Source of the DNA: an uncultured Neokomagataea sp.
GTDB taxonomy: Bacteria; Pseudomonadota; Alphaproteobacteria; Acetobacterales; Acetobacteraceae
DNA: 64,000 bases
NCBI GenBank assembly: GCA_946476835.1
Contig: CAMKWA010000009.1
Span: 24,017-88,016, forward strand
Reading direction: 5' to 3'
Part shown: piece by piece, positions 1 through 64,000 of the stretch
Numbering within the stretch: position 1 is the stretch's first letter
Layout of the letters: each line of letters starts with the position of its first letter
Notes under the pieces: model-generated
The model's database searches: none
Told to the model about the DNA's origin: nothing
The model's input: only the letters and a program-made list of their open reading frames with translations
Made by a program: the position numbers and the translations under genes

Positions 1-202
1 AGCCAACCGTGCCGTAATTCATGCCGTACACAGACACATCACGCCCCATCACCGTATGGAGCGTTTCCAACATAAACCCATCACCACCAAGGCAGACAAC
101 GACCTCAGCATCCTCCAAAGAGGCATCACCATAACGCGCAACAAAACGGCCGAGCGCTTCCTGTGCAGGGGGAGCGCTAGACGCCCGAAAAGCAATTTTC
201 AT
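1..202 (-). CDS. nadK: NAD kinase, N-terminal part (gene runs off the window start)
   Basis: The reverse complement of 1..202 reads MKIAFRASSAPPAQEALGRFVARYGDASLEDAEVVVCLGGDGFMLETLHTVMG..., which carries the GGDG signature of NAD kinases. It is missing from the ORF track because it is truncated. Confidence 0.7.
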   Translation of the reverse strand, partial: MKIAFRASSAPPAQEALGRFVARYGDASLEDAEVVVCLGGDGFMLETLHTVMGRDVSVYGMNYGTVG

Positions 203-209
203 GATGGTA

Positions 210-1058
210 TCAGATCAACCGGCGATTTTCTTGCACCTGCATCCGCTGGCGGGTCTTTTCCACCAAAGACACATCCACCTCAGCAACGCCCCAACCGGGT
301 TCACTCCCTAATTTCAGCACCACATCCCCCCACGGGCTCACAATAATCGAATGCCCATAAGTCTGGCGCTGTGTCCCATCAGATTCCGTGTACCACCCCG
401 TCGTTCCGCACGCGACAACCCACGCCTGCATCTCAATCGCACGGGCCCGCAGAAGCACTTCCCAATGTGCCTCACCCGTTTGCTGCGTAAAGGCAGCAGG
501 AAGAAGAACCATTTTCACATCTGCCGCGCGCAACGCCAAAAAGAGTTCCGCAAAGCGCATATCATAACAAATGGCTAAACCCGTAGGGACACCCGCAATA
601 TCAACCGTCGTGACTTCGTCACCGGCAACGTACGTATCGCTCTCACGATACCCCTCACCATTCGGCGTGACGACATCAAAAAGATGAATTTTCCGGTACC
701 GCGCTGCTTCTTGCCCATTTGGTGCAAACACCAATGTCGTATTCGCAAGACGCGTATTGCCATCCTGCTCCACACGCTCACCGATAGAGCCACCATGCAC
801 CCAAACGCCGTGCTGCTGTGCCATCTCACGCAGAGCTTCATACAGCACACCACCAACCTCTCCGGCAGCGGGCAAAGGCTCAGATGCCGCCAATTTTGTA
901 TCGCGTACTCCGCCCAAACAGCTCCACACTTCTGGCAGAACCACAAGTTCAGCTTGCCCTTGTGTCACTGCTTCAGCAACCAAACGCTGCGCTTGAGCAA
1001 TATTCTCTGCCCGTTCCGTACCCGGCGTCATCTGGATCAGTGCGATACGCATCATCAT
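210..1058 (-). CDS. Carbon-nitrogen hydrolase family protein (nitrilase/amidase superfamily)
   Basis: MRIALIQM... N-terminus with VVLPEVW and ICYDMRF motifs (the Glu/Cys catalytic context of CN hydrolases). I placed the start at the ATG triplet at 1050-1058, because the longer ORF would overlap flhG. Confidence 0.75.
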   Translation of the reverse strand: MMMRIALIQMTPGTERAENIAQAQRLVAEAVTQGQAELVVLPEVWSCLGGVRDTKLAASEPLPAAGEVGGVLYEALREMAQQHGVWVHGGSIGERVEQDGNTRLANTTLVFAPNGQEAARYRKIHLFDVVTPNGEGYRESDTYVAGDEVTTVDIAGVPTGLAICYDMRFAELFLALRAADVKMVLLPAAFTQQTGEAHWEVLLRARAIEMQAWVVACGTTGWYTESDGTQRQTYGHSIIVSPWGDVVLKLGSEPGWGVAEVDVSLVEKTRQRMQVQENRRLI

Positions 1059-1098
1059 GCCCCTATGGGTGTTCAGTACCGCTACTGATACGCGATGC

Positions 1099-2013
1099 TC
1101 AGCCTGCGCGTAAATCCCGTCTTTCAGAAACACGATCCGTCGCCAAACCTTTCAGCAACGTATCCGTCAAACGGCTAATATCCACCGAGGATGGAGAAAG
1201 CCGATAATTCTCCACAACACTTTTTTGCTGCCGAATAGCACCCGGCACCCGGCTATCCTTCCGGATACACCCAGCCAGTTCAGGCTCCCACTTCAAAAAA
1301 GAACGGCATGCCATAAAGAGCTTTTCAAACGTCTTACGCCCACTACGATGGCTTGCAGCCTGATTAATCACCACTTGGCAGTCATCAACATTCCCACCCG
1401 CCGCACGCCGATCACGCGCATAAAGCTTCATCACGGCATAGACGTCGGCTAGTGCCGTAGGCTCTTCCGTGGTCACCGCGACTAACCGGTCCGCCACAGC
1501 GGATAAATGCCGCGTTACAACATCAATGCCCGCACATAAGTCCAAAACAATGACATCATAACGGCGCAGCAAACGCAGCGATAACAACAGCCGATCCGCA
1601 CTTCCCCGCTCCAAGCCTGCCCCAGCCGACAAACCGGACCGCCCCGGCAACACATCAAAACTCAGTGGCTTTTTATCCCGCGTCACCGCACCAGACTCAT
1701 AGGTTTGGATTGCATCGTCCAAACGGCACTTTCCAGAGAGAAGATCCACTAGGTCATAATGCGGCGCCAAACCAAGCTGTAAATCCACGTTGGCTAAGCT
1801 AAAATCACCATCCACAATCAAAACCCGGCGGCCAGCACGCGCTAACTCATGCGCGAGTGAAACCGACATCCACGTCTTACCCACCCCTCCCTTACCGGAT
1901 GCCACCGCAACAACCCGTGTGCGCTCCCCATCCGATAACGATGCACCACTTTCCATGCTCATGAGCGATAAAATTTTATCATTCTTAGCCCGCTGCATCA
2001 TTGCTTCGCTCAT
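1099..2013 (-). CDS. flhG: MinD/ParA-family ATPase FlhG (FleN), flagellar number regulator
   Basis: Deviant Walker A motif ASGKGGVGKT. It sits immediately downstream of flhF. The ATG at 2013 shares one nucleotide with the flhF stop codon (TAATG). Confidence 0.75.
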   Translation of the reverse strand: MSEAMMQRAKNDKILSLMSMESGASLSDGERTRVVAVASGKGGVGKTWMSVSLAHELARAGRRVLIVDGDFSLANVDLQLGLAPHYDLVDLLSGKCRLDDAIQTYESGAVTRDKKPLSFDVLPGRSGLSAGAGLERGSADRLLLSLRLLRRYDVIVLDLCAGIDVVTRHLSAVADRLVAVTTEEPTALADVYAVMKLYARDRRAAGGNVDDCQVVINQAASHRSGRKTFEKLFMACRSFLKWEPELAGCIRKDSRVPGAIRQQKSVVENYRLSPSSVDISRLTDTLLKGLATDRVSERRDLRAG

Positions 2014-3104
2014 TACACTCGCCCCTGTGCCAACATATGCCGCGCCAAAATTTCTGCACCTTTCGGCACGGCAGAACGCCCTGCCCATAAACCCTCTTGT
2101 CGTCCCATATGCGGTTGGGCCATGAGGCCCTCACGATTTTTCGACTTCATCGCATTCATCTTTCGCCCGGCGGCCGGTGCACGCCTTTGCATATCCAACA
2201 ACACATCTCGTAAAATTTTAGGCGTTACTGTGCGCAAACCATCAATGACCCCACGCCCGGAACTCACTTCCGCCATGGGTATGCCCAGCAAAGACGCTTG
2301 CACGATATCCCCCATGCGCCGCGTACAATCTGTTTTTGACACGATCAGGTTGCTAGCCCCTATACGCTGGAACGCGGCCAACGTGTCACACGTCTCATCC
2401 ACATGCCCCCCAGCAGGATGCACAACCGCCAAATCAGCATGAACGGCCTTTTTAATCTGCACCAACCGGCTCATCAGCGCCGCATCCCAAGGCGATACAC
2501 CAAACGTATCCACCAGCATCATACGCCGCTGCCCCTCACGCGCATGAAGAGCCTTTAGTGCGTCTGGCGTCTCAACAGCACGCAGTTCCACCCCCAAAAT
2601 ATCCATACAGGCCGATAACTGCTCAAAAGCACCAGAGCGCTCCGTATCCATCGTAACCACAAGAGGGTCACGACCGGCCAGCACCATACGCGTAGCCAAG
2701 CGTGTGACTGCGAGTGTCTTACCGCTACCCGGCACACCACAAACCACCAAAGGCGGTGCACCCCGTGCCAGATCCAAAGCCCCCATACGGACCTGATGAC
2801 CAAAGACTATCACTTCCTGCTCAGGACTTTCTGCCGAGTCAAAACCCGGTATGACAAACCCATGCCATTCTTGAAGTGATGAAGCCGTAACGGCATCATC
2901 GTCAGCATAAAATGGCTGCGCTTCTCGTGAAGTAGAACGTAATGCAGCAGGCTCATCCTCCCCATCATCACGCGCGACCGTCACCTCGACCCCGCCACCC
3001 CGTAAAGAGCGTGTTCCCAGGATCAAAGCATCCTCACCAAACTCACGCCGCACAACGGACATGGCAGCTGGCATAGATGCTTCTCGTATAAGTTTTACGC
3101 GCAC
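2013..3104 (-). CDS. flhF: Flagellar biosynthesis GTPase FlhF (SRP-type)
   Basis: P-loop motif GVPGSGKT and an SRP-like GTPase layout, positioned between flhA and flhG. Confidence 0.8.
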   Translation of the reverse strand: MRVKLIREASMPAAMSVVRREFGEDALILGTRSLRGGGVEVTVARDDGEDEPAALRSTSREAQPFYADDDAVTASSLQEWHGFVIPGFDSAESPEQEVIVFGHQVRMGALDLARGAPPLVVCGVPGSGKTLAVTRLATRMVLAGRDPLVVTMDTERSGAFEQLSACMDILGVELRAVETPDALKALHAREGQRRMMLVDTFGVSPWDAALMSRLVQIKKAVHADLAVVHPAGGHVDETCDTLAAFQRIGASNLIVSKTDCTRRMGDIVQASLLGIPMAEVSSGRGVIDGLRTVTPKILRDVLLDMQRRAPAAGRKMNAMKSKNREGLMAQPHMGRQEGLWAGRSAVPKGAEILARHMLAQGRV

Positions 3105-3129
3105 AACGCCTCCTGCTGTCCGTCACGCA

Positions 3130-5307
3130 TCACGACACAACCCCAACCGTGCGAATTTTCGCTCGGCTCGAAATCTCAGATTGGGACAGCACCATCGTGG
3201 CTGGCCGTATCCGCTCAATCACCATCCGCAAAGGACGCCGAAAGCCACCCGCCACCAACAAAACTGGATTCTCCCCTTGCCCTAGAGCCGTTTCCAAAGC
3301 TTGGCGCAACTTCATGACCAGTTCGTTAAGAGCCGTTGGGGGTAGAGCCAGTTGGCGGTCATCCGCAGGGCCAGCCATATTTTCAGAAAGACGAATCTCC
3401 CAATCTGGGCTCAACGTCACCACAGGAATATACCCCTGCGGCCCGGCTACGGCGGCGCTAATCTGCCGAGCAAGGCGCATACGTGTGTGCGCTGTTAAAG
3501 CCGGCACCGTTTTCAGCCCCAAGCCACACCCTTCTTGTAAGGCCTCCAAAATGCCTGCCAAATCACGAATAGAAATCCGTTCAGCCAAAAGGCTCTGCAA
3601 AACACGCTGAATAACGCTCACAGACACTTGGGACGGCACCAAATCTACAACCAGCTTTTGCTGCTCACGCGGTAGTTCATCGAGTAACTTCTGTGTCTCA
3701 GTATAAGAGAGCAGCTCCGACATATTCTCACGCACCAACTCCGTTAAGTGCGTGATCATGACACTGGCCGGATCAACCACCGTGTACCCACGTATCAGCG
3801 CATCTTCTCTCTGCCCCTGATCAATCCAACGTGCCGCCAAGCCAAAAGCTGGTTCTTGTGTATCTTCACCGACCAAATCCGGCACACCACCCTTCGGGTC
3901 CATGGCCAATAAGTGATGAACTTTCAGACCTCCTTGCCCGACGGAAATTTCTTTGATTTTGACACAATAAACATCCGCATCGAGCTGCAAATTATCCTGT
4001 ATCCGCACAGGCGGCAGTACAAACCCCATCTCCGCAGCAATCGTACGGCGCAGCACCTTAATCTGTTCCGTCAAACGAGCATTTTCTCCACCCGCTATGG
4101 AGAGCAGATTAAACCCCAATTCCAATTTCAACAGATCAACACGCAATGTTTCCGAAATCGGTGTTTCTGTATTTTGCGCTGTATCCGGGGTCAGAGGCGC
4201 ATCTTCACCATCCTCTGCCTCTAATAAAGGAGAACGAAAACGCCACCATGCCCCCCCGCCAGCCAAAGCTGCCAAAGCCAGAAACGGCAACGCCGGCAAC
4301 CCCGGCATCAAAGCCAACACCAAAGCAGAACCAGCCGCCAGCGCCATAGGCTTGGGATTACCGCCCAATTGCCGCACCAACGTCACATCTGCAGCACCTT
4401 CGGTACCGCCTTTCGTCACGACAATGCCAGACGCTGTTGAAACCAAAAGAGCCGGAATTTGAGAGACGAGACCATCACCAATGGTCAATGTTGTGAAGGC
4501 TGATGTCGCATCCAGCACAGACATTGAATGACGACCAACACCAATCGCCAAGCCACCGACAATATTAATCGCCGTAATAATCAAACTCGCGATAGCATCA
4601 CCGCGCACGAACTTCGCCGCACCATCCATGGCGCCGTAAAAGCCGCTGAGTTCTTCTAATTCACCACGCCGTTTCCGAGCGACTTTATCGCTGATCGCTC
4701 CTGACGACAGTTCCGCATCAATCGCCATTTGCTTGCCCGGCATTGCATCCAGCGTAAACCGCGCAGCCACTTCTGCAATACGCCCCGACCCTTTGGTAAT
4801 GACCATAAAATTCACCACCAAAAGAATGGTGAACAAAATAGCCCCAATGAGAACGTCTCCCCCCATCAAAAAACCACCAAAAGCCGCGACAACATGCCCC
4901 GCAGCATAGGTGCCTTCATAACCATGGCTAAGGATAAGACGGGTCGTCGCGACTTCCAGCGATAAACGCAGCAATGTTGTGAGCAAAAGTAATGTCGGGA
5001 AGGACGTAAAATCTAACGGACGCTGCAAAAACAACGCAACCATCAACACCAGAACCGATGCCGTTACCGACAAGGCTAAGCCGACATCCAAAATAAACGT
5101 CGGCAACGGCAATACCAGTACAGATAAAAGAGCGGCAACGGCCAGTGCCAAGCCAACATCTGTTCCGGGAACAAACTGTGTTCCCCTTTTCATCCACCCC
5201 GGCACAGGCAAGTTGGGCATAACTGCGCCCAATGATGGCAAACGCGCAAGCATTGACGGCTTTACACTACTGTCACTCATCAACTGCCTCCCACGCACAT
5301 GCACCAC
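3130..5307 (-). CDS. flhA: Flagellar type III export gate protein FlhA
   Basis: An N-terminal membrane domain (FLQRPLDFTSFPTLLLLTTLLRLSLEVATTRLIL) followed by a large cytoplasmic domain. The start could instead be the ATG at 5280. Confidence 0.9.
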   Translation of the reverse strand: MVHVRGRQLMSDSSVKPSMLARLPSLGAVMPNLPVPGWMKRGTQFVPGTDVGLALAVAALLSVLVLPLPTFILDVGLALSVTASVLVLMVALFLQRPLDFTSFPTLLLLTTLLRLSLEVATTRLILSHGYEGTYAAGHVVAAFGGFLMGGDVLIGAILFTILLVVNFMVITKGSGRIAEVAARFTLDAMPGKQMAIDAELSSGAISDKVARKRRGELEELSGFYGAMDGAAKFVRGDAIASLIITAINIVGGLAIGVGRHSMSVLDATSAFTTLTIGDGLVSQIPALLVSTASGIVVTKGGTEGAADVTLVRQLGGNPKPMALAAGSALVLALMPGLPALPFLALAALAGGGAWWRFRSPLLEAEDGEDAPLTPDTAQNTETPISETLRVDLLKLELGFNLLSIAGGENARLTEQIKVLRRTIAAEMGFVLPPVRIQDNLQLDADVYCVKIKEISVGQGGLKVHHLLAMDPKGGVPDLVGEDTQEPAFGLAARWIDQGQREDALIRGYTVVDPASVMITHLTELVRENMSELLSYTETQKLLDELPREQQKLVVDLVPSQVSVSVIQRVLQSLLAERISIRDLAGILEALQEGCGLGLKTVPALTAHTRMRLARQISAAVAGPQGYIPVVTLSPDWEIRLSENMAGPADDRQLALPPTALNELVMKLRQALETALGQGENPVLLVAGGFRRPLRMVIERIRPATMVLSQSEISSRAKIRTVGVVS

Positions 5308-5358
5308 TGCACCTGCCGGACGACAATCCCATCAATACTTTAATATATGGTTAAAACC

Positions 5359-5691
5359 TTAAAGTTTCGATTTTTCAGATTTCACAATTTCTGTCATCGT
5401 TACCCCCAAACGGGACTCATCCACCATCACCACTTCCCCGCGTGCAATCAAACGATTATTCACCATAATATCAATGGGATCCCCAATTTTCCGATCCAAC
5501 TCCACCACAGCACCACGCCCTAAGCGCAAAAGCTGACTGACCTGCATAGACGTGCGCCCCAAAACCGCACTGACCGTGACCGGCACGTCATAAATAGCTT
5601 CTAAATCATGCGCAAAACGTGGTGCTTCTGCTGCTGCATTCGCTGCACTTTCTTCCTGCTTTTCCATATGCATATTCAACGTATCCATCAT
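5359..5691 (-). CDS. fliN: Flagellar motor switch protein FliN
   Basis: C-terminal SpoA-type motif LLRLGRGAVVELDRKIGDPIDIMVNNRLIARGEVV. Confidence 0.85.
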   Translation of the reverse strand: MMDTLNMHMEKQEESAANAAAEAPRFAHDLEAIYDVPVTVSAVLGRTSMQVSQLLRLGRGAVVELDRKIGDPIDIMVNNRLIARGEVVMVDESRLGVTMTEIVKSEKSKL

Positions 5692-5692
5692 A

Positions 5693-6328
5693 TTATTCCT
5701 TTTCTGTTTTCGAACGATTATTCAAAATGCGCTGCAACGCTTGGTATACCCCTTGGGCATCCCGCACGGCTTCCCCGCCCTGCCATGAGACTTTAAAATC
5801 CCCTGAAGCAAGCGCATCACTTTCGGTACATTTCAAAAATTCAATACCCTGCCGCTCACATAATTTTTGCAAAAGAGTCCCCTCTCCTGCGGGCATTAAA
5901 CATTCTACATTAGAAACATTTTTCAGGAGAGGAAGCAGCGTCTCCATCACCAATCCGCGCTCCTCTACCCCATATTCTGCAAGCAATGCCGGAAATAAAC
6001 GTGCTGTCATTTCAACCAAAGTCAAAGCAGCTTGCCCAGCAGCACCCGAGAGATGCTCATGCACTTCCGCCTGAATAGAAGCGATGCATGCATTTAAAGA
6101 ACGCTCAAAAGCACAACGCTGCAACTCATGCTCAGCCGCAGCATGTTCACGCCCAAAACGCACACCCTCTTCAAAGCCTTCCTGACGAGCCGCAGCATAT
6201 TCAGCTTCTGTAAAATGCTTAACCGGAGGTTCTTCCACCTCGGCGGAGGCCTGCACATCTTCATCCATGGCAGCCATTGGCGGATCAAAATCTTCCAAAA
6301 ACAATGATATATGTGCTGGCGAAATCAT
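5693..6328 (-). CDS. fliH: FliH-like flagellar assembly protein
   Basis: Acidic 211-aa protein located between fliG and fliN, with a 4-nt ATGA overlap with the fliG stop. The call is mainly positional. Confidence 0.5.
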   Translation of the reverse strand: MISPAHISLFLEDFDPPMAAMDEDVQASAEVEEPPVKHFTEAEYAAARQEGFEEGVRFGREHAAAEHELQRCAFERSLNACIASIQAEVHEHLSGAAGQAALTLVEMTARLFPALLAEYGVEERGLVMETLLPLLKNVSNVECLMPAGEGTLLQKLCERQGIEFLKCTESDALASGDFKVSWQGGEAVRDAQGVYQALQRILNNRSKTEKE

Positions 6329-7341
6329 ATCATTTCATTTTCGATATCTTGTTGATCCATCACTTCAATTTCACCACGATCCAGCAGCGCTTTCGCTACA
6401 ATCATGACTTCATTCTGTGCGGCATCCACATCCTTAATCCGCATTGGCCCCAGCGCCTCTATTTCATCGCGCAGGATACGCGCAGATCGTTCAGACATCG
6501 TTTTAAAAAATGCGTTTTTAAGCCCTTCACTTGCCCCTTTCAGAGCAACCGGAATATGTTCACGCGGCACAGCATTATACAGCGTGACCAACCCATCTGT
6601 TGGAATGTTCACCAGCTCTTCAAACGTAAACATCAGCCCTCGTACACAATCCGCATCTTCTGGGCTGTGCTCTTCCAAGGCCCCCATAAAGCGTCCCTCC
6701 AGACGCCGATCAAAATTATTAAAGATGTCTGCCAAAACCTCATGACTGTTCCTATGCGAGCCACGCGGCAAATTCGCGACGAACTCAGAGCGCAGTGTTT
6801 TTTCAACACTTTGCAGAACGCCTTTCTGTACGTTCTCTAACTTCAACATCCGCGTCATAACATCCAGAGCAAAATCTTCCGGTAAGAGCGCAAGAACTTT
6901 CGCTGAATGTGCGGCTTGAATACGGCTTAAAACCACAGCTACTGTTTGCGGGTATTCGTTCCGCAAATAATTTGCGAGCACAACTTCAGAGATATTGCCC
7001 AATTTATCCCACATAGTGCGCCCGGCCGGACCACGGATCTCTTCCATAATTGAAACAGCGCGCCCCGCAGGGAGTGCCCTCTTCAACAAACGCTCCGTCG
7101 TTTCCAAATCCCCTACAAGCGTTTCGGCGGAGCCCAAGCCTTCACTAAACTCACTACACACACGCTCTACAGCATCCGCAGAAACAATACCCAATTGAGA
7201 CATTGCTGCTGACACTTCTCGAATTTCTTCTTCATGCATCTGTTCAAAGAGACGGGCACATTTCTCTTCACCGAGTGTCATCATCAACACGGCGGCTTTT
7301 TGTGCTCCACTCAGCGTGCGTTCAACAGCCATTCTCTTCAA
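6325..7341 (-). CDS. fliG: Flagellar motor switch protein FliG
   Basis: Typical FliG N-terminus (GAQKAAVLMMTLGEE...) at the expected length. Its start overlaps the fliF stop by 4 nt. Confidence 0.9.
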   Translation of the reverse strand: MKRMAVERTLSGAQKAAVLMMTLGEEKCARLFEQMHEEEIREVSAAMSQLGIVSADAVERVCSEFSEGLGSAETLVGDLETTERLLKRALPAGRAVSIMEEIRGPAGRTMWDKLGNISEVVLANYLRNEYPQTVAVVLSRIQAAHSAKVLALLPEDFALDVMTRMLKLENVQKGVLQSVEKTLRSEFVANLPRGSHRNSHEVLADIFNNFDRRLEGRFMGALEEHSPEDADCVRGLMFTFEELVNIPTDGLVTLYNAVPREHIPVALKGASEGLKNAFFKTMSERSARILRDEIEALGPMRIKDVDAAQNEVMIVAKALLDRGEIEVMDQQDIENEMI

Positions 7342-8966
7342 GCCTTCTCATGCTGTGGCAGCAACCAATTGCGCATCAAAGCAATACTTTCTGTTGGATT
7401 ACTTTCTACCAATTCACTGACCCGCTGAATGGAAGAGGCTTTGATCTGCCCCGTCACCCCATCCATCGCCACCATTTCCTCGGCCGACTGTTGCGGCGCC
7501 GCAGTTGGTAAAGCAGCTTGCGCCCCTTCAGAAACTGGCAACCTAAACCCCGCCTCAGAACGATTTTCTAATGCCGTAGCGCTCAGTGTCTCCTTCTGCA
7601 CCGGGCGCAGTAATGGCCGCACCACAAAGAATAGAACCAGCACCAAACACACCGCAAAAATTCCAAAACGTGCTAACTCCATCATCCCCGCATGCCCCAT
7701 AAAACGCGCGATAAAGCCCGTATTTTCTGGAGCCGAGGGCGCTTCAAGATTGGCAAATTGCATCGACATAACGGTCACCACATCACCGCGTGTTTCATCG
7801 AAACCAATGGCACTTTTGGTCAGAGCCGTCAGGCGGTTCAGTTCTTCAGTTGAGCGCGGCACCCACGTTACCTGCCCTTTATTGTCTTTAGCCGTCACAC
7901 CATCGACCATGACCGCCACACTCAAGCGCGACAGGCGCGGTTCATCCTGCACCAAGGTTCTTACCTTATGACCAATCTCATAATTATTGGTCTGCTCTTG
8001 CCGCGTGCTTTGCGTTCCCGTCTCTGACTGAGTGGAGCCAGCATTCGGTAAATTATTCCCAACACTCGTATTCGATGTGCCCTGATTATTACTGTTTTTC
8101 TCACTGCGTGTTTGCTGTGAGCGCAACACTTGCTCATCAGGGTCATAGCTTTCTTGCGTTTCATGCACGCGATCACTGTTCATCTGAACAGTCGTTTCGG
8201 CGCGCACATGCCCCATACCTAATGACGCCCCCAGCATATCTTCCACGGCCCGGGACACGCGTTGCTCCAACGCCTGTTTTTGTGCTTCTGGCGTATCCCC
8301 GCCCTGAGCACTCCCCACACCTTGCTTCAACAAAACATGCCCACGATTATCGATCAGGGAAATATTCCGCGTTTCCAAACCCGGAACCGCAGACGAAACC
8401 AGATTGACCACCGCATTCACACTCTCATCATCAAGGCGTCGTGCACCGTCCATCGACAACAGAATACTCGCCTGCGCCCCCTGCTCATCGGTGGAAAACA
8501 TCTCACGATGCCGCAAAACTAAATGCACACGGGCACCATGCACGCCATGAATCAACCGGATAGAACGCTCCAATTCCCCTTCCAAAGCGCGGGTCTCATT
8601 AATCGTCTGCTCAAACTGGGTTGCTGTGAAATTATTACCTTTATCGAAAATTTCGTACCCGACAGATCCGCCGGACGGCAGTCCACTGCGCGCCAGCAAT
8701 AACCGAGCCGAGGCCACCTGTTCTTGCGGAACGAAAATAGCACCACCCTGATCTTCTAGACGGTAGGTAATATGCGCTTTGGAAAGTTGCTCAACGATTT
8801 CACCCGCTTCGCGCGGGTCCAAATCTCGGTACAGCAGACCATCAGCAGATGTCCCACCATGCATAACCAGAACACCCAAAAGCACCATTAACGCCACTCC
8901 CACGCCACCTAACGCGGCAAGACGCGGCAACCCTAATTGGCGCAAATTTGTCAGAAGAGCGTTCAT
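7338..8966 (-). CDS. fliF: Flagellar M-ring protein FliF
   Basis: 542 aa with an N-terminal TM segment, a YscJ/FliF periplasmic region, a second TM segment near the C-terminus, and a position directly upstream of fliG. Confidence 0.9.
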   Translation of the reverse strand: MNALLTNLRQLGLPRLAALGGVGVALMVLLGVLVMHGGTSADGLLYRDLDPREAGEIVEQLSKAHITYRLEDQGGAIFVPQEQVASARLLLARSGLPSGGSVGYEIFDKGNNFTATQFEQTINETRALEGELERSIRLIHGVHGARVHLVLRHREMFSTDEQGAQASILLSMDGARRLDDESVNAVVNLVSSAVPGLETRNISLIDNRGHVLLKQGVGSAQGGDTPEAQKQALEQRVSRAVEDMLGASLGMGHVRAETTVQMNSDRVHETQESYDPDEQVLRSQQTRSEKNSNNQGTSNTSVGNNLPNAGSTQSETGTQSTRQEQTNNYEIGHKVRTLVQDEPRLSRLSVAVMVDGVTAKDNKGQVTWVPRSTEELNRLTALTKSAIGFDETRGDVVTVMSMQFANLEAPSAPENTGFIARFMGHAGMMELARFGIFAVCLVLVLFFVVRPLLRPVQKETLSATALENRSEAGFRLPVSEGAQAALPTAAPQQSAEEMVAMDGVTGQIKASSIQRVSELVESNPTESIALMRNWLLPQHEKA

Positions 8967-9089
8967 ACGTCAGAGCACCCTGCACACTGACGGGCCGTAT
9001 GCCGATCAATCCCTTTCTGCTCTAACCGCATACACATGGTGGTAACCTTCAGCGTGCCATTCGTCCTAGCCTCACTGTGCACGCGAAAG

Positions 9090-9105
9090 GTAAACAGACG
9101 CTTAA
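9090..9105 (-). promoter_or_regulatory. CtrA-box-like element upstream of fliF
   Basis: The minus strand reads TTAAGCGTCTGTTTAC, i.e. TTAA-N7-TTTAC against the CtrA consensus TTAA-N7-TTAAC. It lies about 125-140 nt upstream of the fliF start. Confidence 0.3.
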
Positions 9106-9112
9106 TTGAAGC

Positions 9113-9145
9113 ATAAAAAAAACCCGGACAAAGCCGGGTTTTTCT
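9113..9145 (-). terminator. Rho-independent terminator downstream of asd
   Basis: Hairpin aacccgg/ccgggtt with a 6-nt loop. It is followed on the minus strand by a long T run (an A run on the plus strand). Confidence 0.75.
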
Positions 9146-9177
9146 TTCACTTATAACACACAATACCTGAGGGTGTT

Positions 9178-10251
9178 TTAAGCGTCATCATCACCATCTT
9201 CGTCTTCTTCTGGCGGTAATGGAGCCGTTAAAACTCCACCCAACAACTCTTGCTCCACCAAACTCTCAGCAATTTGCACAGAGTTCAGTGCTGCACCCTT
9301 GCGCAAATTGTCAGACACGCACCACAAGGCCAAGCCATTCTCTACCGTTGGGTCAATGCGCAAACGTGAAACATAGGTGGCATCTTCCCCCACACATTCC
9401 AACGGCGTGACATAGCCGCCATCTTCACGCACATCACGCAGGATGACGCCCGGCGCTTTACGTAGCGCTTCACGTGCAGCACGCAAATCCACCGGCTTTT
9501 CACACTCAATACTAATTGCTTCAGAGTGACCAATAAAGACAGGCACACGCACACATGTCGCCAGCACTTTAATATCTGGATCCAAAATCTTGCGCGTTTC
9601 AACGGCCATCTTCCACTCTTCTTTCGTGGAGCCGTCATCCATAAAGCGATCAATATGTGGGATCACGTTAAACGCAATTTGCTTCGTGAACTGCGCAACC
9701 GTCGGCGGATCGCTCACGAAAGAACCCTTTGTCTGCGTAAAGAGTTCATCCATCCCGTCTTTACCCGCACCAGACACAGCTTGGTAAGTGGACACCACCA
9801 GACGCTTAATGCCGAATAAATCATGCAGAGGCTTCAACGCCACAACCATCTGCGCCGTGGAGCAGTTCGGGTTCGCAATAATATTCTTGCGCGCTTTCCG
9901 CAGAGCCTTCGCATTCACTTCCGGCACAACCAACGGAATACCCGGCTCCATGCGGAAATGGGACGTATTATCAATCACCACACAACCACTTGCCGCCGCA
10001 CGCGGTGCATGAACGGAAGACACCTTTGCACCAGGGGAGAACAAAGCAATGTCCCAGCCCTTAAAATCAAAAGTTTCAAGATTCTGAACCTTCAGAACCT
10101 TTTTATCTCCAAACGAAACCTCACGCCCAGCGGAACGCGGTGATGCCAGCGCGACAATCTCATCCACCGGAAAGTCACGCTCCGCCAGAGTTTTTAGAAT
10201 CTCACGACCAACCGCACCCGTGGCACCAACAACCGCAACCCGATAACCCAT
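9178..10251 (-). CDS. asd: Aspartate-semialdehyde dehydrogenase
   Basis: MGYRVAVVGATGAVGREIL NAD(P)-binding N-terminus and the active-site context NPNCST. It carries an unusual acidic C-terminal tail, PPEEDEDGDDDA. Confidence 0.9.
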   Translation of the reverse strand: MGYRVAVVGATGAVGREILKTLAERDFPVDEIVALASPRSAGREVSFGDKKVLKVQNLETFDFKGWDIALFSPGAKVSSVHAPRAAASGCVVIDNTSHFRMEPGIPLVVPEVNAKALRKARKNIIANPNCSTAQMVVALKPLHDLFGIKRLVVSTYQAVSGAGKDGMDELFTQTKGSFVSDPPTVAQFTKQIAFNVIPHIDRFMDDGSTKEEWKMAVETRKILDPDIKVLATCVRVPVFIGHSEAISIECEKPVDLRAAREALRKAPGVILRDVREDGGYVTPLECVGEDATYVSRLRIDPTVENGLALWCVSDNLRKGAALNSVQIAESLVEQELLGGVLTAPLPPEEDEDGDDDA

Positions 10252-10276
10252 AATCTTTAATCCGTTCCTGCCCTAA

Positions 10277-10969
10277 TTAACCGACAAGCGGCAGACGCTT
10301 GACCAATGACGAAAGGCGATGACGCCTCAACTCATAACGAGCCTTCTTGCTCGCCGCCATATAATTGAGCTGTATCGAATAACGCGTGCCAACAAACTGG
10401 CGATGTCCATGCCAAGCCGTCGGGCCATTGGGGAAGATCACCAACGTACCTTCCGCAGGCGTTACTTCAACATCATAATCTTCAATATCATCTGGGCCTT
10501 TCAAAAGACGCAGACACCCTTCATGAGATGACCAATCTTCACTGCTTGGATTCAAATACAGCAAAATTGTCACCAACTTCGCCGTCGAATCACAATGGAT
10601 CCGCCCATCCTTCTCACGCGTCCGCCCACGCATCGTCAGCATGGACGGAGCATCAGCCACATCAATGGCAAACTTCTCCGCCACCAGAGCTTTCAATTCC
10701 GGCCCCTCCAACGCGGCAATCAACGCCTGCACACGCGGCGTTAACGACAACGCTTCCGGCGGAAAAGAGCCGCCTGACGCCATCGGCGGCAACTCTTTCA
10801 CAAGCGCAGCAAGATCATCATTGCCAATGAAATGAGGCACCACAGCATGCGGGAAAGGCTTCTCCGCAACGGGCACACGCTTCAGGGCTTCATAATTGAG
10901 CGGAACACTGGTCATAGCGCGCATGACGCTACCCCCACACCCCACCAGTGGCAAGAGCTTCACATGCAA
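10277..10969 (-). CDS. 2OG-Fe(II) oxygenase superfamily protein
   Basis: HxD...H iron-binding pattern (IHCDS ... WHGH) with a double-stranded beta-helix-like core. The start may instead be the ATG at 10924. Confidence 0.6.
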   Translation of the reverse strand: MHVKLLPLVGCGGSVMRAMTSVPLNYEALKRVPVAEKPFPHAVVPHFIGNDDLAALVKELPPMASGGSFPPEALSLTPRVQALIAALEGPELKALVAEKFAIDVADAPSMLTMRGRTREKDGRIHCDSTAKLVTILLYLNPSSEDWSSHEGCLRLLKGPDDIEDYDVEVTPAEGTLVIFPNGPTAWHGHRQFVGTRYSIQLNYMAASKKARYELRRHRLSSLVKRLPLVG

Positions 10970-11055
10970 CCCTCACATTCCCATATGTGACGTTACGGTT
11001 TCACGGACCGTAAAAATGCGTTAGTTTGCACGGCTAAAACGACAGGAGATTTCCC

Positions 11056-13746
11056 ATGGGCGACGATCAGGACGCCATCAGCAGCGCCAATCTAGCCTAT
11101 CTGACGGCCCTCCATGAACAATGGTTAGAAGACCCCCAAACGGTTGACCCAACCTTTGCAGCTCTCTTCAGCACATTGGGCCTCAGCTTGCCTGTCTCCT
11201 CCAATGCGGCCACACACAATACCGCCAGCACCAGCCATGATGACGCCCTGCGCGCAGCCTACCGCCAACGTGGGCATGTCATGGCACAGCTCGACCCGCT
11301 TGGCCTGACCAATCCTCGCCCCCCTGCGGAACTCACGCCAGATGGGGCAAACCCCACCCTACGTGCCGCCCTTCAGCGCGCCTATTGTGGTACGCTCGCC
11401 ATTGAATTCATGCATATCCAAGACCCGGATAAGCGCCAATGGTGGATTGAACGTTTTGAACACCCACAACCTGCCACACACGCTACCGAGTTCATCCTCT
11501 CTGCGCTAACCGCCGCTGAAGGCTTTGAAACCTTCTGCCAAAAGCGTTTTAAAGCCATGCGCCGCTTCGGCTTAGAAGGCGGAGAAAGCCTCGTCGTTGC
11601 CCTGCGTGCCATTCTTGAACATGCTGCGGATGATCATACGGACTCTATGTCCATCGGTATGCCGCATCGCGGGCGGCTCAACGTCATGGCCAATGTTCTG
11701 CGGAAACCTTTTGAAGCCATCTTCAATGAATTCCGTGGCGGCTCTTTCAAACCCGAAGACATCGATGGCTCAGGGGATGTCAAATATCACCTTGGCACCG
11801 CCACAACCATCACACGACAAGGCCACGATATTCGTGTGTCTCTCCTACCGAACCCTTCTCATCTTGAAGCCATTAACCCGGTTGTTTTAGGGCGTATTCG
11901 CGCAGATCAAGACCAAAATGCCAACCCACGGCATCACCACCGCCACCACAACACAACACGCGGTGATAAGCATCTTGGCGTGCTTGTGCACGGAGATGCG
12001 GCCTTTGCAGGCCAAGGCGTAGTGTATGAAACACTCATGCTGTCTCAACTCGCTGGCTACCGGACAGGCGGCACCATCCACCTAATCATCAATAACCAGA
12101 TTGGCTTCACCACCGTCCCTGAAGATGGTTTCTCCGGGACACGCGGCACCGATATTGCCAAATCTATCGAAGCGCCCATTTTGCACGTCAATGGTGATGA
12201 CCCCGAGGCCGTGTTCCGCGCAGCCGCACTCGCCTATGAATGGCGCAAAGCCTTCCGGTCCGACATTGTCCTCGATATCGTGTGCTATCGCCGCTTTGGC
12301 CATAACGAAACAGACGAACCCGCTTTCACACAACCCACCATGGTGCGTGCTATCCGCGCCCGCTCCTCTGTGCGCCGTCTCTATGCCGATTCACTCATCC
12401 AACGCGGCATCGTGTCAGAAGCGCACATCGAAACACGTTGGAATAACGCACAGAACATTCTCGAAGCGGCCTATAGCGCCGCCCCAGACTATCGCCCAGA
12501 CCCTACTGAATGGCTTGATACACCACAGAACCCCACACGCCTTGAGGATGAGCCCGAGCGCATCCAACCCATGACCGGCGTCCCCCTGAAGCGCTTACGT
12601 CTTGCCGCTGATGGGTTATCCACCATTCCTGAAGGCCTGACGATACACCCACGCCTTGCCCGGCAAATCCTTGCGCGCGGAGAGGCTATCGCTGCCGGAA
12701 AGCCACTAGACTGGGCCAGTTGTGAAGCTCTGGCTTTTGGTACGCTCTCTATGGATGGGCACCCTGTACGCCTTTCCGGGCAAGATAGCCGCCGTGGTAC
12801 CTTCTCACAGCGCCATGCTGTCCTGATTGACCAAGAAACCGGACGGGAGGAAACACCTCTCGCTAATCTCGCTCCCCACCAAGCGCCACTCCATTTCTGG
12901 AACTCCCCCCTCTCTGAATATGCCGTACTGGGCTTTGAATATGGCTACTCTCTCGGCAATCCAGACGCACTCGTCGTATGGGAAGCGCAGTTTGGTGACT
13001 TCGTAAACGGCGCTCAAATTATTCTGGATCAGTTCATCGCCTCAGGTGAGACAAAGTGGCTGCGTACCTCTGGCCTCGTTCTCCTGCTACCACATGGCTA
13101 TGAAGGTGGGGGGCCAGAGCACTCCTCGGCACGCCCTGAACGTATTTTGCAGCTCTGCGCCGAGAACAACCTGCGTGTCTGCAATATCTCCACCCCCGCC
13201 AATTACTTCCACGCTTTACGCCGACAAATCGCCCGGCGCTGCCGCAAGCCCTTGGTGGTGTTCACTCCAAAATCGCTCCTACGCCACAAAGAAACCGTGT
13301 CTCCATTGGAGGATATGGGCCCACAAACCCGTTTCCACCCCGTCCTGCCAGACCCTGACTATAATGCAGGCGCAACAAGGATCATTCTTTGCACAGGCAA
13401 GGTTTTTTATGACCTTCTGGCCGAACGCCGGAGCGCGCAAAAAGACAATGTCGCCCTCATCCGCTTGGAGCAACTCTACCCATTCCCCGGCCGGGAGCTA
13501 CAACAAGAACTCGCCCGCTATCCAAATGCGCAAGAGATCCTCTGGTGCCAGGAAGAACCCCAAAATAATGGGGCATGGCATTTCGTTGACCGCCGCATTG
13601 AACGCGTCCTCACAGAAATGAACCTTCCCGTTCAACGGCCCGTCTATGTCGGTCGTGCCAGTGCCGCGTCCCCTGCAACTGGGCTAGCTCAGCTACACAC
13701 ATGGCAACAAGAAAGCCTCATTAAAACAGCCATTGGCACCGCCTGA
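11056..13746 (+). CDS. sucA: 2-oxoglutarate dehydrogenase E1 component / 2-oxoglutarate decarboxylase
   Basis: Typical SucA N-terminus, ThDP-binding region (GDAAFAGQGVV) and C-terminal transketolase-like domain. There is no sucB or lpd downstream. Confidence 0.9.
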   Translation: MGDDQDAISSANLAYLTALHEQWLEDPQTVDPTFAALFSTLGLSLPVSSNAATHNTASTSHDDALRAAYRQRGHVMAQLDPLGLTNPRPPAELTPDGANPTLRAALQRAYCGTLAIEFMHIQDPDKRQWWIERFEHPQPATHATEFILSALTAAEGFETFCQKRFKAMRRFGLEGGESLVVALRAILEHAADDHTDSMSIGMPHRGRLNVMANVLRKPFEAIFNEFRGGSFKPEDIDGSGDVKYHLGTATTITRQGHDIRVSLLPNPSHLEAINPVVLGRIRADQDQNANPRHHHRHHNTTRGDKHLGVLVHGDAAFAGQGVVYETLMLSQLAGYRTGGTIHLIINNQIGFTTVPEDGFSGTRGTDIAKSIEAPILHVNGDDPEAVFRAAALAYEWRKAFRSDIVLDIVCYRRFGHNETDEPAFTQPTMVRAIRARSSVRRLYADSLIQRGIVSEAHIETRWNNAQNILEAAYSAAPDYRPDPTEWLDTPQNPTRLEDEPERIQPMTGVPLKRLRLAADGLSTIPEGLTIHPRLARQILARGEAIAAGKPLDWASCEALAFGTLSMDGHPVRLSGQDSRRGTFSQRHAVLIDQETGREETPLANLAPHQAPLHFWNSPLSEYAVLGFEYGYSLGNPDALVVWEAQFGDFVNGAQIILDQFIASGETKWLRTSGLVLLLPHGYEGGGPEHSSARPERILQLCAENNLRVCNISTPANYFHALRRQIARRCRKPLVVFTPKSLLRHKETVSPLEDMGPQTRFHPVLPDPDYNAGATRIILCTGKVFYDLLAERRSAQKDNVALIRLEQLYPFPGRELQQELARYPNAQEILWCQEEPQNNGAWHFVDRRIERVLTEMNLPVQRPVYVGRASAASPATGLAQLHTWQQESLIKTAIGTA

Positions 13747-13812
13747 TCCGCGATCAGGCTTGCCAGTACCGTACCGCTTGGCTGTTATAGGCAGACACGC
13801 CGCTCAAACCTT

Positions 13813-14733
13813 GTGGGTCTTATGCTCCGTCCTGTCTGCCTGTTTGCTTATTTTGACCCCGCCCCAACCTTAGCGCCGCATACCCGCCACCTTTTGCACA
13901 ACATCCACCAAGCCGGGTTTGAGATTCACATTGCAGTTTCCAGCCTTAAACCCCATGACAATTCAGGCCTCATCACCCTTCAAAAAAGCTTTGCACAGGG
14001 GCCTACTCCCATTCCTGCACGGCTATACCCGCGCCTCAATCAGGGCCTCGATTTTGGAGCATGGCAAGATCTGATAAACACAGGCTGCATACAACACGCC
14101 TCTGAAATTCTACTTGCAAATGACAGCGTCTTTGGTGCCATTCAGCCTCTTCCGCCCATCATCGAAACCATGCGCAAACAGGCCTTACCTGTCTGGGGCA
14201 TGGTGCGTTCTGAAGCGGTAACCCAACACCTGCAATCATGGTTTCTCACCATAAACCGAGCAGCCTTCGAACATCCCGCGCTCCAACGCATCTTTACACA
14301 ACCCTTTCACAGCATGAGCAAAGACGAAATCGTTTTACATGGTGAGTTAGGCCTTGGCCTCGCTATGCGTCATGCAGGATGGGACCTAGCGGCATGCTGG
14401 TCGAGCCAACGCGGCCTTGCCAAATTGCTCGCAGCCAACCCGATGCACACAGACTGGCGCAATGTCCTCCTCTCAGGACGCGCACCCTTCATCAAAACCG
14501 AACTCTTGCGCGATAATCCCAGTGGTATCGCCGATACACATAAATGGCGTACCTACCTTGCCCAAGCATCTCAGACTCAACCCGGTTTCTTTCTGCCTGA
14601 GTGGATTGAACACTACCTCAACAACACACCACGCCGGATAACAGCACCTCGCCCCCGGCTACGCGCTCGTGCTGTCCAAGTCCTCGCCAGCCAAAACCGC
14701 TGGCAAGCCTTGCGCCATCTCATACTGACTTAA
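13813..14733 (+). CDS. Rhamnan-synthesis-F (RgpF)-like glycosyltransferase family protein
   Basis: LANDSVFGAI ... HLQSWFLTINR matches my recollection of the conserved NDS.fGP and H.QSyF blocks of RgpF-type proteins. The start is either GTG 13813 or ATG 13822. Confidence 0.55.
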   Translation: MGLMLRPVCLFAYFDPAPTLAPHTRHLLHNIHQAGFEIHIAVSSLKPHDNSGLITLQKSFAQGPTPIPARLYPRLNQGLDFGAWQDLINTGCIQHASEILLANDSVFGAIQPLPPIIETMRKQALPVWGMVRSEAVTQHLQSWFLTINRAAFEHPALQRIFTQPFHSMSKDEIVLHGELGLGLAMRHAGWDLAACWSSQRGLAKLLAANPMHTDWRNVLLSGRAPFIKTELLRDNPSGIADTHKWRTYLAQASQTQPGFFLPEWIEHYLNNTPRRITAPRPRLRARAVQVLASQNRWQALRHLILT

Positions 14734-14792
14734 ACAGACAAACGACCAAGCATCCACTTTAACACAACAGACCAACTATCCATCCAAAGCAC

Positions 14793-17477
14793 TTACCGCC
14801 CAGAAACACGCTTAAGATGCTCTAACAAATCATCACTTTGCGCATCAAACGTACACAACGTCTCCTTTAACCGATTTACATACCCATCAAAGCGTGAAGG
14901 TTCCGCCACCAACATACGCATAGCCTCAGCCAACGCCTCAGACCGCCCATCAATAGGAAGATAGGTTCCATTAACCCCCTCCACCACGTCTTCAGACTGC
15001 CCCCCCGGCGCAGTCGTCACAACCCACACATCCCGCGCCAATGCCTCACGTACAGTCAGGCCATAACTCTCTTTCCACTGAGAGGGGAATAACAACACAT
15101 CCACCTCGTCATAAAACGCATCTAACTCCGACTGAGCATATCCCGACACAACCTTCAGCGTTCCACGGATCGACCATTCATCATCACGGATCGACTGATA
15201 ACCAAGATTCCGCTTGTTATCGACCAATGTCAGGCTCCACCCGCCAACATCAATCCCCTCCGCCGCCTTCTTCAGCAGCTTATACCCCTTAATGTCTTCC
15301 GTGCCTCCGACATACGCAAAACGTACCCCTTCACCCGGGCGGCGCATTTTGCGCGGACGTTGCGGCCACGCAAAACCATTGCGATTAACGACGATCCGAT
15401 CGGCCGAAATCCCATTTGCAATATACAACTGCCGCTGCATTTCAGAAGGACAAAGTAACAAAGACGCCCGCTCCAAAGCGTGCATCATCAGTCGCTGACG
15501 GTCTGCCAAATATACTGTGTCAGACTGGCACTTACGGCATACATCCAAATCAATATTCGTCTGGAAGCAATACTGACCATCCGCTTTCACCATGAACTGG
15601 CGTTCACACAGCCACCATGCATCGTGCAATGTCACCACATACGGAACACCATGCACCTCACAGGCACGGAGTAAAGACAAGCCCAAACCCTGCACAGAAT
15701 GGATATGCACCACATCGGGCTGAAATGCTTCTAACCATGCTTCAAAATGCGGTGCATTCGACGGATTATCAATCCATCCAAAGCGATCACTAGTTTCCGG
15801 AATGGTCATCGCCAAAACGGGTACACCATCAACCGTATAGCGCAAACTGCCCGGTGATCGCCCCACCTCATCCGGTCGTGACGTTACGACCGAGACATCC
15901 ACCCCGCGGACCTTCAGCCCCCGAACCAGCTCTTCCGCCACAATGGTCGCGCCACCAAAAGAATACGGCTTATAATAAACATTCACTGCCAGAACACGTA
16001 AGGCCTGACGGTCCTGCACCGGCGGCGCACCATAGAGTGACTTTACCTGACGCTGCGCCACCTCATCTGGGTGGTAGCGCGCCAACACATCCTGCTTAGC
16101 ACGTTGCGCCAAAGCACTACGCAAGGCTCCATCCTCAGCGAGACGCAAAAATGCCCGACACCACTCCTCATCTGTCACAGCTAAAATACCATTCTCGCCT
16201 GACACCATGACCGAACGAAATGGACCACGCGGTGAACAAATACTCGCCACCTCTACAATAGAGGCCTCAACAAATTTAATATTGCTTTTGCAGTCATTGA
16301 AAAGTGTTTCTTGCAACGGCGCGATACTTATATCGCTATGTGATAAAACTTTCAAATACTCTGCATAGGGGCGCATCGGTAAGCGCTCAATACGCTCACC
16401 AAATCGCTCAAAACTCTGCGAAATCTGAACAGGCCCGACAACGCGCAAACACAACCGCTCATCACGTTCCATCGCCGTGAGCAAACCCTGCTCTGCCTGG
16501 CGAAAATCTGCGTCATGCGTATTGGTACCTGAGCCATAACACACCCAGACAGCTTCAGAATCGTCCCGTCTTTTCTTCGGTGGCAGAGCCTGAACAATAT
16601 TCAGCGTATCCAAGTCTAATGCATTTTCAATAACCCCGACATCACGCAGCCCGGCATCACGCATAGCTTGCGCTAGTGCCTCTGTGGACGCCAAACCCTC
16701 ACCACACGCCAACATCGCCTTACGAAAAAGACCTACCCCAAAAAACAATAAATCTTGCTCTGCCTTGGGTAACGTTTCTACATTCCCATTCTGCCGATAT
16801 TCCTGAAGATCAAAAATAAGATCATCAACTTCCCATCGTGGCGCCAACGCCAGTCGATGTGCTTCAGCAATCTGCGCCAGAACAGCATCAAATCCCGGTA
16901 CACGGTAAAAAATCACACATGTGCAGACCTGAAGTGCAGACATCACTTTGGCTTGATCGCGCCAATCAACAACTTCTACCCGCCACCCCAGACGCTCAAG
17001 AAGATCTTTTTTCTGCCAAACTCGGTACTTCGCACACTGAATAATAGCAAGTTCAGATATAATCAAAAATAACGGTGATAAATCAGAAATTATTCTTTTA
17101 TCAGATTCCCAATAAAATCCACCCTTACCTATTATTTCTTTTTTTCTTCGTATTTTTTTTATTAATTTATCAAATACATAGTCAATTTTCTGACGATTTT
17201 TAAGATAAAAAAATTCGTCCCTATACTCTCGGAGAGTTTTTCCATTTGGAAAGCGCCCATGCCGTAAACCACTCACACACCGTATAGGAGCCGTGATTTT
17301 CCACGAACGTGATGCACGAAGCTGCGCTAACTCTAACCTTAACTGATCACGCTCATTGATAAGGTCATCAAACCGTCGCCCTTGCAAACGTATAGAGCTT
17401 GAAAAATATGCTCTATCTTCTTCAGCCTCACTCTGAGACCCATTCTTTGCAGCTCGTGATGGAAAAATCCGCATCAA
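14793..17477 (-). CDS. Three-part glycosyltransferase
   Basis: N-terminal coiled coil with an SRSWKITAPIR motif. The central GT-B-like domain is paralogous to one in the 19255..21591 product. The C-terminal half has GT4 hallmarks (LRVLAVNVYY..., ESYGLTVREA, an E-x7-E type motif). Confidence 0.75.
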   Translation of the reverse strand: MMRIFPSRAAKNGSQSEAEEDRAYFSSSIRLQGRRFDDLINERDQLRLELAQLRASRSWKITAPIRCVSGLRHGRFPNGKTLREYRDEFFYLKNRQKIDYVFDKLIKKIRRKKEIIGKGGFYWESDKRIISDLSPLFLIISELAIIQCAKYRVWQKKDLLERLGWRVEVVDWRDQAKVMSALQVCTCVIFYRVPGFDAVLAQIAEAHRLALAPRWEVDDLIFDLQEYRQNGNVETLPKAEQDLLFFGVGLFRKAMLACGEGLASTEALAQAMRDAGLRDVGVIENALDLDTLNIVQALPPKKRRDDSEAVWVCYGSGTNTHDADFRQAEQGLLTAMERDERLCLRVVGPVQISQSFERFGERIERLPMRPYAEYLKVLSHSDISIAPLQETLFNDCKSNIKFVEASIVEVASICSPRGPFRSVMVSGENGILAVTDEEWCRAFLRLAEDGALRSALAQRAKQDVLARYHPDEVAQRQVKSLYGAPPVQDRQALRVLAVNVYYKPYSFGGATIVAEELVRGLKVRGVDVSVVTSRPDEVGRSPGSLRYTVDGVPVLAMTIPETSDRFGWIDNPSNAPHFEAWLEAFQPDVVHIHSVQGLGLSLLRACEVHGVPYVVTLHDAWWLCERQFMVKADGQYCFQTNIDLDVCRKCQSDTVYLADRQRLMMHALERASLLLCPSEMQRQLYIANGISADRIVVNRNGFAWPQRPRKMRRPGEGVRFAYVGGTEDIKGYKLLKKAAEGIDVGGWSLTLVDNKRNLGYQSIRDDEWSIRGTLKVVSGYAQSELDAFYDEVDVLLFPSQWKESYGLTVREALARDVWVVTTAPGGQSEDVVEGVNGTYLPIDGRSEALAEAMRMLVAEPSRFDGYVNRLKETLCTFDAQSDDLLEHLKRVSGR

Positions 17478-17502
17478 TGCCTAATACCGCCTTAACCACA
17501 AC

Positions 17503-17535
17503 CCAAAGAAAAAGCCCGGCACAAGACCGGGCTTT
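17503..17535 (-). terminator. Rho-independent terminator after the repeat-protein gene
   Basis: Stem agcccgg/ccgggct with a 7-nt loop. It is followed on the minus strand by TTTTTCTTT and lies between the stop at 17564 and the next gene's start at 17477. Confidence 0.7.
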
Positions 17536-17563
17536 CTCATGAAGCATTACCTAAGCTAGAATA

Positions 17564-18916
17564 TTAGCTCAGTGTAAAGTTGCTTGCCTTCAGGTTCGTA
17601 ATACCCACGAACGTGATCTTGGAGTTGTCGCTCAGCTGAATTGTGGTGTTGCCACCAGCAACCGTAGCATTCTGAAGAACGCTCTGCAGGCCGTTGTTGT
17701 TTTGCAGACCGTACTGGTACAGAGCCATAAGGTTACCAGCTGCGCTACCGAAGTCTTGGATGGTGTAGTTACCACCAGCAGCGCCCTTGTTCAGAGCAAA
17801 CAAGTTAGCAGCACCCGTGCCACCAACCAGCGTTGCGTTACCTGTGCCACCAACCAGCGTATCCGCACCGTTGCCGCCGGTAATCGTTTCGTTGCCTGTA
17901 CCAGCGAAAGCATGCAGAATGCCCGTGGTGCTCGCAGCAGAAACCGTTTCATTGCCTTCGCCACCAACAAACAGGTTCGTGCCAGAACCGGTCAGTTGTG
18001 CATTCAGAGCGCCTGCACCGAAGATTGTTGACGTACCAGCGGAGATCGTCGTGCTGCCCGTACCATTCAGGAAGGTCAGTGCGCCAGAAACGCTGATGTT
18101 GTTCGCCGTACCGCGTACAACCTGCAAATTGCTTGCTGCAGAAACAGTGTTGTTTGAACCGCCAACAACCGTTGAAAGGCTACCGGTTGAGAAGTAAGAG
18201 CTTGCACTACCAGCCGCGACGTAGCTGTTCGTACCAAACGAAACGTTATTGCCCTGTGCACCGTCAATGATCGTGCTGTTTGCACCCAGAGAAACCTGAG
18301 AGCTACCACCGATCAGCGTAACTGTGTTGGTGCCAGATGTACCCTTAATCGTGTCCTGACCTTCGGACAGAACAGAATTCACACCGGAACCCAGCGTAAT
18401 CAGATTGTTGCCAACGCCACCTGCAATAGTGTTGTTACCATTCGTAGCATTGATCGTGTCGTTGCCAGTACCTGTAGCAATGTTCCAGTTTCCGGTGCCA
18501 TTTGTACCGGAGAACAGGTTATTGCCAACGCCACCAACGAAAATACCGCTCTGGCTACCAGCAACAACCGTTGTACCAGCCCAGTCACCAGCCAGAACAT
18601 TAACACCAGATACAGTGCTGTTCGTCAGGTCAAGCTGAACAGCTGAGTTCAGCGTATCTGATGGGCCATACGAACCAACCGTAATGTTGGAAAGTGAACC
18701 ACCAATGCTGTAATTGCCACCAGAAGAAACTAGGCCATGCTGAGCAGAAACGCCCGTTGTAGACCCTGGCACCAGATCCAGAACAGACGAACCATTAGCT
18801 GCAAAAATACCACCAACGCCGGCTGCGTACTGATTAGCCAATGCCTGAGCACGGGCGCCATCTACCGTAACTGAAAAGGCGTTTTGCGAAGCCCCTTGGA
18901 CTGTAACGACCGCCAT
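17564..18916 (-). CDS. Secreted-type Gly/Asn/Ser/Thr-rich beta-helix/beta-roll repeat protein with degenerate RTX nonapeptides
   Basis: It has no signal peptide and no Cys, and it is acidic. Residues 347-373, GGNGADTLVGGTGNATLVGGTGAANLF, follow the GGxGxDxUx pattern. A strong SD (GAGGAG) precedes the ATG, and the gene has its own terminator. Confidence 0.7.
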   Translation of the reverse strand: MAVVTVQGASQNAFSVTVDGARAQALANQYAAGVGGIFAANGSSVLDLVPGSTTGVSAQHGLVSSGGNYSIGGSLSNITVGSYGPSDTLNSAVQLDLTNSTVSGVNVLAGDWAGTTVVAGSQSGIFVGGVGNNLFSGTNGTGNWNIATGTGNDTINATNGNNTIAGGVGNNLITLGSGVNSVLSEGQDTIKGTSGTNTVTLIGGSSQVSLGANSTIIDGAQGNNVSFGTNSYVAAGSASSYFSTGSLSTVVGGSNNTVSAASNLQVVRGTANNISVSGALTFLNGTGSTTISAGTSTIFGAGALNAQLTGSGTNLFVGGEGNETVSAASTTGILHAFAGTGNETITGGNGADTLVGGTGNATLVGGTGAANLFALNKGAAGGNYTIQDFGSAAGNLMALYQYGLQNNNGLQSVLQNATVAGGNTTIQLSDNSKITFVGITNLKASNFTLS

Positions 18917-18992
18917 AACTTAGTACTCCTCGAAAACTAAGATTGCGTACACTGGCGGTCGGATGACCACCCCGTTTTAATGAGTGACGCTG

Positions 18993-19022
18993 ACTATAAT
19001 CAAACGTTGCCTCACGACGCAA
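18993..19022 (-). promoter_or_regulatory. Candidate sigma70-type promoter for the repeat-protein gene
   Basis: The minus strand reads TTGCGT, then 18 nt, then TATAGT, about 75 nt upstream of the ATG at 18916. Confidence 0.3.
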
Positions 19023-19254
19023 TCACCGATCAGTCTCTTGCGTACATAAAGTCAAAGTCAACTCTAAATACTCACAAAAGAAAACGGCGCTACCGCCTCA
19101 GACAACACATTAGGCACTCTCACTACCATACACAAAAAGCATTATCAGAGCAAGAGTTTCCACCTTTTTCACAAGGATCAAACAAAACACTTTTAAATAA
19201 AAAAAAATATGTCAAAAACAATACAAAGGTTTAACTAAAATAACAGAGCGAAAA

Positions 19255-21591
19255 ATGAACCCGGAACACTCAAGAGCAACAAAAGAAATTAAATTAAATA
19301 GTGAATTAACATCAAAAAACACTCAAAAAAATCAAGTAAAAATCACAAAACACACTAACGATAAAAAAGAAACCTTAAATAATGAGTTTATTAAGTTGAA
19401 ATCATTAACCTTCTCAGAAAAACTCAACAACAAATCACTCCAATCCGAAATTAAGGAAATGAAAGAAAAGATAAAAAATTACGAAGAATCATTAAAATAC
19501 ATGGAATCAGAACTTAAAAGTAAAAATAAAAGAAAAATATATGAAATATTTAAAAATAAAAACACAGTAGAGTATAAATACATAACAGAAAACAAAAAAT
19601 TGCGCGTATTGTTTATTTCTGGAGAACCAAATACACCTGGGACTAACTATAGATGTTCTCGCAGCGCCCAAGCATGTATTGATTCTGGATACGAATCCCG
19701 CGTACTTCCATGCGCTGCCATCTCTTATGAGGATATTCAATGGGCCGATATTGCATTCTTATGGCGTGTAGAGTTTAGCGGTCACGTAAGTACAATATTT
19801 GACCTGTGCAAAAAAGAAAATGTCATAACAGTATTCGATACCGATGATATCGTATTCGTTCCTCATTATGCTCGAATAAATATCATTGATGGAATACGGT
19901 CTATTGGCGCCACTGAAGAGAAAATCGAAAGAACATTCTCTGAAATGCGCCGAACGCTTGCACGATGTGATTATGGATCTGTTACAACCCAAGAACTTGC
20001 AACCGAGATGCACGCCCTGCGCCCCAATGTTCATCTCTTACCAAACGTCTATAATCATGAGACTCTCCATCGTTCCCGTAGCCACCTTCGCCTACGTGGA
20101 GAGCCTGGCCGAGAACCTAGCCCGCTCGACATTATTCGAATCGGCTACGCAACCGGATCACGCACACATCAACGCGATTTCGCTCGCGCTTCAAAAGCGA
20201 TTGCAGAAATCCTATCGCTTTATCCCAATGTTCGACTCGTTTTATTTCAAGAAAAAGACAATAAAAAACCCGTTCTACTTATCGAAGAGTTCCCAGAACT
20301 AATCGCTGTTGCGAATCAAATTGAATGGAGGGACATGACACCTCTCTCAGAATTAGCTTACGAATTTGCACGATTCGATATTTCTATTGCCCCTCTCGAA
20401 TCCGACAACGTTTTTTGCAATGCAAAAAGTGAAGTCAAATTCCTAGAAGCCTCCCTCGCCGGGGCCGCATCAATCGTGGCGCGGACGGGCCCATTCCTCC
20501 GCCTCGTTCGTGATGGTGAAACCGGCCTTTTTGCGGATAGCATTGAAGAATGGCGCGAAACCTTAATCACACTTATCGAAAACCCCGCCCAGCGCATCCG
20601 CCTAGCGCGCAACGCTTACCATGACGTTTTGTATAGTTTTGGCCCCGTAGCCCAAGCACGCCGCATGAAACGGGCTATTCTCTCTATGCAAAGTGAAGAA
20701 AAAGCCGCCCTTGCCGGAGAACTACATTTTGCCGAAATGCTACGCGGCCGCCCAGAACTACCCGTCATCCCGGAAAGTGAAACGCTCTTTTATAATGACC
20801 GCCTTGGCGACGCACGCGTTACCGTCGTCATCACATCTTATAATTATGCAGATTACCTTCTAGACGCCCTCACCTCTGTTGAAGAACAAACCGAGGAGCT
20901 TCTTGACCTCATTGTCATTGATGACGGCTCATCCGACGGGTCACCGGAGATCATTCGTTTGTGGATGGAGCGCAAAACAACACGCTTTAACCGCCTTGTC
21001 TTACGCCGCTCTTGTGAAAATTCAGGCCTTGGCGGTGCCCGCAACATCGGCATGGATGCCGCCGAAACGCCGTATATTGTCCACCTTGATGCCGATAATC
21101 GCCTCCGCCCGAATGCATGCCGCACACTTGCTGATGCCATGGAGCATGATACCGCTTTCTCCTACCCTACCATTGAGTGCTTCAACGAACACGGCCCCGT
21201 CATCGCGGACTATGACCCGGACTTTCCACAACCACCCGGCACCCCACTCTCCCTCAGTAACCTACGCTACAACCCCTTTGCTCTCGTCTCAGGCAATCAA
21301 ATTGATGCTATGGCGCTCGTCACAAAATGGGCATGGGCTGCCGTTGGTGGGTATTACGTCTCTCGTGACGCTATGGGCTGGGAAGATTTTGACCTCTGGT
21401 GCAGCTTTGCAGAACACGGCTTTGCCGGAAAACATGTTCCAGAAGTTCTCGCAGAATACCGCCATCATGCTGGCGCAATGACAAATACGTCAACAGAAGT
21501 GGCTGACCGAAAAGAGAGAATCGTGAACTTCGTTCAAAAGCGCCATCCGTGGATACGCCTCTCGGTCGCCGGAGCCAAACAGCGGCAATAA
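19255..21591 (+). CDS. Multidomain glycosyltransferase
   Basis: The N-terminal extension is Lys/Asn/Glu-rich and coiled-coil-like. The central domain is a GT-B-like paralog of the one in the 14793..17477 product. The GT2 block reads VTVVITSYNYADYL...VIDDGSSDGS...HLDADN. The first ~115 codons are encoded by very AT-rich DNA yet stay stop-free. Confidence 0.75.
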   Translation: MNPEHSRATKEIKLNSELTSKNTQKNQVKITKHTNDKKETLNNEFIKLKSLTFSEKLNNKSLQSEIKEMKEKIKNYEESLKYMESELKSKNKRKIYEIFKNKNTVEYKYITENKKLRVLFISGEPNTPGTNYRCSRSAQACIDSGYESRVLPCAAISYEDIQWADIAFLWRVEFSGHVSTIFDLCKKENVITVFDTDDIVFVPHYARINIIDGIRSIGATEEKIERTFSEMRRTLARCDYGSVTTQELATEMHALRPNVHLLPNVYNHETLHRSRSHLRLRGEPGREPSPLDIIRIGYATGSRTHQRDFARASKAIAEILSLYPNVRLVLFQEKDNKKPVLLIEEFPELIAVANQIEWRDMTPLSELAYEFARFDISIAPLESDNVFCNAKSEVKFLEASLAGAASIVARTGPFLRLVRDGETGLFADSIEEWRETLITLIENPAQRIRLARNAYHDVLYSFGPVAQARRMKRAILSMQSEEKAALAGELHFAEMLRGRPELPVIPESETLFYNDRLGDARVTVVITSYNYADYLLDALTSVEEQTEELLDLIVIDDGSSDGSPEIIRLWMERKTTRFNRLVLRRSCENSGLGGARNIGMDAAETPYIVHLDADNRLRPNACRTLADAMEHDTAFSYPTIECFNEHGPVIADYDPDFPQPPGTPLSLSNLRYNPFALVSGNQIDAMALVTKWAWAAVGGYYVSRDAMGWEDFDLWCSFAEHGFAGKHVPEVLAEYRHHAGAMTNTSTEVADRKERIVNFVQKRHPWIRLSVAGAKQRQ

Positions 21592-21767
21592 TACGTCGAG
21601 CATTCACAAGCAGAGCAAGAGCCGTATGGTGCAAAAAACGCCAACGGCTCCCCGAACACTTTACCTACACACAAAAGAAGCCAAAGGTAGTTCTATCAAT
21701 ATAATAAAACACGAGAACCTCTGCTCCTCCGACCACAAATCGGGCTGCACAAAGAGCATAAAATACC

Positions 21768-23789
21768 TTAAGCCTGCGGAATATTTTGCTCGATATCATC
21801 AAGCCATATACGCGCATTCCCATCTGATGGAGCCCGCCAATCTCCGCGGGGCGACAATGAACCACCCGCCACAATTTTGGGGCCGTTCGGCATCGCAGAA
21901 CGCTTAAACTGACTCGTCGCAAAAAAGCGCCGCATAAAGACTGTCATCCAATGGCGAATATCCGCCAAAGTATACGCCTTACGTTGATCCTCTGGATAAT
22001 GAACAGGCCACTGTCCAACCCCCAGATCCGACCAGGCCTTCTCCGCCATAAACGCAATACGTGACGGCTTAAACCCGTAGCGCAACACATAATACAGCGT
22101 AAAATCCTGCAAAGCATACGGCCCGATAAAAGACTCGGTACTCTGTACCCCTTGCCCAGAATCCGGCACCAACTCAGGCGATATCTCTGCACTGACAATA
22201 GTATTCAAAATCTCTGGAAGATCCGTACCCAACTTACCTTCACGAGCAATCCAACGAATCACATGCTGTATCAACGTCTTCGGCAAACCCGCATTCACAT
22301 TATAATGCGCCATCTGGTCACCCACGCCATACGTGCACCAGCCCAAAGCAAGCTCCGATAAGTCACCAGTTCCCACGACAATACCATGATGATGGTTTGC
22401 CAAACGGAACAGAAAATCCGTTCGCAAACCCGCCTGAACATTTTCAAACGTCACATCATGAACCGCCTCCCCACGCGCATAAGGATGACCTATACCACTC
22501 AACATTGTGCGCGCCGTTGGGCGGATATCCAGTTCCTCCGCCTGCACACCAAGAGCTGCCATCAAACGATGCGCATACCCCAAACTTTCAGCGCCTGTCC
22601 CAAAACCCGGCATCGTATAAGCCCGCACCTGATTGCGTGACCAACCAAGCTCATCCGCTGCACGAACAGCCACCAACAACGCCAACGTACTGTCTAAACC
22701 GCCAGAGACACCAATCACAGCACAGGCTGAACGGCTCGCTTCCAAACGTCGCCGCAAAGCACTGACCTGTATCGTCCATGCCTCGTAACAATCACGCGCC
22801 AATGTCTGAGACGAATCCGGGACAAACGGAAAACGCGCCACCGTTCGTAAAAGACCTAAATCTTCTAATGACGGGTCTAGAGTAAACTCCACCACACGGA
22901 AGCGCTCTGCACCATCCCCGAACTGCCCAACCCGCATACGCTCCTGCCGCAACAAGGCAAGATCGACATCCGCCATCACCAAACGCTCCCCTTGCGGAAA
23001 ACGCTCCGATTCCGCGAGTAAACGCCCGGCTTCATGAATCGTCACTTGCCCATCCCAAGCAAGATCGGTCGTCGATTCCCCTTCCCCAGCGGCCGCATAC
23101 ACATACGCTGTTAAAGTCCGCATGGATTGGGACTGGCACAGCAACATACGATCATCCGTTCGCCCGACCGTTACAGGTGAAGCTGAAGGATTCAGAATAA
23201 TGCGCGCCCCTGCCTGCGCCAACGCGCCACTTGGTGGGTTCGCAACCCACAAATCCTCACAAATTTCTACACCAAACACCAAATCCGGCACATCATGCGC
23301 CCGGAACAAAAGGTCCGTCCCAAACGGAACCTCTTCACCACCCCACAACACCGTCGTGGACACATGACGACCAGAGGTAAAATGCCGTGGCTCATAAAAC
23401 TCGCGATAACGCGGCAAATACGTTTTGGGCACAAATCCAAGAACTTGCCCCCGCTGCACAACCGCAGCAACGTTATACAGGCGCTCCCCAACCACCCATG
23501 GCAGCCCTAAAACCGCAACCGTTTTACAGGTTTCAACACGCGCACAAAATGCCTTCAAAGCATCCCGCGTTGCATCCAAAACAACATCCTGAAAACGCAA
23601 ATCATCCAACGTATATCCCGTGAGGCCAAGCTCTGGGAAAACGATAACCGCCACACCCTCACGGTCACATCGCTGCACAATGTCCGCCATGCGTTCCGCA
23701 TTAGCCGCTGGATCCGCCAATATCACTGGCAATGTACACGCGGCAACACGCGCAAAACCCTGATGGTACAGAGAATGGAATACACCCAT
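21768..23789 (-). CDS. nadE: Glutamine-dependent NAD+ synthetase (long form with N-terminal CN-hydrolase domain)
   Basis: An N-terminal nitrilase-like domain followed by the GVSGGLDSTLAL PP-loop motif. Confidence 0.9.
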   Translation of the reverse strand: MGVFHSLYHQGFARVAACTLPVILADPAANAERMADIVQRCDREGVAVIVFPELGLTGYTLDDLRFQDVVLDATRDALKAFCARVETCKTVAVLGLPWVVGERLYNVAAVVQRGQVLGFVPKTYLPRYREFYEPRHFTSGRHVSTTVLWGGEEVPFGTDLLFRAHDVPDLVFGVEICEDLWVANPPSGALAQAGARIILNPSASPVTVGRTDDRMLLCQSQSMRTLTAYVYAAAGEGESTTDLAWDGQVTIHEAGRLLAESERFPQGERLVMADVDLALLRQERMRVGQFGDGAERFRVVEFTLDPSLEDLGLLRTVARFPFVPDSSQTLARDCYEAWTIQVSALRRRLEASRSACAVIGVSGGLDSTLALLVAVRAADELGWSRNQVRAYTMPGFGTGAESLGYAHRLMAALGVQAEELDIRPTARTMLSGIGHPYARGEAVHDVTFENVQAGLRTDFLFRLANHHHGIVVGTGDLSELALGWCTYGVGDQMAHYNVNAGLPKTLIQHVIRWIAREGKLGTDLPEILNTIVSAEISPELVPDSGQGVQSTESFIGPYALQDFTLYYVLRYGFKPSRIAFMAEKAWSDLGVGQWPVHYPEDQRKAYTLADIRHWMTVFMRRFFATSQFKRSAMPNGPKIVAGGSLSPRGDWRAPSDGNARIWLDDIEQNIPQA

Positions 23790-23837
23790 AAAGAAAGGCC
23801 CCTCTACACAATCTCAGCAGCGATGTTGCACGCAGAA

Positions 23838-24353
23838 CTAGCGCAATTGACGCAAAAGGCGCGCCGTTCCCAACAGCCCTAAAACCCCAACAACACAAGC
23901 ATATAAGCCACCCCACTCCGTCATAGAGACAGGTAGACCCAACAAATAATCTGGAGAATCACATGGCTTACTCGGGCGCTGTGGCAAGCTCGCCATCCAT
24001 GCACGGAAGTCCCCGCCATGGAAAACCGGCGCACGACATTCCGGTGCCGGGCTAGGCCACCAATGATACTCAACCCCCGTATGTAAAACCGCCAAACCGA
24101 CACTCACGGTCACACATGCTAGCCCTAAATACGCAACAGGCGGTGCATAACGGCGCGGCACTGCCAGCAAAATAAAACCAATAACGCTCAGCACACGCCA
24201 CGGCCACCGCTCCCACAAACAGAGCTCGCACGGCACAAGGCCCAACCAATGTTCTGCAGACCATGCCACGCTGAGCGCAACCAAACCGGCCGCTAAAAAC
24301 AACCACCCTACGCGGTTCGCATTATCTGGACGGTTCCGACGGAAAAGCGTCAT
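23838..24353 (-). CDS. dsbB: Disulfide bond formation protein B family
   Basis: Four predicted TM segments with a CELC (CxxC) pair in the first periplasmic loop and a second Cys pair later in the protein. Confidence 0.7.
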   Translation of the reverse strand: MTLFRRNRPDNANRVGWLFLAAGLVALSVAWSAEHWLGLVPCELCLWERWPWRVLSVIGFILLAVPRRYAPPVAYLGLACVTVSVGLAVLHTGVEYHWWPSPAPECRAPVFHGGDFRAWMASLPQRPSKPCDSPDYLLGLPVSMTEWGGLYACVVGVLGLLGTARLLRQLR

Positions 24354-24438
24354 GAAAGGGCCCTTTCGGGTGCTTTACTAAATGTCTCAAGAAACAAATA
24401 TGCGCACTACAAAAACACGCATATCCACCATCATTATA

Positions 24439-25104
24439 TCACTGCAAACCCGGATCCACCGCTTCAGGCGGCGCGAGATCTGAAGGAGCAGACTTCTGTT
24501 GAGGCTGTGCAGACGGAGCAGACGGCGCCAAACTTGTGGCCGCATTATCCGGCGGCGCCAACGGAATCGGTGCCTGCGCATCCGGCACGAGAGGTACAGG
24601 CGCACCACTCCCACCATCCCCAGCAACCTCTGACGCATCACCGCCCGGCAGAACAGGCTTCTGCGGCACAGGAAGAGGCCCCGGATTCGGCGCAACAGAG
24701 GCACCGCCACAAGACACAACCCGTACATCATAAAGCGGGCTGCCATACACAGCGATACCCGGCTCATTCGCCATCATCCACCCATCAAATGGCGGGCGGG
24801 TCGTATCACCAGCATCACGCAAATGCAGTAACGCCCCCGCATCTTCTGCCAAACTCGGAGGACGACTGACACAGGCTTCTACCGCGATGGACAACGTCCG
24901 ATACGTCATCGTGCTGCCGACAGGGACTGAAATAGTTTCAAGATGAGCATCAAGCCGATTCAGCACATGCAACACCGCTTCACTCCGGCCTTGCCACAGT
25001 TGCGGAGCATACATAGCGGGTGGTGTCACCCCAACGGCTGCCTGCGCCTCACACATCATGCCTAACGTCATCGCGCTCAGCGCGACAAGCGAACGCCGAA
25101 TCAT
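24439..25104 (-). CDS. DUF2155-like secreted protein with Pro-rich C-terminal extension
   Basis: It has a signal peptide (MIRRSLVALSAMTLGMMCEAQA). The core resembles the DUF2155 proteins commonly found beside mlaD in alphaproteobacteria (from recollection). Confidence 0.5.
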   Translation of the reverse strand: MIRRSLVALSAMTLGMMCEAQAAVGVTPPAMYAPQLWQGRSEAVLHVLNRLDAHLETISVPVGSTMTYRTLSIAVEACVSRPPSLAEDAGALLHLRDAGDTTRPPFDGWMMANEPGIAVYGSPLYDVRVVSCGGASVAPNPGPLPVPQKPVLPGGDASEVAGDGGSGAPVPLVPDAQAPIPLAPPDNAATSLAPSAPSAQPQQKSAPSDLAPPEAVDPGLQ

Positions 25105-25331
25105 GCTTTACTCTTCCCTTCATCGTTCGCCGTCAAAGCCGCTGTGGGGTCTTTCAAAGCCGCCAAAGCCTCTTGAAAAGAGTGCAGCATGGACTCTGCC
25201 GTTGCCCCCATCAGAATTCCGTCTTCAAACGCATCCTGAAGCACTTGGCGCAATTCTGCATCATTTTCACGCAGAACACGTAACTTCTCAACACAAGAGA
25301 GCGGCGCTCCCTCTTTATCCTGCCATATCAT
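25101..25331 (-). CDS. Small hypothetical protein (76 aa)
   Basis: Its stop overlaps the downstream start by 4 nt (ATGA), and it lies 32 nt after the mlaD stop. I recognise no motif. Confidence 0.4.
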   Translation of the reverse strand: MIWQDKEGAPLSCVEKLRVLRENDAELRQVLQDAFEDGILMGATAESMLHSFQEALAALKDPTAALTANDEGKSKA

Positions 25332-25362
25332 GTGCTCAGTGCCCCCTCATTCATGAGAACGC

Positions 25363-25911
25363 TTATGGCTCGTCAGACAAACCGCCATGCGTTGGCGCAG
25401 CAGCACTCGCAGGTTTATCCGCGCTCTTGGCCTTTTGGAGAGTATCCGTCACGGAGAAGATAAATTTGCTCAACAGTTGCTCAAGACTAATAGAACCCTG
25501 AGTTTCCGTCATAACGCCACCCGCCTGAACACTATGGTCTGACCCGCCGGGAGAAAGCGCAATATATTTACCCCCCAACAAACTGTCCGACGTAATAATG
25601 GCCGCTGTATCAACGGGCAGCTTTACGTTAGGCGCCACACTAAACGTCACCTGTGCTTGAAACGTTTTTGGATCAACCGTCTCTGCCGTCACATGTCCGA
25701 CCGTAATACCGGCCAAACGGACATCAGACCCCACATCCAATCCATCAATTTGGCTAAACGCCGCATGTACGGGGTACCCCGCATCATCACTAGAGCGGTT
25801 ACCCATCACGGCCACCACCAGCACGACCACCAGCAAAACGAGCACACCACACCCGGTGATAAACTCTTTACTCGCCAAAGAGCTGCTACGTCCCGTTGCT
25901 GCTGTATTCAT
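25363..25911 (-). CDS. mlaD: MlaD family (MCE domain) lipid-transport protein
   Basis: An N-terminal TM segment followed by an MCE domain (AAFSQIDGLDVGSDVRLAGITVGHV...SDSLLGGKYIALSPG). I set the start at ATG 25911, because the longer ORF extension has no MlaD-like sequence. Confidence 0.8.
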   Translation of the reverse strand: MNTAATGRSSSLASKEFITGCGVLVLLVVVLVVAVMGNRSSDDAGYPVHAAFSQIDGLDVGSDVRLAGITVGHVTAETVDPKTFQAQVTFSVAPNVKLPVDTAAIITSDSLLGGKYIALSPGGSDHSVQAGGVMTETQGSISLEQLLSKFIFSVTDTLQKAKSADKPASAAAPTHGGLSDEP

Positions 25912-26142
25912 AGACACTGCACCCCAGAAACCCTGTCGCAAGACTACGATCAGGGGCAAAAAAATCATCTCACTACCGTCTAGCGGCTTCCTGCCCCGCC
26001 GTCCAATTCCACACATCTCGTACATCGTGCAGACCAAGAAAAATGTTATCCCCCATATCCCCATCTTTACGGGTATTGTTCCGGGTTTCAGAGCCTTTTT
26101 CCCGCTTTCGCCATCACCAGACAGAGGCGTAAGCTTCTCACC

Positions 26143-27717
26143 ATGACAGCCCGCCTTCACTGGACCGGCGTCCGGATGAGGACGCTTCAGGTCACCACCG
26201 ACCCTGATGACAGCGCTACCCGTGCCGTCACCCTCCCCGCTGCATGGGATGATGCCGCTGCGGAAGCGCTTGCGCGTCTTGCACCGGGAGAAGGCCCCGT
26301 ACGTCTCGCGACTGAAGCTGCGCGCTGGGTTGATACAATTGATGCGTGCCTGCCCCTTCCCGGCACCCCGGCCAATACGCCTCCCCTTGGGCAGGCATTA
26401 TCATGCCTCTTATTGCTCCGGCAGATTGCTCCAAATGCTGCCATATGGCAGCGTGACCCTGAAGGAACACCCGGCTTTGTCCTGCGTCTTTCAGCGTTTG
26501 TTGAAGATGGGGCATTCGCGGGAGAGCATTTTGCCACGTCCCTAGCGGTTATCTGTGACGCGCTGCGCCGCCTTCAGGGCGACCAAGCATCCGAACGCAG
26601 CGGCGCATTACCGCTCTTCGATGCACCAGACATCACTCCCAAAGACCCAGCTGGCCTCATCTTACTGACCGATCTGGATGCTTTCCTTGCAGCCATTGGC
26701 CTTGATTATGATAGCGATGATGGCCGCGCTGCAGCCCAAGCCCTCACAGCGCTCACCACCACTATCGCTCGGGCTGGCACCTTACTCACCGGCCCCGATA
26801 TCCCAGACTCTCCCTTAAACGGCTTACGTGATTTTGCAGCCCGCTCTTTGCCAGAGGCCGCAGCGCATCATGATGCACTCACCCTAGCCCCAATCCAAAC
26901 CGGCTTTTCTAGCCCCGGCCCTGTTGATGGGTTGTTGGATGTTGAGGCCTGCGGCCTAAGCCCTATCTTTTCACCCACGCGCGAAGATGGGCGTTTGCGG
27001 CAAGCCACACTCAATCGTTTGGAACACCGCGGCTTGCAGCCTCACTCCGCTTTGGCGTTAGCACTCTCCGGCACCAACCCTCTGCCACCAACAAGCCCCG
27101 AAGCGCATGAACGTATGCATCATGCCCTACAGGGTTTAACAGATTTCATGCCGGAATTACCCGAACCCGAATATGCGCGCATGCGTGCCAAACTGGAGCG
27201 TGGCGTACGCCGCCCCTTACCGAATCGACAACGCGGCTTCACTCAGCGCACTGCCATTGGCGGTCACAGCCTCTTCATGCGCACAAGTGAGTTCGATGAT
27301 GGCTCACTCGGTGAAATCAATCTCGTACCGGCACGCGAAAGTGCAATGGCACGCGGCCTGATGGAATGCCTCGGCCAGGCTGTGAGTATCGGCCTACAGC
27401 ACGGCGCACCTTTAGGGGCCTTTGTTGAACGATTCGCTTACACGCGCTTCGGAGCAGCAGGCACCGTCGAAGGTGACCCCAATATGAGCTATGCTTCCTC
27501 TATGGTGGATTACGCCTTCCGGACCCTGTCAGAAGCCTATCTTAATCACCCCCTGCCAGATGCTCCTCAACTCTCCGTAGAGAAAGAGGACCCCGCCCCT
27601 ATGCTCCCCCTTGATATTCGTGGTGGCACACAAGACACAGCCGCACACGGAATTGAGAAAAGCAATGGAGAAGGGGGGGCAAAAGGCCGCCGTAGACGCC
27701 TGCGCTTGGTCAGTTGA
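26143..27717 (+). CDS. Hypothetical protein with a C-terminal region resembling the C-terminal (TSCPD-type) segment of class II ribonucleotide reductases
   Basis: The C-terminal segment (IGGHSLFMRTSEFDDGSLGEINL...GLQHGAPLGAFVERFAYTRFGAAGTVEGDPNM.YASSMVDYAFRTL) recalls the NrdJ C-terminal block. The N-terminal ~350 aa are Ala/Leu/Pro-rich and unassigned. The start may instead be ATG 26176. Confidence 0.4.
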   Translation: MTARLHWTGVRMRTLQVTTDPDDSATRAVTLPAAWDDAAAEALARLAPGEGPVRLATEAARWVDTIDACLPLPGTPANTPPLGQALSCLLLLRQIAPNAAIWQRDPEGTPGFVLRLSAFVEDGAFAGEHFATSLAVICDALRRLQGDQASERSGALPLFDAPDITPKDPAGLILLTDLDAFLAAIGLDYDSDDGRAAAQALTALTTTIARAGTLLTGPDIPDSPLNGLRDFAARSLPEAAAHHDALTLAPIQTGFSSPGPVDGLLDVEACGLSPIFSPTREDGRLRQATLNRLEHRGLQPHSALALALSGTNPLPPTSPEAHERMHHALQGLTDFMPELPEPEYARMRAKLERGVRRPLPNRQRGFTQRTAIGGHSLFMRTSEFDDGSLGEINLVPARESAMARGLMECLGQAVSIGLQHGAPLGAFVERFAYTRFGAAGTVEGDPNMSYASSMVDYAFRTLSEAYLNHPLPDAPQLSVEKEDPAPMLPLDIRGGTQDTAAHGIEKSNGEGGAKGRRRRLRLVS

Positions 27718-27741
27718 AACACGCAGGTTTGATACTTCGCA

Positions 27742-27770
27742 TTGACACCGCAAGGAGTCGTCGGTAGCAA
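27742..27770 (+). promoter_or_regulatory. Candidate promoter of the atp F0 operon
   Basis: TTGACA, then 17 nt, then TAGCAA, about 80 nt upstream of the atpI start. Confidence 0.3.
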
Positions 27771-27849
27771 GCCCGATACGTAGGTTAGCGTTCGGAAGAT
27801 CTTCTTCCTAACAAGACCACACGTGCTGGACTAAGAGGGTTCAATTAAC

Positions 27850-28224
27850 GTGGTTCACCGTCCTTCCGAAAAGGAAGAAAGCTTCACCAAACGGCTCGCC
27901 CGCGCGGATGAAAAACTTTCTCCCAAAAAACGGTCTAAAAAGGCAGGTGCATCCTCCTCATCCGATGGTAACAAAACGCTTTCTGAGTTCGGCGTTGCCA
28001 TGCGATTAGGAACAGAACTCGCCGCTGGTCTAGCCGTCGGAGTAGCGATCGGGTACGCTCTCGGTTGTTGGCTGGGATACAAAGTCGTGTTCATCATGAT
28101 TTTTGCCCTGCTTGGATGTGGTGCCGGCATGATAAATGCTTGGCGAGTTTTAAATGGGCCAGCCCTCCTGGCAGGCCCCACTAATAACGGGAGAAGCCAG
28201 CGTGGCTGCCGGATCGACGATTGA
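27850..28224 (+). CDS. atpI: ATP synthase protein I (AtpI-like)
   Basis: Small protein with two TM segments (LAAGLAVGVAIGYALGCWLG...), a GTG start, and a position directly upstream of atpB. Confidence 0.7.
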   Translation: MVHRPSEKEESFTKRLARADEKLSPKKRSKKAGASSSSDGNKTLSEFGVAMRLGTELAAGLAVGVAIGYALGCWLGYKVVFIMIFALLGCGAGMINAWRVLNGPALLAGPTNNGRSQRGCRIDD

Positions 28225-28951
28225 CGCGCTCGGACAATTCGAGCTGAAACCGGTTCTCGGTACGCTCGGTGAAAGTCTGCATTTTTCGCAGTCGCCGCTC
28301 TTTATGATCATCGCTGTCGTATTGGTCCTCGGCTTCCTTTACATCGGGATGCGCCCTGCAGCGGTTGTCCCCGGGCGTCTACAAGCTGCGGCTGAGCTTG
28401 GATATGACTTTGTCCATGACCTCGCCCTCAGCACTATTGGTGAAAAGGGCACAGCTTTTTTCCCGTTCATCTTTGCGCTCTTCTTCTTCATTCTGACGGG
28501 TAACTATCTCGGTCTTATCCCTTTCTGCTTCACATACACCAGCCACATTGCTGTGACTTTGGCGTTGGCAGTTGGGGTCTTCTTGTTGTCACTGGTCGTC
28601 GCTCTGCGCCACCAAGGTTTGGGCTACTTCAAGCACTTCCTGCCGGACGGCGTTCCCGTCTGGCTGGCACCATTGATTGTCCCGATCGAGATCATCTCCT
28701 TCCTGTCACGTCCTGTCAGCCTGTCGATCCGACTGTTTGCCAACATGGTAGCCGGTCACGTGTTGTTTGAGGTCTTTGCCTCCTTCACAATCATGCTTGC
28801 TGGTCTGGGCGTCGTAGGTCACGTCATTGCCATCGCTCCCGTGGTGTTCAACATCGCATTGATGGCTCTTGAGTTGCTGGTAGGCCTGTTGCAGGCATAT
28901 GTCTTCGCGATCCTCACCTGCATCTACCTGCGCGAGGCTGTTGAGCACTAA
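28154..28951 (+). CDS. atpB: F0F1 ATP synthase subunit a
   Basis: Conserved LSIRLFANMVAGH motif with the essential Arg. The true start may be GTG 28202 (VAAGSTIDALGQFE...), which would shorten the overlap with atpI. Confidence 0.9.
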   Translation: MGQPSWQAPLITGEASVAAGSTIDALGQFELKPVLGTLGESLHFSQSPLFMIIAVVLVLGFLYIGMRPAAVVPGRLQAAAELGYDFVHDLALSTIGEKGTAFFPFIFALFFFILTGNYLGLIPFCFTYTSHIAVTLALAVGVFLLSLVVALRHQGLGYFKHFLPDGVPVWLAPLIVPIEIISFLSRPVSLSIRLFANMVAGHVLFEVFASFTIMLAGLGVVGHVIAIAPVVFNIALMALELLVGLLQAYVFAILTCIYLREAVEH

Positions 28952-29016
28952 TTCTAGCGCGCAATAACCTCAGCATATTCGTTTCTCTTCCAACCGCCTT
29001 CTAAGGAAACTCTAAC

Positions 29017-29241
29017 ATGGACGTTCAAGCAGCTCGTGAAATCGGCGCCGGTCTGGCAGTTATCGCTCTGGCAGGTGTCGGCGTCGGTATCGGCAACATC
29101 TTCTCCACGCTGGTCAGCACCATCGGCCGCAACCCTGCATCACGTGCAAACGTGTTCGGTCTTGGCATGCTCGGCTTCGCACTGACAGAAGCTGTTGCAC
29201 TGTTCGCCCTGCTGATCGCATTCCTGATCCTGTTCTCCTGA
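29017..29241 (+). CDS. atpE: F0F1 ATP synthase subunit c
   Basis: 74-aa hairpin proteolipid ([20 protein letters not shown]...[18 protein letters not shown]). Confidence 0.95.
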
Positions 29242-29249
29242 GGGTCACA

Positions 29250-29822
29250 ATGAACCGCATGCCACGCTTTTTCCTGTTCGCCGCTACGCTGGCGGCCGTG
29301 CCGGGCCAAGCTGTGGCTGCGGGCATGCCCCAGCTCCGCTTCAATGACCATTTCGTCATTGGGCAGGTCGTCTGGGGTGCCGCCATCTTCATTGGCTTCT
29401 ACCTCGTCCTGAGCCGCTCAGCCCTTCCAAAGGTTGAACGGGTTCTGACAAACCGCCGTAACCGCATCCAGAATGATCTGGACGTTGCACGGCGCGCCAA
29501 GGCAGAAGCTGATGCGGCCAGCGCTGAGCTTCAGAAAGCACGTCATGACGCTGCCGCACAGGCACGTGCCAATGTCGAGCGTATCCAAAATGAGGCTCGC
29601 GCCACTGCCGAGGCCCATGCCCAAGCAGCCGCAACGCGTTTAGAGGCCGAGATCGCTCAGGCCGAGGAACGTATCGCCCAATCTCGTAACGCTGCTCTTG
29701 CAAGCCTACCAGAAATCGCAACCCACACGGCTCAAACCGTTGTTGGTCGCCTGATCGGTACCGACGCGAGCACAGCACAGGGTTCGGCCATTTCCGAAGC
29801 CATCGCACGGGCACAAGCCTGA
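29250..29822 (+). CDS. atpF: F0F1 ATP synthase subunit b'
   Basis: An N-terminal TM segment followed by a long Ala/Glu/Arg-rich helix. It is the first of two b-type genes, as is usual in alphaproteobacteria. Confidence 0.8.
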   Translation: MNRMPRFFLFAATLAAVPGQAVAAGMPQLRFNDHFVIGQVVWGAAIFIGFYLVLSRSALPKVERVLTNRRNRIQNDLDVARRAKAEADAASAELQKARHDAAAQARANVERIQNEARATAEAHAQAAATRLEAEIAQAEERIAQSRNAALASLPEIATHTAQTVVGRLIGTDASTAQGSAISEAIARAQA

Positions 29823-29830
29823 AGGAGGAC

Positions 29831-30334
29831 ATGATGTTCCACGAACCACGTTTCTGGACCGCACTGGCCTTCGTCCTTTTCTTCGTGATTTTCGGACGCA
29901 AACTCTGGGCTGTCATCACGCAAACGCTTGATGCACGTGCAGACCGCGTCCGTGCAGACCTCGATGAAGCATCCCGCCTGCGCCGCGAAGCCGAGCAAAT
30001 GCTCGAAGACGCAACGCGCGAACGGGAAAAAACCCTCGAAGAAACGAAGCAGATGATCGCCCGTTCGGAAGCTGAAGCCGCTGCTGTGGCTGAACGCGCC
30101 CGTCAGGACGCTCAAGACGCTGCTGAACGTTACGAAACACAAGCTCGTGACCGTATTGAAGCTGCAGAGCGCGCTGCTCTGCGTGAAGTACGTGACCGCG
30201 CTACGGCCATTGCTATTTCTGCTGCCCGTGATGTTGTCGCATCACATCTGGCATCAAACCCAGAAGCTGCCGCATCACTTGTTGATCAAAGCCTTGCTGC
30301 TCTGCCAGCATCGCTCCGCAAAGCGGCTGCCTAA
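29831..30334 (+). CDS. atpF: F0F1 ATP synthase subunit b
   Basis: MMFHEPRFWTALAFVLFFVIF TM segment followed by a charged helical stalk. Confidence 0.85.
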   Translation: MMFHEPRFWTALAFVLFFVIFGRKLWAVITQTLDARADRVRADLDEASRLRREAEQMLEDATREREKTLEETKQMIARSEAEAAAVAERARQDAQDAAERYETQARDRIEAAERAALREVRDRATAIAISAARDVVASHLASNPEAAASLVDQSLAALPASLRKAAA

Positions 30335-30337
30335 ACA

Positions 30338-31144
30338 ATGACAACAGCCAAGACCCGGGAGAATGCTTTAATGTCACCCGGGTCTTCGCCCTCTTCTACG
30401 GTCCCCCCTATGACGCAAAGCTCTCTCACGATCAGCATTGTCATGGCGGTGTTAAACGAGGCCGACAATATTCTTCCCGTCTGTCAGGAAATTGCCACAA
30501 CACTCGAACACCTCCCGTCATGTGAGGTTGTCGCAGTAGATGACGGCAGTACAGACAGCACGGTGCAGAAGCTTCTTGAGGCCCGCGCCTCCTTCCTGCC
30601 TCAGCTTCGTATCATCAGCCACCCTAAGCGCCTTGGAAAATCTGCCGCGCTACGCACTGGCATCGAAGCGGCAAAAGGGGAGTGGATTGCCACCATTGAT
30701 GGTGACGGCCAAGATGATCCTTCTGCAATCATCACTATGCTTGCCCTCGCTCAAAAGGCCGAAGGTACACCCGCTCTCGTCGTTGGTGTGCGCCGCAAAC
30801 GTAGTGACCGCCTCTCACGCCGTATCGCCACGAAATTTGCAAATGGCCTGCGCGTCAAACTCTTGAATGACGGCTGCCCAGATACAGGCGCACCGCTCAA
30901 GCTTTTCTCGCGAGCCATGTTCTTGCGTATCCCTCAGTTTGAGGGCGTCCATCGCTTTTTACCCGCTTTGTTGGGCCATTACGGCGCACCACTCATCTGC
31001 CATGAAGTGCAACACCGTTCCCGCCTACACGGCCAATCAAAATATACGAACCTAAACCGCGCCCTTGTCGGTATTCGTGACCTCCTCGGCGTTATGTGGC
31101 TCCAAAATCGGACCCACCTCCCTTCACGCACAATCGAGCACTAA
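30338..31144 (+). CDS. GT2 polyprenyl-phosphate glycosyltransferase (ArnC/RgtE/DPM1-like)
   Basis: ISIVMAVLNEADNI...VVAVDDGSTDST...DGDGQDDP motifs. Candidate starts are 30338, 30371 or 30410. Confidence 0.8.
   Translation: MTTAKTRENALMSPGSSPSSTVPPMTQSSLTISIVMAVLNEADNILPVCQEIATTLEHLPSCEVVAVDDGSTDSTVQKLLEARASFLPQLRIISHPKRLGKSAALRTGIEAAKGEWIATIDGDGQDDPSAIITMLALAQKAEGTPALVVGVRRKRSDRLSRRIATKFANGLRVKLLNDGCPDTGAPLKLFSRAMFLRIPQFEGVHRFLPALLGHYGAPLICHEVQHRSRLHGQSKYTNLNRALVGIRDLLGVMWLQNRTHLPSRTIEH
30350..30386 (+). other. GC-rich perfect 10-bp-stem hairpin between atpF and the GT2 core
   Basis: aagacccggg ... cccgggtctt with a 17-nt loop and no following T run. It lies inside the longest reading of the GT2 ORF. 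Confidence 0.5.
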
Positions 31145-31229
31145 AACCGCTCACCATGGCAGCGTCCTCGCTGCCATTTTTTTGCGTGACTGAACCAGAA
31201 ACTCCACTGGTGAACTTGGACATGCCTTC

Positions 31230-32903
31230 ATGACATTGACACTCCGCCATTACATTTTTCTTGGCCTGATGACCTTCATCTTGGCCCTTCCCGGGCGCAT
31301 GTCTCTTCCCCCATTAGACCGGGATGAGCCACGCTATATGGAAGCATCAGAGCAAATGCTGCTCTCCCACAACTACGTTGATGTCCGCTTTCAAGACAAA
31401 CCACGTTATCTTCAGCCCGCGGGCATTTATTGGCTCGAATCTGCCTCAACAGCACTCGCAGAAGACATGTTTGGCCCCGATGTACTACGCCAAACATGGC
31501 CTTACCGTATTCCCAGCCTCATGGCTGCATCAGTGGCGGTTCCTCTCACGGCATGGATTGGCAGCACATTATTTGGTGGCATAACAGGGCTTCTCGCGGC
31601 TGGCTTGCTCATGGTGTCCACGCTATTCGTGGCCGAAAGCCGCATGGCCACAATCGATACAGTCCTTCTTCTCGATATTCTCACAGTTCAAGCGGCACTC
31701 CTACGCGCCTTTAAAGATCGCGAAAACACACGCCCCACTCACCTCAAAACAGCCCTTCTCTATTGGTTCGCTTGCGGCGTCGGCCTCATGCTCAAGGGGC
31801 CAGTGGTGCTGATTCCAGCCTTCGGTACCCCCCTCGCCTTCTGGCTGTCAGAGCGTTTCACAACAGAACACTCAACCCAACCGAGCCTTTTCAAACGCAT
31901 GCGCCCGTCATGGGGCTGGCTGCTTATGCTCGCAGTCGTCCTACCATGGTGCATCGCGATCAATACCCTCAGCCATGGCCAGTTCTTTTCTCTTGCTGTT
32001 GGCCACAACTTCCTTGGAAAAGTTGGGCATGCTCAGGAATCTCACGGCTTATTCCCAGGCTACCACTTAGCCGTTTTTGCGATTGCCTTCTGGCCGGGGT
32101 CACTCTTTGCCGCTTTAGCACTTCCTGCCATCTGGCGACATCGCGCCCTTCCGGAAGTCCGTTTTCTTCTCAGTTGGATTCTGCCTCACTGGCTGGTGTT
32201 TGAACTCATCGCAACCAAACTGCCCCATTACGTCCTACCAACCTACCCTGCTATCGCCATTCTGACCGCAGCGTCACTGACACTCTGGCAACGTGAAAAA
32301 TTCAGCCGCATTGGCACGGTATTGGCAGGACTCTACGGAACCGTATGGGCCGCTATAGGCCTAGCCTTCTGTGCTGCGGGCACCATTCTTCTGGCACAGC
32401 TTGAGCATAAACTCTCAATCCGTGTCCTCATCGGTTTCAGCGGCGCATTTCCTCTCATGCTGCTCGCGATTTGGTTTATTCTCAAACACGAGCGCCGTCA
32501 GGCCCTCTTCTGTGTCATGGGGGCCGCCATCCTGACACAAGCCGGACTATTCTTGGCCGTTATCCCAAATCTACAAACAATTCGCCTTGCACCACGCGCG
32601 GCAGAATTGTTTCACACCGTACAACCCTGCGCAGACAGCACACTCATCTCAACATCCTATTCTGAGCCCAGCCTTGTTTTCCTGTCCGGCCCGAATACGC
32701 AGCTTTTAGGCCCTCAACCTGCAGCACGTTACCTAGCGGACCATAAACAATGCAGCCTCGTACTCATTGATCACAAAGACGAAGCTGCTTTCCGCCAAGC
32801 ACTCGCGCCCACCGGAACAGACATCACAGAGTATGGCCGCATCACTGGCCTCAATTACTCAAATGGCCACCACCTTGACCTTGGCCTCTTCGCCCCACGC
32901 TAA
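31230..32903 (+). CDS. GT-C fold glycosyltransferase, ArnT/PMT (GT39/GT83)-like
   Basis: Polytopic membrane protein with the LDRDEPRYMEASEQM loop motif near its N-terminus. Confidence 0.75.
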   Translation: MTLTLRHYIFLGLMTFILALPGRMSLPPLDRDEPRYMEASEQMLLSHNYVDVRFQDKPRYLQPAGIYWLESASTALAEDMFGPDVLRQTWPYRIPSLMAASVAVPLTAWIGSTLFGGITGLLAAGLLMVSTLFVAESRMATIDTVLLLDILTVQAALLRAFKDRENTRPTHLKTALLYWFACGVGLMLKGPVVLIPAFGTPLAFWLSERFTTEHSTQPSLFKRMRPSWGWLLMLAVVLPWCIAINTLSHGQFFSLAVGHNFLGKVGHAQESHGLFPGYHLAVFAIAFWPGSLFAALALPAIWRHRALPEVRFLLSWILPHWLVFELIATKLPHYVLPTYPAIAILTAASLTLWQREKFSRIGTVLAGLYGTVWAAIGLAFCAAGTILLAQLEHKLSIRVLIGFSGAFPLMLLAIWFILKHERRQALFCVMGAAILTQAGLFLAVIPNLQTIRLAPRAAELFHTVQPCADSTLISTSYSEPSLVFLSGPNTQLLGPQPAARYLADHKQCSLVLIDHKDEAAFRQALAPTGTDITEYGRITGLNYSNGHHLDLGLFAPR

Positions 32904-32913
32904 CACCTCCAAT

Positions 32914-32948
32914 AAAAAAGGCCTCCCAGAACTTGGGAGGCCTTTTTT
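32914..32948. terminator. Bidirectional rho-independent terminator
   Basis: A6-ggcctccca-gaact-tgggaggcc-T6, located between convergent genes. Confidence 0.85.
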
Positions 32949-32982
32949 CAATCCATAGAGCACACGCTCAGCAAAAGACAAT

Positions 32983-33270
32983 TCAGCCTTCTGAGGATGG
33001 CTCAACCTTCTGCGCAGCTTCTAAACGCGCCAACCGCTCTTCCAACCCGGCGAAACGTGCTTCTGCTTCTTCTTGTGCTAAACGCGCACGCCCTGCCATT
33101 TCCTGAATAGCGTCAAACTCATCCCGACGCACGAGATCTAGACCATTCAGAACTTCATCGACGCGTGCCCGCACGATTGCATGAATCTCTTCACGCACAC
33201 CATTCGCCGCAGAAAAAGCATTGCCAGCAAGCCCAGCAATATCATCAAAAAAACGAGCCTTAATCGACAT
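32983..33270 (-). CDS. ubiK: UbiK/YqiC (BMFP) family accessory factor
   Basis: MSIKARFFDDIAGLAGNAFSAANGVREEI...DLVRRDEFDA... followed by a coiled coil. The start is set at ATG 33270. Confidence 0.65.
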   Translation of the reverse strand: MSIKARFFDDIAGLAGNAFSAANGVREEIHAIVRARVDEVLNGLDLVRRDEFDAIQEMAGRARLAQEEAEARFAGLEERLARLEAAQKVEPSSEG

Positions 33271-33447
33271 CCGTGCAACTCCTAAACACAACACCCATAC
33301 CCGAAAACCACAAAAGGCCGAGTCCGCATTGCTTGGTTCGTAGCGATAGAACGACTATACAGGAAGTACCGTCAGCGTCACGGCTGGCATTCCCTTATTG
33401 GTCATCGCTTTATCCCATAAGGCCACCCCTGCTGGAGCCCTTTCCTC

Positions 33448-34269
33448 ATGAGTCATCCGCTCCTGTTCCCCGGTTTTGACCCGGTCGCCTTTCATATCGG
33501 CCCCTTATCCGTCCGCTGGTATGCGCTGGCCTATATGGTCTCTTTTATTTTAGCACTCCCGTTAGCAAAACGTCTCTGCCGTCTTTCACCAAGCGTTGCT
33601 GACAACGCTGTGGTAGATGACTTTCTCTTTTACGGCATTCTCGGCGTCTTATTGGGTGGTCGACTGGGTTATGTCTTGTTCTATCGCCCAGATTTTTACC
33701 TGACCCACCCCATCGAAATTCTCAAAACATGGCAAGGTGGAATGTCCTTCCATGGTGGTGCATTAGGCGTCATCCTTATGCTAGTGTGGTTTACATGGAA
33801 GAGAAAAATTAACTTTTTCGCCTTTGCGGATCGTATCGTACCGGTCGTCCCCATCGGGTTAGGCCTCGGCCGCTGTGCCAATTTCGTTAATGGTGAACTC
33901 TGGGGCCGCCCCGCACCGGAGAACTTACCATGGGCCATGATCTTCCCCACCGGTGGCCCCATCGCTCGGCACCCATCAGAATTATATGAAGCACTGACCG
34001 AAGGCGTCTTGTTACTGCTCGTTATGCTCGTCGCTGCCGGGCAAGAGAAACTCCGCCAACGTACAGGCTTCCTTTCCGGCCTCTTTCTCGTAGGTTATGC
34101 TTTCGCCCGTAGCTTCTGCGAATTTTTCCGTGAACCGGATGCAAACATCGGCTTCCTCCCCGGCGGCACAACAATGGGCCAACTTCTCTGCATCCCCATG
34201 GCACTCGCAGGGATCAGCATCATGATTTACGCTTGGCGCCGTTCAAGCCGGAGCACAGCCCATGCCTAA
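33448..34269 (+). CDS. lgt: Prolipoprotein diacylglyceryl transferase
   Basis: FHIGPLSVRWYALAYMVSF... and GGRLGYVLFY motifs. Confidence 0.9.
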   Translation: MSHPLLFPGFDPVAFHIGPLSVRWYALAYMVSFILALPLAKRLCRLSPSVADNAVVDDFLFYGILGVLLGGRLGYVLFYRPDFYLTHPIEILKTWQGGMSFHGGALGVILMLVWFTWKRKINFFAFADRIVPVVPIGLGLGRCANFVNGELWGRPAPENLPWAMIFPTGGPIARHPSELYEALTEGVLLLLVMLVAAGQEKLRQRTGFLSGLFLVGYAFARSFCEFFREPDANIGFLPGGTTMGQLLCIPMALAGISIMIYAWRRSSRSTAHA

Positions 34270-35047
34270 TACAACCATCGCACCAGAGCTATTCCTGCGT
34301 GATGAGTACCTCACCGTGCCTCATGGTTTCTTTACACGCTTAGGCGGCGTCTCTCCTGCCCCGTTTGATAGCCTCAATGGTTCATTATCTTCGGTTGATA
34401 AGCCCGAAAATATCACCGAAAACCGGGCACGAATTGCACGCACACTTGGCGTTCATCCTGCCCGTTTTCTAGGCCTAAAACAGACACATAGTGCCATCGT
34501 TCACACAATCCGTCCCGATACTCCCCTCTGGACCACAGGCCGTGGACCTGAAGGAGATGCTCTCGTTACAGATTGCGCAAAGACTGGCATCAGCACCATC
34601 ACTGCAGATTGCGGCCCTTTGCTGTTATCGTCTGGAGACGGCCGCATCGTCGGTGCTGCACACGCCGGGTGGCGCGGCGCAGTCGGTGGCGTCATTGAAG
34701 CTGTGATCTCCGCAATGAAAGCCATCGGTGCCCACGATATTCATGCAACCGTCGGCCCCTGTATTGGCGGCGATGTCTATGAAACTGGCCCTGATATGTA
34801 TGACGCAGTTTGCACACAAGACCCCGAGCGTGGCCCTCGCTTCTTCCGCACCGCACCGCGTGATGGCCATTTTCTTTTTGATCTCTCTGGCTACTGCTCA
34901 GATCGACTCCGCGCGGCAGGCGCTATAACGGTCAGTAGCCTCAACGTCGATACCTTAACGGACCAACGGTTTTTCAGCCACCGCCGCAGAACACTGGCAG
35001 GCGGCGGGCATATTGGACACCAAATCTCCGCTATTCGCCCACGTTAG
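34262..35047 (+). CDS. pgeF: Peptidoglycan editing factor PgeF (YfiH/DUF152 laccase-domain protein)
   Basis: HGFFTRLGGVS..PFDSLN and HAGWRG motifs. Its start overlaps the lgt stop by 8 nt. Confidence 0.85.
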   Translation: MPNTTIAPELFLRDEYLTVPHGFFTRLGGVSPAPFDSLNGSLSSVDKPENITENRARIARTLGVHPARFLGLKQTHSAIVHTIRPDTPLWTTGRGPEGDALVTDCAKTGISTITADCGPLLLSSGDGRIVGAAHAGWRGAVGGVIEAVISAMKAIGAHDIHATVGPCIGGDVYETGPDMYDAVCTQDPERGPRFFRTAPRDGHFLFDLSGYCSDRLRAAGAITVSSLNVDTLTDQRFFSHRRRTLAGGGHIGHQISAIRPR

Positions 35048-35146
35048 AACAAGAAACACCGCGCCTTAGCCTATCAACTTAGGTGCGGTGTTATATACTA
35101 TCAGAACATTGGGGCACCCCTCACGAGCTGCCCCAAGCTCCCGGTC

Positions 35147-36595
35147 TTACGCGGCGGCTAAAGCCTTACGCACACCTTCTTCCCATTCTGGATCAGCCTT
35201 ACGGAACAGTGCTAACTGCCGCTCAATGATCTCAGAAGGAACCCCTGCCATAGCGCCAGCGAAATTCGCATAAAAACGCTCTTTTTCCTCTGCATTAAAC
35301 AGATGGAACAAAGCCCGTGGTTGCGCGAAATCATCCCCATCTGAACGATGTTCGTAATAGGTAGCATCACCATTAATCTTCAATGGTGGTTCCACTGCTG
35401 ATGGATCTTCTACCGGCCCAGAGAAAGAATTAGGCTCGTAATATCCACCATCACCAGGCTCCGGCGCATCAAAACGCATCGGCCCATCAAGATGGTAGTT
35501 TTTCACCGCCACTTTCGGACGATTAACAGGCAGGGCTTCATAATGCGTGCCAACCCGGTAACGGTGAGCATCCGCATAAGCAAACAAACGACCTTGCAAC
35601 ATACGATCCGGTGAGAAACCTATACCCGGCACCACATTCGAGGGTGAGAAAGAAGACTGCTCAATCTCTGCGAAGTAATTCACCGCATTGCGGTTTAATT
35701 CCATTACACCGATCTCTTGCAATGGATAATCTGACTGTGACCATACCTTCGTCACGTCAAATGGATTGAAAGAAACTCGTTCAGCCTCTTCCTCTTCCAT
35801 AACCTGAATATACACTTTCCAACGTGGAAAATCGCCTTTTTCAATGGCGTTATACAGGTCTTCCTGTGAGCTTTCACGGTTAGCAGCTACCACTTCAGCT
35901 GCTTCTTCATTCGTCCAGTTACGGATTCCCTGTTGCGTCTTAAAGTGGAATTTTACCCAAAAGCGTTCACCCTTCCGGTTCCAAAGAGCAAAGGTGTGGC
36001 TACCAAAGCCATGCATGTGACGGTAACCCTGCGGCAAACCACGATCCGAGAATAAGATCGCCACCTGATGCAAGCTCTCTGGGCTTAACGACCAGAAGTC
36101 CCACATTGCCGTCGCAGAACGCATATTGGTACGAGGATGGCGTTTTTGCGTGTGGATGAAGTCCGGAAACTTAATAGGATCACGCAAGAAGAACACTGGA
36201 GTGTTGTTACCAACTAAATCCCAGTTACCATCATCCGTATAGAACTTAACAGAAAACCCACGAACATCACGTTCTGCATCCGCAGCGCCGCGTTCACCCG
36301 CAACTGTGGAGAAACGCGTCAACACGTCGGTTTTCTTACCGACCTCTGCAAAAATTGAAGCGCAGCTATACCGAGTAATATCCTGCGTTACCGTAAAGGT
36401 ACCAAAGGCGCCGGAACCTTTCGCATGGACCGTTCGTTCTGGAATACGCTCACGGTTTTGATGCGCCAGTTTTTCGAGCAATTGATAATTTTCTAACAGC
36501 AGAGGACCGCGGGAACCTGCGGTTTTGCTGTCTTGGTTGCTCCCCCAAGGGGCTCCTGCCGTCGTACGGATAATGTTACGATCTACCATCACCAC
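35147..36595 (-). CDS. Monofunctional haem catalase
   Basis: [18 protein letters not shown] and [12 protein letters not shown] motifs; 482 aa. Confidence 0.95.
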
Positions 36596-37003
36596 ACCTC
36601 TTGCTGTTCTGTTGGGATAACGCTTACAAAATACAAAGAGTTCAGTGAAACCGATTAATTTTATTTTTGTGAATGGTTTCTCCTATTTTGTATCCTCATC
36701 ACGTTGCCGTTAAGTTTTGACATAGGTCGTTCTTTATAGCGGCCTTAACGCTTAGAGTGTTCATGAGCGCGAAACGCGGTCTTTATTGAAGGAGCACAAC
36801 AGGGCGATGCTGGTTTACAGCCCCATCACGGAACAATCCCCAAAGCCCTTCGACTGCTCTATTCGCGCCCTTCATTTTCAACCCCGCGCAGATGGCGCCG
36901 CCGATCCAGACGGCTTGTCGCGCTTCCCCGCCGTGTCGCCCGCCGGAACATGCTTGTCATGTTTTACGGCTACGCCCGCGCGGTCAATGAGGCACTGAAG
37001 ATT

Positions 37004-38701
37004 ATGACGTTCACCGTCGGACATTACCTCGCCGAACGCCTGACCCAAATCGGGCTTAAGCATCACTTCGCCGTTGCCGGGGACTATAACCTGGTGCTGC
37101 TTGATCAACTGATCGAGCACGGCGGTACGGAACAAATCTATAGCTGTAACGAGCTCAACTGCAGCTTCTCTGCTGAAGGCTATGCACGTTCCAACGGTGC
37201 AGCCTGTGCCATCGTGACCTTCAGCGTCGGCGCGATTTCTGCCATGAACGGCATCGGCGGCGCGTATGCTGAGAACCTGCCCGTTATCCTTGTTTCCGGT
37301 GCGCCAAACACCAATGATCACGGCTCCGGCCATGTTCTGCACCACACAATCGGCCTGACGGATTACTCCTATCAGCGCGAGATGGTGCGGCACGTTACCG
37401 TCGCTTCTGAAATCATTGTGTCACCAGAGAATGCACCGGCACAAATTGACCATGTCATCCGGACAGCTCTGCGTGAAAAGAAACCTGCGTACCTCGAAAT
37501 TGCCTGTAACATCGCAGCATCACCTTGCGTACGACCAGGCCCAATTTCAGCGCTTTTCTCTAGCCAGCCGGTAGATGATACCAGCCTCAATGCAGCAATT
37601 GATGCCAGCCTTGCTTTCCTCGAAAAACGCGAAAAAGTCGTTATCTTGGTGGGCAATAAACTCAAATCCGCTGAGGCACTGGAAGAAACCGTTGAACTAG
37701 CAGAGCGCCTAGGCTGTGCTGTCACGGTCATGAGTGCAGCAAAAGGCCTCTTCTCAGAAGCACACCCACTGTATCGTGGTGTCTATTGGGGTGAAGTCAG
37801 CAGCGAGGGTACCGAAAAAATTGTTGAAGGCGCAGATGGCGTCATTACCCTCGGCCCGGTTTGGAATGACTACGCTTCAGTCGGCTGGCGCAAACTTGTC
37901 CGCGGCGAAAACGTCATTGAGGTCAACCCTGAGAGCGTCACCGTCGATAACCGACAATTCGCCAGCGTTCCGCTCAAAGCCTTTGTGAGCGCTCTTGCGG
38001 CAAAAGCACCATCCAAGCCCGCTTCAACCCAAGATGCTTACACACCTCTGACCATTGCACCCGCTGCACCAGACGCCAAACTGACCAACGATGAACTGAC
38101 ACGTCAAATCAACGCACTAGTCGATGGTGACACCACGCTCTTTGCTGAAACAGGCGATTCTTGGTTCAACGCAACGCGCATGACACTGCCAGAAGGCGCA
38201 CGCGTCGAATCTGAAATGCAATGGGGCCATATCGGCTGGAGTGTTCCATCCGTCTTCGGAAGTGCAGTTGCTGCCCCAGAGCGCAAACATGTACTGATGG
38301 TTGGCGATGGTTCTTTCCAACTGACGGCTCAGGAAGTCGCTCAGATGATCCGTTACGAAGTGCCGGTCATCATCTTCCTGATCAATAACTTTGGCTATGT
38401 CATCGAAATCAAAATCCATGACGGGCCATATAACTACATCCAAAACTGGAACTACGCGAAGCTGATGGATGCCTTCAATGGCGGCACCGGCGCAGAAGAC
38501 GGCTCACTACGTGGCGGGAAGGCTCTCGGCCTGACAGCTACTACAGGCGCCGAACTCAAAGCGGCTATTGCAGAAGCTCAAAAGCACACACGTGGCCCAA
38601 CACTCATTGAGTGCCGTCTGGACCGTGCCGATTGCTCAAAAGAACTCGTGGAATGGGGTAAGCAGGTCGCCAAGGCCAATTCCCGCAAACCACAAGCCTA
38701 A
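37004..38701 (+). CDS. pdc: Pyruvate decarboxylase (ThDP-dependent)
   Basis: [36 protein letters not shown]...[28 protein letters not shown]...[15 protein letters not shown] is nearly colinear with my recollection of Zymomonas mobilis PDC. The start is set at ATG 37004. Confidence 0.9.
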
Positions 38702-38709
38702 CCTACATA

Positions 38710-38727
38710 AGCCGCCTGATGGCGGCT
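38710..38727. terminator. Hairpin between the convergent pdc and hypothetical genes
   Basis: agccgcc-tgat-ggcggct. The flanking T tracts are weak. Confidence 0.35.
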
Positions 38728-38752
38728 GCAGAAAAGCGCCGTTGGTCTTTCT

Positions 38753-39235
38753 TTACGAGACCTGCGGCGCTTTGTCGTCCGGGCAGACAGAGGCATCACG
38801 CTGAAGACCATCCAACTGCACATCATCCAGTGTGCTCATATGCACCTGAATTTGATCATAAATCGACACCACATTCCCTTGGGCATCATGAACACCGATC
38901 GGTACACGCCGCGCCCATCCGCTGACACGAATACGCCGGCCTAAATAACGCTCTTGCACTTGCTCCGGCGTCAAACCCGTACGCTGCACGACCGTATCAG
39001 GAATCTCAATAATCAGCGTTTTCTGATCCCGGTAATTCTTGCGGGAATCCAGGAAGACGGCCCCATTTACATGGCCTGTCCTACAAACTGCCATCGTAAA
39101 CTCCCCCACTACGCCATGAGGTTCAATACGCGCCGCAACAGCAGCTTCTTCTGCGGTTAATGACGCGGAGGCCGCCAACACGACAGAAGGTAAAAAGAAA
39201 ACACTCAGAAAGAATGCACCAGCACGAAGCACCAT
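38753..39235 (-). CDS. Hypothetical secreted protein
   Basis: Starting at ATG 39235 gives a signal peptide, MVLRAGAFFLSVFFLPSVVLAASA. I recognise no domain. Confidence 0.5.
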   Translation of the reverse strand: MVLRAGAFFLSVFFLPSVVLAASASLTAEEAAVAARIEPHGVVGEFTMAVCRTGHVNGAVFLDSRKNYRDQKTLIIEIPDTVVQRTGLTPEQVQERYLGRRIRVSGWARRVPIGVHDAQGNVVSIYDQIQVHMSTLDDVQLDGLQRDASVCPDDKAPQVS

Positions 39236-39254
39236 CACATCATTCCTCTCCAAC

Positions 39255-39288
39255 ACAAAAAAAGCGGGCCCTTTCGGAACCCGCTTTT
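39255..39288 (-). terminator. Rho-independent terminator after pstS
   Basis: The gcggg...cccgc stem is followed on the minus strand by a T7 run. Confidence 0.6.
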
Positions 39289-39316
39289 CGCACAAACACT
39301 CCAAGAAAAAGAGTGC

Positions 39317-40324
39317 TTATTGTGGCCAGTGTGCCAACACGCTCTGCTTCACAGATGCTGGCAAACCAACATATTCAAGGCGAACGTTATCGGCATCGCC
39401 ATGTTCAAAACCAAAAGTGAAGAACTTACGAACAGCCGCAGCATTATCAGCATTCGTTGGGTTCGTAGGAACCAGTACGAATGTTGCCGTCACGATTGGC
39501 CATGCACCTGCACCTGCCGTATCCAGCAAGTTCACCGCATAATTAGAAGCGCCTGTCCAATCTGCAGATTGTGCCGCTTCAACAAAACCGTTCAATGAAG
39601 GAGACACAAACTTGCCAGCATGATTGCGGATTTGCGCAATATTCAGATGGTTCTGAGCAGCATAAGAATATTCAACATACCCTATGCCACCTTCCGTCTG
39701 CTTCACCATAGCCGCAATGCCGTCATTGCCACGCGCACCTGAACCGCCTGGCCATGCGATGGACGTACCAGCACCAAGCTTTTGCTTCCACTCAGGAGAC
39801 ACTTGAGACAGGTAAGACGTGAAAACATAGCTCGTACCTGAACCATCAGCACGATGTACCGGAGCAACATCCGTATCTGGCAGATCAACGCCTGGGTTCA
39901 GCGCTTTAATACGATCATCATTCCAGGTGCTGATCTCACCATCGAACAATGCCGCAATCGTTGGACCATCGAGGTGCAGTGAACCCGGCTTTACGCCCGG
40001 TACATTAGCAACAACAACGATACCACTCATCACCGTTGGGAACTGAAACAGATGTTCCTTAGCCAAACGCTCAGCAGCCATAGGCTTATCAGACGCACCG
40101 AAATCAACGGTCCGTGCAATAACCTGATCCTGCCCAGCGCTTGAACCAACGCTCTGGTAATTGACCGTTACGCCAACTTGGCTTTTCGCAGCCTGGCCCC
40201 ATGCACCATAAATCGGCGCTGCAAAGCTGGAGCCTGCACCTGTGATGTCTGCTGCTTGTGCGGAGAATGCACCAAGCGCCGTCATAGCGGCAAAGCCCAA
40301 AAGCGCAATTTTGCTCTTAATCAT
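39317..40324 (-). CDS. pstS: Phosphate ABC transporter substrate-binding protein PstS
   Basis: A signal peptide followed by ITGAGSSFAAPIY, the typical PstS N-terminal motif. ATG 40324 is preceded by GAGGGG. Confidence 0.9.
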   Translation of the reverse strand: MIKSKIALLGFAAMTALGAFSAQAADITGAGSSFAAPIYGAWGQAAKSQVGVTVNYQSVGSSAGQDQVIARTVDFGASDKPMAAERLAKEHLFQFPTVMSGIVVVANVPGVKPGSLHLDGPTIAALFDGEISTWNDDRIKALNPGVDLPDTDVAPVHRADGSGTSYVFTSYLSQVSPEWKQKLGAGTSIAWPGGSGARGNDGIAAMVKQTEGGIGYVEYSYAAQNHLNIAQIRNHAGKFVSPSLNGFVEAAQSADWTGASNYAVNLLDTAGAGAWPIVTATFVLVPTNPTNADNAAAVRKFFTFGFEHGDADNVRLEYVGLPASVKQSVLAHWPQ

Positions 40325-40401
40325 GGGGACCCCTCGGTCGAACATTTTGAAAACGTGCATCTATCTAACCCGGCAGGGTTTTCCACAACAGATGCAGTTC
40401 C

Positions 40402-40430
40402 ATGATAGTTTCATGACAAGCTCATGAAAT
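40402..40430 (-). promoter_or_regulatory. Candidate Pho box for pstS
   Basis: The minus strand reads ATTTCAT-GAGC-TTGTCAT-GAAA-CTATCAT: three 7-bp CTGTCAT-like direct repeats at 11-bp spacing. Confidence 0.5.
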
Positions 40431-40534
40431 AGTTGTATTTCAGTCACACATAGCGATAAAGCATCAGCTTTTTGTCATTTTTAAAAATAATTTCATAGGC
40501 GAAATAACCCGGAAAAGCGGGGAAAATGCCGTTT

Positions 40535-40563
40535 TTGTAATAAAAATGTCACATACTTGCCAT
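40535..40563 (+). promoter_or_regulatory. Candidate Pho box for the porin gene
   Basis: The plus strand reads TTGTAAT-AAAA-ATGTCAC-ATAC-TTGCCAT: three repeats at 11-bp spacing, about 90 nt upstream of the ATG at 40653. Confidence 0.5.
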
Positions 40564-40652
40564 GAAACCTTCGCGGTGCGCTCTTCACGAAATCAGATAA
40601 TCCGCCGAAAGAACCCGCACCCCTACCCGATGCGAAGGAATCACACGCGGCA

Positions 40653-42338
40653 ATGACACACTCACTCCGCCGGACCAGTACGCTTCTTGCCACTTCTGCC
40701 CTAGCTCTTCTGGGCAGCCTGACGCCACGCGCTCATGCAGCTGACCAAATGGAAGTCATGGAGCGCCAAATCCGCGCCATGCAGGCACAGCTGAGCTCAA
40801 TGAAAAAAGAGCATGCTGAAGAAGTAAAACGTGCACGCGCCGTGCTGGCACATCAACGTGAAGATGCCGAAAATAACCCTTACGGCACCCGCTCCACCAT
40901 GATTGGCCAAAGCGGCAAAGGTAGCTGGGCCGTCGCACAACCAACACTGGCGCCAGCCCGCACCGCTGGAACGCCATATGGTGAAATTACCGGCACCCCG
41001 GCCGCTCATTCCAGCCTGTACGGCCCCCTTCGCCGTGGCCAAATCCAAGTTGGCGGTGTGCGCATCACACTCGGTGGCTTTGCTGAAGCCGCCGGCATTT
41101 GGCGCTCACGCAACACGGGTTCTGATATCTCCACGGGCTACAACGCCATTCCGTGGGGCAATAACTCAACCTATAACATGACAGAGTTCCACCAAACCGA
41201 ACGTCAGAGCCGCTTGGCTGCGTTGGTGGAAGGTATGATCACCCCGAAGCTTGAAGCCGATGGTTACGTCGAAACAGACTTCCAAGGCGCAGGTTCTGCC
41301 TCAAACTCCCGTCAATCTAACTCCTACGTTCTGCGCGCTCGCGTGTTCTACGGTGAGTTAAAAGACAAAGCTGATGACCTGCAAATCCTTGGTGGTCAAA
41401 GCTGGTCACTCATCACGCTCTACAACAAGGGCCTGTCAGCACGTGATGAACAAATCCCGCTCACCATCGAAGCACAATACGTTCCCGGGTTTAACTGGAC
41501 GCGTAACAGCCAAATCCGTATCGTCAAAGGCTTCGATAACAGCCGCTATCACGTTGCTCTATCGCTGGAAAATCCATCCTCCGTTCCAGCGGGCACACCA
41601 CTTCAGAGCAACGTCACATACCGCGTTACCGGCACAAACGTGAACAACCCGGACACATGGTACGCTACGGATATCGCTCCTGACGTCATCGCTAAAGTCG
41701 CGGCTGATCCAGGCTGGGGCCACTTTGAACTCACCGGCTTGCTGCGCTTCTTCCACGACCGCGTCAGCACAACCGGCGCTGGCCAAAACCAGACCACCGT
41801 TGCTGGCGGTGGCGGCGGCGGTATGATCCTGCCGATCATCGACAAGAAGCTGTACTTCCAAGCCTCTGGCTTGGCGGGCGTTGGCTTGGGCCGTTACGGT
41901 ACCTCCAACATCCCCGACTTCACATTCAGCCCAACAGGCGCTCCAAAAGCTCTGCCAGAAGCGAATGTCCTGTTCGGCATTTACGGCAACCCAACCAAAG
42001 CTCTTAAACTGTACGGTTATGCTGGCGCAGAACGCGTGACATCACGTGAAGCCTTTACATCTGGCGGTAAAGCTTACGGTTATGGCAGCCCAATGGCGAA
42101 CATGACGGGCTGCAACACCGAAATGTCCACCCTCTGCGCAGCAAGCAGCAACGTACGTACAGTTGCTCAAGCCACCGCAGGTTTTTGGTACGACTACATG
42201 AAGGGTGACTACGGTACAGTGCGTATCGGCGGTCAGTACTCTTACACCTATGTCGACTCATTCTCTGGTGTTGGCGGTCGTCCTCACACAGATGACAACA
42301 TGGTCATGATGTCTCTGCGATACATGCCGTTCAACTAA
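40653..42338 (+). CDS. Outer-membrane beta-barrel porin with N-terminal coiled coil (possibly phosphate-starvation inducible)
   Basis: It has a signal peptide, a coiled-coil stretch (MERQIRAMQAQLSSMKKEHAEE), an alternating beta-strand pattern, and an aromatic near-C-terminal motif (RYMPFN). Confidence 0.6.
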   Translation: MTHSLRRTSTLLATSALALLGSLTPRAHAADQMEVMERQIRAMQAQLSSMKKEHAEEVKRARAVLAHQREDAENNPYGTRSTMIGQSGKGSWAVAQPTLAPARTAGTPYGEITGTPAAHSSLYGPLRRGQIQVGGVRITLGGFAEAAGIWRSRNTGSDISTGYNAIPWGNNSTYNMTEFHQTERQSRLAALVEGMITPKLEADGYVETDFQGAGSASNSRQSNSYVLRARVFYGELKDKADDLQILGGQSWSLITLYNKGLSARDEQIPLTIEAQYVPGFNWTRNSQIRIVKGFDNSRYHVALSLENPSSVPAGTPLQSNVTYRVTGTNVNNPDTWYATDIAPDVIAKVAADPGWGHFELTGLLRFFHDRVSTTGAGQNQTTVAGGGGGGMILPIIDKKLYFQASGLAGVGLGRYGTSNIPDFTFSPTGAPKALPEANVLFGIYGNPTKALKLYGYAGAERVTSREAFTSGGKAYGYGSPMANMTGCNTEMSTLCAASSNVRTVAQATAGFWYDYMKGDYGTVRIGGQYSYTYVDSFSGVGGRPHTDDNMVMMSLRYMPFN

Positions 42339-42352
42339 GAACACGGCATACA

Positions 42353-42388
42353 GCCCAGCCTCTTTACAGAGAGGTTGGGCTATTTTTT
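42353..42388 (+). terminator. Rho-independent terminator after the porin gene
   Basis: cccagcctc-tttacaga-gaggttggg followed by a T-rich run. Confidence 0.75.
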
Positions 42389-42579
42389 ACAAAAAACCTG
42401 CAGCTAAACTCAATTCCATCCCAAATTTTTAAAAAGTCTTTTGCTTCTTTTCTTCCAAAAAAAGAAGTTGCCCTTCTGCTACCAATCCCCCCGCAAAAAA
42501 CCTTAATATTCCCAATGGGTTTCCCCCCATCCATCGGTCGGCTATGGACTAAGAGTAGGACTGACGGAGAGATTTCTTT

Positions 42580-43905
42580 ATGCGTATCGCTATGATCGGC
42601 GGCGGTTATGTCGGGCTCGTCTCGGGGGCATGTTTCGCCGAATTCGGTACAGATGTTACCATCGTTGAACGCGACGAAAAGAAACTCGCGGCCCTACGTG
42701 AAGGCCGTATTCCCATTTTTGAACCCGGCCTCGATACAATCGTCGCCAGCAATACCCAAGCGGGCCGCCTGACTTTTGGGAATGACCTTACCAGCGCCAT
42801 TGCTGATGCTGACGCCGTTTTCATCGCTGTTGGCACGCCAACCCGTCGTGGTGACGGCCATGCTGACCTCACCTATGTTTACGCTGCTACGCGCGAAATC
42901 GCCCTAGCAGCCCAAAAAGACCTACTAATCGTCACGAAATCGACGGTTCCTGTCGGTACTGGGCGTGAAGTCGCCCGTATTTTGAAAGAAACACGGCCAG
43001 ACCTCTCCTTTGACGTCGCTTCCAACCCAGAATTTCTCCGAGAAGGCAACGCCATCGGAGACTTCATGCGCCCCGATCGCGTTATCATCGGCATCAACCA
43101 TGATACCGACGATAAAGGCGCCCGCGCCACCGAACTGATGCGCCGTCTTTATCGTCCGCTGTCGCTCATCGAAGCCCCCATTGTCCTAACAGACTTAGAG
43201 ACAGCCGAACTCACGAAATATGCCGCTAATGCCTTCTTGGCGATGAAAGTCACCTTCATCAATGAAATGGCTGACCTTTGCGAAAAAGTCGGCGGCAATA
43301 TTCATGATGTCGCACGCGGCATGGGACTGGATCAGCGGATTGGAAAGCGATTCTTGAATCCCGGCCCAGGCTACGGCGGATCTTGTTTCCCGAAAGATAC
43401 TCGCGCCCTCAGCGCCATTGCCAAAGATGCAGGGGCCCCTGCTCAACTTGTTGACACGACGGTCCGCATTAATGAACGCCGCAAAGTGGACATGGCCGAA
43501 CGGATCATTGCCCGTTCTGGTGGTTCCGTCCGAGGCAAAACCATTGCTGTTCTTGGCCTCACCTTCAAACCTGATACCGATGACATGCGTGAGGCCGCCT
43601 CACTGCCCATCATCCAAACGCTGCATGAACAAGGCGCAACCTTGCGTGTCTTTGACCCCGAGGGCATGACAGCCGCCAAACCACTCCTGCCAGCAGAACT
43701 GCATTATTGCACCGACGCGCTTGATGCCGCTCAGGGAGCCGATGCGCTAGTGATCTTAACCGAATGGAATATGTTCCGGGCCCTAGACCCGGAACGCTTA
43801 AAAGACACCATGCATGGACGCGTGATTGTTGACCTTCGCAACATCTGGAGCGCCCGTATCATGCGGGATGCTGGGTTCGATTACAGCTCAGTCGGCCGCC
43901 CGTGA
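42580..43905 (+). CDS. ugd: UDP-glucose 6-dehydrogenase
   Basis: MRIAMIGGGYVGLVSGACFAEFG Rossmann N-terminus and the GGSCFPKD catalytic motif. Confidence 0.92.
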   Translation: MRIAMIGGGYVGLVSGACFAEFGTDVTIVERDEKKLAALREGRIPIFEPGLDTIVASNTQAGRLTFGNDLTSAIADADAVFIAVGTPTRRGDGHADLTYVYAATREIALAAQKDLLIVTKSTVPVGTGREVARILKETRPDLSFDVASNPEFLREGNAIGDFMRPDRVIIGINHDTDDKGARATELMRRLYRPLSLIEAPIVLTDLETAELTKYAANAFLAMKVTFINEMADLCEKVGGNIHDVARGMGLDQRIGKRFLNPGPGYGGSCFPKDTRALSAIAKDAGAPAQLVDTTVRINERRKVDMAERIIARSGGSVRGKTIAVLGLTFKPDTDDMREAASLPIIQTLHEQGATLRVFDPEGMTAAKPLLPAELHYCTDALDAAQGADALVILTEWNMFRALDPERLKDTMHGRVIVDLRNIWSARIMRDAGFDYSSVGRP

Positions 43906-45338
43906 ACATGATCCGTGCCGGTATTCGGGCTATGCGCCCGAAGCCGGCCGGAATGCCGCGCACGGTCAACAGGAGCAAACGTACCATTCCGCAGCCGAGC
44001 CTCTAACTCCTCAAGAGAATACCCCTTGGTTTCGGGCACATAACGCAGCACAAACCACACAGCGAACGCATTCACCGCCGCATACAGCCAGAACGTCATA
44101 TCTGCCCCGAGCTCACGCACGAGGGTCAACGTCGTTAATGAAATCAACAAATCAGCACCCCAATGGCTTCCCGCCACTAAGCTCATGCCCTTGCTCCGGC
44201 ACGACAGCGGGTAAACCTCCGCCCCCACAAGCCAAATCGCTACCGACAAGCTGCCTGTATTAAACACCGTATAGCCCATGAGCGACAGCACCATGACCCA
44301 TGCGCCCCAGCCATGCGTCAAATGCAGCGAGAACATCAGCCCCAACACCACAAGCGAAACAGCAGCACCCGGTAGCATACGCAGAATCAACGTCCGGCGC
44401 CCCCAACGGTCCACGGCCCAACCACCGAAAAAAGTGGCCCCAACCATTGCCAAACCAACCGCAACGGACGTCAAAAGTGCAGTCGACTCACCAAAGCCTG
44501 CACCGGCAAAAATGGTTGGTGCATAATACATAATCGCATTAATGCCCGTGAGTTGACATAAAAGCGCGATCCCAACCGAAGCAACCAAAGCCGGACGCAC
44601 CCATGGCTTCTTGAGCTCAGACCACGGTGCCTGCTTCTCTTGGTGGGAAACAATATCATGCAGTTCGTCATGCGCGATCTCTGATGAACTGCGCACACGC
44701 AGCAAGACCTCTAACGCTTCATCATGCCGCCCCTGCATCGCAAGCCAGCGCGGGCTATTGGGCAGAAAAGCCATCCCAACAAACAATACAACGGCTGGCA
44801 ACATCCCAATGCCAAACATCCAACGCCAGCTTGCATGTTGCAGCGCATATCCCGTTAAAAACGAAAAGGTTACGCCCATCACCACAGCAAGCTGGAACGC
44901 TACCACCAAGCGCCCACGCCGATGCGCGGGTGAAATCTCCGCAATATAAATCGGCACGATTTGAGAGGCTGCGCCAATCGCCAAACCGAGTACAAGGCGC
45001 GAAAAAGACAAAACCTGCACACTTGTTGCCGCAGCGGCACCAATCGTTCCCACGATAAAAAGCGCCGCTGCTAGCATGATTGTTTTGCGCCGACCGAACC
45101 GATCCGAGATAGGGCCAGCCCCGAGACAACCGACTAATGCACCGAGAATAATCGTCGATGTCACAATCTCTGCGCCAAGCGTGCTGAGATGAAATTGCGC
45201 CCGTATTTGCAGCAAAGCAGAGGAAATGATGCCGGTATCATACCCAAACAACAAACCGCCTGTCGCCGAAATGGTCGCAATAAACGTACTGAGCGAATCC
45301 CCGCTTAACTTCCGGGAGATATCGAGTGTTTTTGTCAT
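43881..45338 (-). CDS. MFS sugar porter family transporter
   Basis: GGLLFGYDTGIIS, PISDRFGRRKT and PETKG motifs. ATG 45338 is preceded by GGAGGG. The 3' end overlaps the ugd 3' end by 25 nt. Confidence 0.85.
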   Translation of the reverse strand: MTKTLDISRKLSGDSLSTFIATISATGGLLFGYDTGIISSALLQIRAQFHLSTLGAEIVTSTIILGALVGCLGAGPISDRFGRRKTIMLAAALFIVGTIGAAAATSVQVLSFSRLVLGLAIGAASQIVPIYIAEISPAHRRGRLVVAFQLAVVMGVTFSFLTGYALQHASWRWMFGIGMLPAVVLFVGMAFLPNSPRWLAMQGRHDEALEVLLRVRSSSEIAHDELHDIVSHQEKQAPWSELKKPWVRPALVASVGIALLCQLTGINAIMYYAPTIFAGAGFGESTALLTSVAVGLAMVGATFFGGWAVDRWGRRTLILRMLPGAAVSLVVLGLMFSLHLTHGWGAWVMVLSLMGYTVFNTGSLSVAIWLVGAEVYPLSCRSKGMSLVAGSHWGADLLISLTTLTLVRELGADMTFWLYAAVNAFAVWFVLRYVPETKGYSLEELEARLRNGTFAPVDRARHSGRLRAHSPNTGTDHVHGRPTEL

Positions 45339-45539
45339 GTTTGAACCCTCCGCCGAGTGGCGAATCACTGTCTATGATGACATCTTTAGCGCTACAGATA
45401 CAGAAATCACCTCACATTTTCGCGCGTAACGTCACCAAAAGACGCCTCCAACCTTTCCCTCTGCCCTGCACTATGATGCACTAGCCCCGCGAACCCATTG
45501 GTGCTGATGTACCTGTAAGAGACAAAAGGACACGCACGC

Positions 45540-46796
45540 ATGCTCCGCATTTTGCAGCGGTCTCCCTGCAAACAACGCCATACACCACAGCAATTTTTGC
45601 TTTTTAAACAACGAGATTATGCCCTTTGGGCAGCTGGGACATTCGTGTCCAATATTGGCACATGGGTCCAGCGTACGGGGCAAGACTGGCTGGCACTCAC
45701 GGAATTGCCCCATCACAGCGCATCCCTTTTGGGAACGGTGATCGCCCTTCAATTTGTCTCACCCATCCTCTTTCTGCCATGGACCGGTACTTTGGCGGAC
45801 CGTTATGACAGACGGCGCCTTCTGATCATTACCCAAAGCATGATGGCAGTGCTTGCACTGTGCATTGGCGTCCTCACCATCACCCACCATATTGATCGTT
45901 GGGGTTTATACGCCCTCACCTTTCTCTTCGGCACCGCAGCATCATTTGATGCCCCTGTGCGCCAAGTCTTTATCGGAGACCTCGTCGGCGATACGGCCTT
46001 ACCTGCAGCAGTATCTTTTAACTCTATTTCCTTTAATGCGGCCCGCTTTATAGGCCCAGCCGTCGGCGGTGCCATCATCAGCGCCACCAGCACAGGCTGG
46101 ACCTTTCTCATCAATGGCGCTTCGTTTTTTGCGGTCTTAGGTTCGCTATTTTTACTACGGGCAAAACGCAATACCATCCGTTCAGCAATCCAAAACCAAC
46201 GTTTTTTAGATGGCCTACACTACGCATGGCGCAAAAACGAACTGCGCTCCACGCTTATTATGCTCGCACTGATCGGTACTTTTGCGCTGAACATGTCGCT
46301 CTTTGTTGCCACCATGGCCGTTCATGTCTTTCACGCCAGTGCAGGGCGTTATGGCCTACTGTCATCCATCATGGCGGTTGGCTCCGTCATTGGAGCGGCC
46401 CTGAGCGGTTTTAACCAAAAAGACCGTTACCGCAGCCTTCTACTTTCCGCAGGGTTGCTCGGCCTGAGCTGTACTGCTGCCGCACTTGCTCCCACTTACT
46501 GGCTGTTTGGCCTCACCATTATCAGCATCGGCATTGCCGCCTTACTCTTCACCAACACCTCAAATACGCTCATGCAACTTGCGACAGAGCCTGCTTATCG
46601 TGGCCGCGTCATCGCGCTGCGCATCGGAGTTGTACTCGGAGGAACGCCCATCGGTGCACCAATCGCCGGATGGGTAGCAGACACATTCGGGCCACGATGG
46701 GCCATTACGTTGGGAGCTCTCTCCTGCTACCTCGCGCTCACTGTAGGCGTCATGATGAAAAAAAATATCGAGACCAGCCCGCAATCTGGCAAATAA
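45540..46796 (+). CDS. MFS transporter (MFS_3/EntS-like)
   Basis: A 12-TM pattern with FRQRDYALWAAG-type N-terminus, WVQRTGQDWLAL and LADRYDRRRLL. Confidence 0.7.
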   Translation: MLRILQRSPCKQRHTPQQFLLFKQRDYALWAAGTFVSNIGTWVQRTGQDWLALTELPHHSASLLGTVIALQFVSPILFLPWTGTLADRYDRRRLLIITQSMMAVLALCIGVLTITHHIDRWGLYALTFLFGTAASFDAPVRQVFIGDLVGDTALPAAVSFNSISFNAARFIGPAVGGAIISATSTGWTFLINGASFFAVLGSLFLLRAKRNTIRSAIQNQRFLDGLHYAWRKNELRSTLIMLALIGTFALNMSLFVATMAVHVFHASAGRYGLLSSIMAVGSVIGAALSGFNQKDRYRSLLLSAGLLGLSCTAAALAPTYWLFGLTIISIGIAALLFTNTSNTLMQLATEPAYRGRVIALRIGVVLGGTPIGAPIAGWVADTFGPRWAITLGALSCYLALTVGVMMKKNIETSPQSGK

Positions 46797-46816
46797 AACC
46801 GCGTATCTTTCTATAG

Positions 46817-47089
46817 AAAAAAGTAGAGAAAAAATTTATATCAATATCAAACTATTCTCTACAAACTTCAACTTTTGCACCCGATCAGATAGTCCCTAAA
46901 CGACGAAATATTATTCATAACATTACTAAAATTTGGTCCAATCAGGTTTCAATTGACCGTGTTTCTAATAACGAATCTGCGTATCTTCACGATAATAAAG
47001 AAACACACAATGACGGTGCAAAAGACGGTTTTCATGCTCAACTTGTCATACATGACCCTGAAAGTTTTGCCGCTGATCTCCTCCGATAG
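46817..47089 (+). pseudogene. Startless 90-codon open frame in AT-rich spacer (possible gene remnant)
   Basis: The frame is stop-free from 46817 to the TAG at 47087-47089 and has no ATG, GTG or TTG. It reads ...ITKIWSNQVSIDRVSNNESAYLHDNKETHNDGAKDGFHAQLVIHDPESFAADLLR. Confidence 0.25.
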
Positions 47090-47162
47090 TTAAAATAACC
47101 ACCTTCCCCCACCATTGCAGGCGCTTTTCCCTATAAGTTGCATATGGCGAAGAATTTCTCAT

Positions 47163-48413
47163 ATGCTGCTCACTCAAACGAGCAACTGGAAAGATTCAAT
47201 GCATAATGTTGCCGCTCTGATCGCTGATGCCGCTTTATTTGTTCTACTGCCATGGATTTTATGGCGAGGAACAAAGCGCGCATTACCGATTGCGGTCTTA
47301 CCTATATTGGTCGGAATACTCATGGCCGTCTGGCATGTGCCAGTAAAAACACTCGGTATTCCATCGACCTATGGAAATGATATCGGATGGGTCGCCGTCC
47401 TTGTTCTCGCCTTCACGGCGGGACTAGAAATGTGGCAACAACCCGCCGGTACACTTGCCAGCGATGAACTCCCTGCCCCCACTTTTGGGCGCTTGGTTGG
47501 CGGTGCATTTGTCGCCTTAGGTGGCCCCTTCATCATTGGTTCAATTTTTGCGCTGACCTACCTGCTGCCCTTGCCCGGCTGGCACCCACCACACGCAACA
47601 CCTCTCATTGCTGCCGCATCCATTGGCTTATGTATTGCTGTCAGCGCCTTACCCGTTCTGATCGGTGTGGTCCGTGAATTAAAACCAGCCCAAAAACCCC
47701 TAGGCCAATTAGCACTCAAGCTCGCTGTCATTGATGATGCAACGTTATGGATTGGCCTTGCCGTGCTACAATTTGCAGCACGCGGCAGTGCAGCCCTCCA
47801 TGGCTGGACTGGCCTTGAAGGTTTAGCCGTCCTCTTGCTCATTGCCTTGGCAGCCGGTGGCAACTGGGCCTCACGTCATCTCCGCAACCCACCATCATGG
47901 CTCATCTGGGTGACTGTTCCCGTGTATCTTGCCGCAGGATCATGGGCGAGTATGCAGCTGGGACTTCATGAACTAATCGGCGCGTATTTTGCCGGTGCAA
48001 TTATGCCGCCTTCATGGGCACGCCGCCTGCCAATCGCACAGGTTGGCACTTTCTCCTTGATTTGGCTGGCGCCAATGTTCTTCGGTCATAGTGGCCTGAA
48101 GATTGATGGTGACGCCCTAACATGGCCATCCGTCGTTGCATCTCTGGCATTAGTCGCGGTTTCGATCATCACAAAAATTGCTGCTGTCTGCCTTTTCCCT
48201 CCCACCAAAGGCCTGACGCTGCGTCAGTCTTTAAGCGTAGGAACACTCTTACAATGTAAGGGGCTAATGGAAATTGTGGCGGCAACCATTTTGCACGCTC
48301 AAGGTATGTTGTCAGAATTTGCCTTCGCATCACTGATGATCTTGGCTGTAATTTCCACCACACTCACTGGCCCACTTTTCAGGCTGGTCGCCCCCCGTAA
48401 GAAATCAGCATAA
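47163..48413 (+). CDS. Cation:proton antiporter (CPA/Kef-type) family membrane protein
   Basis: Polytopic membrane protein with a Na+/H+ exchanger-like helix pattern. The start is uncertain (TTG 47115, ATG 47163 or ATG 47199). Confidence 0.55.
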   Translation: MLLTQTSNWKDSMHNVAALIADAALFVLLPWILWRGTKRALPIAVLPILVGILMAVWHVPVKTLGIPSTYGNDIGWVAVLVLAFTAGLEMWQQPAGTLASDELPAPTFGRLVGGAFVALGGPFIIGSIFALTYLLPLPGWHPPHATPLIAAASIGLCIAVSALPVLIGVVRELKPAQKPLGQLALKLAVIDDATLWIGLAVLQFAARGSAALHGWTGLEGLAVLLLIALAAGGNWASRHLRNPPSWLIWVTVPVYLAAGSWASMQLGLHELIGAYFAGAIMPPSWARRLPIAQVGTFSLIWLAPMFFGHSGLKIDGDALTWPSVVASLALVAVSIITKIAAVCLFPPTKGLTLRQSLSVGTLLQCKGLMEIVAATILHAQGMLSEFAFASLMILAVISTTLTGPLFRLVAPRKKSA

Positions 48414-48470
48414 TCCTGCTATTGTGGAGCAGGTCATTCGTACCTGCTCCACACACGACCTTGCTCGCAA

Positions 48471-49010
48471 TCAGCCATCCAAAGACTGATGATAAATACC
48501 CGCTTTCATATTCCGTTCTTGTTCTGGAATACCCGGCACACCTGACATCCGCCGCATATCATCCGTCAGCACCGACCGATCATAAGGCTCTTGAGACATT
48601 TCCATCTCCGCCGTCGGATCTTTCGGCACCTTTCCCAATGACTGAGTGCCGTAAATTTGTGAGTGCCCAGTAAAAACCAAATAACGATCCAACGTCACAG
48701 CACTGATCCAACGTGCAGGCTTATATCCCAACATGAGCGCGGTTACGGCAAGACAATGCGCCCGCAAATAATCTTCTGGCTTGTGCCCATGCTGTTCAAT
48801 AAAGGCCGCGTTATAATAATCACGTCCCGTTTTCAACGCACCTGCTTTCAAGAGCTCCGTCAGCCTAACACGGCGTTGCTCATCTTGAACATTCAGCACC
48901 TTCCAATTGATATCATCCGCATTGCGTGCAGCTTGATCGTCATCAAACATTTTCTGAAGAACATTATTATCGGCCGCATAAACCGCCTGATAGGGCAGCG
49001 CACACATCAA
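48471..49010 (-). CDS. Hypothetical periplasmic protein with apparent frameshift in its signal peptide
   Basis: As annotated, the ORF begins mid-signal-peptide (..MCALPYQAVYA|ADNN). An SD-preceded ATGATGATG lies at 49036-49044 in another frame (see finding). Confidence 0.55.
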   Translation of the reverse strand: MMCALPYQAVYAADNNVLQKMFDDDQAARNADDINWKVLNVQDEQRRVRLTELLKAGALKTGRDYYNAAFIEQHGHKPEDYLRAHCLAVTALMLGYKPARWISAVTLDRYLVFTGHSQIYGTQSLGKVPKDPTAEMEMSQEPYDRSVLTDDMRRMSGVPGIPEQERNMKAGIYHQSLDG

Positions 49011-49140
49011 TACGATTAAAAAACGTTTTTCAGGCGCATCATCATATTCTCCAATGAAATAGTACTTTTCTTATAGGCCTCAATTATTTCGAAATCGAAT
49101 ATATTGTCTCCCACGCGCTCACCGCTTACACACAACCATT

Positions 49141-49467
49141 ATGAGCACAACAACACCCGCTTGCCCGCAATGCACCCTTGAAGATAACCACCTTCAAGGC
49201 CCTCATCATGTCTGTAATATTTGCGGCTATGAATGGCCTGCAGATATCGCAGAAACCACCCCTGATGAAGACATCATCCGTGATTCAAACGGCACGCCTC
49301 TTTCTGATGGGGATACCGTAATGATCATTAAGGATCTCAAAGTGAAAGGGGGATCAAACGCACTAAAAGTCGGCACAAAAATCAAAAATATTCGCCTGCG
49401 CAGCGGTGATCATGCTGTTGAAGCTGGCAGCTACATGCTTAAGGCTGAATTTTTACGCAAAGTCTAA
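49141..49467 (+). CDS. phnA: PhnA/YjdM zinc-ribbon protein
   Basis: An N-terminal CPQC...CNIC zinc ribbon and a C-terminal GD.V..IKDLKVKG...LKVGTKIKNIRL block. Confidence 0.85.
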   Translation: MSTTTPACPQCTLEDNHLQGPHHVCNICGYEWPADIAETTPDEDIIRDSNGTPLSDGDTVMIIKDLKVKGGSNALKVGTKIKNIRLRSGDHAVEAGSYMLKAEFLRKV

Positions 49468-49496
49468 AACGAAATCACCCAACACTGGAACACAAG

Positions 49497-49526
49497 ACTG
49501 CGTTGAAAAAATTTAGCGCAGTTTTC
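49497..49526 (+). terminator. Possible terminator after phnA
   Basis: actgcg ... cgcagt stem with a 14-nt loop, followed by TTTC. Confidence 0.3.
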
Positions 49527-49682
49527 ACAATAAATACCCACAAAAAAAAGCATATACAGGCCAGACCACCATGCACTGGCCTATACATTCATCTCTCCAC
49601 ACAAAACATGTGGGCATTACCCAAACAGCTTTTGCGCCAAACACTCAGAGGCACAGAATACACTGTACCCCTGATATGATTT

Positions 49683-51563
49683 TTACGGCTGCACAGCCCG
49701 CAGCACATAACCCGTCAGGCTACCGCTCGCTTCTTCTTCATTTAGATCGGCAGCCAAACGAAGCTCAGGCTCCAAAGGTGCTTCATAAGGAGCAGAAACT
49801 CCCGTGAACTCCGCAATCTTCCCCGAACGCGCCGCCGCATAAAGGCCCTTCGGGTCCCGCGTTTCACAGGTTTCCAAGGGTGTATCCACAAAGACCTCGT
49901 GAAAACCTTCACCGATAATATGTCGTGCTTGCTCCCGATCTTCCCGTAGTGGGGAAACCAGCGCCACCACCACAACCTGACCACTCTCCGCTAAAATCTT
50001 CGCCACATGCGCGGCGCGGCGAATATTTTCCCGGCGATCTTCCGGTGAGAAACCCAGATCACTGCACAAACCAGCACGCAGCGTATCACCGTCCAGAACG
50101 GTTGCTTGTACGCCCTGCTCCGTCAAAGCCAACTCAGCAGAACGCGCCACTGTGCTCTTACCGGAACCGGGAAGGCCCGTCAGCCAGAACACAGCACTCC
50201 GGTGCCCACGCGCACGCTGTTGTGCTTCAGCAGACACACGGCTGGCCGTCGGATGAATGGCCAGAGTTCTCTCATCCAATTCCGCTTCACCGATCAGCGG
50301 GGCGCCGCCCACAATACGCTGAAAACGGTCCACCAAAACGCCACGCCCATCACCTAAGCCCGGCGTAAACGCATCAAATAACAACGCATGTGACGCCGCA
50401 AGCGTGACTTCTGCAAAACCATCGGGCTGCACTGTATCGCCCGGCCCCATGCTCAGATCATCCAGATCCACTACGGCATCAATCGACGCCACAGTCACGT
50501 CATGCTCTGCCGTAGCCAAACGCAGCGTGAAGCTTTCGCCAATGCGCAAAGGCTCACCACGCAGCCAGAACAGACGCGTGCGAAGCCGAGCAGACTTAAT
50601 CGGCGCATTCTCACTCTGTCCGGCAGGGAACAATAAATCCCCACGATCAGGCACCAAATCTGGCTCTAAACGCAGCGCAATGGACTCACCTGCTCCCGCC
50701 ACAGGATGCTCTGGCGCATGCCAGCGACACACTTCCGCAACGGTTGCCACTTGCCCCTGCACGCCAATCGTGAGCTTATCACCCTGACGCACCGTACCGC
50801 GCTCAATCCGCCCGGCAACATAACGCACACCGTCAAAACGATACACATCCTGTACCGGCATACGGAACGGCAGTGCCAAGCGTGGCGCTGGTGGCTGCAC
50901 ATTCGACAGCGCTTCCACCAATGTTGGGCCCTTATACCAAGCAGAACGCTCGGAGCGGCTGGCAATATTATCACCATCACGCGCAGAAGCGGGCACCACG
51001 GCTTCTACAGAAATTTCCAAACGGCCTAAGAGCTGACGAACATCACTTTCCGCCTGCACAATCTGCGCTTCATCAAAACCAAGCACATCGGCTTTGTTCA
51101 ACAGCACGATCACATGACGAATACCGATCAAACGCAGCAAAAGCGCATGACGACGCGTCTGTTCTTGCGCGCCTTCCTTGGCATCCACAACCAGCACAGC
51201 TGCTTCCGCATCTGCCGCGCCGGTAATCATGTTCCGCAGAAACTGACGATGGCCCGGAGCATCCACAATCACAAATTCACGGCTACCCAAACGGAACGGG
51301 ATACGCGTGGAATCAACCGTCACGCCTTGGTCACGCTCAATCTGCAAGGAATCAAGCAAAAAGCTCCATTCCACCGCGAGACCACGCTTGCGGCTACTCT
51401 CCACAATCTGCGCCAACTTGCCGTCTTGCAGACTATCCGTGTCATAGAGCAAACGACCAATCAGCGTGGACTTGCCATGGTCCACATGCCCCACAATCAC
51501 AATCGGCGTTGCAGCCGCGCGATAAGCCTGTTCCAGCGTTTGATTCACGATTGTATCACCCAT
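49683..51563 (-). CDS. cysN: Bifunctional sulfate adenylyltransferase subunit 1 / APS kinase (CysN-CysC fusion)
   Basis: An N-terminal translational-GTPase domain ([19 protein letters not shown]) and a C-terminal APS kinase P-loop ([11 protein letters not shown]). Confidence 0.92.
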
Positions 51564-51565
51564 TT

Positions 51566-52414
51566 TTACAGATACCCCGCCACACGCAGGCGCTCAAACG
51601 CGTCTTCTGATTCATGATCCATAGCCCGCCCAGCGCGTTCAGACGTTTTGCTGTTTTCAAGTTCAGCAATCACTTCCGCCACGGTGGACGCATTGCTCTC
51701 AACCGGGCTGGTAATGTCTTGGTCACCCAATGAGCGGTAACGCTTGCCATCCTTAGCAAAATACAAATCAACAAGCGGGATATTCTCACGCTCAATATAG
51801 CGCCAAATGTCGATCTCGCGCCATGATAGCAACGGATGGACACGAATATGCATGCCGTCTTCATACGGCGTGGCATACTGGTCCCAAAACTCCGGCGGCT
51901 GATTACGCACATCCCAACGATGCCCCGCACCACGGGGGCTAAACACCCGCTCCTTAGCGCGCGTTGCCTGTTCATCACGGCGGATACCCGCGATCACACC
52001 GCGTAGCTTCCGCTCATCAATCAACTTCGCCAAACCGGCTGTTTTCCGAGCAGCAGAGCGCGCAGCAGGCGGCAAAGATGGATCAATCTCTTCAACAGGT
52101 GGGCAATCACCAAGGATCAAATCCAGATCCCATTTCTTGGCGTACTCTTCACGGAAGGCATACATTTCTGGGAATTTCTTCCCCGTATCCACATGCATCA
52201 CCGGAAAAGGCACACGCCCCATAAAGGCTTTCCGTGCCAACCACACCATAACATTGCTGTCTTTACCCAAAGACCACAGCAAGGAGAGCGGCTTTAATTT
52301 CCGATACGCCTCACGCAGCACAAAAATGCTCTGCGCTTCCAACTGGTCAAGATCATCCATAACACGAGGCGTTGCCTGAGATATGCCCGAGGTCATTCTG
52401 GTCTCCGTCTGCAT
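51566..52414 (-). CDS. cysD: Sulfate adenylyltransferase subunit 2
   Basis: [15 protein letters not shown]... and [11 protein letters not shown]-loop-like motif. Its stop lies 2 nt before the cysN start. Confidence 0.9.
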
Positions 52415-52429
52415 GGCGCCTTCATCCCC

Positions 52430-53110
52430 TTAGCTCGGGCGATGAATGCCACATTCCGTTTTTGCCAGACCAGCCCAGCGACCGGCCCGCGCATCCTCAC
52501 CTTCGCCAATCGCGCGCGTACAAGGCGCGCAGCCGATTGACGTATACCCTTGAGCCACCAGTGGATGACGCGGCAAACCACGTGTGCGCATCACCGCCTC
52601 CACTCGTTCCGGCCCCCAACCTGCCAGCGGGTTAATCTTCACCCGCCCATCAGGCTGCACATCCACAACAGGCAAAGCTGCCCGTGTCTGTGCCTGACTA
52701 CGCTTACGCCCCGTCAGCCACAGATCAAACTCTGGAAGAACGCTATCCAGCGGTTCCACTTTCCGCAATGCACAACATGCATCAGGATCAAAAGCCGCCA
52801 ATTGGTCCTGCGGATCCCGCGCCTGTAATTGCAGCGCGGACGGTCCAATCACGCGCACATCTTGCAAAGACAACGTCTGTGCCAGCGTATGACGATACGC
52901 TAATGTCTCAGCAAAGTGCCTTTGCGTATCCAAGAAGAAAACCGGTACCGACGCATCTCTTTGTGCCACCAAGTCCAGCAACACCGCCGACTCAGCGCCA
53001 AAAGACGAAATCACCGCCACACGCCCCCGAAACTCAGCCAAAACACGCGTTAGGACATCCTCTTCTGGCGTATCCAGGAGGGCTTTCAGTTCGGTTGGGG
53101 AAAGAGACAT
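52430..53110 (-). CDS. cysH: Assimilatory APS/PAPS reductase, Fe-S (CC...CxxC) type
   Basis: The CCALRKVEPL and GCAPCT cysteine pairs plus C-terminal ECGIH are the signature of APS-reductase-type CysH. Confidence 0.85.
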   Translation of the reverse strand: MSLSPTELKALLDTPEEDVLTRVLAEFRGRVAVISSFGAESAVLLDLVAQRDASVPVFFLDTQRHFAETLAYRHTLAQTLSLQDVRVIGPSALQLQARDPQDQLAAFDPDACCALRKVEPLDSVLPEFDLWLTGRKRSQAQTRAALPVVDVQPDGRVKINPLAGWGPERVEAVMRTRGLPRHPLVAQGYTSIGCAPCTRAIGEGEDARAGRWAGLAKTECGIHRPS

Positions 53111-53356
53111 AAAGTGCCACCCAATCCAACGTCATGCATGGCGAACATCGCAGAGCACAACAATGACTGAAGCAGACATAAGACGTCACACCATCAATTT
53201 CAACGATATAATATGGTATTACCTTTTATTTTAGTGATTTTATACAAAAACCTCCCGCCTGACAGCACGGAGCGCTCATGCTAAATTCATTGGACAAAAC
53301 ACTTGGCCATAATCATACCAATCGGCCTCACACGAGCGGCACGCAAGGAGCGTAGG

Positions 53357-54541
53357 ATGACATCCCGCACGACACGCCACATCATGACATGCCTGCGGCC
53401 TGTTATCCGTCCGCTTATCCGTAGCCTGATGGTTACCAGCGTCCTCGCCAGCGCAGCATCTTTCCCCACTTATGCCGCACGCATCACTATGTCCGGAGAA
53501 GACCTAGATCTTACCGTTCCATGCTCCGGCACTGTACATATCATTGTGGACCCGTCCATGAAGGATGGCGCAACGCTCGACAGCAGCAATACTACACAAG
53601 TAACGCTGCGCACTGGGAAAGACGAAGCTGAAAGCCGCATCACCGTCTCCACACGAAGCTGTGCACCTGCTGGCCGCCTGACTATTAGCGTCTCCCCAAT
53701 TACCGGTATTTCCATTCATGACAGCCGCGATACCCGCTTCACCATCACTGGAAAACTTGCCTCCTTGGATGCCAGCTTAGATTCCAACACATTAACGGCT
53801 GACAATATCCAATCACTCGACCTCAGTATGCGCGGAACATCCAGCGTGCATATCGGTACGCTCGACCGTGCGGCGCAAATCGTTGCATCCGGCAATACAA
53901 GCTTCACCGCAGACCATGCGAGTCTCACAGCCTTCTCCGCACAACTGACAAACAGCGCGACACTCAACGTCGCTCAAGGCACAATTGAAGCGCTTACCCT
54001 CGTCACAGCAGACAATGCCTCCGCCGCGTTAGCCAGCAGTGCATCACTCGCCACAATTACTGCTAACGGCACTGGCACCGTCGATGTCGCACAGGTCAAC
54101 GGCCCTGTCGTGCGTTCCGGGACTGGGACTGTGCATGTAGGAGATACCCCCCCCTCACAAACCACAATGCCACAAACGGCTACACTTCCCCCCGCCAAAC
54201 CATCCCAAGCCCCCGCCACAGTCACACCAACTGCTCCGGCTCCTTCAACACCAACACCACCAACCACTACAGCTGCGCCGCCAACAGTAACGCCTCCGGC
54301 ACAACCACAGCCAGCACCAGCCTCCCCAATAACACCTGCACCAGCAGCGCCTTCCGGCATGGTCAACACATCACCACGCCTCCCTGCCGCACCGCCAGCG
54401 CCTACCATCACACCGCCCCCTTCCTTACGCCCTCATGCAGATCTACCCCTCACGAACACACTCGCCTCAACGCCCCCAGCCCCACAGATTGAACAGCCTT
54501 CGCCCGCTCCGAACATATCCGCAACACCGTCACATAACTGA
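53357..54541 (+). CDS. Secreted GIN/DUF2807-like beta-helix protein with ~130-aa Pro/Thr/Ala-rich tail
   Basis: AAGGAG SD before ATG 53357, followed by a signal-like N-terminus. The repeated beta-strand body (...TLNVAQGTIEALTLVTADNASA...GTGTVHVG) is followed by PSQTTMPQTATLPPAKPSQAPATVTPTAPAPSTPTPP... Confidence 0.55.
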   Translation: MTSRTTRHIMTCLRPVIRPLIRSLMVTSVLASAASFPTYAARITMSGEDLDLTVPCSGTVHIIVDPSMKDGATLDSSNTTQVTLRTGKDEAESRITVSTRSCAPAGRLTISVSPITGISIHDSRDTRFTITGKLASLDASLDSNTLTADNIQSLDLSMRGTSSVHIGTLDRAAQIVASGNTSFTADHASLTAFSAQLTNSATLNVAQGTIEALTLVTADNASAALASSASLATITANGTGTVDVAQVNGPVVRSGTGTVHVGDTPPSQTTMPQTATLPPAKPSQAPATVTPTAPAPSTPTPPTTTAAPPTVTPPAQPQPAPASPITPAPAAPSGMVNTSPRLPAAPPAPTITPPPSLRPHADLPLTNTLASTPPAPQIEQPSPAPNISATPSHN

Positions 54542-54595
54542 TACAGAGATCACAGAACTTTGACGTAAACCCAAAGGCAAGGTAGGGGCTGAAGA

Positions 54596-55381
54596 GTGAA
54601 CGCCGTTATCGAACTCATCGCGGCCATTGGTCGCGCCGTCCTAGGGTTAATCCGCCATGCTGGCGCTTTGGCCCTTTTCGCCCTTGAAGGTCTGTCGCAC
54701 CTCGTGCGCCCGCCATTCTATGGCCGCGTCTTTTTGACGAGCCTGCTTGAAATCGGATTCTTCTCACTGCCTGTCGTGGCGCTGACGGCTCTGTTCTCTG
54801 GTGCTGTAATTGCCCTACAATCCTATACAGGGTTCGGGCAATACCATGTGCAAAGCGCTATTGCGGGGATCGTCGTACTTGCCGTCACGCGAGAACTCGG
54901 CCCCGTTCTTGCTGGCCTAATGGTTGCTGGGCGCGTGGGCGCTGCCATGTCCGCCGAAATCGGCACGATGCGCGTCACCGATCAGATCGACGCCCTCAGT
55001 ACACTCTCCACCAACCCCATGAAATATCTGGTCACACCACGTCTTTTGGCCGGCACCTTAGCACTCCCCTGCTTGGTGCTCATTGCCGATATTTTAGGCG
55101 TCCTCGGTGGCTTCACAGTTTCTGTCGCCAAACTCGGGTTTTCTCCGTCTTCCTATATCCTCGCGACCCTTAGCGCACTGAAAACCATTGATGTGGTTGT
55201 TGGCCTTGCTAAAGCTGCGACCTTTGGTTTCCTGATTTCCTTATTGGGCTGCTATCATGGCTATAACAGCCGCGGCGGTGCGGAAGGCGTAGGGTCAGCC
55301 ACAACGGCTGCCGTTGTCGGGGCCTCTATTCTGCTCTTCTTATTCGACTATCTCCTGACCGATCTCTTCTTTTCACAATGA
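54596..55381 (+). CDS. mlaE: MlaE family ABC transporter permease
   Basis: LLEIGFFSLPVVALTALFSGAVIALQ... and REL.PVL.GLMVAGRVGAAM..EIGTMRVTDQIDAL, the typical MlaE block. Confidence 0.88.
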   Translation: MNAVIELIAAIGRAVLGLIRHAGALALFALEGLSHLVRPPFYGRVFLTSLLEIGFFSLPVVALTALFSGAVIALQSYTGFGQYHVQSAIAGIVVLAVTRELGPVLAGLMVAGRVGAAMSAEIGTMRVTDQIDALSTLSTNPMKYLVTPRLLAGTLALPCLVLIADILGVLGGFTVSVAKLGFSPSSYILATLSALKTIDVVVGLAKAATFGFLISLLGCYHGYNSRGGAEGVGSATTAAVVGASILLFLFDYLLTDLFFSQ

Positions 55382-56181
55382 GTGACCCTGTGAGCCAGAG
55401 CCCAAAAATTCGCATCCGGGGCCTCTCCAAAGCCTTTGGTTCTAAGACCGTGCTTGATGGTATTGACCTTGATGTCATGCCACGCACCTCTATGGTTATT
55501 ATTGGCGGCTCTGGTTCCGGGAAGTCCGTGCTTCTGCGCTGTATTTTGGGCCTCATTGAACCCGATAGCGGCAGCATCGAAATTGATGGTGAGAACATCC
55601 TCACAGCGTCTCGCGCGCGGCGTGAAGTCCTCCGCCGCCAAATCGGTATGCTCTTCCAAAATGCCGCTTTGTTCGACAGTATGAGCGTTGCTGACAATAT
55701 CGGCTTTGGCCTCCGCGCAAAGCACCATCCGGGCAGCGGGCCTAAGCCATCCAAATCCCAAGCGCGTACCCTCGCAGAACCTTTACTGGAACAGGTTGGC
55801 CTCGCTCCATCCATTGGCGCACTTGCCCCGTCTGAACTCTCCGGTGGCATGCAAAAGCGCGTAGGCCTTGCCCGTGCTATCGCAGGGCGCCCCGATATTT
55901 TGTTCTTTGATGAACCCACCACAGGACTTGACCCCATTATGGGGGCCGTCATTGATGGATTGATCGTTGATTGCGTCCAAAAACTTGGTTCAACCGCCAT
56001 TGCCATCACCCATGACATGGCCTCTGCACAGCGCATCGGCACAGATGCTGCCATGCTGTACCAAGGCAAACTCGTCTGGAAAGGCAAAGCGACGGAACTA
56101 ATGAACTCCGGCAACGCGATGGTTGATCAATTCACACATGGCCGCCGTGAAGGCCCTATCAATATGGAGCCACGGAAGTGA
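55378..56181 (+). CDS. mlaF: MlaF-type ABC transporter ATP-binding protein
   Basis: Walker A GGSGSGKS, signature LSGGMQKRVGLARA and Walker B ILFFDEPT. It has a 4-nt ATGA overlap with mlaE. Confidence 0.9.
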   Translation: MSDPVSQSPKIRIRGLSKAFGSKTVLDGIDLDVMPRTSMVIIGGSGSGKSVLLRCILGLIEPDSGSIEIDGENILTASRARREVLRRQIGMLFQNAALFDSMSVADNIGFGLRAKHHPGSGPKPSKSQARTLAEPLLEQVGLAPSIGALAPSELSGGMQKRVGLARAIAGRPDILFFDEPTTGLDPIMGAVIDGLIVDCVQKLGSTAIAITHDMASAQRIGTDAAMLYQGKLVWKGKATELMNSGNAMVDQFTHGRREGPINMEPRK

Positions 56182-56387
56182 TCCCTCAACGAAACCGCCC
56201 CCCACTTTTCACGCGGCCGCTCATCTACCGTATGCTACTCAGCTATGTGATTGCCATTCCCATGCTGTTTTTGCTTTTGCGCTACATGCAAACCCATCCG
56301 GGCATTCTCGTACCTGCGGTCGGGATGGTCGTCATTATGGTCGTATCGCGCACATTGGCACGTGCGATTTTGCGTTCAAAAGCCTAA
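56178..56387 (+). CDS. Small two-TM hypothetical membrane protein (69 aa)
   Basis: The GTG start overlaps the mlaF stop (GTGA), and there are two hydrophobic segments. It could be spurious. Confidence 0.35.
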   Translation: MIPQRNRPPLFTRPLIYRMLLSYVIAIPMLFLLLRYMQTHPGILVPAVGMVVIMVVSRTLARAILRSKA

Positions 56388-56411
56388 CCCTTTACTCAAA
56401 AGACTCCCGCA

Positions 56412-57812
56412 ATGGCACGCAAAGCTTCCTCTCGTTACGTTTGCCAATCCTGCGGCACCACCACCCCAAAATGGGCCGGTAAATGCGATGCCTGCGGTGA
56501 GTGGAATTCACTCGTCGAAGAAACAGCCGAACCTACGGCACGCAAGACCGGCAACCTCCGCTCAGGACGCCTCAACACTGTACGTCTTGATGGTGAAGTA
56601 AAGCCACCACCACGCATCAGCACCTCCATTGCAGAACTTGACCGCGTTTTAGGGGGCGGCCTTGTCCCGGCCTCCGTCGTGTTGGTCGGCGGTGACCCCG
56701 GCATCGGCAAATCAACCCTCATGCTGCAAACCACATGTGCCCTCGCACAAAGCGGCCATCGTGTTTTATATGTCTCTGGGGAAGAAGCGGTGGACCAAAT
56801 CCGCATCCGTGCCCAGCGTTTAGGCTTGGACCAAAACCCCAAAACATTGGATTCCCTAGACCTCGCAGCCTCCATTAATGTAGGCGAAATCGTTGGCTCC
56901 CTAGAGCACGAACGCAAACACACCGTCGTCGTCATTGATTCCATCCAAACCATGTGGCTGGAAAATATCGAAAGCGCACCCGGCTCAGTGGCCCAAGTTC
57001 GCGCTTGCGCCTTTGAGCTGATCCGCCTCGCCAAAACGCTTGGCTTTGCATTAATCCTCATTGGCCACGTGACCAAAGAAGGCGCATTAGCTGGCCCACG
57101 CGTTCTGGAACACATGGTCGATGCCGTGATGTATTTTGAAGGCGATCGCGGACACCAATTCCGCATTCTCCGCGCTGCAAAAAACCGTTTCGGAGCCACC
57201 GATGAAATCGGTGTTTTTGCCATGACAGACACGGGACTGAACGAAGTCCCTAATCCGTCAGCCCTCTTTTTGGCAGAACGACGCGGCAATATTGCAGGGT
57301 CGGCCGTCTTTGCTGGCCTAGAAGGTACACGGCCCGTTCTTCTGGAAATTCAAGCCCTTCTCTCACCTAAAGCGGGAGATGGTGCACCGCGCCGCGCTGT
57401 AGTCGGGTGGGATACGGCCCGTCTGAATATGCTCCTCGCTGTTTTGGATGCACGCTGCGGCCTGAAATTAGCAGCAATGGACGTACACCTGAACATTGCC
57501 GGCGGCATGCGCGTCAATGAACCTGCTGCAGATATGGCCGTTGCTGCAGCCCTCATTTCTGCGGCAACAGGCACCCCAACATCACCAACAGCGGCCTATT
57601 TCGGTGAAGTCGGGCTTTCAGGCGAAGTGCGCCAAGTGTCTCAATCTGATTTGCGCTTAAAAGAAACAGCCAAACTCGGCTTTAACGCCGCAATACTACC
57701 ACGCCGTATTGCGGCAGGCTCTGCCCGCACCAAGCCACCGGCCGGTTTGTCACTTCATGATATTGGGCATTTGACAGATTTAGTGGAACTTTTCACTCCA
57801 TCAGATAAATAA
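56412..57812 (+). CDS. radA: DNA repair protein RadA (Sms)
   Basis: N-terminal zinc finger C.SCG....W.GKC..CG.WN, Walker A GDPGIGKST, KNRFG motif and a Lon-like C-terminal domain. Confidence 0.95.
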   Translation: MARKASSRYVCQSCGTTTPKWAGKCDACGEWNSLVEETAEPTARKTGNLRSGRLNTVRLDGEVKPPPRISTSIAELDRVLGGGLVPASVVLVGGDPGIGKSTLMLQTTCALAQSGHRVLYVSGEEAVDQIRIRAQRLGLDQNPKTLDSLDLAASINVGEIVGSLEHERKHTVVVIDSIQTMWLENIESAPGSVAQVRACAFELIRLAKTLGFALILIGHVTKEGALAGPRVLEHMVDAVMYFEGDRGHQFRILRAAKNRFGATDEIGVFAMTDTGLNEVPNPSALFLAERRGNIAGSAVFAGLEGTRPVLLEIQALLSPKAGDGAPRRAVVGWDTARLNMLLAVLDARCGLKLAAMDVHLNIAGGMRVNEPAADMAVAAALISAATGTPTSPTAAYFGEVGLSGEVRQVSQSDLRLKETAKLGFNAAILPRRIAAGSARTKPPAGLSLHDIGHLTDLVELFTPSDK

Positions 57813-57942
57813 TAAATTTCATTAATTACGAAAAATATTTTGACGTTTTATTAACTAACGTAAAAATATATTTTTCAATAATTGTTTTAGCAATAATTAT
57901 AAATATCAAGACCTATATACTATAATAAGAGGACACAAACCC
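57813..57942 (+). promoter_or_regulatory. Very AT-rich upstream region of the Hint-domain gene with an imperfect direct repeat
   Basis: TTAATTACGAAAAATATTTT (57822-57841) against TTAACTAACGTAAAAATATATTTT (57851-57874). An AAGAGGA SD precedes ATG 57943. Confidence 0.4.
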
Positions 57943-60516
57943 ATGCCGGCATCCTCATCAGGCACGTTCACCGCACCAGAAACAGGAAGCTCCTACAGCG
58001 TTTCAGGTGGTGGTACGGTTACCGGCACTATTAACGGGAATCCCGGCCAGCAATACGCCACTCCCGGCTTACAGACTATTTCTTCAGGTAGCGCCATCTC
58101 CGGATCCACTATTACCGGAACATCTCTTAATGCGATGCCGAATAGAACATTTATGACCGTCCCTCTTGAGGTTGATGCTTCACAAAATGTTCTGTCAGGC
58201 GGTGCCGCCCTCAATACAACATTATCCGGCACCGGAAACCCAGCAACAACCCCTCAAGATTCTGCCTTCCAAACACTACAAAGCGGCGCATATGCCAGCG
58301 CAACTACAATTGGCACAAATGGTCAGTCTACCGTCTATAATGGCGCTATTACCGAAGACGTCATTCTCACCGGTGGCATGCAAATTGTCTCCAGCGGCGG
58401 CACTGCAAACAACGTTACAGTGAATTCTGGTACCCTTGATCTTGAAGGAGGAAGCGCAAGCGCTATCACCGTCTCCTCTGGCAGCGGAACCATTATTGAT
58501 AATAACGGCAGCTTAACATCCGCCACCCTTAATTCCGGCAACACGCTCAGCCTTGGCTCAAATACAACAGCCCATAATCTAACCGTAAATAGCGGCGCAA
58601 CACTCATACTCAATAGCGGTGCAAACCTGCTCGATGGCCTCTCCCTAGACCCCGGCGCCGTCTTGTCTCTCACTGGTGCTACAAATGCCTCCGCACTCAG
58701 CGGCCAAGTTATTTCATCTGGTGGTGTCATCACCAATGCACAGGGTCAAACCTTCACACAAAACACGCCAGTTCTTGAAATTTTATCCAGTGGCAGCGTT
58801 CTAAACACACTCGCTATTCCCTACACTTCCACACCATATCAATTTCTGACAACATCCACCGGCGGCATTGACCTTATAACCAATTTCAACCAACAGGCTG
58901 CCCCAACCTTTACCAACCCAGAAACCGGCGCAGTATATAACGTCTATTCCGGTAGTGTCGTATCTGGGAGCACAGCAACACAGATTATTTCCTCTGGCAC
59001 CGCAGTATCGGGCAGCACAATTAGCGGTGGTTCAACCTCTGGTACTTGGTACAACACAATCGCTGTTCCATCGTCACAAACGGTTCTCTCTGGAGGCGCG
59101 GCACTGAATACGAACATTTCAGGGTCAACGTTTATGCCCGGAACAGGTATGGCCAGCGAACAAATCTATTCATCCTCTACAGCGTCGCAGATTCTGCAAT
59201 CTGGAGCATATGCAAGCAATACAACACTAGGAGCGTTCGGGGATTCCGTTATTCAAGCAGGGGCCGTCTCTGACAACGTAACGATTACAGGTGCAAACGT
59301 CCTTACTGGCCTCGTAGTCGTAGGACAATTATCAACCTCCGGCGGGTTCCAAACCGTTCTCAGTGGCGGAACGCTAAACACAGCGTCCATCACTTCTGGC
59401 GGCACACTCGATATCGAAGGCGGAACTGCAAACAACATCACAACCCTCAATGGCTGGGTCCAGCAATACAACCAATATTACCAGCAAGGCGCTACAGCCC
59501 TTGCCACCATCGTTGATAACGGTGGCACCCTCACCGGTGTCTCTCTTGTTTCGGGCACTCAACTTATCGTCGGGAACAACACAACCGTCACCAACGTAAC
59601 GGCCAGCAGTGGCGCTACCATCACCCTCACCCAAAATGCCAATATTTTGGGCAACGTCGCTATTGACCCCAACGCGACCATCCAGTTGCAAGGTGCTGGT
59701 GCAACACTCTCTGGCATTTCAGGCGTTGTCGTCTCTCAATCAACCAGCGCTCCCATGGTACAGGGCGCAGCCCTGACAACATCTCTGGCTGCTGCTCAAC
59801 AAAACACCCACGCAGTGCTCGACGTCCTATCAAACGGTACCATCATCAACGAGATTGCCCTACCCAACGCCACAACACCTTTCTCTTTTACTAATGCCCC
59901 TTCTGGTAATGGCGTAGATCTCGTGATCGGCACCCCCTGCTACTGCCCCGGCACACGCATCATGACCCCAACAGGCGAACGCCCCGTCGAGGACCTCGCT
60001 ATCGGTGATCTGATCCTCACCGCCAGCGGACAAGAGCGCCGAGTGCATTGGATTGGTCGGCGCTCTTATGATCCTCTTTTTGCTTTTGGTAACCGTGATA
60101 TTTTACCCGTACGGTTCAAAGCAGGCTCCCTCGGCAATGACCTTCCTCACCGAGACCTCACCGTTTCCCCATTACATGCCATGTTCTTAGATGGATACCT
60201 GATCCCTGCCCTACACTTGGTCAATAATCACTCTATTGACCAGATCACACGCCCCGAACGCACAATTACGTATATTCACATTGAGCTTGAGAGCCATGAC
60301 ATCCTCCTCGCGGAAGGTGCCGCCTCAGAAAGCTTTGTCGATGACGGATCACGCGGCATGTTCCATAATGCCCATCATTATGCCGAGCAGTACCCGCATA
60401 TAACGCAGAAGCCTGCAACATACTGCGCTCCGCGCCTTGAAGGCGGCCCAGAACTTGCCCGCATTCATGCCCGTCTCATGGAAACCGTGCCTCCCTCCAC
60501 TCAAAAGACAGCGTAA
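57943..60516 (+). CDS. Repeat-rich (AIDA-like beta-helix) protein with C-terminal Hint / bacterial intein-like domain
   Basis: There is no signal peptide, and residues 1-665 contain no Cys. SGGTANNVTVNSGTLDLEGG-type repeats fill this region. From Cys666 the sequence reads CYCPGTRIMTPTGERPVEDLAIGDLILT...PLHAMFLDG...HDILLAEGAASESF, which matches the Hint_2 pattern (CFxxGTxIxT ... ESF). Confidence 0.85.
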   Translation: MPASSSGTFTAPETGSSYSVSGGGTVTGTINGNPGQQYATPGLQTISSGSAISGSTITGTSLNAMPNRTFMTVPLEVDASQNVLSGGAALNTTLSGTGNPATTPQDSAFQTLQSGAYASATTIGTNGQSTVYNGAITEDVILTGGMQIVSSGGTANNVTVNSGTLDLEGGSASAITVSSGSGTIIDNNGSLTSATLNSGNTLSLGSNTTAHNLTVNSGATLILNSGANLLDGLSLDPGAVLSLTGATNASALSGQVISSGGVITNAQGQTFTQNTPVLEILSSGSVLNTLAIPYTSTPYQFLTTSTGGIDLITNFNQQAAPTFTNPETGAVYNVYSGSVVSGSTATQIISSGTAVSGSTISGGSTSGTWYNTIAVPSSQTVLSGGAALNTNISGSTFMPGTGMASEQIYSSSTASQILQSGAYASNTTLGAFGDSVIQAGAVSDNVTITGANVLTGLVVVGQLSTSGGFQTVLSGGTLNTASITSGGTLDIEGGTANNITTLNGWVQQYNQYYQQGATALATIVDNGGTLTGVSLVSGTQLIVGNNTTVTNVTASSGATITLTQNANILGNVAIDPNATIQLQGAGATLSGISGVVVSQSTSAPMVQGAALTTSLAAAQQNTHAVLDVLSNGTIINEIALPNATTPFSFTNAPSGNGVDLVIGTPCYCPGTRIMTPTGERPVEDLAIGDLILTASGQERRVHWIGRRSYDPLFAFGNRDILPVRFKAGSLGNDLPHRDLTVSPLHAMFLDGYLIPALHLVNNHSIDQITRPERTITYIHIELESHDILLAEGAASESFVDDGSRGMFHNAHHYAEQYPHITQKPATYCAPRLEGGPELARIHARLMETVPPSTQKTA
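57964..59937 (+). repeat. Tandem duplication of a ~320-340-aa module inside the Hint-protein passenger region
   Basis: Module 1 (57964-58905) and module 2 (58906-59937) are colinear. Matching landmarks include TFTAPETG/TFTNPETG, VLSGGAALNTT/VLSGGAALNTN, LQSGAYASATTIG/LQSGAYASNTTLG and GGIDLIT/NGVDLVI. Confidence 0.8.
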
Positions 60517-60544
60517 CACGCTCACAATAAGGTAATATTTCCGC

Positions 60545-62491
60545 GTGACTGACCCTCTAACGGGCTATCTTGACCTCTGTACCCGTGATGCACTGGCTGG
60601 CTGGGCTATAGACCCCACCAGCCCTGAGCGCGCTCTTCGCCTTAGCATTCTACAAGATGGCACATTGGTCGATGACATTACGGCTACACAGTTCCGGGCA
60701 GACCTCACCACCCAAGGCCGCTCAGGCCATTGTGCATTTCATTGGTTTTGGCCTGAGCCACCGCCTCATGAAGGCTGTCGCATTGACATTCAGGAGACTG
60801 AAACACAACGCCCCTTACTCAATACACCGCTGGTCATCCCACCCCTGCCCAGCGCCTTAGAGGGCTGTATAGACCTTGCCAATCGTCACAAAATCGCCGG
60901 TTGGGTACGAGACCGCCTAAACCCACAGCGCACCGTATGGCTGATCCTGCATATCAACGGCCAGGCCACACAACGCATCCCCGCCAACCGCTTTCGCCAT
61001 GACCTTCGAGAAGCCGGTCTTGACCATGGCCGCTACGGCTTTGAGCATAATTTCACACCCCCTTTGGAGCCTCTACAAGATTACAGCCTCCAACTCTGCC
61101 ACGGTACAACGGCCTTTTTAGAACCCGTTTTCCTCCCGCGCACGACAACGTTAACCACAGAATTACGCCGCTACATTGCCAATACACTCAATAATATTCA
61201 TGACGAGACCGAGCGAAAGAGCGCCCTCACATTCCTAACAGAACAATCCGACACTCTACGCAATCAAGCCGCAGCAACCGTCACAACGCGCGCTGAAAAA
61301 GACTTATCCCGCCAAGCAAAACGGCTTTTCCAATCACCAACAGCACACAGCGCGCCCTGCATACTCATCATTGATGACCAAACCCCTGACCCTTCGCGGG
61401 ATGCTGGGTCCGTCGCCTTACTCTCTCACATCCGCGCCATACAGAGCCTCGGCTATGAATGCTGCTTTATCGCCTCACGTCTTCCATCTTCAGAAGAAGA
61501 CCATCTACGCCTCTCAACCCTCGGCATTACCTGCCTTATGCCGCCTATTTTTACAGGCCCAGAAGAAGCCTTAAAGCGCTTAGGAGATGGTCTCGAGGCG
61601 GTCTATCTCCATCGCCTGAATAATGCTGAGAGCTATTCAGCACTCACACGCGCATTCGCACCGACTGCCACACTCATCTGGAGTATTGCGGACCTCGCCT
61701 CCCGCCGCTTACAGCGTCAGTCCAGCGTTGAAGCCCGACCAGAACTCCTGCGTGTCGCCCAGCGTTTAGAAATTCGAGAAAATATGTGTGCTTGGTTAGC
61801 CGATGCCACCATTACACATTCCGATGTAGAAACAACACATTTACAACGCCAAGTTCCTACAGCACACCCCACCACCATTCCATGGGATGTGCCCATACAC
61901 CGGCGCACCAAAACACCTTCTACCAGCCAGCCTATCATCGCCTTTGTTGCTCATTTCGCACACGCACCAAATTTAGACGCAGCAAAATGGCTCATCCTTG
62001 ATATACTGCCACGGCTGATAAAGCATATCCCAAACCTAACATGCCGCCTGATTGGTAGCGCTATGCCGCATGCCTTGCATATCTTGGCACAAGACAATGT
62101 AGAGATCATTGGTCACGTCCCAGATATTGGAACAGCGCTAAGTGATGTGACGCTTTGCGTCGCTCCACTCCGTTTTGGGGCCGGTATTAAAGGAAAGGTT
62201 TTGGAATCATGGTCGTTCGGTATCCCGATCATCATGACACCCATCGCCGCAGAAGGCATTATCCCCGAACAACACGCGATCCTCTCACGCGCAATTGCCC
62301 ATACTGCAGAAGATTTTGCCGAAAGTATTCGAGCACACCTCAAGCCCAGTGTCGCCAAGACGCATATCACCGCATCGCGCCATTTGCTGCGCAGTAGATT
62401 TCAAAAAGAAACCATTCAAACGCGCTTTAAGGCTATTCTTCCGCCCGTCGAAGAAGAGCTCCATACAAACGAAAAGCCCGTTTTGCATTAA
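60545..62491 (+). CDS. Glycosyltransferase (C-terminal GT-B/GT4-like) with two tandem N-terminal ~67-aa domains
   Basis: C-terminal block VAPLRFGAGIKGKVLESWSFGIPIIMTP. The central block is ILIIDDQTPDPSRDAGS. The GTG start lies 28 nt after the Hint gene stop. Confidence 0.7.
   Translation: MTDPLTGYLDLCTRDALAGWAIDPTSPERALRLSILQDGTLVDDITATQFRADLTTQGRSGHCAFHWFWPEPPPHEGCRIDIQETETQRPLLNTPLVIPPLPSALEGCIDLANRHKIAGWVRDRLNPQRTVWLILHINGQATQRIPANRFRHDLREAGLDHGRYGFEHNFTPPLEPLQDYSLQLCHGTTAFLEPVFLPRTTTLTTELRRYIANTLNNIHDETERKSALTFLTEQSDTLRNQAAATVTTRAEKDLSRQAKRLFQSPTAHSAPCILIIDDQTPDPSRDAGSVALLSHIRAIQSLGYECCFIASRLPSSEEDHLRLSTLGITCLMPPIFTGPEEALKRLGDGLEAVYLHRLNNAESYSALTRAFAPTATLIWSIADLASRRLQRQSSVEARPELLRVAQRLEIRENMCAWLADATITHSDVETTHLQRQVPTAHPTTIPWDVPIHRRTKTPSTSQPIIAFVAHFAHAPNLDAAKWLILDILPRLIKHIPNLTCRLIGSAMPHALHILAQDNVEIIGHVPDIGTALSDVTLCVAPLRFGAGIKGKVLESWSFGIPIIMTPIAAEGIIPEQHAILSRAIAHTAEDFAESIRAHLKPSVAKTHITASRHLLRSRFQKETIQTRFKAILPPVEEELHTNEKPVLH
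60563..61063 (+). repeat. Internal domain duplication (residues 7-73 and 107-173) in the glycosyltransferase N-terminus
   Basis: GYLDLCTRDALAGWAIDPTSPERAL...FRADLTTQG..GHCAFHW..PEPP against GCIDLANRHKIAGWVRDRLNPQRTV...FRHDLREAG..GRYGFEH..FTPP. Confidence 0.7.
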
Positions 62492-62557
62492 ACGCAAAAC
62501 GGGACCTTTCAAAAAAACCGTACAAACCATGATAAACACACGGCTCTTACCCAGTGA

Positions 62558-63754
62558 TCAATGTCCTTGGAGCAGAACATCTCCACCACTCTTTACGTCA
62601 GGCTCTTCTGCGTTCCGTAACTGATCAACAGACTGATGATAAACACGGATCACCATCTCTTTATGGCCATTGGGCCGACGCCAACGCTCAAATGCCATCA
62701 CAGTATCTGGTGCCGTACTATCGGGCTGATCCGCAAACTTCCACGACACACCAAATAGCGCCATCATAGCGTCTTGATTAGAATCGTGCCCCGCCAAAAC
62801 CAAAACACGTGTCTGCGGCATAACACCCGGAATATTCGATACAGCATGATCAGACAAAAACGCCTTAATCGCGTCTGCCATCAGACCATTCTTCACCCGC
62901 GCATACGCAGGCGTCCGACGCAATAAACGGCTTTCATACTCATGGACAGGCATCACCACGTTGAGACCATGCTCAACATCACGGCCTTCAGCTCCAAAAT
63001 GTTCAGCCGCAAAACCTTCTCCCTGCATTAAAAGAAGATTTTCCGCCAACGTTCCGGCAGTAGCCATCCCACCTTTTAAGCGGGGTTTACCCTCTTTCCA
63101 CTCCAAGGCCACCGGTGTCTGAAAACACGCGCTAGGCTTATGCCCAACAGTACACCCTCTTGGAGAAATCCAACTCTGTAAATACGCTAAACCCGACACC
63201 ACATTTGGGGGAACAGGCCGCGATGAAACCCTAATGAAGTCACGCAGAATCGCCATATGCTCGGCAGGCGAAATGTCATGCACAGACAGTCCATTAAAAA
63301 TCGGATTTTGCGCACCACTTGCCCAATGCGCCACCACCCCACAGGATGGCGCAATATGCTCGGCCCAGATTTCGCCCGTACGCTGCGTACGATGGTCAGC
63401 AGCGTCCGCCCACACAACAACATGCTGCGCAGCCTCACCGCAGGCAGCATTGGGAAGAAGACCGTATTCTCCATAACGCGCATGCACCGCCTTCACCATC
63501 GCGGCTAAGGCTTGTTCACCATGCGACGTCATTTCACCCGGCGCCACCGGCCAATCTGTCCAGTTAAAACCAGTCATCCCCCGTAAATCTGCAATTGGTT
63601 TCGTCGGGCTGCGCACACCATGTCGCGCAAGAAAAACGACTTTCTCCAGCACACCACCATGTTGCACTTCAGCACGCGCTACTGAGGCCGATGACAGAAC
63701 AGCCCCGAATATACAGCCTGCGGCTATGACCCTATGGAATACGCGCTTCATCAT
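62558..63754 (-). CDS. Histidine acid phosphatase (AppA/Agp/phytase-like), periplasmic
   Basis: A signal peptide, the RHGVRSPT catalytic motif and a downstream HDSN motif. Confidence 0.85.
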   Translation of the reverse strand: MMKRVFHRVIAAGCIFGAVLSSASVARAEVQHGGVLEKVVFLARHGVRSPTKPIADLRGMTGFNWTDWPVAPGEMTSHGEQALAAMVKAVHARYGEYGLLPNAACGEAAQHVVVWADAADHRTQRTGEIWAEHIAPSCGVVAHWASGAQNPIFNGLSVHDISPAEHMAILRDFIRVSSRPVPPNVVSGLAYLQSWISPRGCTVGHKPSACFQTPVALEWKEGKPRLKGGMATAGTLAENLLLMQGEGFAAEHFGAEGRDVEHGLNVVMPVHEYESRLLRRTPAYARVKNGLMADAIKAFLSDHAVSNIPGVMPQTRVLVLAGHDSNQDAMMALFGVSWKFADQPDSTAPDTVMAFERWRRPNGHKEMVIRVYHQSVDQLRNAEEPDVKSGGDVLLQGH

Positions 63755-64000
63755 TATGGATACGTCGCTGTAAGGTTGAAGAACACGCTACGCCCCGCCA
63801 AACGCCAATACAATGGCGCATTACCCACATTTTGGTTCCCTGCAAAAGCACTGACTGCATGGCTATTAAACAGGTTAGAAATTTTCAGGCTCGGCGTTAC
63901 ATCCCGCAAATACCCGCCGATATTATGAATGCGCCAGCCCAAGGCCAAATCAGCCGTAGCATTACTGCTGATCCGGTATTGATTTGCAAACACGGTCGCA
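63754..64000 (-). CDS. TonB-dependent receptor, C-terminal part (gene runs off the window end)
   Basis: C-terminal beta-barrel strands ending ...GRSVFFNLTATYP. The stop shares one nucleotide with the phosphatase ATG (TAATG). Confidence 0.6.
   Translation of the reverse strand, partial: ATVFANQYRISSNATADLALGWRIHNIGGYLRDVTPSLKISNLFNSHAVSAFAGNQNVGNAPLYWRLAGRSVFFNLTATYP

Follow-up and report, generated by a model that had tools for sequence, protein, structure and literature searches.

Our analysis suggests that an RTX-like gene wedged between the genes of glycan-building enzymes is part of an uncharacterised protein-plus-glycan cell-surface module, and not of a dedicated protein glycosylation system. 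The block lies in chromosomal DNA of a Neokomagataea-like member of the Acetobacteraceae, within the 64-kb stretch that was analysed as a whole (the window), and it is a real unit which evolution has maintained in five or more genera of acetic acid bacteria. Literature searches turned up no experimental work on this system and, in agreement with the original prediction, no characterised equivalent in Acetobacteraceae.

Gene content of the block

All four open reading frames of the original prediction are present exactly at their coordinates: the RgpF-like gene (13813..14733, plus strand, 306 aa, pI 9.9), GT894 (14793..17477, minus strand, 894 aa), which encodes a two-module glycosyltransferase with N-terminal helices, RTX450 (17564..18916, minus strand, 450 aa), which encodes a charge-poor RTX-like beta-roll protein, and GT778 (19255..21591, plus strand, 778 aa), whose product combines a GT-B module, here called X, with a GT2 module. 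The domains proposed for these proteins, including the paralogous GT-B module of the two large enzymes, were confirmed by Pfam and BLASTP. It had also been claimed that genes for Wzx/Wzy, Wzm/Wzt, a priming transferase and sugar-nucleotide synthesis are missing from the block, and our domain searches found none of them there; without genes for export, priming and sugar-nucleotide synthesis the block is indeed not a self-contained polysaccharide locus. A scan of the window found no wzm/wzt, WecA/WbaP-type primer or WaaL genes, and exporter and type I secretion genes were absent everywhere in these 64 kb. Elsewhere the window holds a UDP-glucose dehydrogenase gene (42580-43905) and a GT2/ArnT-like gene pair (30338-32903).

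The RTX-like protein and its expression signals

RTX450 matches the Pfam HemolysinCabind family with 39.6 bits (cut-off 23) and the RTX domain of CyaA in a PDB profile search (1e-23), and its family is spread across the Acetobacteraceae. The AlphaFold2 model consists of one continuous long beta-roll (pLDDT 94.6, pTM 0.90); this fold is predicted for the whole protein, in which no catalytic domain was detected. Residues 304-443 (17588..18007, minus strand) are homologous to the C-terminal RTX/capping region of type I secretion substrates, the profile matches being residues 475-605 of the Pseudomonas MIS38 lipase (3e-10), residues 334-445 of serralysin (2.5e-7) and PrtC. Since RTX450 has no N-terminal signal peptide, type I secretion by means of its RTX-type C-terminus is proposed as the exit route. 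The protein (predicted mass 43.4 kDa, pI 4.2) contains no Cys and only 11 Asp, most of the Ca-binding Asp positions being occupied by Asn, which makes Ca-dependent folding, and hence the classical type I secretion mechanism, uncertain. Charged residues (DEKR) account for 4.7% of the composition, Ser and Thr together for 23.6%, Asn for 11% and Gly for 18%, and such an almost uncharged surface, rich in Asn, Ser, Thr and Gly, would fit an acidic habitat.

An intrinsic terminator (17508..17538, minus strand) stands directly 3' of the RTX450 stop codon; its 13-pair stem (7 G-C) is followed by a T-run and supports the description of the gene as monocistronic. Of 52 related loci, 45 have a comparable hairpin that ends in a T-rich tail, and the hairpin sequences differ from genus to genus. 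The divergent intergenic region between RTX450 and GT778 (18917..19254) contains a Shine-Dalgarno site (GAGGAG), a leader stem-loop (GGTGGTC/GACCGCC; leader folding -26.3 kcal/mol, z = -2.5), a block conserved between Neokomagataea and Gluconobacter, and a promoter (-35 TTGCGT at 19022-19017, -10 TATAGT at 18998-18993) that we grade as tentative because the consensus promoter scan gave no call at this site. A promoter of its own, the leader hairpin and strong Shine-Dalgarno and terminator signals suggest that RTX450 would be abundantly expressed, and its transcription would reach GT894 by terminator read-through only.

It could be argued that RTX450 is not a structural surface protein, and serves as an accessory factor for production, export or processing of a polymer. 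Sinorhizobium meliloti requires ExpE1/WgeA, a secreted Ca-binding RTX-like protein, for galactoglucan production, and Rhizobium PlyA/B and RapA are type-I-secreted glycanases and lectins. In Azospirillum as well as in acetic acid bacteria the RTX gene does sit among glycan glycosyltransferase genes, and polysaccharide binding is common in beta-helical proteins. RTX450 also hit alginate epimerase R-modules weakly in Foldseek and, weakly again, a Ca-binding repeat family of Sinorhizobium and the RTX portion of the glycanase EglC in NCBIfam. However, the NCBIfam scores are far under the cut-offs (31 vs 625 bits), no Foldseek match has E < 0.001, and no catalytic domain was detected in this all-beta-roll protein. 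Additionally, many loci have the glycosyltransferase set but no protein of this kind, and a terminator and a Shine-Dalgarno site of such strength suggest bulk expression, seldom seen for an accessory factor. We consider the accessory role quite improbable.

The glycosyltransferases

The RgpF-like protein belongs to the rhamnan synthesis F family (Pfam PF05045, 41.9 bits, residues 73-234). In GT894, for which the ATG at 17474 is probably the real start, residues 15-116 (17130..17435, minus strand) form long, coiled-coil-like helices (15-55, 57-72 and 95-116 by DSSP on the AlphaFold2 model) and contain the motif SRSWKITAPIR, whose counterpart SAGWRMLAPLRR stands after the coiled coil in a GT778-type protein of locus L063. 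The first GT-B module, X (residues 137-482, 16032..17069, minus strand; PF13524, Pfam match at residues 330-476), shares 29.6% identity over 247 aa with residues 231-475 of GT778 (BLASTP, E = 6e-23). Its residues D218, D219, H321, D324, K397, K401 and E404 are invariant in 28 homologues, and this conservation suggests that the module may be an active enzyme. The GT4 module (residues 494-892, 14802..15998, minus strand; PF13579, PF13439, PF00534; Pfam match at residues 507-860) retrieves GT4 enzymes in a PDB profile search, and its Foldseek matches include MshA, GlgM and BshA (TMt 0.65-0.75). The model of the entire protein (pLDDT 86.9, pTM 0.83) has the N-terminal helices followed by two GT-B domains, and Foldseek relates it to GT4 enzymes and to the capsule multienzyme 8qoy.

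GT778 begins with a low-complexity, Lys/Asn/Glu-rich, coiled-coil-like N-terminus (residues 1-115, 19255..19599, plus strand, 23.5% G+C); tblastn matches in other genera start only at about residue 117, and in the orthologues of Gluconobacter and Gluconacetobacter another N-terminus, about 300 aa long, takes its place. Next come the X module (residues 118-477, 19606..20685, plus strand; PF13692, PF13524, PF00534; GT1-like Pfam match at residues 306-470) and the GT2 module (residues 521-745, 20815..21489, plus strand; PF00535, 93.8 bits), the latter with partial NCBIfam matches to TuaG, EpsE and PglI-like proteins. By Pfam, the Neokomagataea proteins have no recognisable chain-terminator module, and their orthologues in Gluconobacter and Gluconacetobacter gave no methyltransferase match.

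Relatives in wzm/wzt loci

GT894 orthologues of 45-48% identity occur in wzm/wzt loci of other bacteria. The gene order in one of these (L062) is wzm-wzt(Wzt_C)-...-GT2-GT894-like-GT2, and in L078, L096, L098 and L107 the GT894-like gene is abutted or overlapped by wzm-wzt. Locus L109 unites wzm, wzt, GT778-like, GT894-like and RgpF genes with the RTX gene absent, and a Microvirga locus (L055) combines wzm and wzt with two RgpF genes (one relative has 34% identity to ours), a methyltransferase (MTase) gene, a GT894 orthologue (48% identity) and the gene of an MTase-GT1-GT2 protein. In L063 an MTase-X-GT2 gene is divergent from a GT894-like gene, again without an RTX gene; this MTase-coiled-coil-X-GT2 protein is 44% identical to the PAL5 orthologue of GT778 over 784 aa.

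The block resembles ABC-transporter-dependent O-polysaccharide assembly in that Wzx/Wzy are missing, its orthologues stand in wzm/wzt (Wzt_C) operons and some of these orthologues carry an N-terminal methyltransferase; it differs in that the acetic-acid-bacterial locus has neither exporter nor terminator module. One paper (PMC11231755) calls a coiled-coil protein that bears terminator and GT modules "a characteristic marker" of glycan assembly mediated by an ABC transporter. Like the enzymes of the block, E. coli O9a WbdA/WbdD, Klebsiella O12 WbbB and Klebsiella O7 ORF6 (PMC11231755) are peripheral enzymes of the cytoplasm that join a coiled coil to two GT modules, but the GT module families differ, being PF13524-type GT-B plus GT4 or GT2 here, and the likeness shown to WbdA and WbbB is one of architecture rather than of sequence-level family membership. 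We infer that all three glycosyltransferases, GT894, GT778 and the RgpF-like protein, are multi-module enzymes which polymerise a glycan in the cytoplasm and are of the type used in ABC-transporter-dependent (Wzm/Wzt) assembly on undecaprenyl phosphate, a strategy whose hallmark is the coiled-coil N-terminus. The product would be an O-antigen-like or capsule-like polymer, and the primer, exporter and sugar-nucleotide genes would be placed elsewhere in the genome.

Conservation of the linkage

Conservation of the neighbourhood was assessed in 47 species-level Acetobacteraceae loci with enough flanking sequence, from Neokomagataea, Gluconobacter, Brytella, Gluconacetobacter and Acetobacter. In 45 of them GT778 and GT894 both adjoin the RTX-like gene, GT778 is divergent from it in 45 as well, and the RgpF-like gene is also kept in 42. 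A Brytella locus (L028) has a tandem RTX duplication within the block. In Gluconacetobacter the RTX gene and GT894 are only 9-50 bp apart without a terminator, and therefore form an operon. This arrangement of RTX gene and glycosyltransferases is far beyond chance.

A single insertion of the RTX gene between divergent glycan genes in the acetic-acid-bacterial ancestor, preserved by slow rearrangement of a core region, would require no functional coupling. This explanation draws on the fact that each partner is found without the other, and on the wider neighbourhood (MlaD, DUF2155, DsbB, nadE ... HU, proC), which is itself syntenic between genera. However, the block holds while its flanks change (sucA in Neokomagataea, HU in Gluconobacter and Gluconacetobacter, an inverted nadE in Acetobacter), and it is still intact in A. 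indonesiensis (L050), where the gene order is rearranged. The close spacing in Gluconacetobacter likewise speaks against uncoupled inheritance, as does plasmid p5 of Azospirillum brasilense Sp7, where a true homologue of RTX450 (AMK58_RS28880, 35% identity over 300 aa, with the same C-terminal ending LSD..ITxxGVTNLxASNF) lies directly upstream of AMK58_RS28885, which encodes a 1396-aa TPR-GT2-GT4 glycosyltransferase. The Azospirillum locus is plasmid-borne and complete (wzm, wzt with a Wzt_C domain, methyltransferases, acyltransferase), the homologue is shorter (342 aa) with another N-terminus, and AMK58_RS28885 is no orthologue of GT894 or GT778; this is an independent co-location. Our literature search found no characterisation of this protein or locus. 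Against the proposed coupling stands our estimate that in bacteria other than acetic acid bacteria and Azospirillum, RTX-type genes occur near GT894-family genes no more often than by chance. We give inheritance without coupling a rather poor chance.

Possible direct glycosylation or association with a glycan

RTX homologues also persist where the glycosyltransferases are missing: at the corresponding chromosomal site in Komagataeibacter and in G. wancherniae (L026), and at other sites in Asaia, Commensalibacter and a metagenomic relative. Therefore the protein is not strictly dependent on this glycan. Another idea is that GT894, GT778 and RgpF O-glycosylate Ser/Thr of RTX450, either while it is still cytoplasmic, ahead of type I export, or via a glycan attached by an oligosaccharyltransferase, to give a glycoprotein coat comparable to SwmA, oscillin and Sll1951 or to Geobacillus SgsE with its adjacent slg cluster. 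The tight and ancient linkage with its operon in Gluconacetobacter, the Ser/Thr content of RTX450 and the extra conserved GT-B module with unassigned acceptor in each large enzyme would agree with it. So would the TPR-containing glycosyltransferase just after the Azospirillum homologue, since FlmG, which glycosylates flagellin, binds its substrate through a TPR module (PMC7591256). Cyanobacterial SwmA, oscillin and Sll1951 (PMC3034196) prove that RTX-type surface proteins can carry glycans, but they are much larger, have canonical Asp-rich repeats and undefined glycosylation enzymes, and are known to be glycosylated, whereas direct glycosylation of RTX450 is possible and unsupported.

Several facts oppose it. 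The same glycosyltransferase set occurs in wzm/wzt operons without an RTX gene, Ser plus Thr is practically equal in RTX homologues without (22.5-22.9%) and with (23.5%) adjacent glycosyltransferases, and BAHT, GT41, Maf and oligosaccharyltransferase families were not detected by Pfam and NCBIfam. The long polymers made by coiled-coil multi-GT proteins would hardly fit through a type I channel when attached to an unfolded substrate. En-bloc glycan transfer takes place in the periplasm, which type I substrates bypass. We regard dedicated glycosylation as unlikely.

The proposed precedents AIDA-I/Aah, TibA/TibC and HMW1/HMW1C share with the block a beta-helical surface protein gene that adjoins a glycosyltransferase gene. 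AIDA-I, TibA and HMW1 are Sec-dependent autotransporter or TPS proteins, and RTX450 is neither an autotransporter nor a TPS passenger (the TibA structure matches it only at E = 1.3); Aah, TibC and HMW1C are single-module BAHT heptosyltransferases or GT41 enzymes, while the modules here are GT4, GT2, PF13524 and RgpF. The unchanged Ser/Thr content and the existence of each partner alone, in wzm/wzt operons and in Komagataeibacter, also speak against this reading.

The other option of the original prediction was a glycan that anchors the protein, as in Caulobacter crescentus, where the S-layer protein RsaA is anchored by the O-antigen, whose genes cluster near rsaA and rsaDE. Both are RTX-type proteins with a type-I-substrate C-terminus and no signal peptide, encoded beside O-antigen-type glycan genes with high-expression signals. 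RsaA differs in length (1026 aa vs 450 aa) and in its N-terminal anchoring domain, which RTX450 matches neither in sequence nor in fold (6z7p; Foldseek E = 2, TM 0.19); no rsaD/E-type secretion genes adjoin RTX450, Asn replaces most Ca-binding Asp, and a lattice or anchoring of RTX450 would be conjectural. The literature searched documents no S-layer in these bacteria. Association with a glycan fits better than direct modification, and anchoring or S-layer formation may be presumed at most.

The analysis shows gene content, folds, homologies and a conserved linkage; dependence on an ABC transporter in this organism, secretion and abundance of RTX450 and its tie to the glycan are inferred. Against a coupled module stand the lack of exporter, primer and type I secretion genes in the window and of a recognisable chain terminator in the Neokomagataea proteins, the RTX homologues that live on without the glycosyltransferases, the small number of Asp residues and the lack of a documented S-layer. 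With slightly less than even confidence, we propose that the surface-glycan-building GT894, GT778 and RgpF-like enzymes are functionally coupled with RTX450 as an abundant, glycan-tied exoprotein. RTX450 would act jointly with the glycan at the surface of the cell, where the polymer would most likely hold it or be coated by it, in the manner of RsaA and its O-antigen.

Gene organization and conservation of the block

The four open reading frames that had been predicted in this block lie exactly at the coordinates claimed for them, and Pfam assigns a family to each. The RgpF-like enzyme (13813-14733, + strand) is followed by GT894 (14793-17477, - strand), an 894-aa glycosyltransferase that combines a PF13524-type GT-B module (aa 330-476) with a GT4 module (aa 507-860), by RTX450 (17564-18916, - strand), a 450-aa protein whose HemolysinCabind match exceeds the curated cut-off, and by GT778 (19255-21591, + strand), a 778-aa glycosyltransferase with a GT1-like module (aa 306-470) and a GT2 module (aa 521-745). 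The proposed paralogy of the GT-B modules was borne out, as the N-proximal modules of GT894 and GT778 share 29.6% identity over 247 aa (E = 6e-23), and the lack of Wzx/Wzy, Wzm/Wzt and priming transferase genes noted for the block extends to the entire 64 kb. The block is bracketed by sucA and nadE, the flagellar genes flhF, flhA, fliH, fliG and fliF lie at 1.1-9 kb of the window, and an Rfam search of 13000-22500 with E up to 1 gave no match. The window comes from the chromosome of a Neokomagataea-like bacterium (Acetobacteraceae); its housekeeping proteins are 97-99% identical to those of N. anthophila and the RTX-like protein 90%. The GC skew is strongly negative in every 1-kb bin of 1-64000 (-0.04 to -0.31), whichever way the genes point, and the cumulative curve declines without reversal; therefore the whole window lies on one replichore, with unusually strong strand asymmetry. 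The window also harbors a stand-alone, fragment-like gene (26143-27717) for a 524-aa protein with only a TSCPD domain, which matches just the C-terminal ~120 residues of the B12-dependent ribonucleotide reductase; the same kind of gene occurs in a Komagataeibacter locus (L060).

The RTX450 family was found throughout the Acetobacteraceae, and the gene neighbourhood, the conservation of which was one of the checks proposed with the original prediction, is largely conserved. The window proteins were mapped onto 54 species-representative genome loci, a set skewed to closer relatives because the retrieval patterns came from the closer set of sequences, and of the 47 loci whose flanking sequence is long enough, 45 keep both large glycosyltransferases and 42 keep RgpF as well. 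The order is nearly universal: GT778 divergent, RTX, GT894 and a convergent RgpF. The block is flanked by sucA in Neokomagataea and by HU in Gluconobacter and Gluconacetobacter, while in Acetobacter nadE is inverted and RgpF is displaced by 1-4 kb in some members of the genus. Since the block remains intact despite these variable flanks, a changed internal order in A. indonesiensis and, in Brytella, an RTX gene duplicated in tandem within it, the comparison argues for selection on the linkage. Mere historical synteny of the RTX gene and the glycosyltransferases remains a rival reading of the same arrangement, and the coupling is not obligatory: Komagataeibacter europaeus, from one of two genera examined separately, has its RTX homologue in the identical position (nadE, RTX, HU) with none of the glycosyltransferases, and the same holds for G. 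wancherniae, these independent losses offering ready natural comparisons. More distant homologues, too, were seen with no glycosyltransferase neighbours.

In Asaia, the other genus examined separately, the RTX450 paralogues are located elsewhere and adjoin Hint_2 proteins (locus L061, Asaia sp. BMEF1). Each of the two paralogues there (10001-11817 and 18761-20577) is followed by a conserved 111-aa ORF without a Pfam family, which may be their dedicated partner. A Hint_2 domain (PF13403) is also found in a second pair of repeat protein and glycosyltransferase genes in our window (57943-62491), where it terminates a charge-poor protein of 857 aa that is rich in Ser, Thr, Gly and Asn; the gene that follows after 29 bp encodes 648 aa with a GT1 module at the C-terminus.

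Expression signals of the RTX gene

A GAGGAG Shine-Dalgarno sequence and a leader hairpin precede RTX450, and a terminator with a 13-bp stem stands directly 3' of it. An equivalent terminator, with a sequence that differs between genera, was seen 3' of the RTX gene in 45 out of 52 related loci; Gluconacetobacter departs from this pattern, with GT894 starting 9-50 bp past the RTX stop codon. These signals have the appearance of a layout in which a bulk structural gene would be followed by low-level read-through into the enzyme gene. The leader and a putative promoter (18917-19022; TTGC.T ... TATA.T, then a GGTGGTC/G.CCGCC hairpin) are common to Neokomagataea and Gluconobacter when compared with the upstream regions of L003-L025, and neither Acetobacter nor Gluconacetobacter shows a recognisable counterpart. 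Regulation of the RTX gene together with the flagellar genes of the window was considered and rejected: no sigma-28 or sigma-54 motif was found upstream, and the flagellar neighbourhood of the block is specific to Neokomagataea. A search for CtrA motifs upstream of the RTX gene gave only one CtrA-like match in 53 loci.

RTX450, a predicted RTX-derived beta-roll protein

The AlphaFold2 model of RTX450 (68 homologues; pLDDT 94.6, pTM 0.90) consists of a single long parallel beta-roll, made up over its whole length of short, regular strands and closed by a small cap at the N-terminus (one helix, aa 21-41) and another at the C-terminus. RTX450 reaches 39.6 bits with Pfam PF00353, for which the cut-off is 23 bits, the family profile matches the RTX domain of CyaA (1e-23), and aa 304-443 are homologous in profile searches to the C-terminal RTX/capping regions of MIS38 lipase, serralysin and PrtC, which are classic type I secretion substrates. 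The best Foldseek matches in the PDB were the RTX domains of CyaA and lipases, none with E <0.001; since nothing better was returned, neither an enzymatic nor an S-layer fold could be assigned.

The composition of the protein is unusual: charged residues make up 4.7%, compared with 21-27% in the neighbouring proteins, Ser+Thr 23.6%, Gly 18% and Asn 11%, there are 11 Asp in total and no Cys, and the pI is 4.2. Only one turn carries a canonical GGxGxD (aa 347), the remaining ones having Asn (GGxGNN or similar). We therefore regard the protein as RTX-derived, but doubt that it depends on calcium.

The N-terminus of RTX450, MAVVTVQGASQNAF, has no hydrophobic core, as expected of a signal-peptide-free protein, and by the homology of aa 304-443 the uncleaved C-terminal secretion region would be in place. 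Thus we infer that RTX450 belongs to the proteins secreted by a type I route. No type I secretion set, that is, no cognate ABC transporter, membrane-fusion protein or TolC-type gene, was found within the 64-kb window, and the 10-kb flanks of the loci in G. diazotrophicus PAL5, G. albidus and K. europaeus contain no type I exporter genes. We found no experimental literature on this protein family or on the block.

Two other ORFs of the window have no Pfam match. The first (53303-54541, 412 aa) combines an N-terminal hydrophobic segment, Ser/Thr/Ala-rich repeats and a ~130-aa Pro/Thr/Ala-rich tail, and may be another surface or periplasm-spanning protein; the second (40653-42338, 561 aa), with its signal-peptide-like N-terminus and C-terminal aromatic residue, looks like an outer-membrane beta-barrel or porin.

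The glycosyltransferases resemble polymerases of ABC-transporter-dependent glycans

Both large enzymes have the multi-module build of polymerising glycosyltransferases, GT894 with two GT-B modules and GT778 with a GT-B and a GT2 module, and the window scan places them in a region free of Wzx/Wzy. In the GT894 model (pLDDT 86.9) N-terminal helices (aa 15-116, with a local pLDDT of only about 50-85) are followed by two GT-B domains, and the conservation of residues across 28 homologues suggests that the first of these modules is catalytically active. Foldseek related GT894 to GT4 enzymes and one capsule multienzyme; as a means of identifying the acceptor, the Foldseek and PDB profile searches, with their generic GT4 enzymes, were uninformative. 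The N-terminus of GT778 is Lys/Glu/Asn-rich and heptad-like by eye. Its first 115 codons (19255-19599) have a G+C content of 23.5% (GC3 25%), compared with ~50% for the remainder of the gene and 53% for the window, and encode a low-complexity helix specific to Neokomagataea, the other genera having an unrelated N-terminus of ~300 aa; this segment could be a fast-evolving coiled-coil 'ruler' or a recent replacement. A separate pair of genes directly after the ATP synthase F0 genes atpB and two b subunits (30338-32903) encodes an ArnC/PgfS-like GT2 resembling undecaprenyl-phosphate sugar transferases and a 557-aa ArnT/PMT-like membrane glycosyltransferase, which likely serve lipid A/core or other periplasmic glycosylation.

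The combination of a terminator, a coiled coil as molecular ruler and two glycosyltransferase modules is a characteristic marker of ABC-transporter-mediated glycan assembly, as in WbdD/WbdA, WbbB and Klebsiella O7 ORF6, and G. diazotrophicus PAL5 possesses another cluster of this general kind (PMC11231755). By Pfam, the window proteins contain no chain-terminating module (methyltransferase, kinase or Kdo transferase). Such a module is present in relatives, in the loci L063 (Methyltransf_24) and L055; a methyltransferase terminator was also sought in the GT778 orthologues of PAL5 and G. albidus (Gluconobacter), in which Pfam detects none and only a short tail aligns, namely the tail of the L063 region in the case of PAL5.

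Outside the acetic acid bacteria (AAB) the relatives of GT894 occur repeatedly in ABC-transporter-type glycan loci, and wzm/wzt adjoin orthologues or homologues in L055, L059, L062, L078, L096, L098, L104, L107 and L109. The Microvirga locus L055 contains wzm, wzt, two RgpF genes, a methyltransferase, a GT894 orthologue of 48% identity and a methyltransferase-GT1-GT2 protein, and L062 is a single operon of wzm, wzt (with a Wzt_C domain), GT2, GT894-like and GT2 genes. In L078, L096, L098 and L107 wzm-wzt abut or overlap the GT894-like gene, and L109 unites wzm, wzt, GT778-like, GT894-like and RgpF genes with no RTX gene. The two large glycosyltransferases also occur without RTX in tandem (L102, L120) and, divergent as in the window, in L063, whose GT778-type protein (44% identity to the PAL5 orthologue over 784 aa) begins with a methyltransferase, contains a coiled coil and shares with GT894 the 'SxxWRxxAPLR' motif, which there follows the helices. 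A metagenome scan yielded 79 GT894-family loci, L078, L096, L098 and L107 among them, and a Wzm homologue is encoded in at least 12 of the 79 (8 of the 33 long ones); as the search for Wzm relied on just three seeds, the true number may be higher.

A tblastn search (low-complexity filter on) of 72,556 plasmids, among which the S. meliloti megaplasmids should be included, matched only Azospirillum. On plasmid p5 of A. brasilense Sp7 a 342-aa 'calcium-binding protein' is encoded directly upstream of a 1396-aa TPR-GT2-GT4 protein, in a locus with wzm, wzt (Wzt_C), methyltransferases and further glycosyltransferases. With 35% identity over 300 aa and a shared C-terminal ending the 342-aa protein is a true homologue of RTX450, and the arrangement is an independent co-location. 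The idea that RTX genes accompany the GT894 family more widely, beyond the AAB, was rejected: weak RTX matches occur in only 3 of ~28 long non-AAB loci, roughly the chance expectation in alphaproteobacteria, so that outside the AAB and Azospirillum the proximity is, by this estimate, not above chance.

Relation between the RTX protein and the glycan

We consider it fairly probable that the glycosyltransferases of the block polymerise a surface glycan of the ABC-transporter-dependent kind, whose genes for export, priming and precursors would be located elsewhere. The fuller statement, that RTX450 would in addition be an abundant, acid-adapted beta-roll exoprotein of the type I secretion type with a function tied to that glycan, is plausible and we hold it tentatively. 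Its simplest mechanism would be that RTX450 is associated with or anchored to the polymer, as is RsaA, the S-layer protein that forms a two-dimensional surface lattice on the O-antigen of Caulobacter. The likeness would lie in the arrangement: homology of RTX450 to RsaA was not found (6z7p, Foldseek E = 2.0, TM 0.19; absent from the PDB profile matches), and we found no literature report of an S-layer in these AAB genera.

One would argue that RTX450 could instead support polymer production as an accessory protein, in the manner of Sinorhizobium ExpE1/WgeA, a polysaccharide-associated RTX protein, and this is a remaining alternative. However, the only match of RTX450 to a rhizobial family is to SMc04171, with 31 bits against a cut-off of 625 bits, the plasmid search matched Azospirillum alone, and the ExpE1/WgeA cluster includes a dedicated type I exporter, ExpD1/D2, whereas the block has none.

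The original prediction had also offered adhesin/glycosyltransferase pairs as precedents for modification of the protein by its neighbours. A pair of the BAHT or HMW1C type does not agree with the data, as Pfam and NCBIfam give only GT4, GT2, PF13524 and RgpF and no GT41/BAHT; furthermore, in the TibC/Aah and HMW1C systems the enzyme acts on an autotransporter or TPS passenger, whereas neither a signal peptide nor a beta-barrel or TPS domain is present in RTX450. Direct O-glycosylation of RTX450 by the flanking enzymes has a parallel in the glycosylated RTX surface proteins of cyanobacteria (PMC3034196), but it seems unlikely to us, because related enzymes sit in RTX-free wzm/wzt contexts, the enzymes belong to no protein-glycosyltransferase family known to Pfam or NCBIfam, and the Ser/Thr content does not change in homologues without the enzymes. 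Enrichment in Ser+Thr was thereby rejected as a glycosylation signature, the RTX homologues having 23.5% with adjacent glycosyltransferases compared with 22.9% and 22.5% without. An even bolder version, which we regard as quite improbable, is that most AAB are coated by an unrecognised glycoprotein or glycan-bound layer, made of an RTX-derived beta-roll that is nearly free of charge, has Asn for Asp and may be calcium-independent, and that the flanking multi-module enzymes would glycosylate directly before type I export; if true, proteins secreted by the type I route would be glycosylated in the cytoplasm by a new pathway, and the layer would be an acid-adapted one. The block is a variation on a known theme, in which an RTX exoprotein is encoded alongside genes for an O-antigen-type glycan, rather than a system of a new kind.

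AAB are used in industry (vinegar, vitamin C, cellulose), live in plants as endophytes and are dominant symbionts of insect guts; to our knowledge, their cell-surface proteins are essentially unstudied. RTX450 would provide a natural RTX scaffold with Asn in place of most calcium-binding Asp, which is relevant to beta-roll folding and type I secretion at low pH. The block is a core-genome module held for the entire history of Acetobacter, Gluconobacter, Gluconacetobacter and their relatives. As it pairs glycan polymerases with a nearly uncharged beta-roll of the secreted type that is predicted to be highly expressed, it is a concrete candidate determinant of acid tolerance, of pellicle or host-surface adhesion, and of phage or immune recognition.
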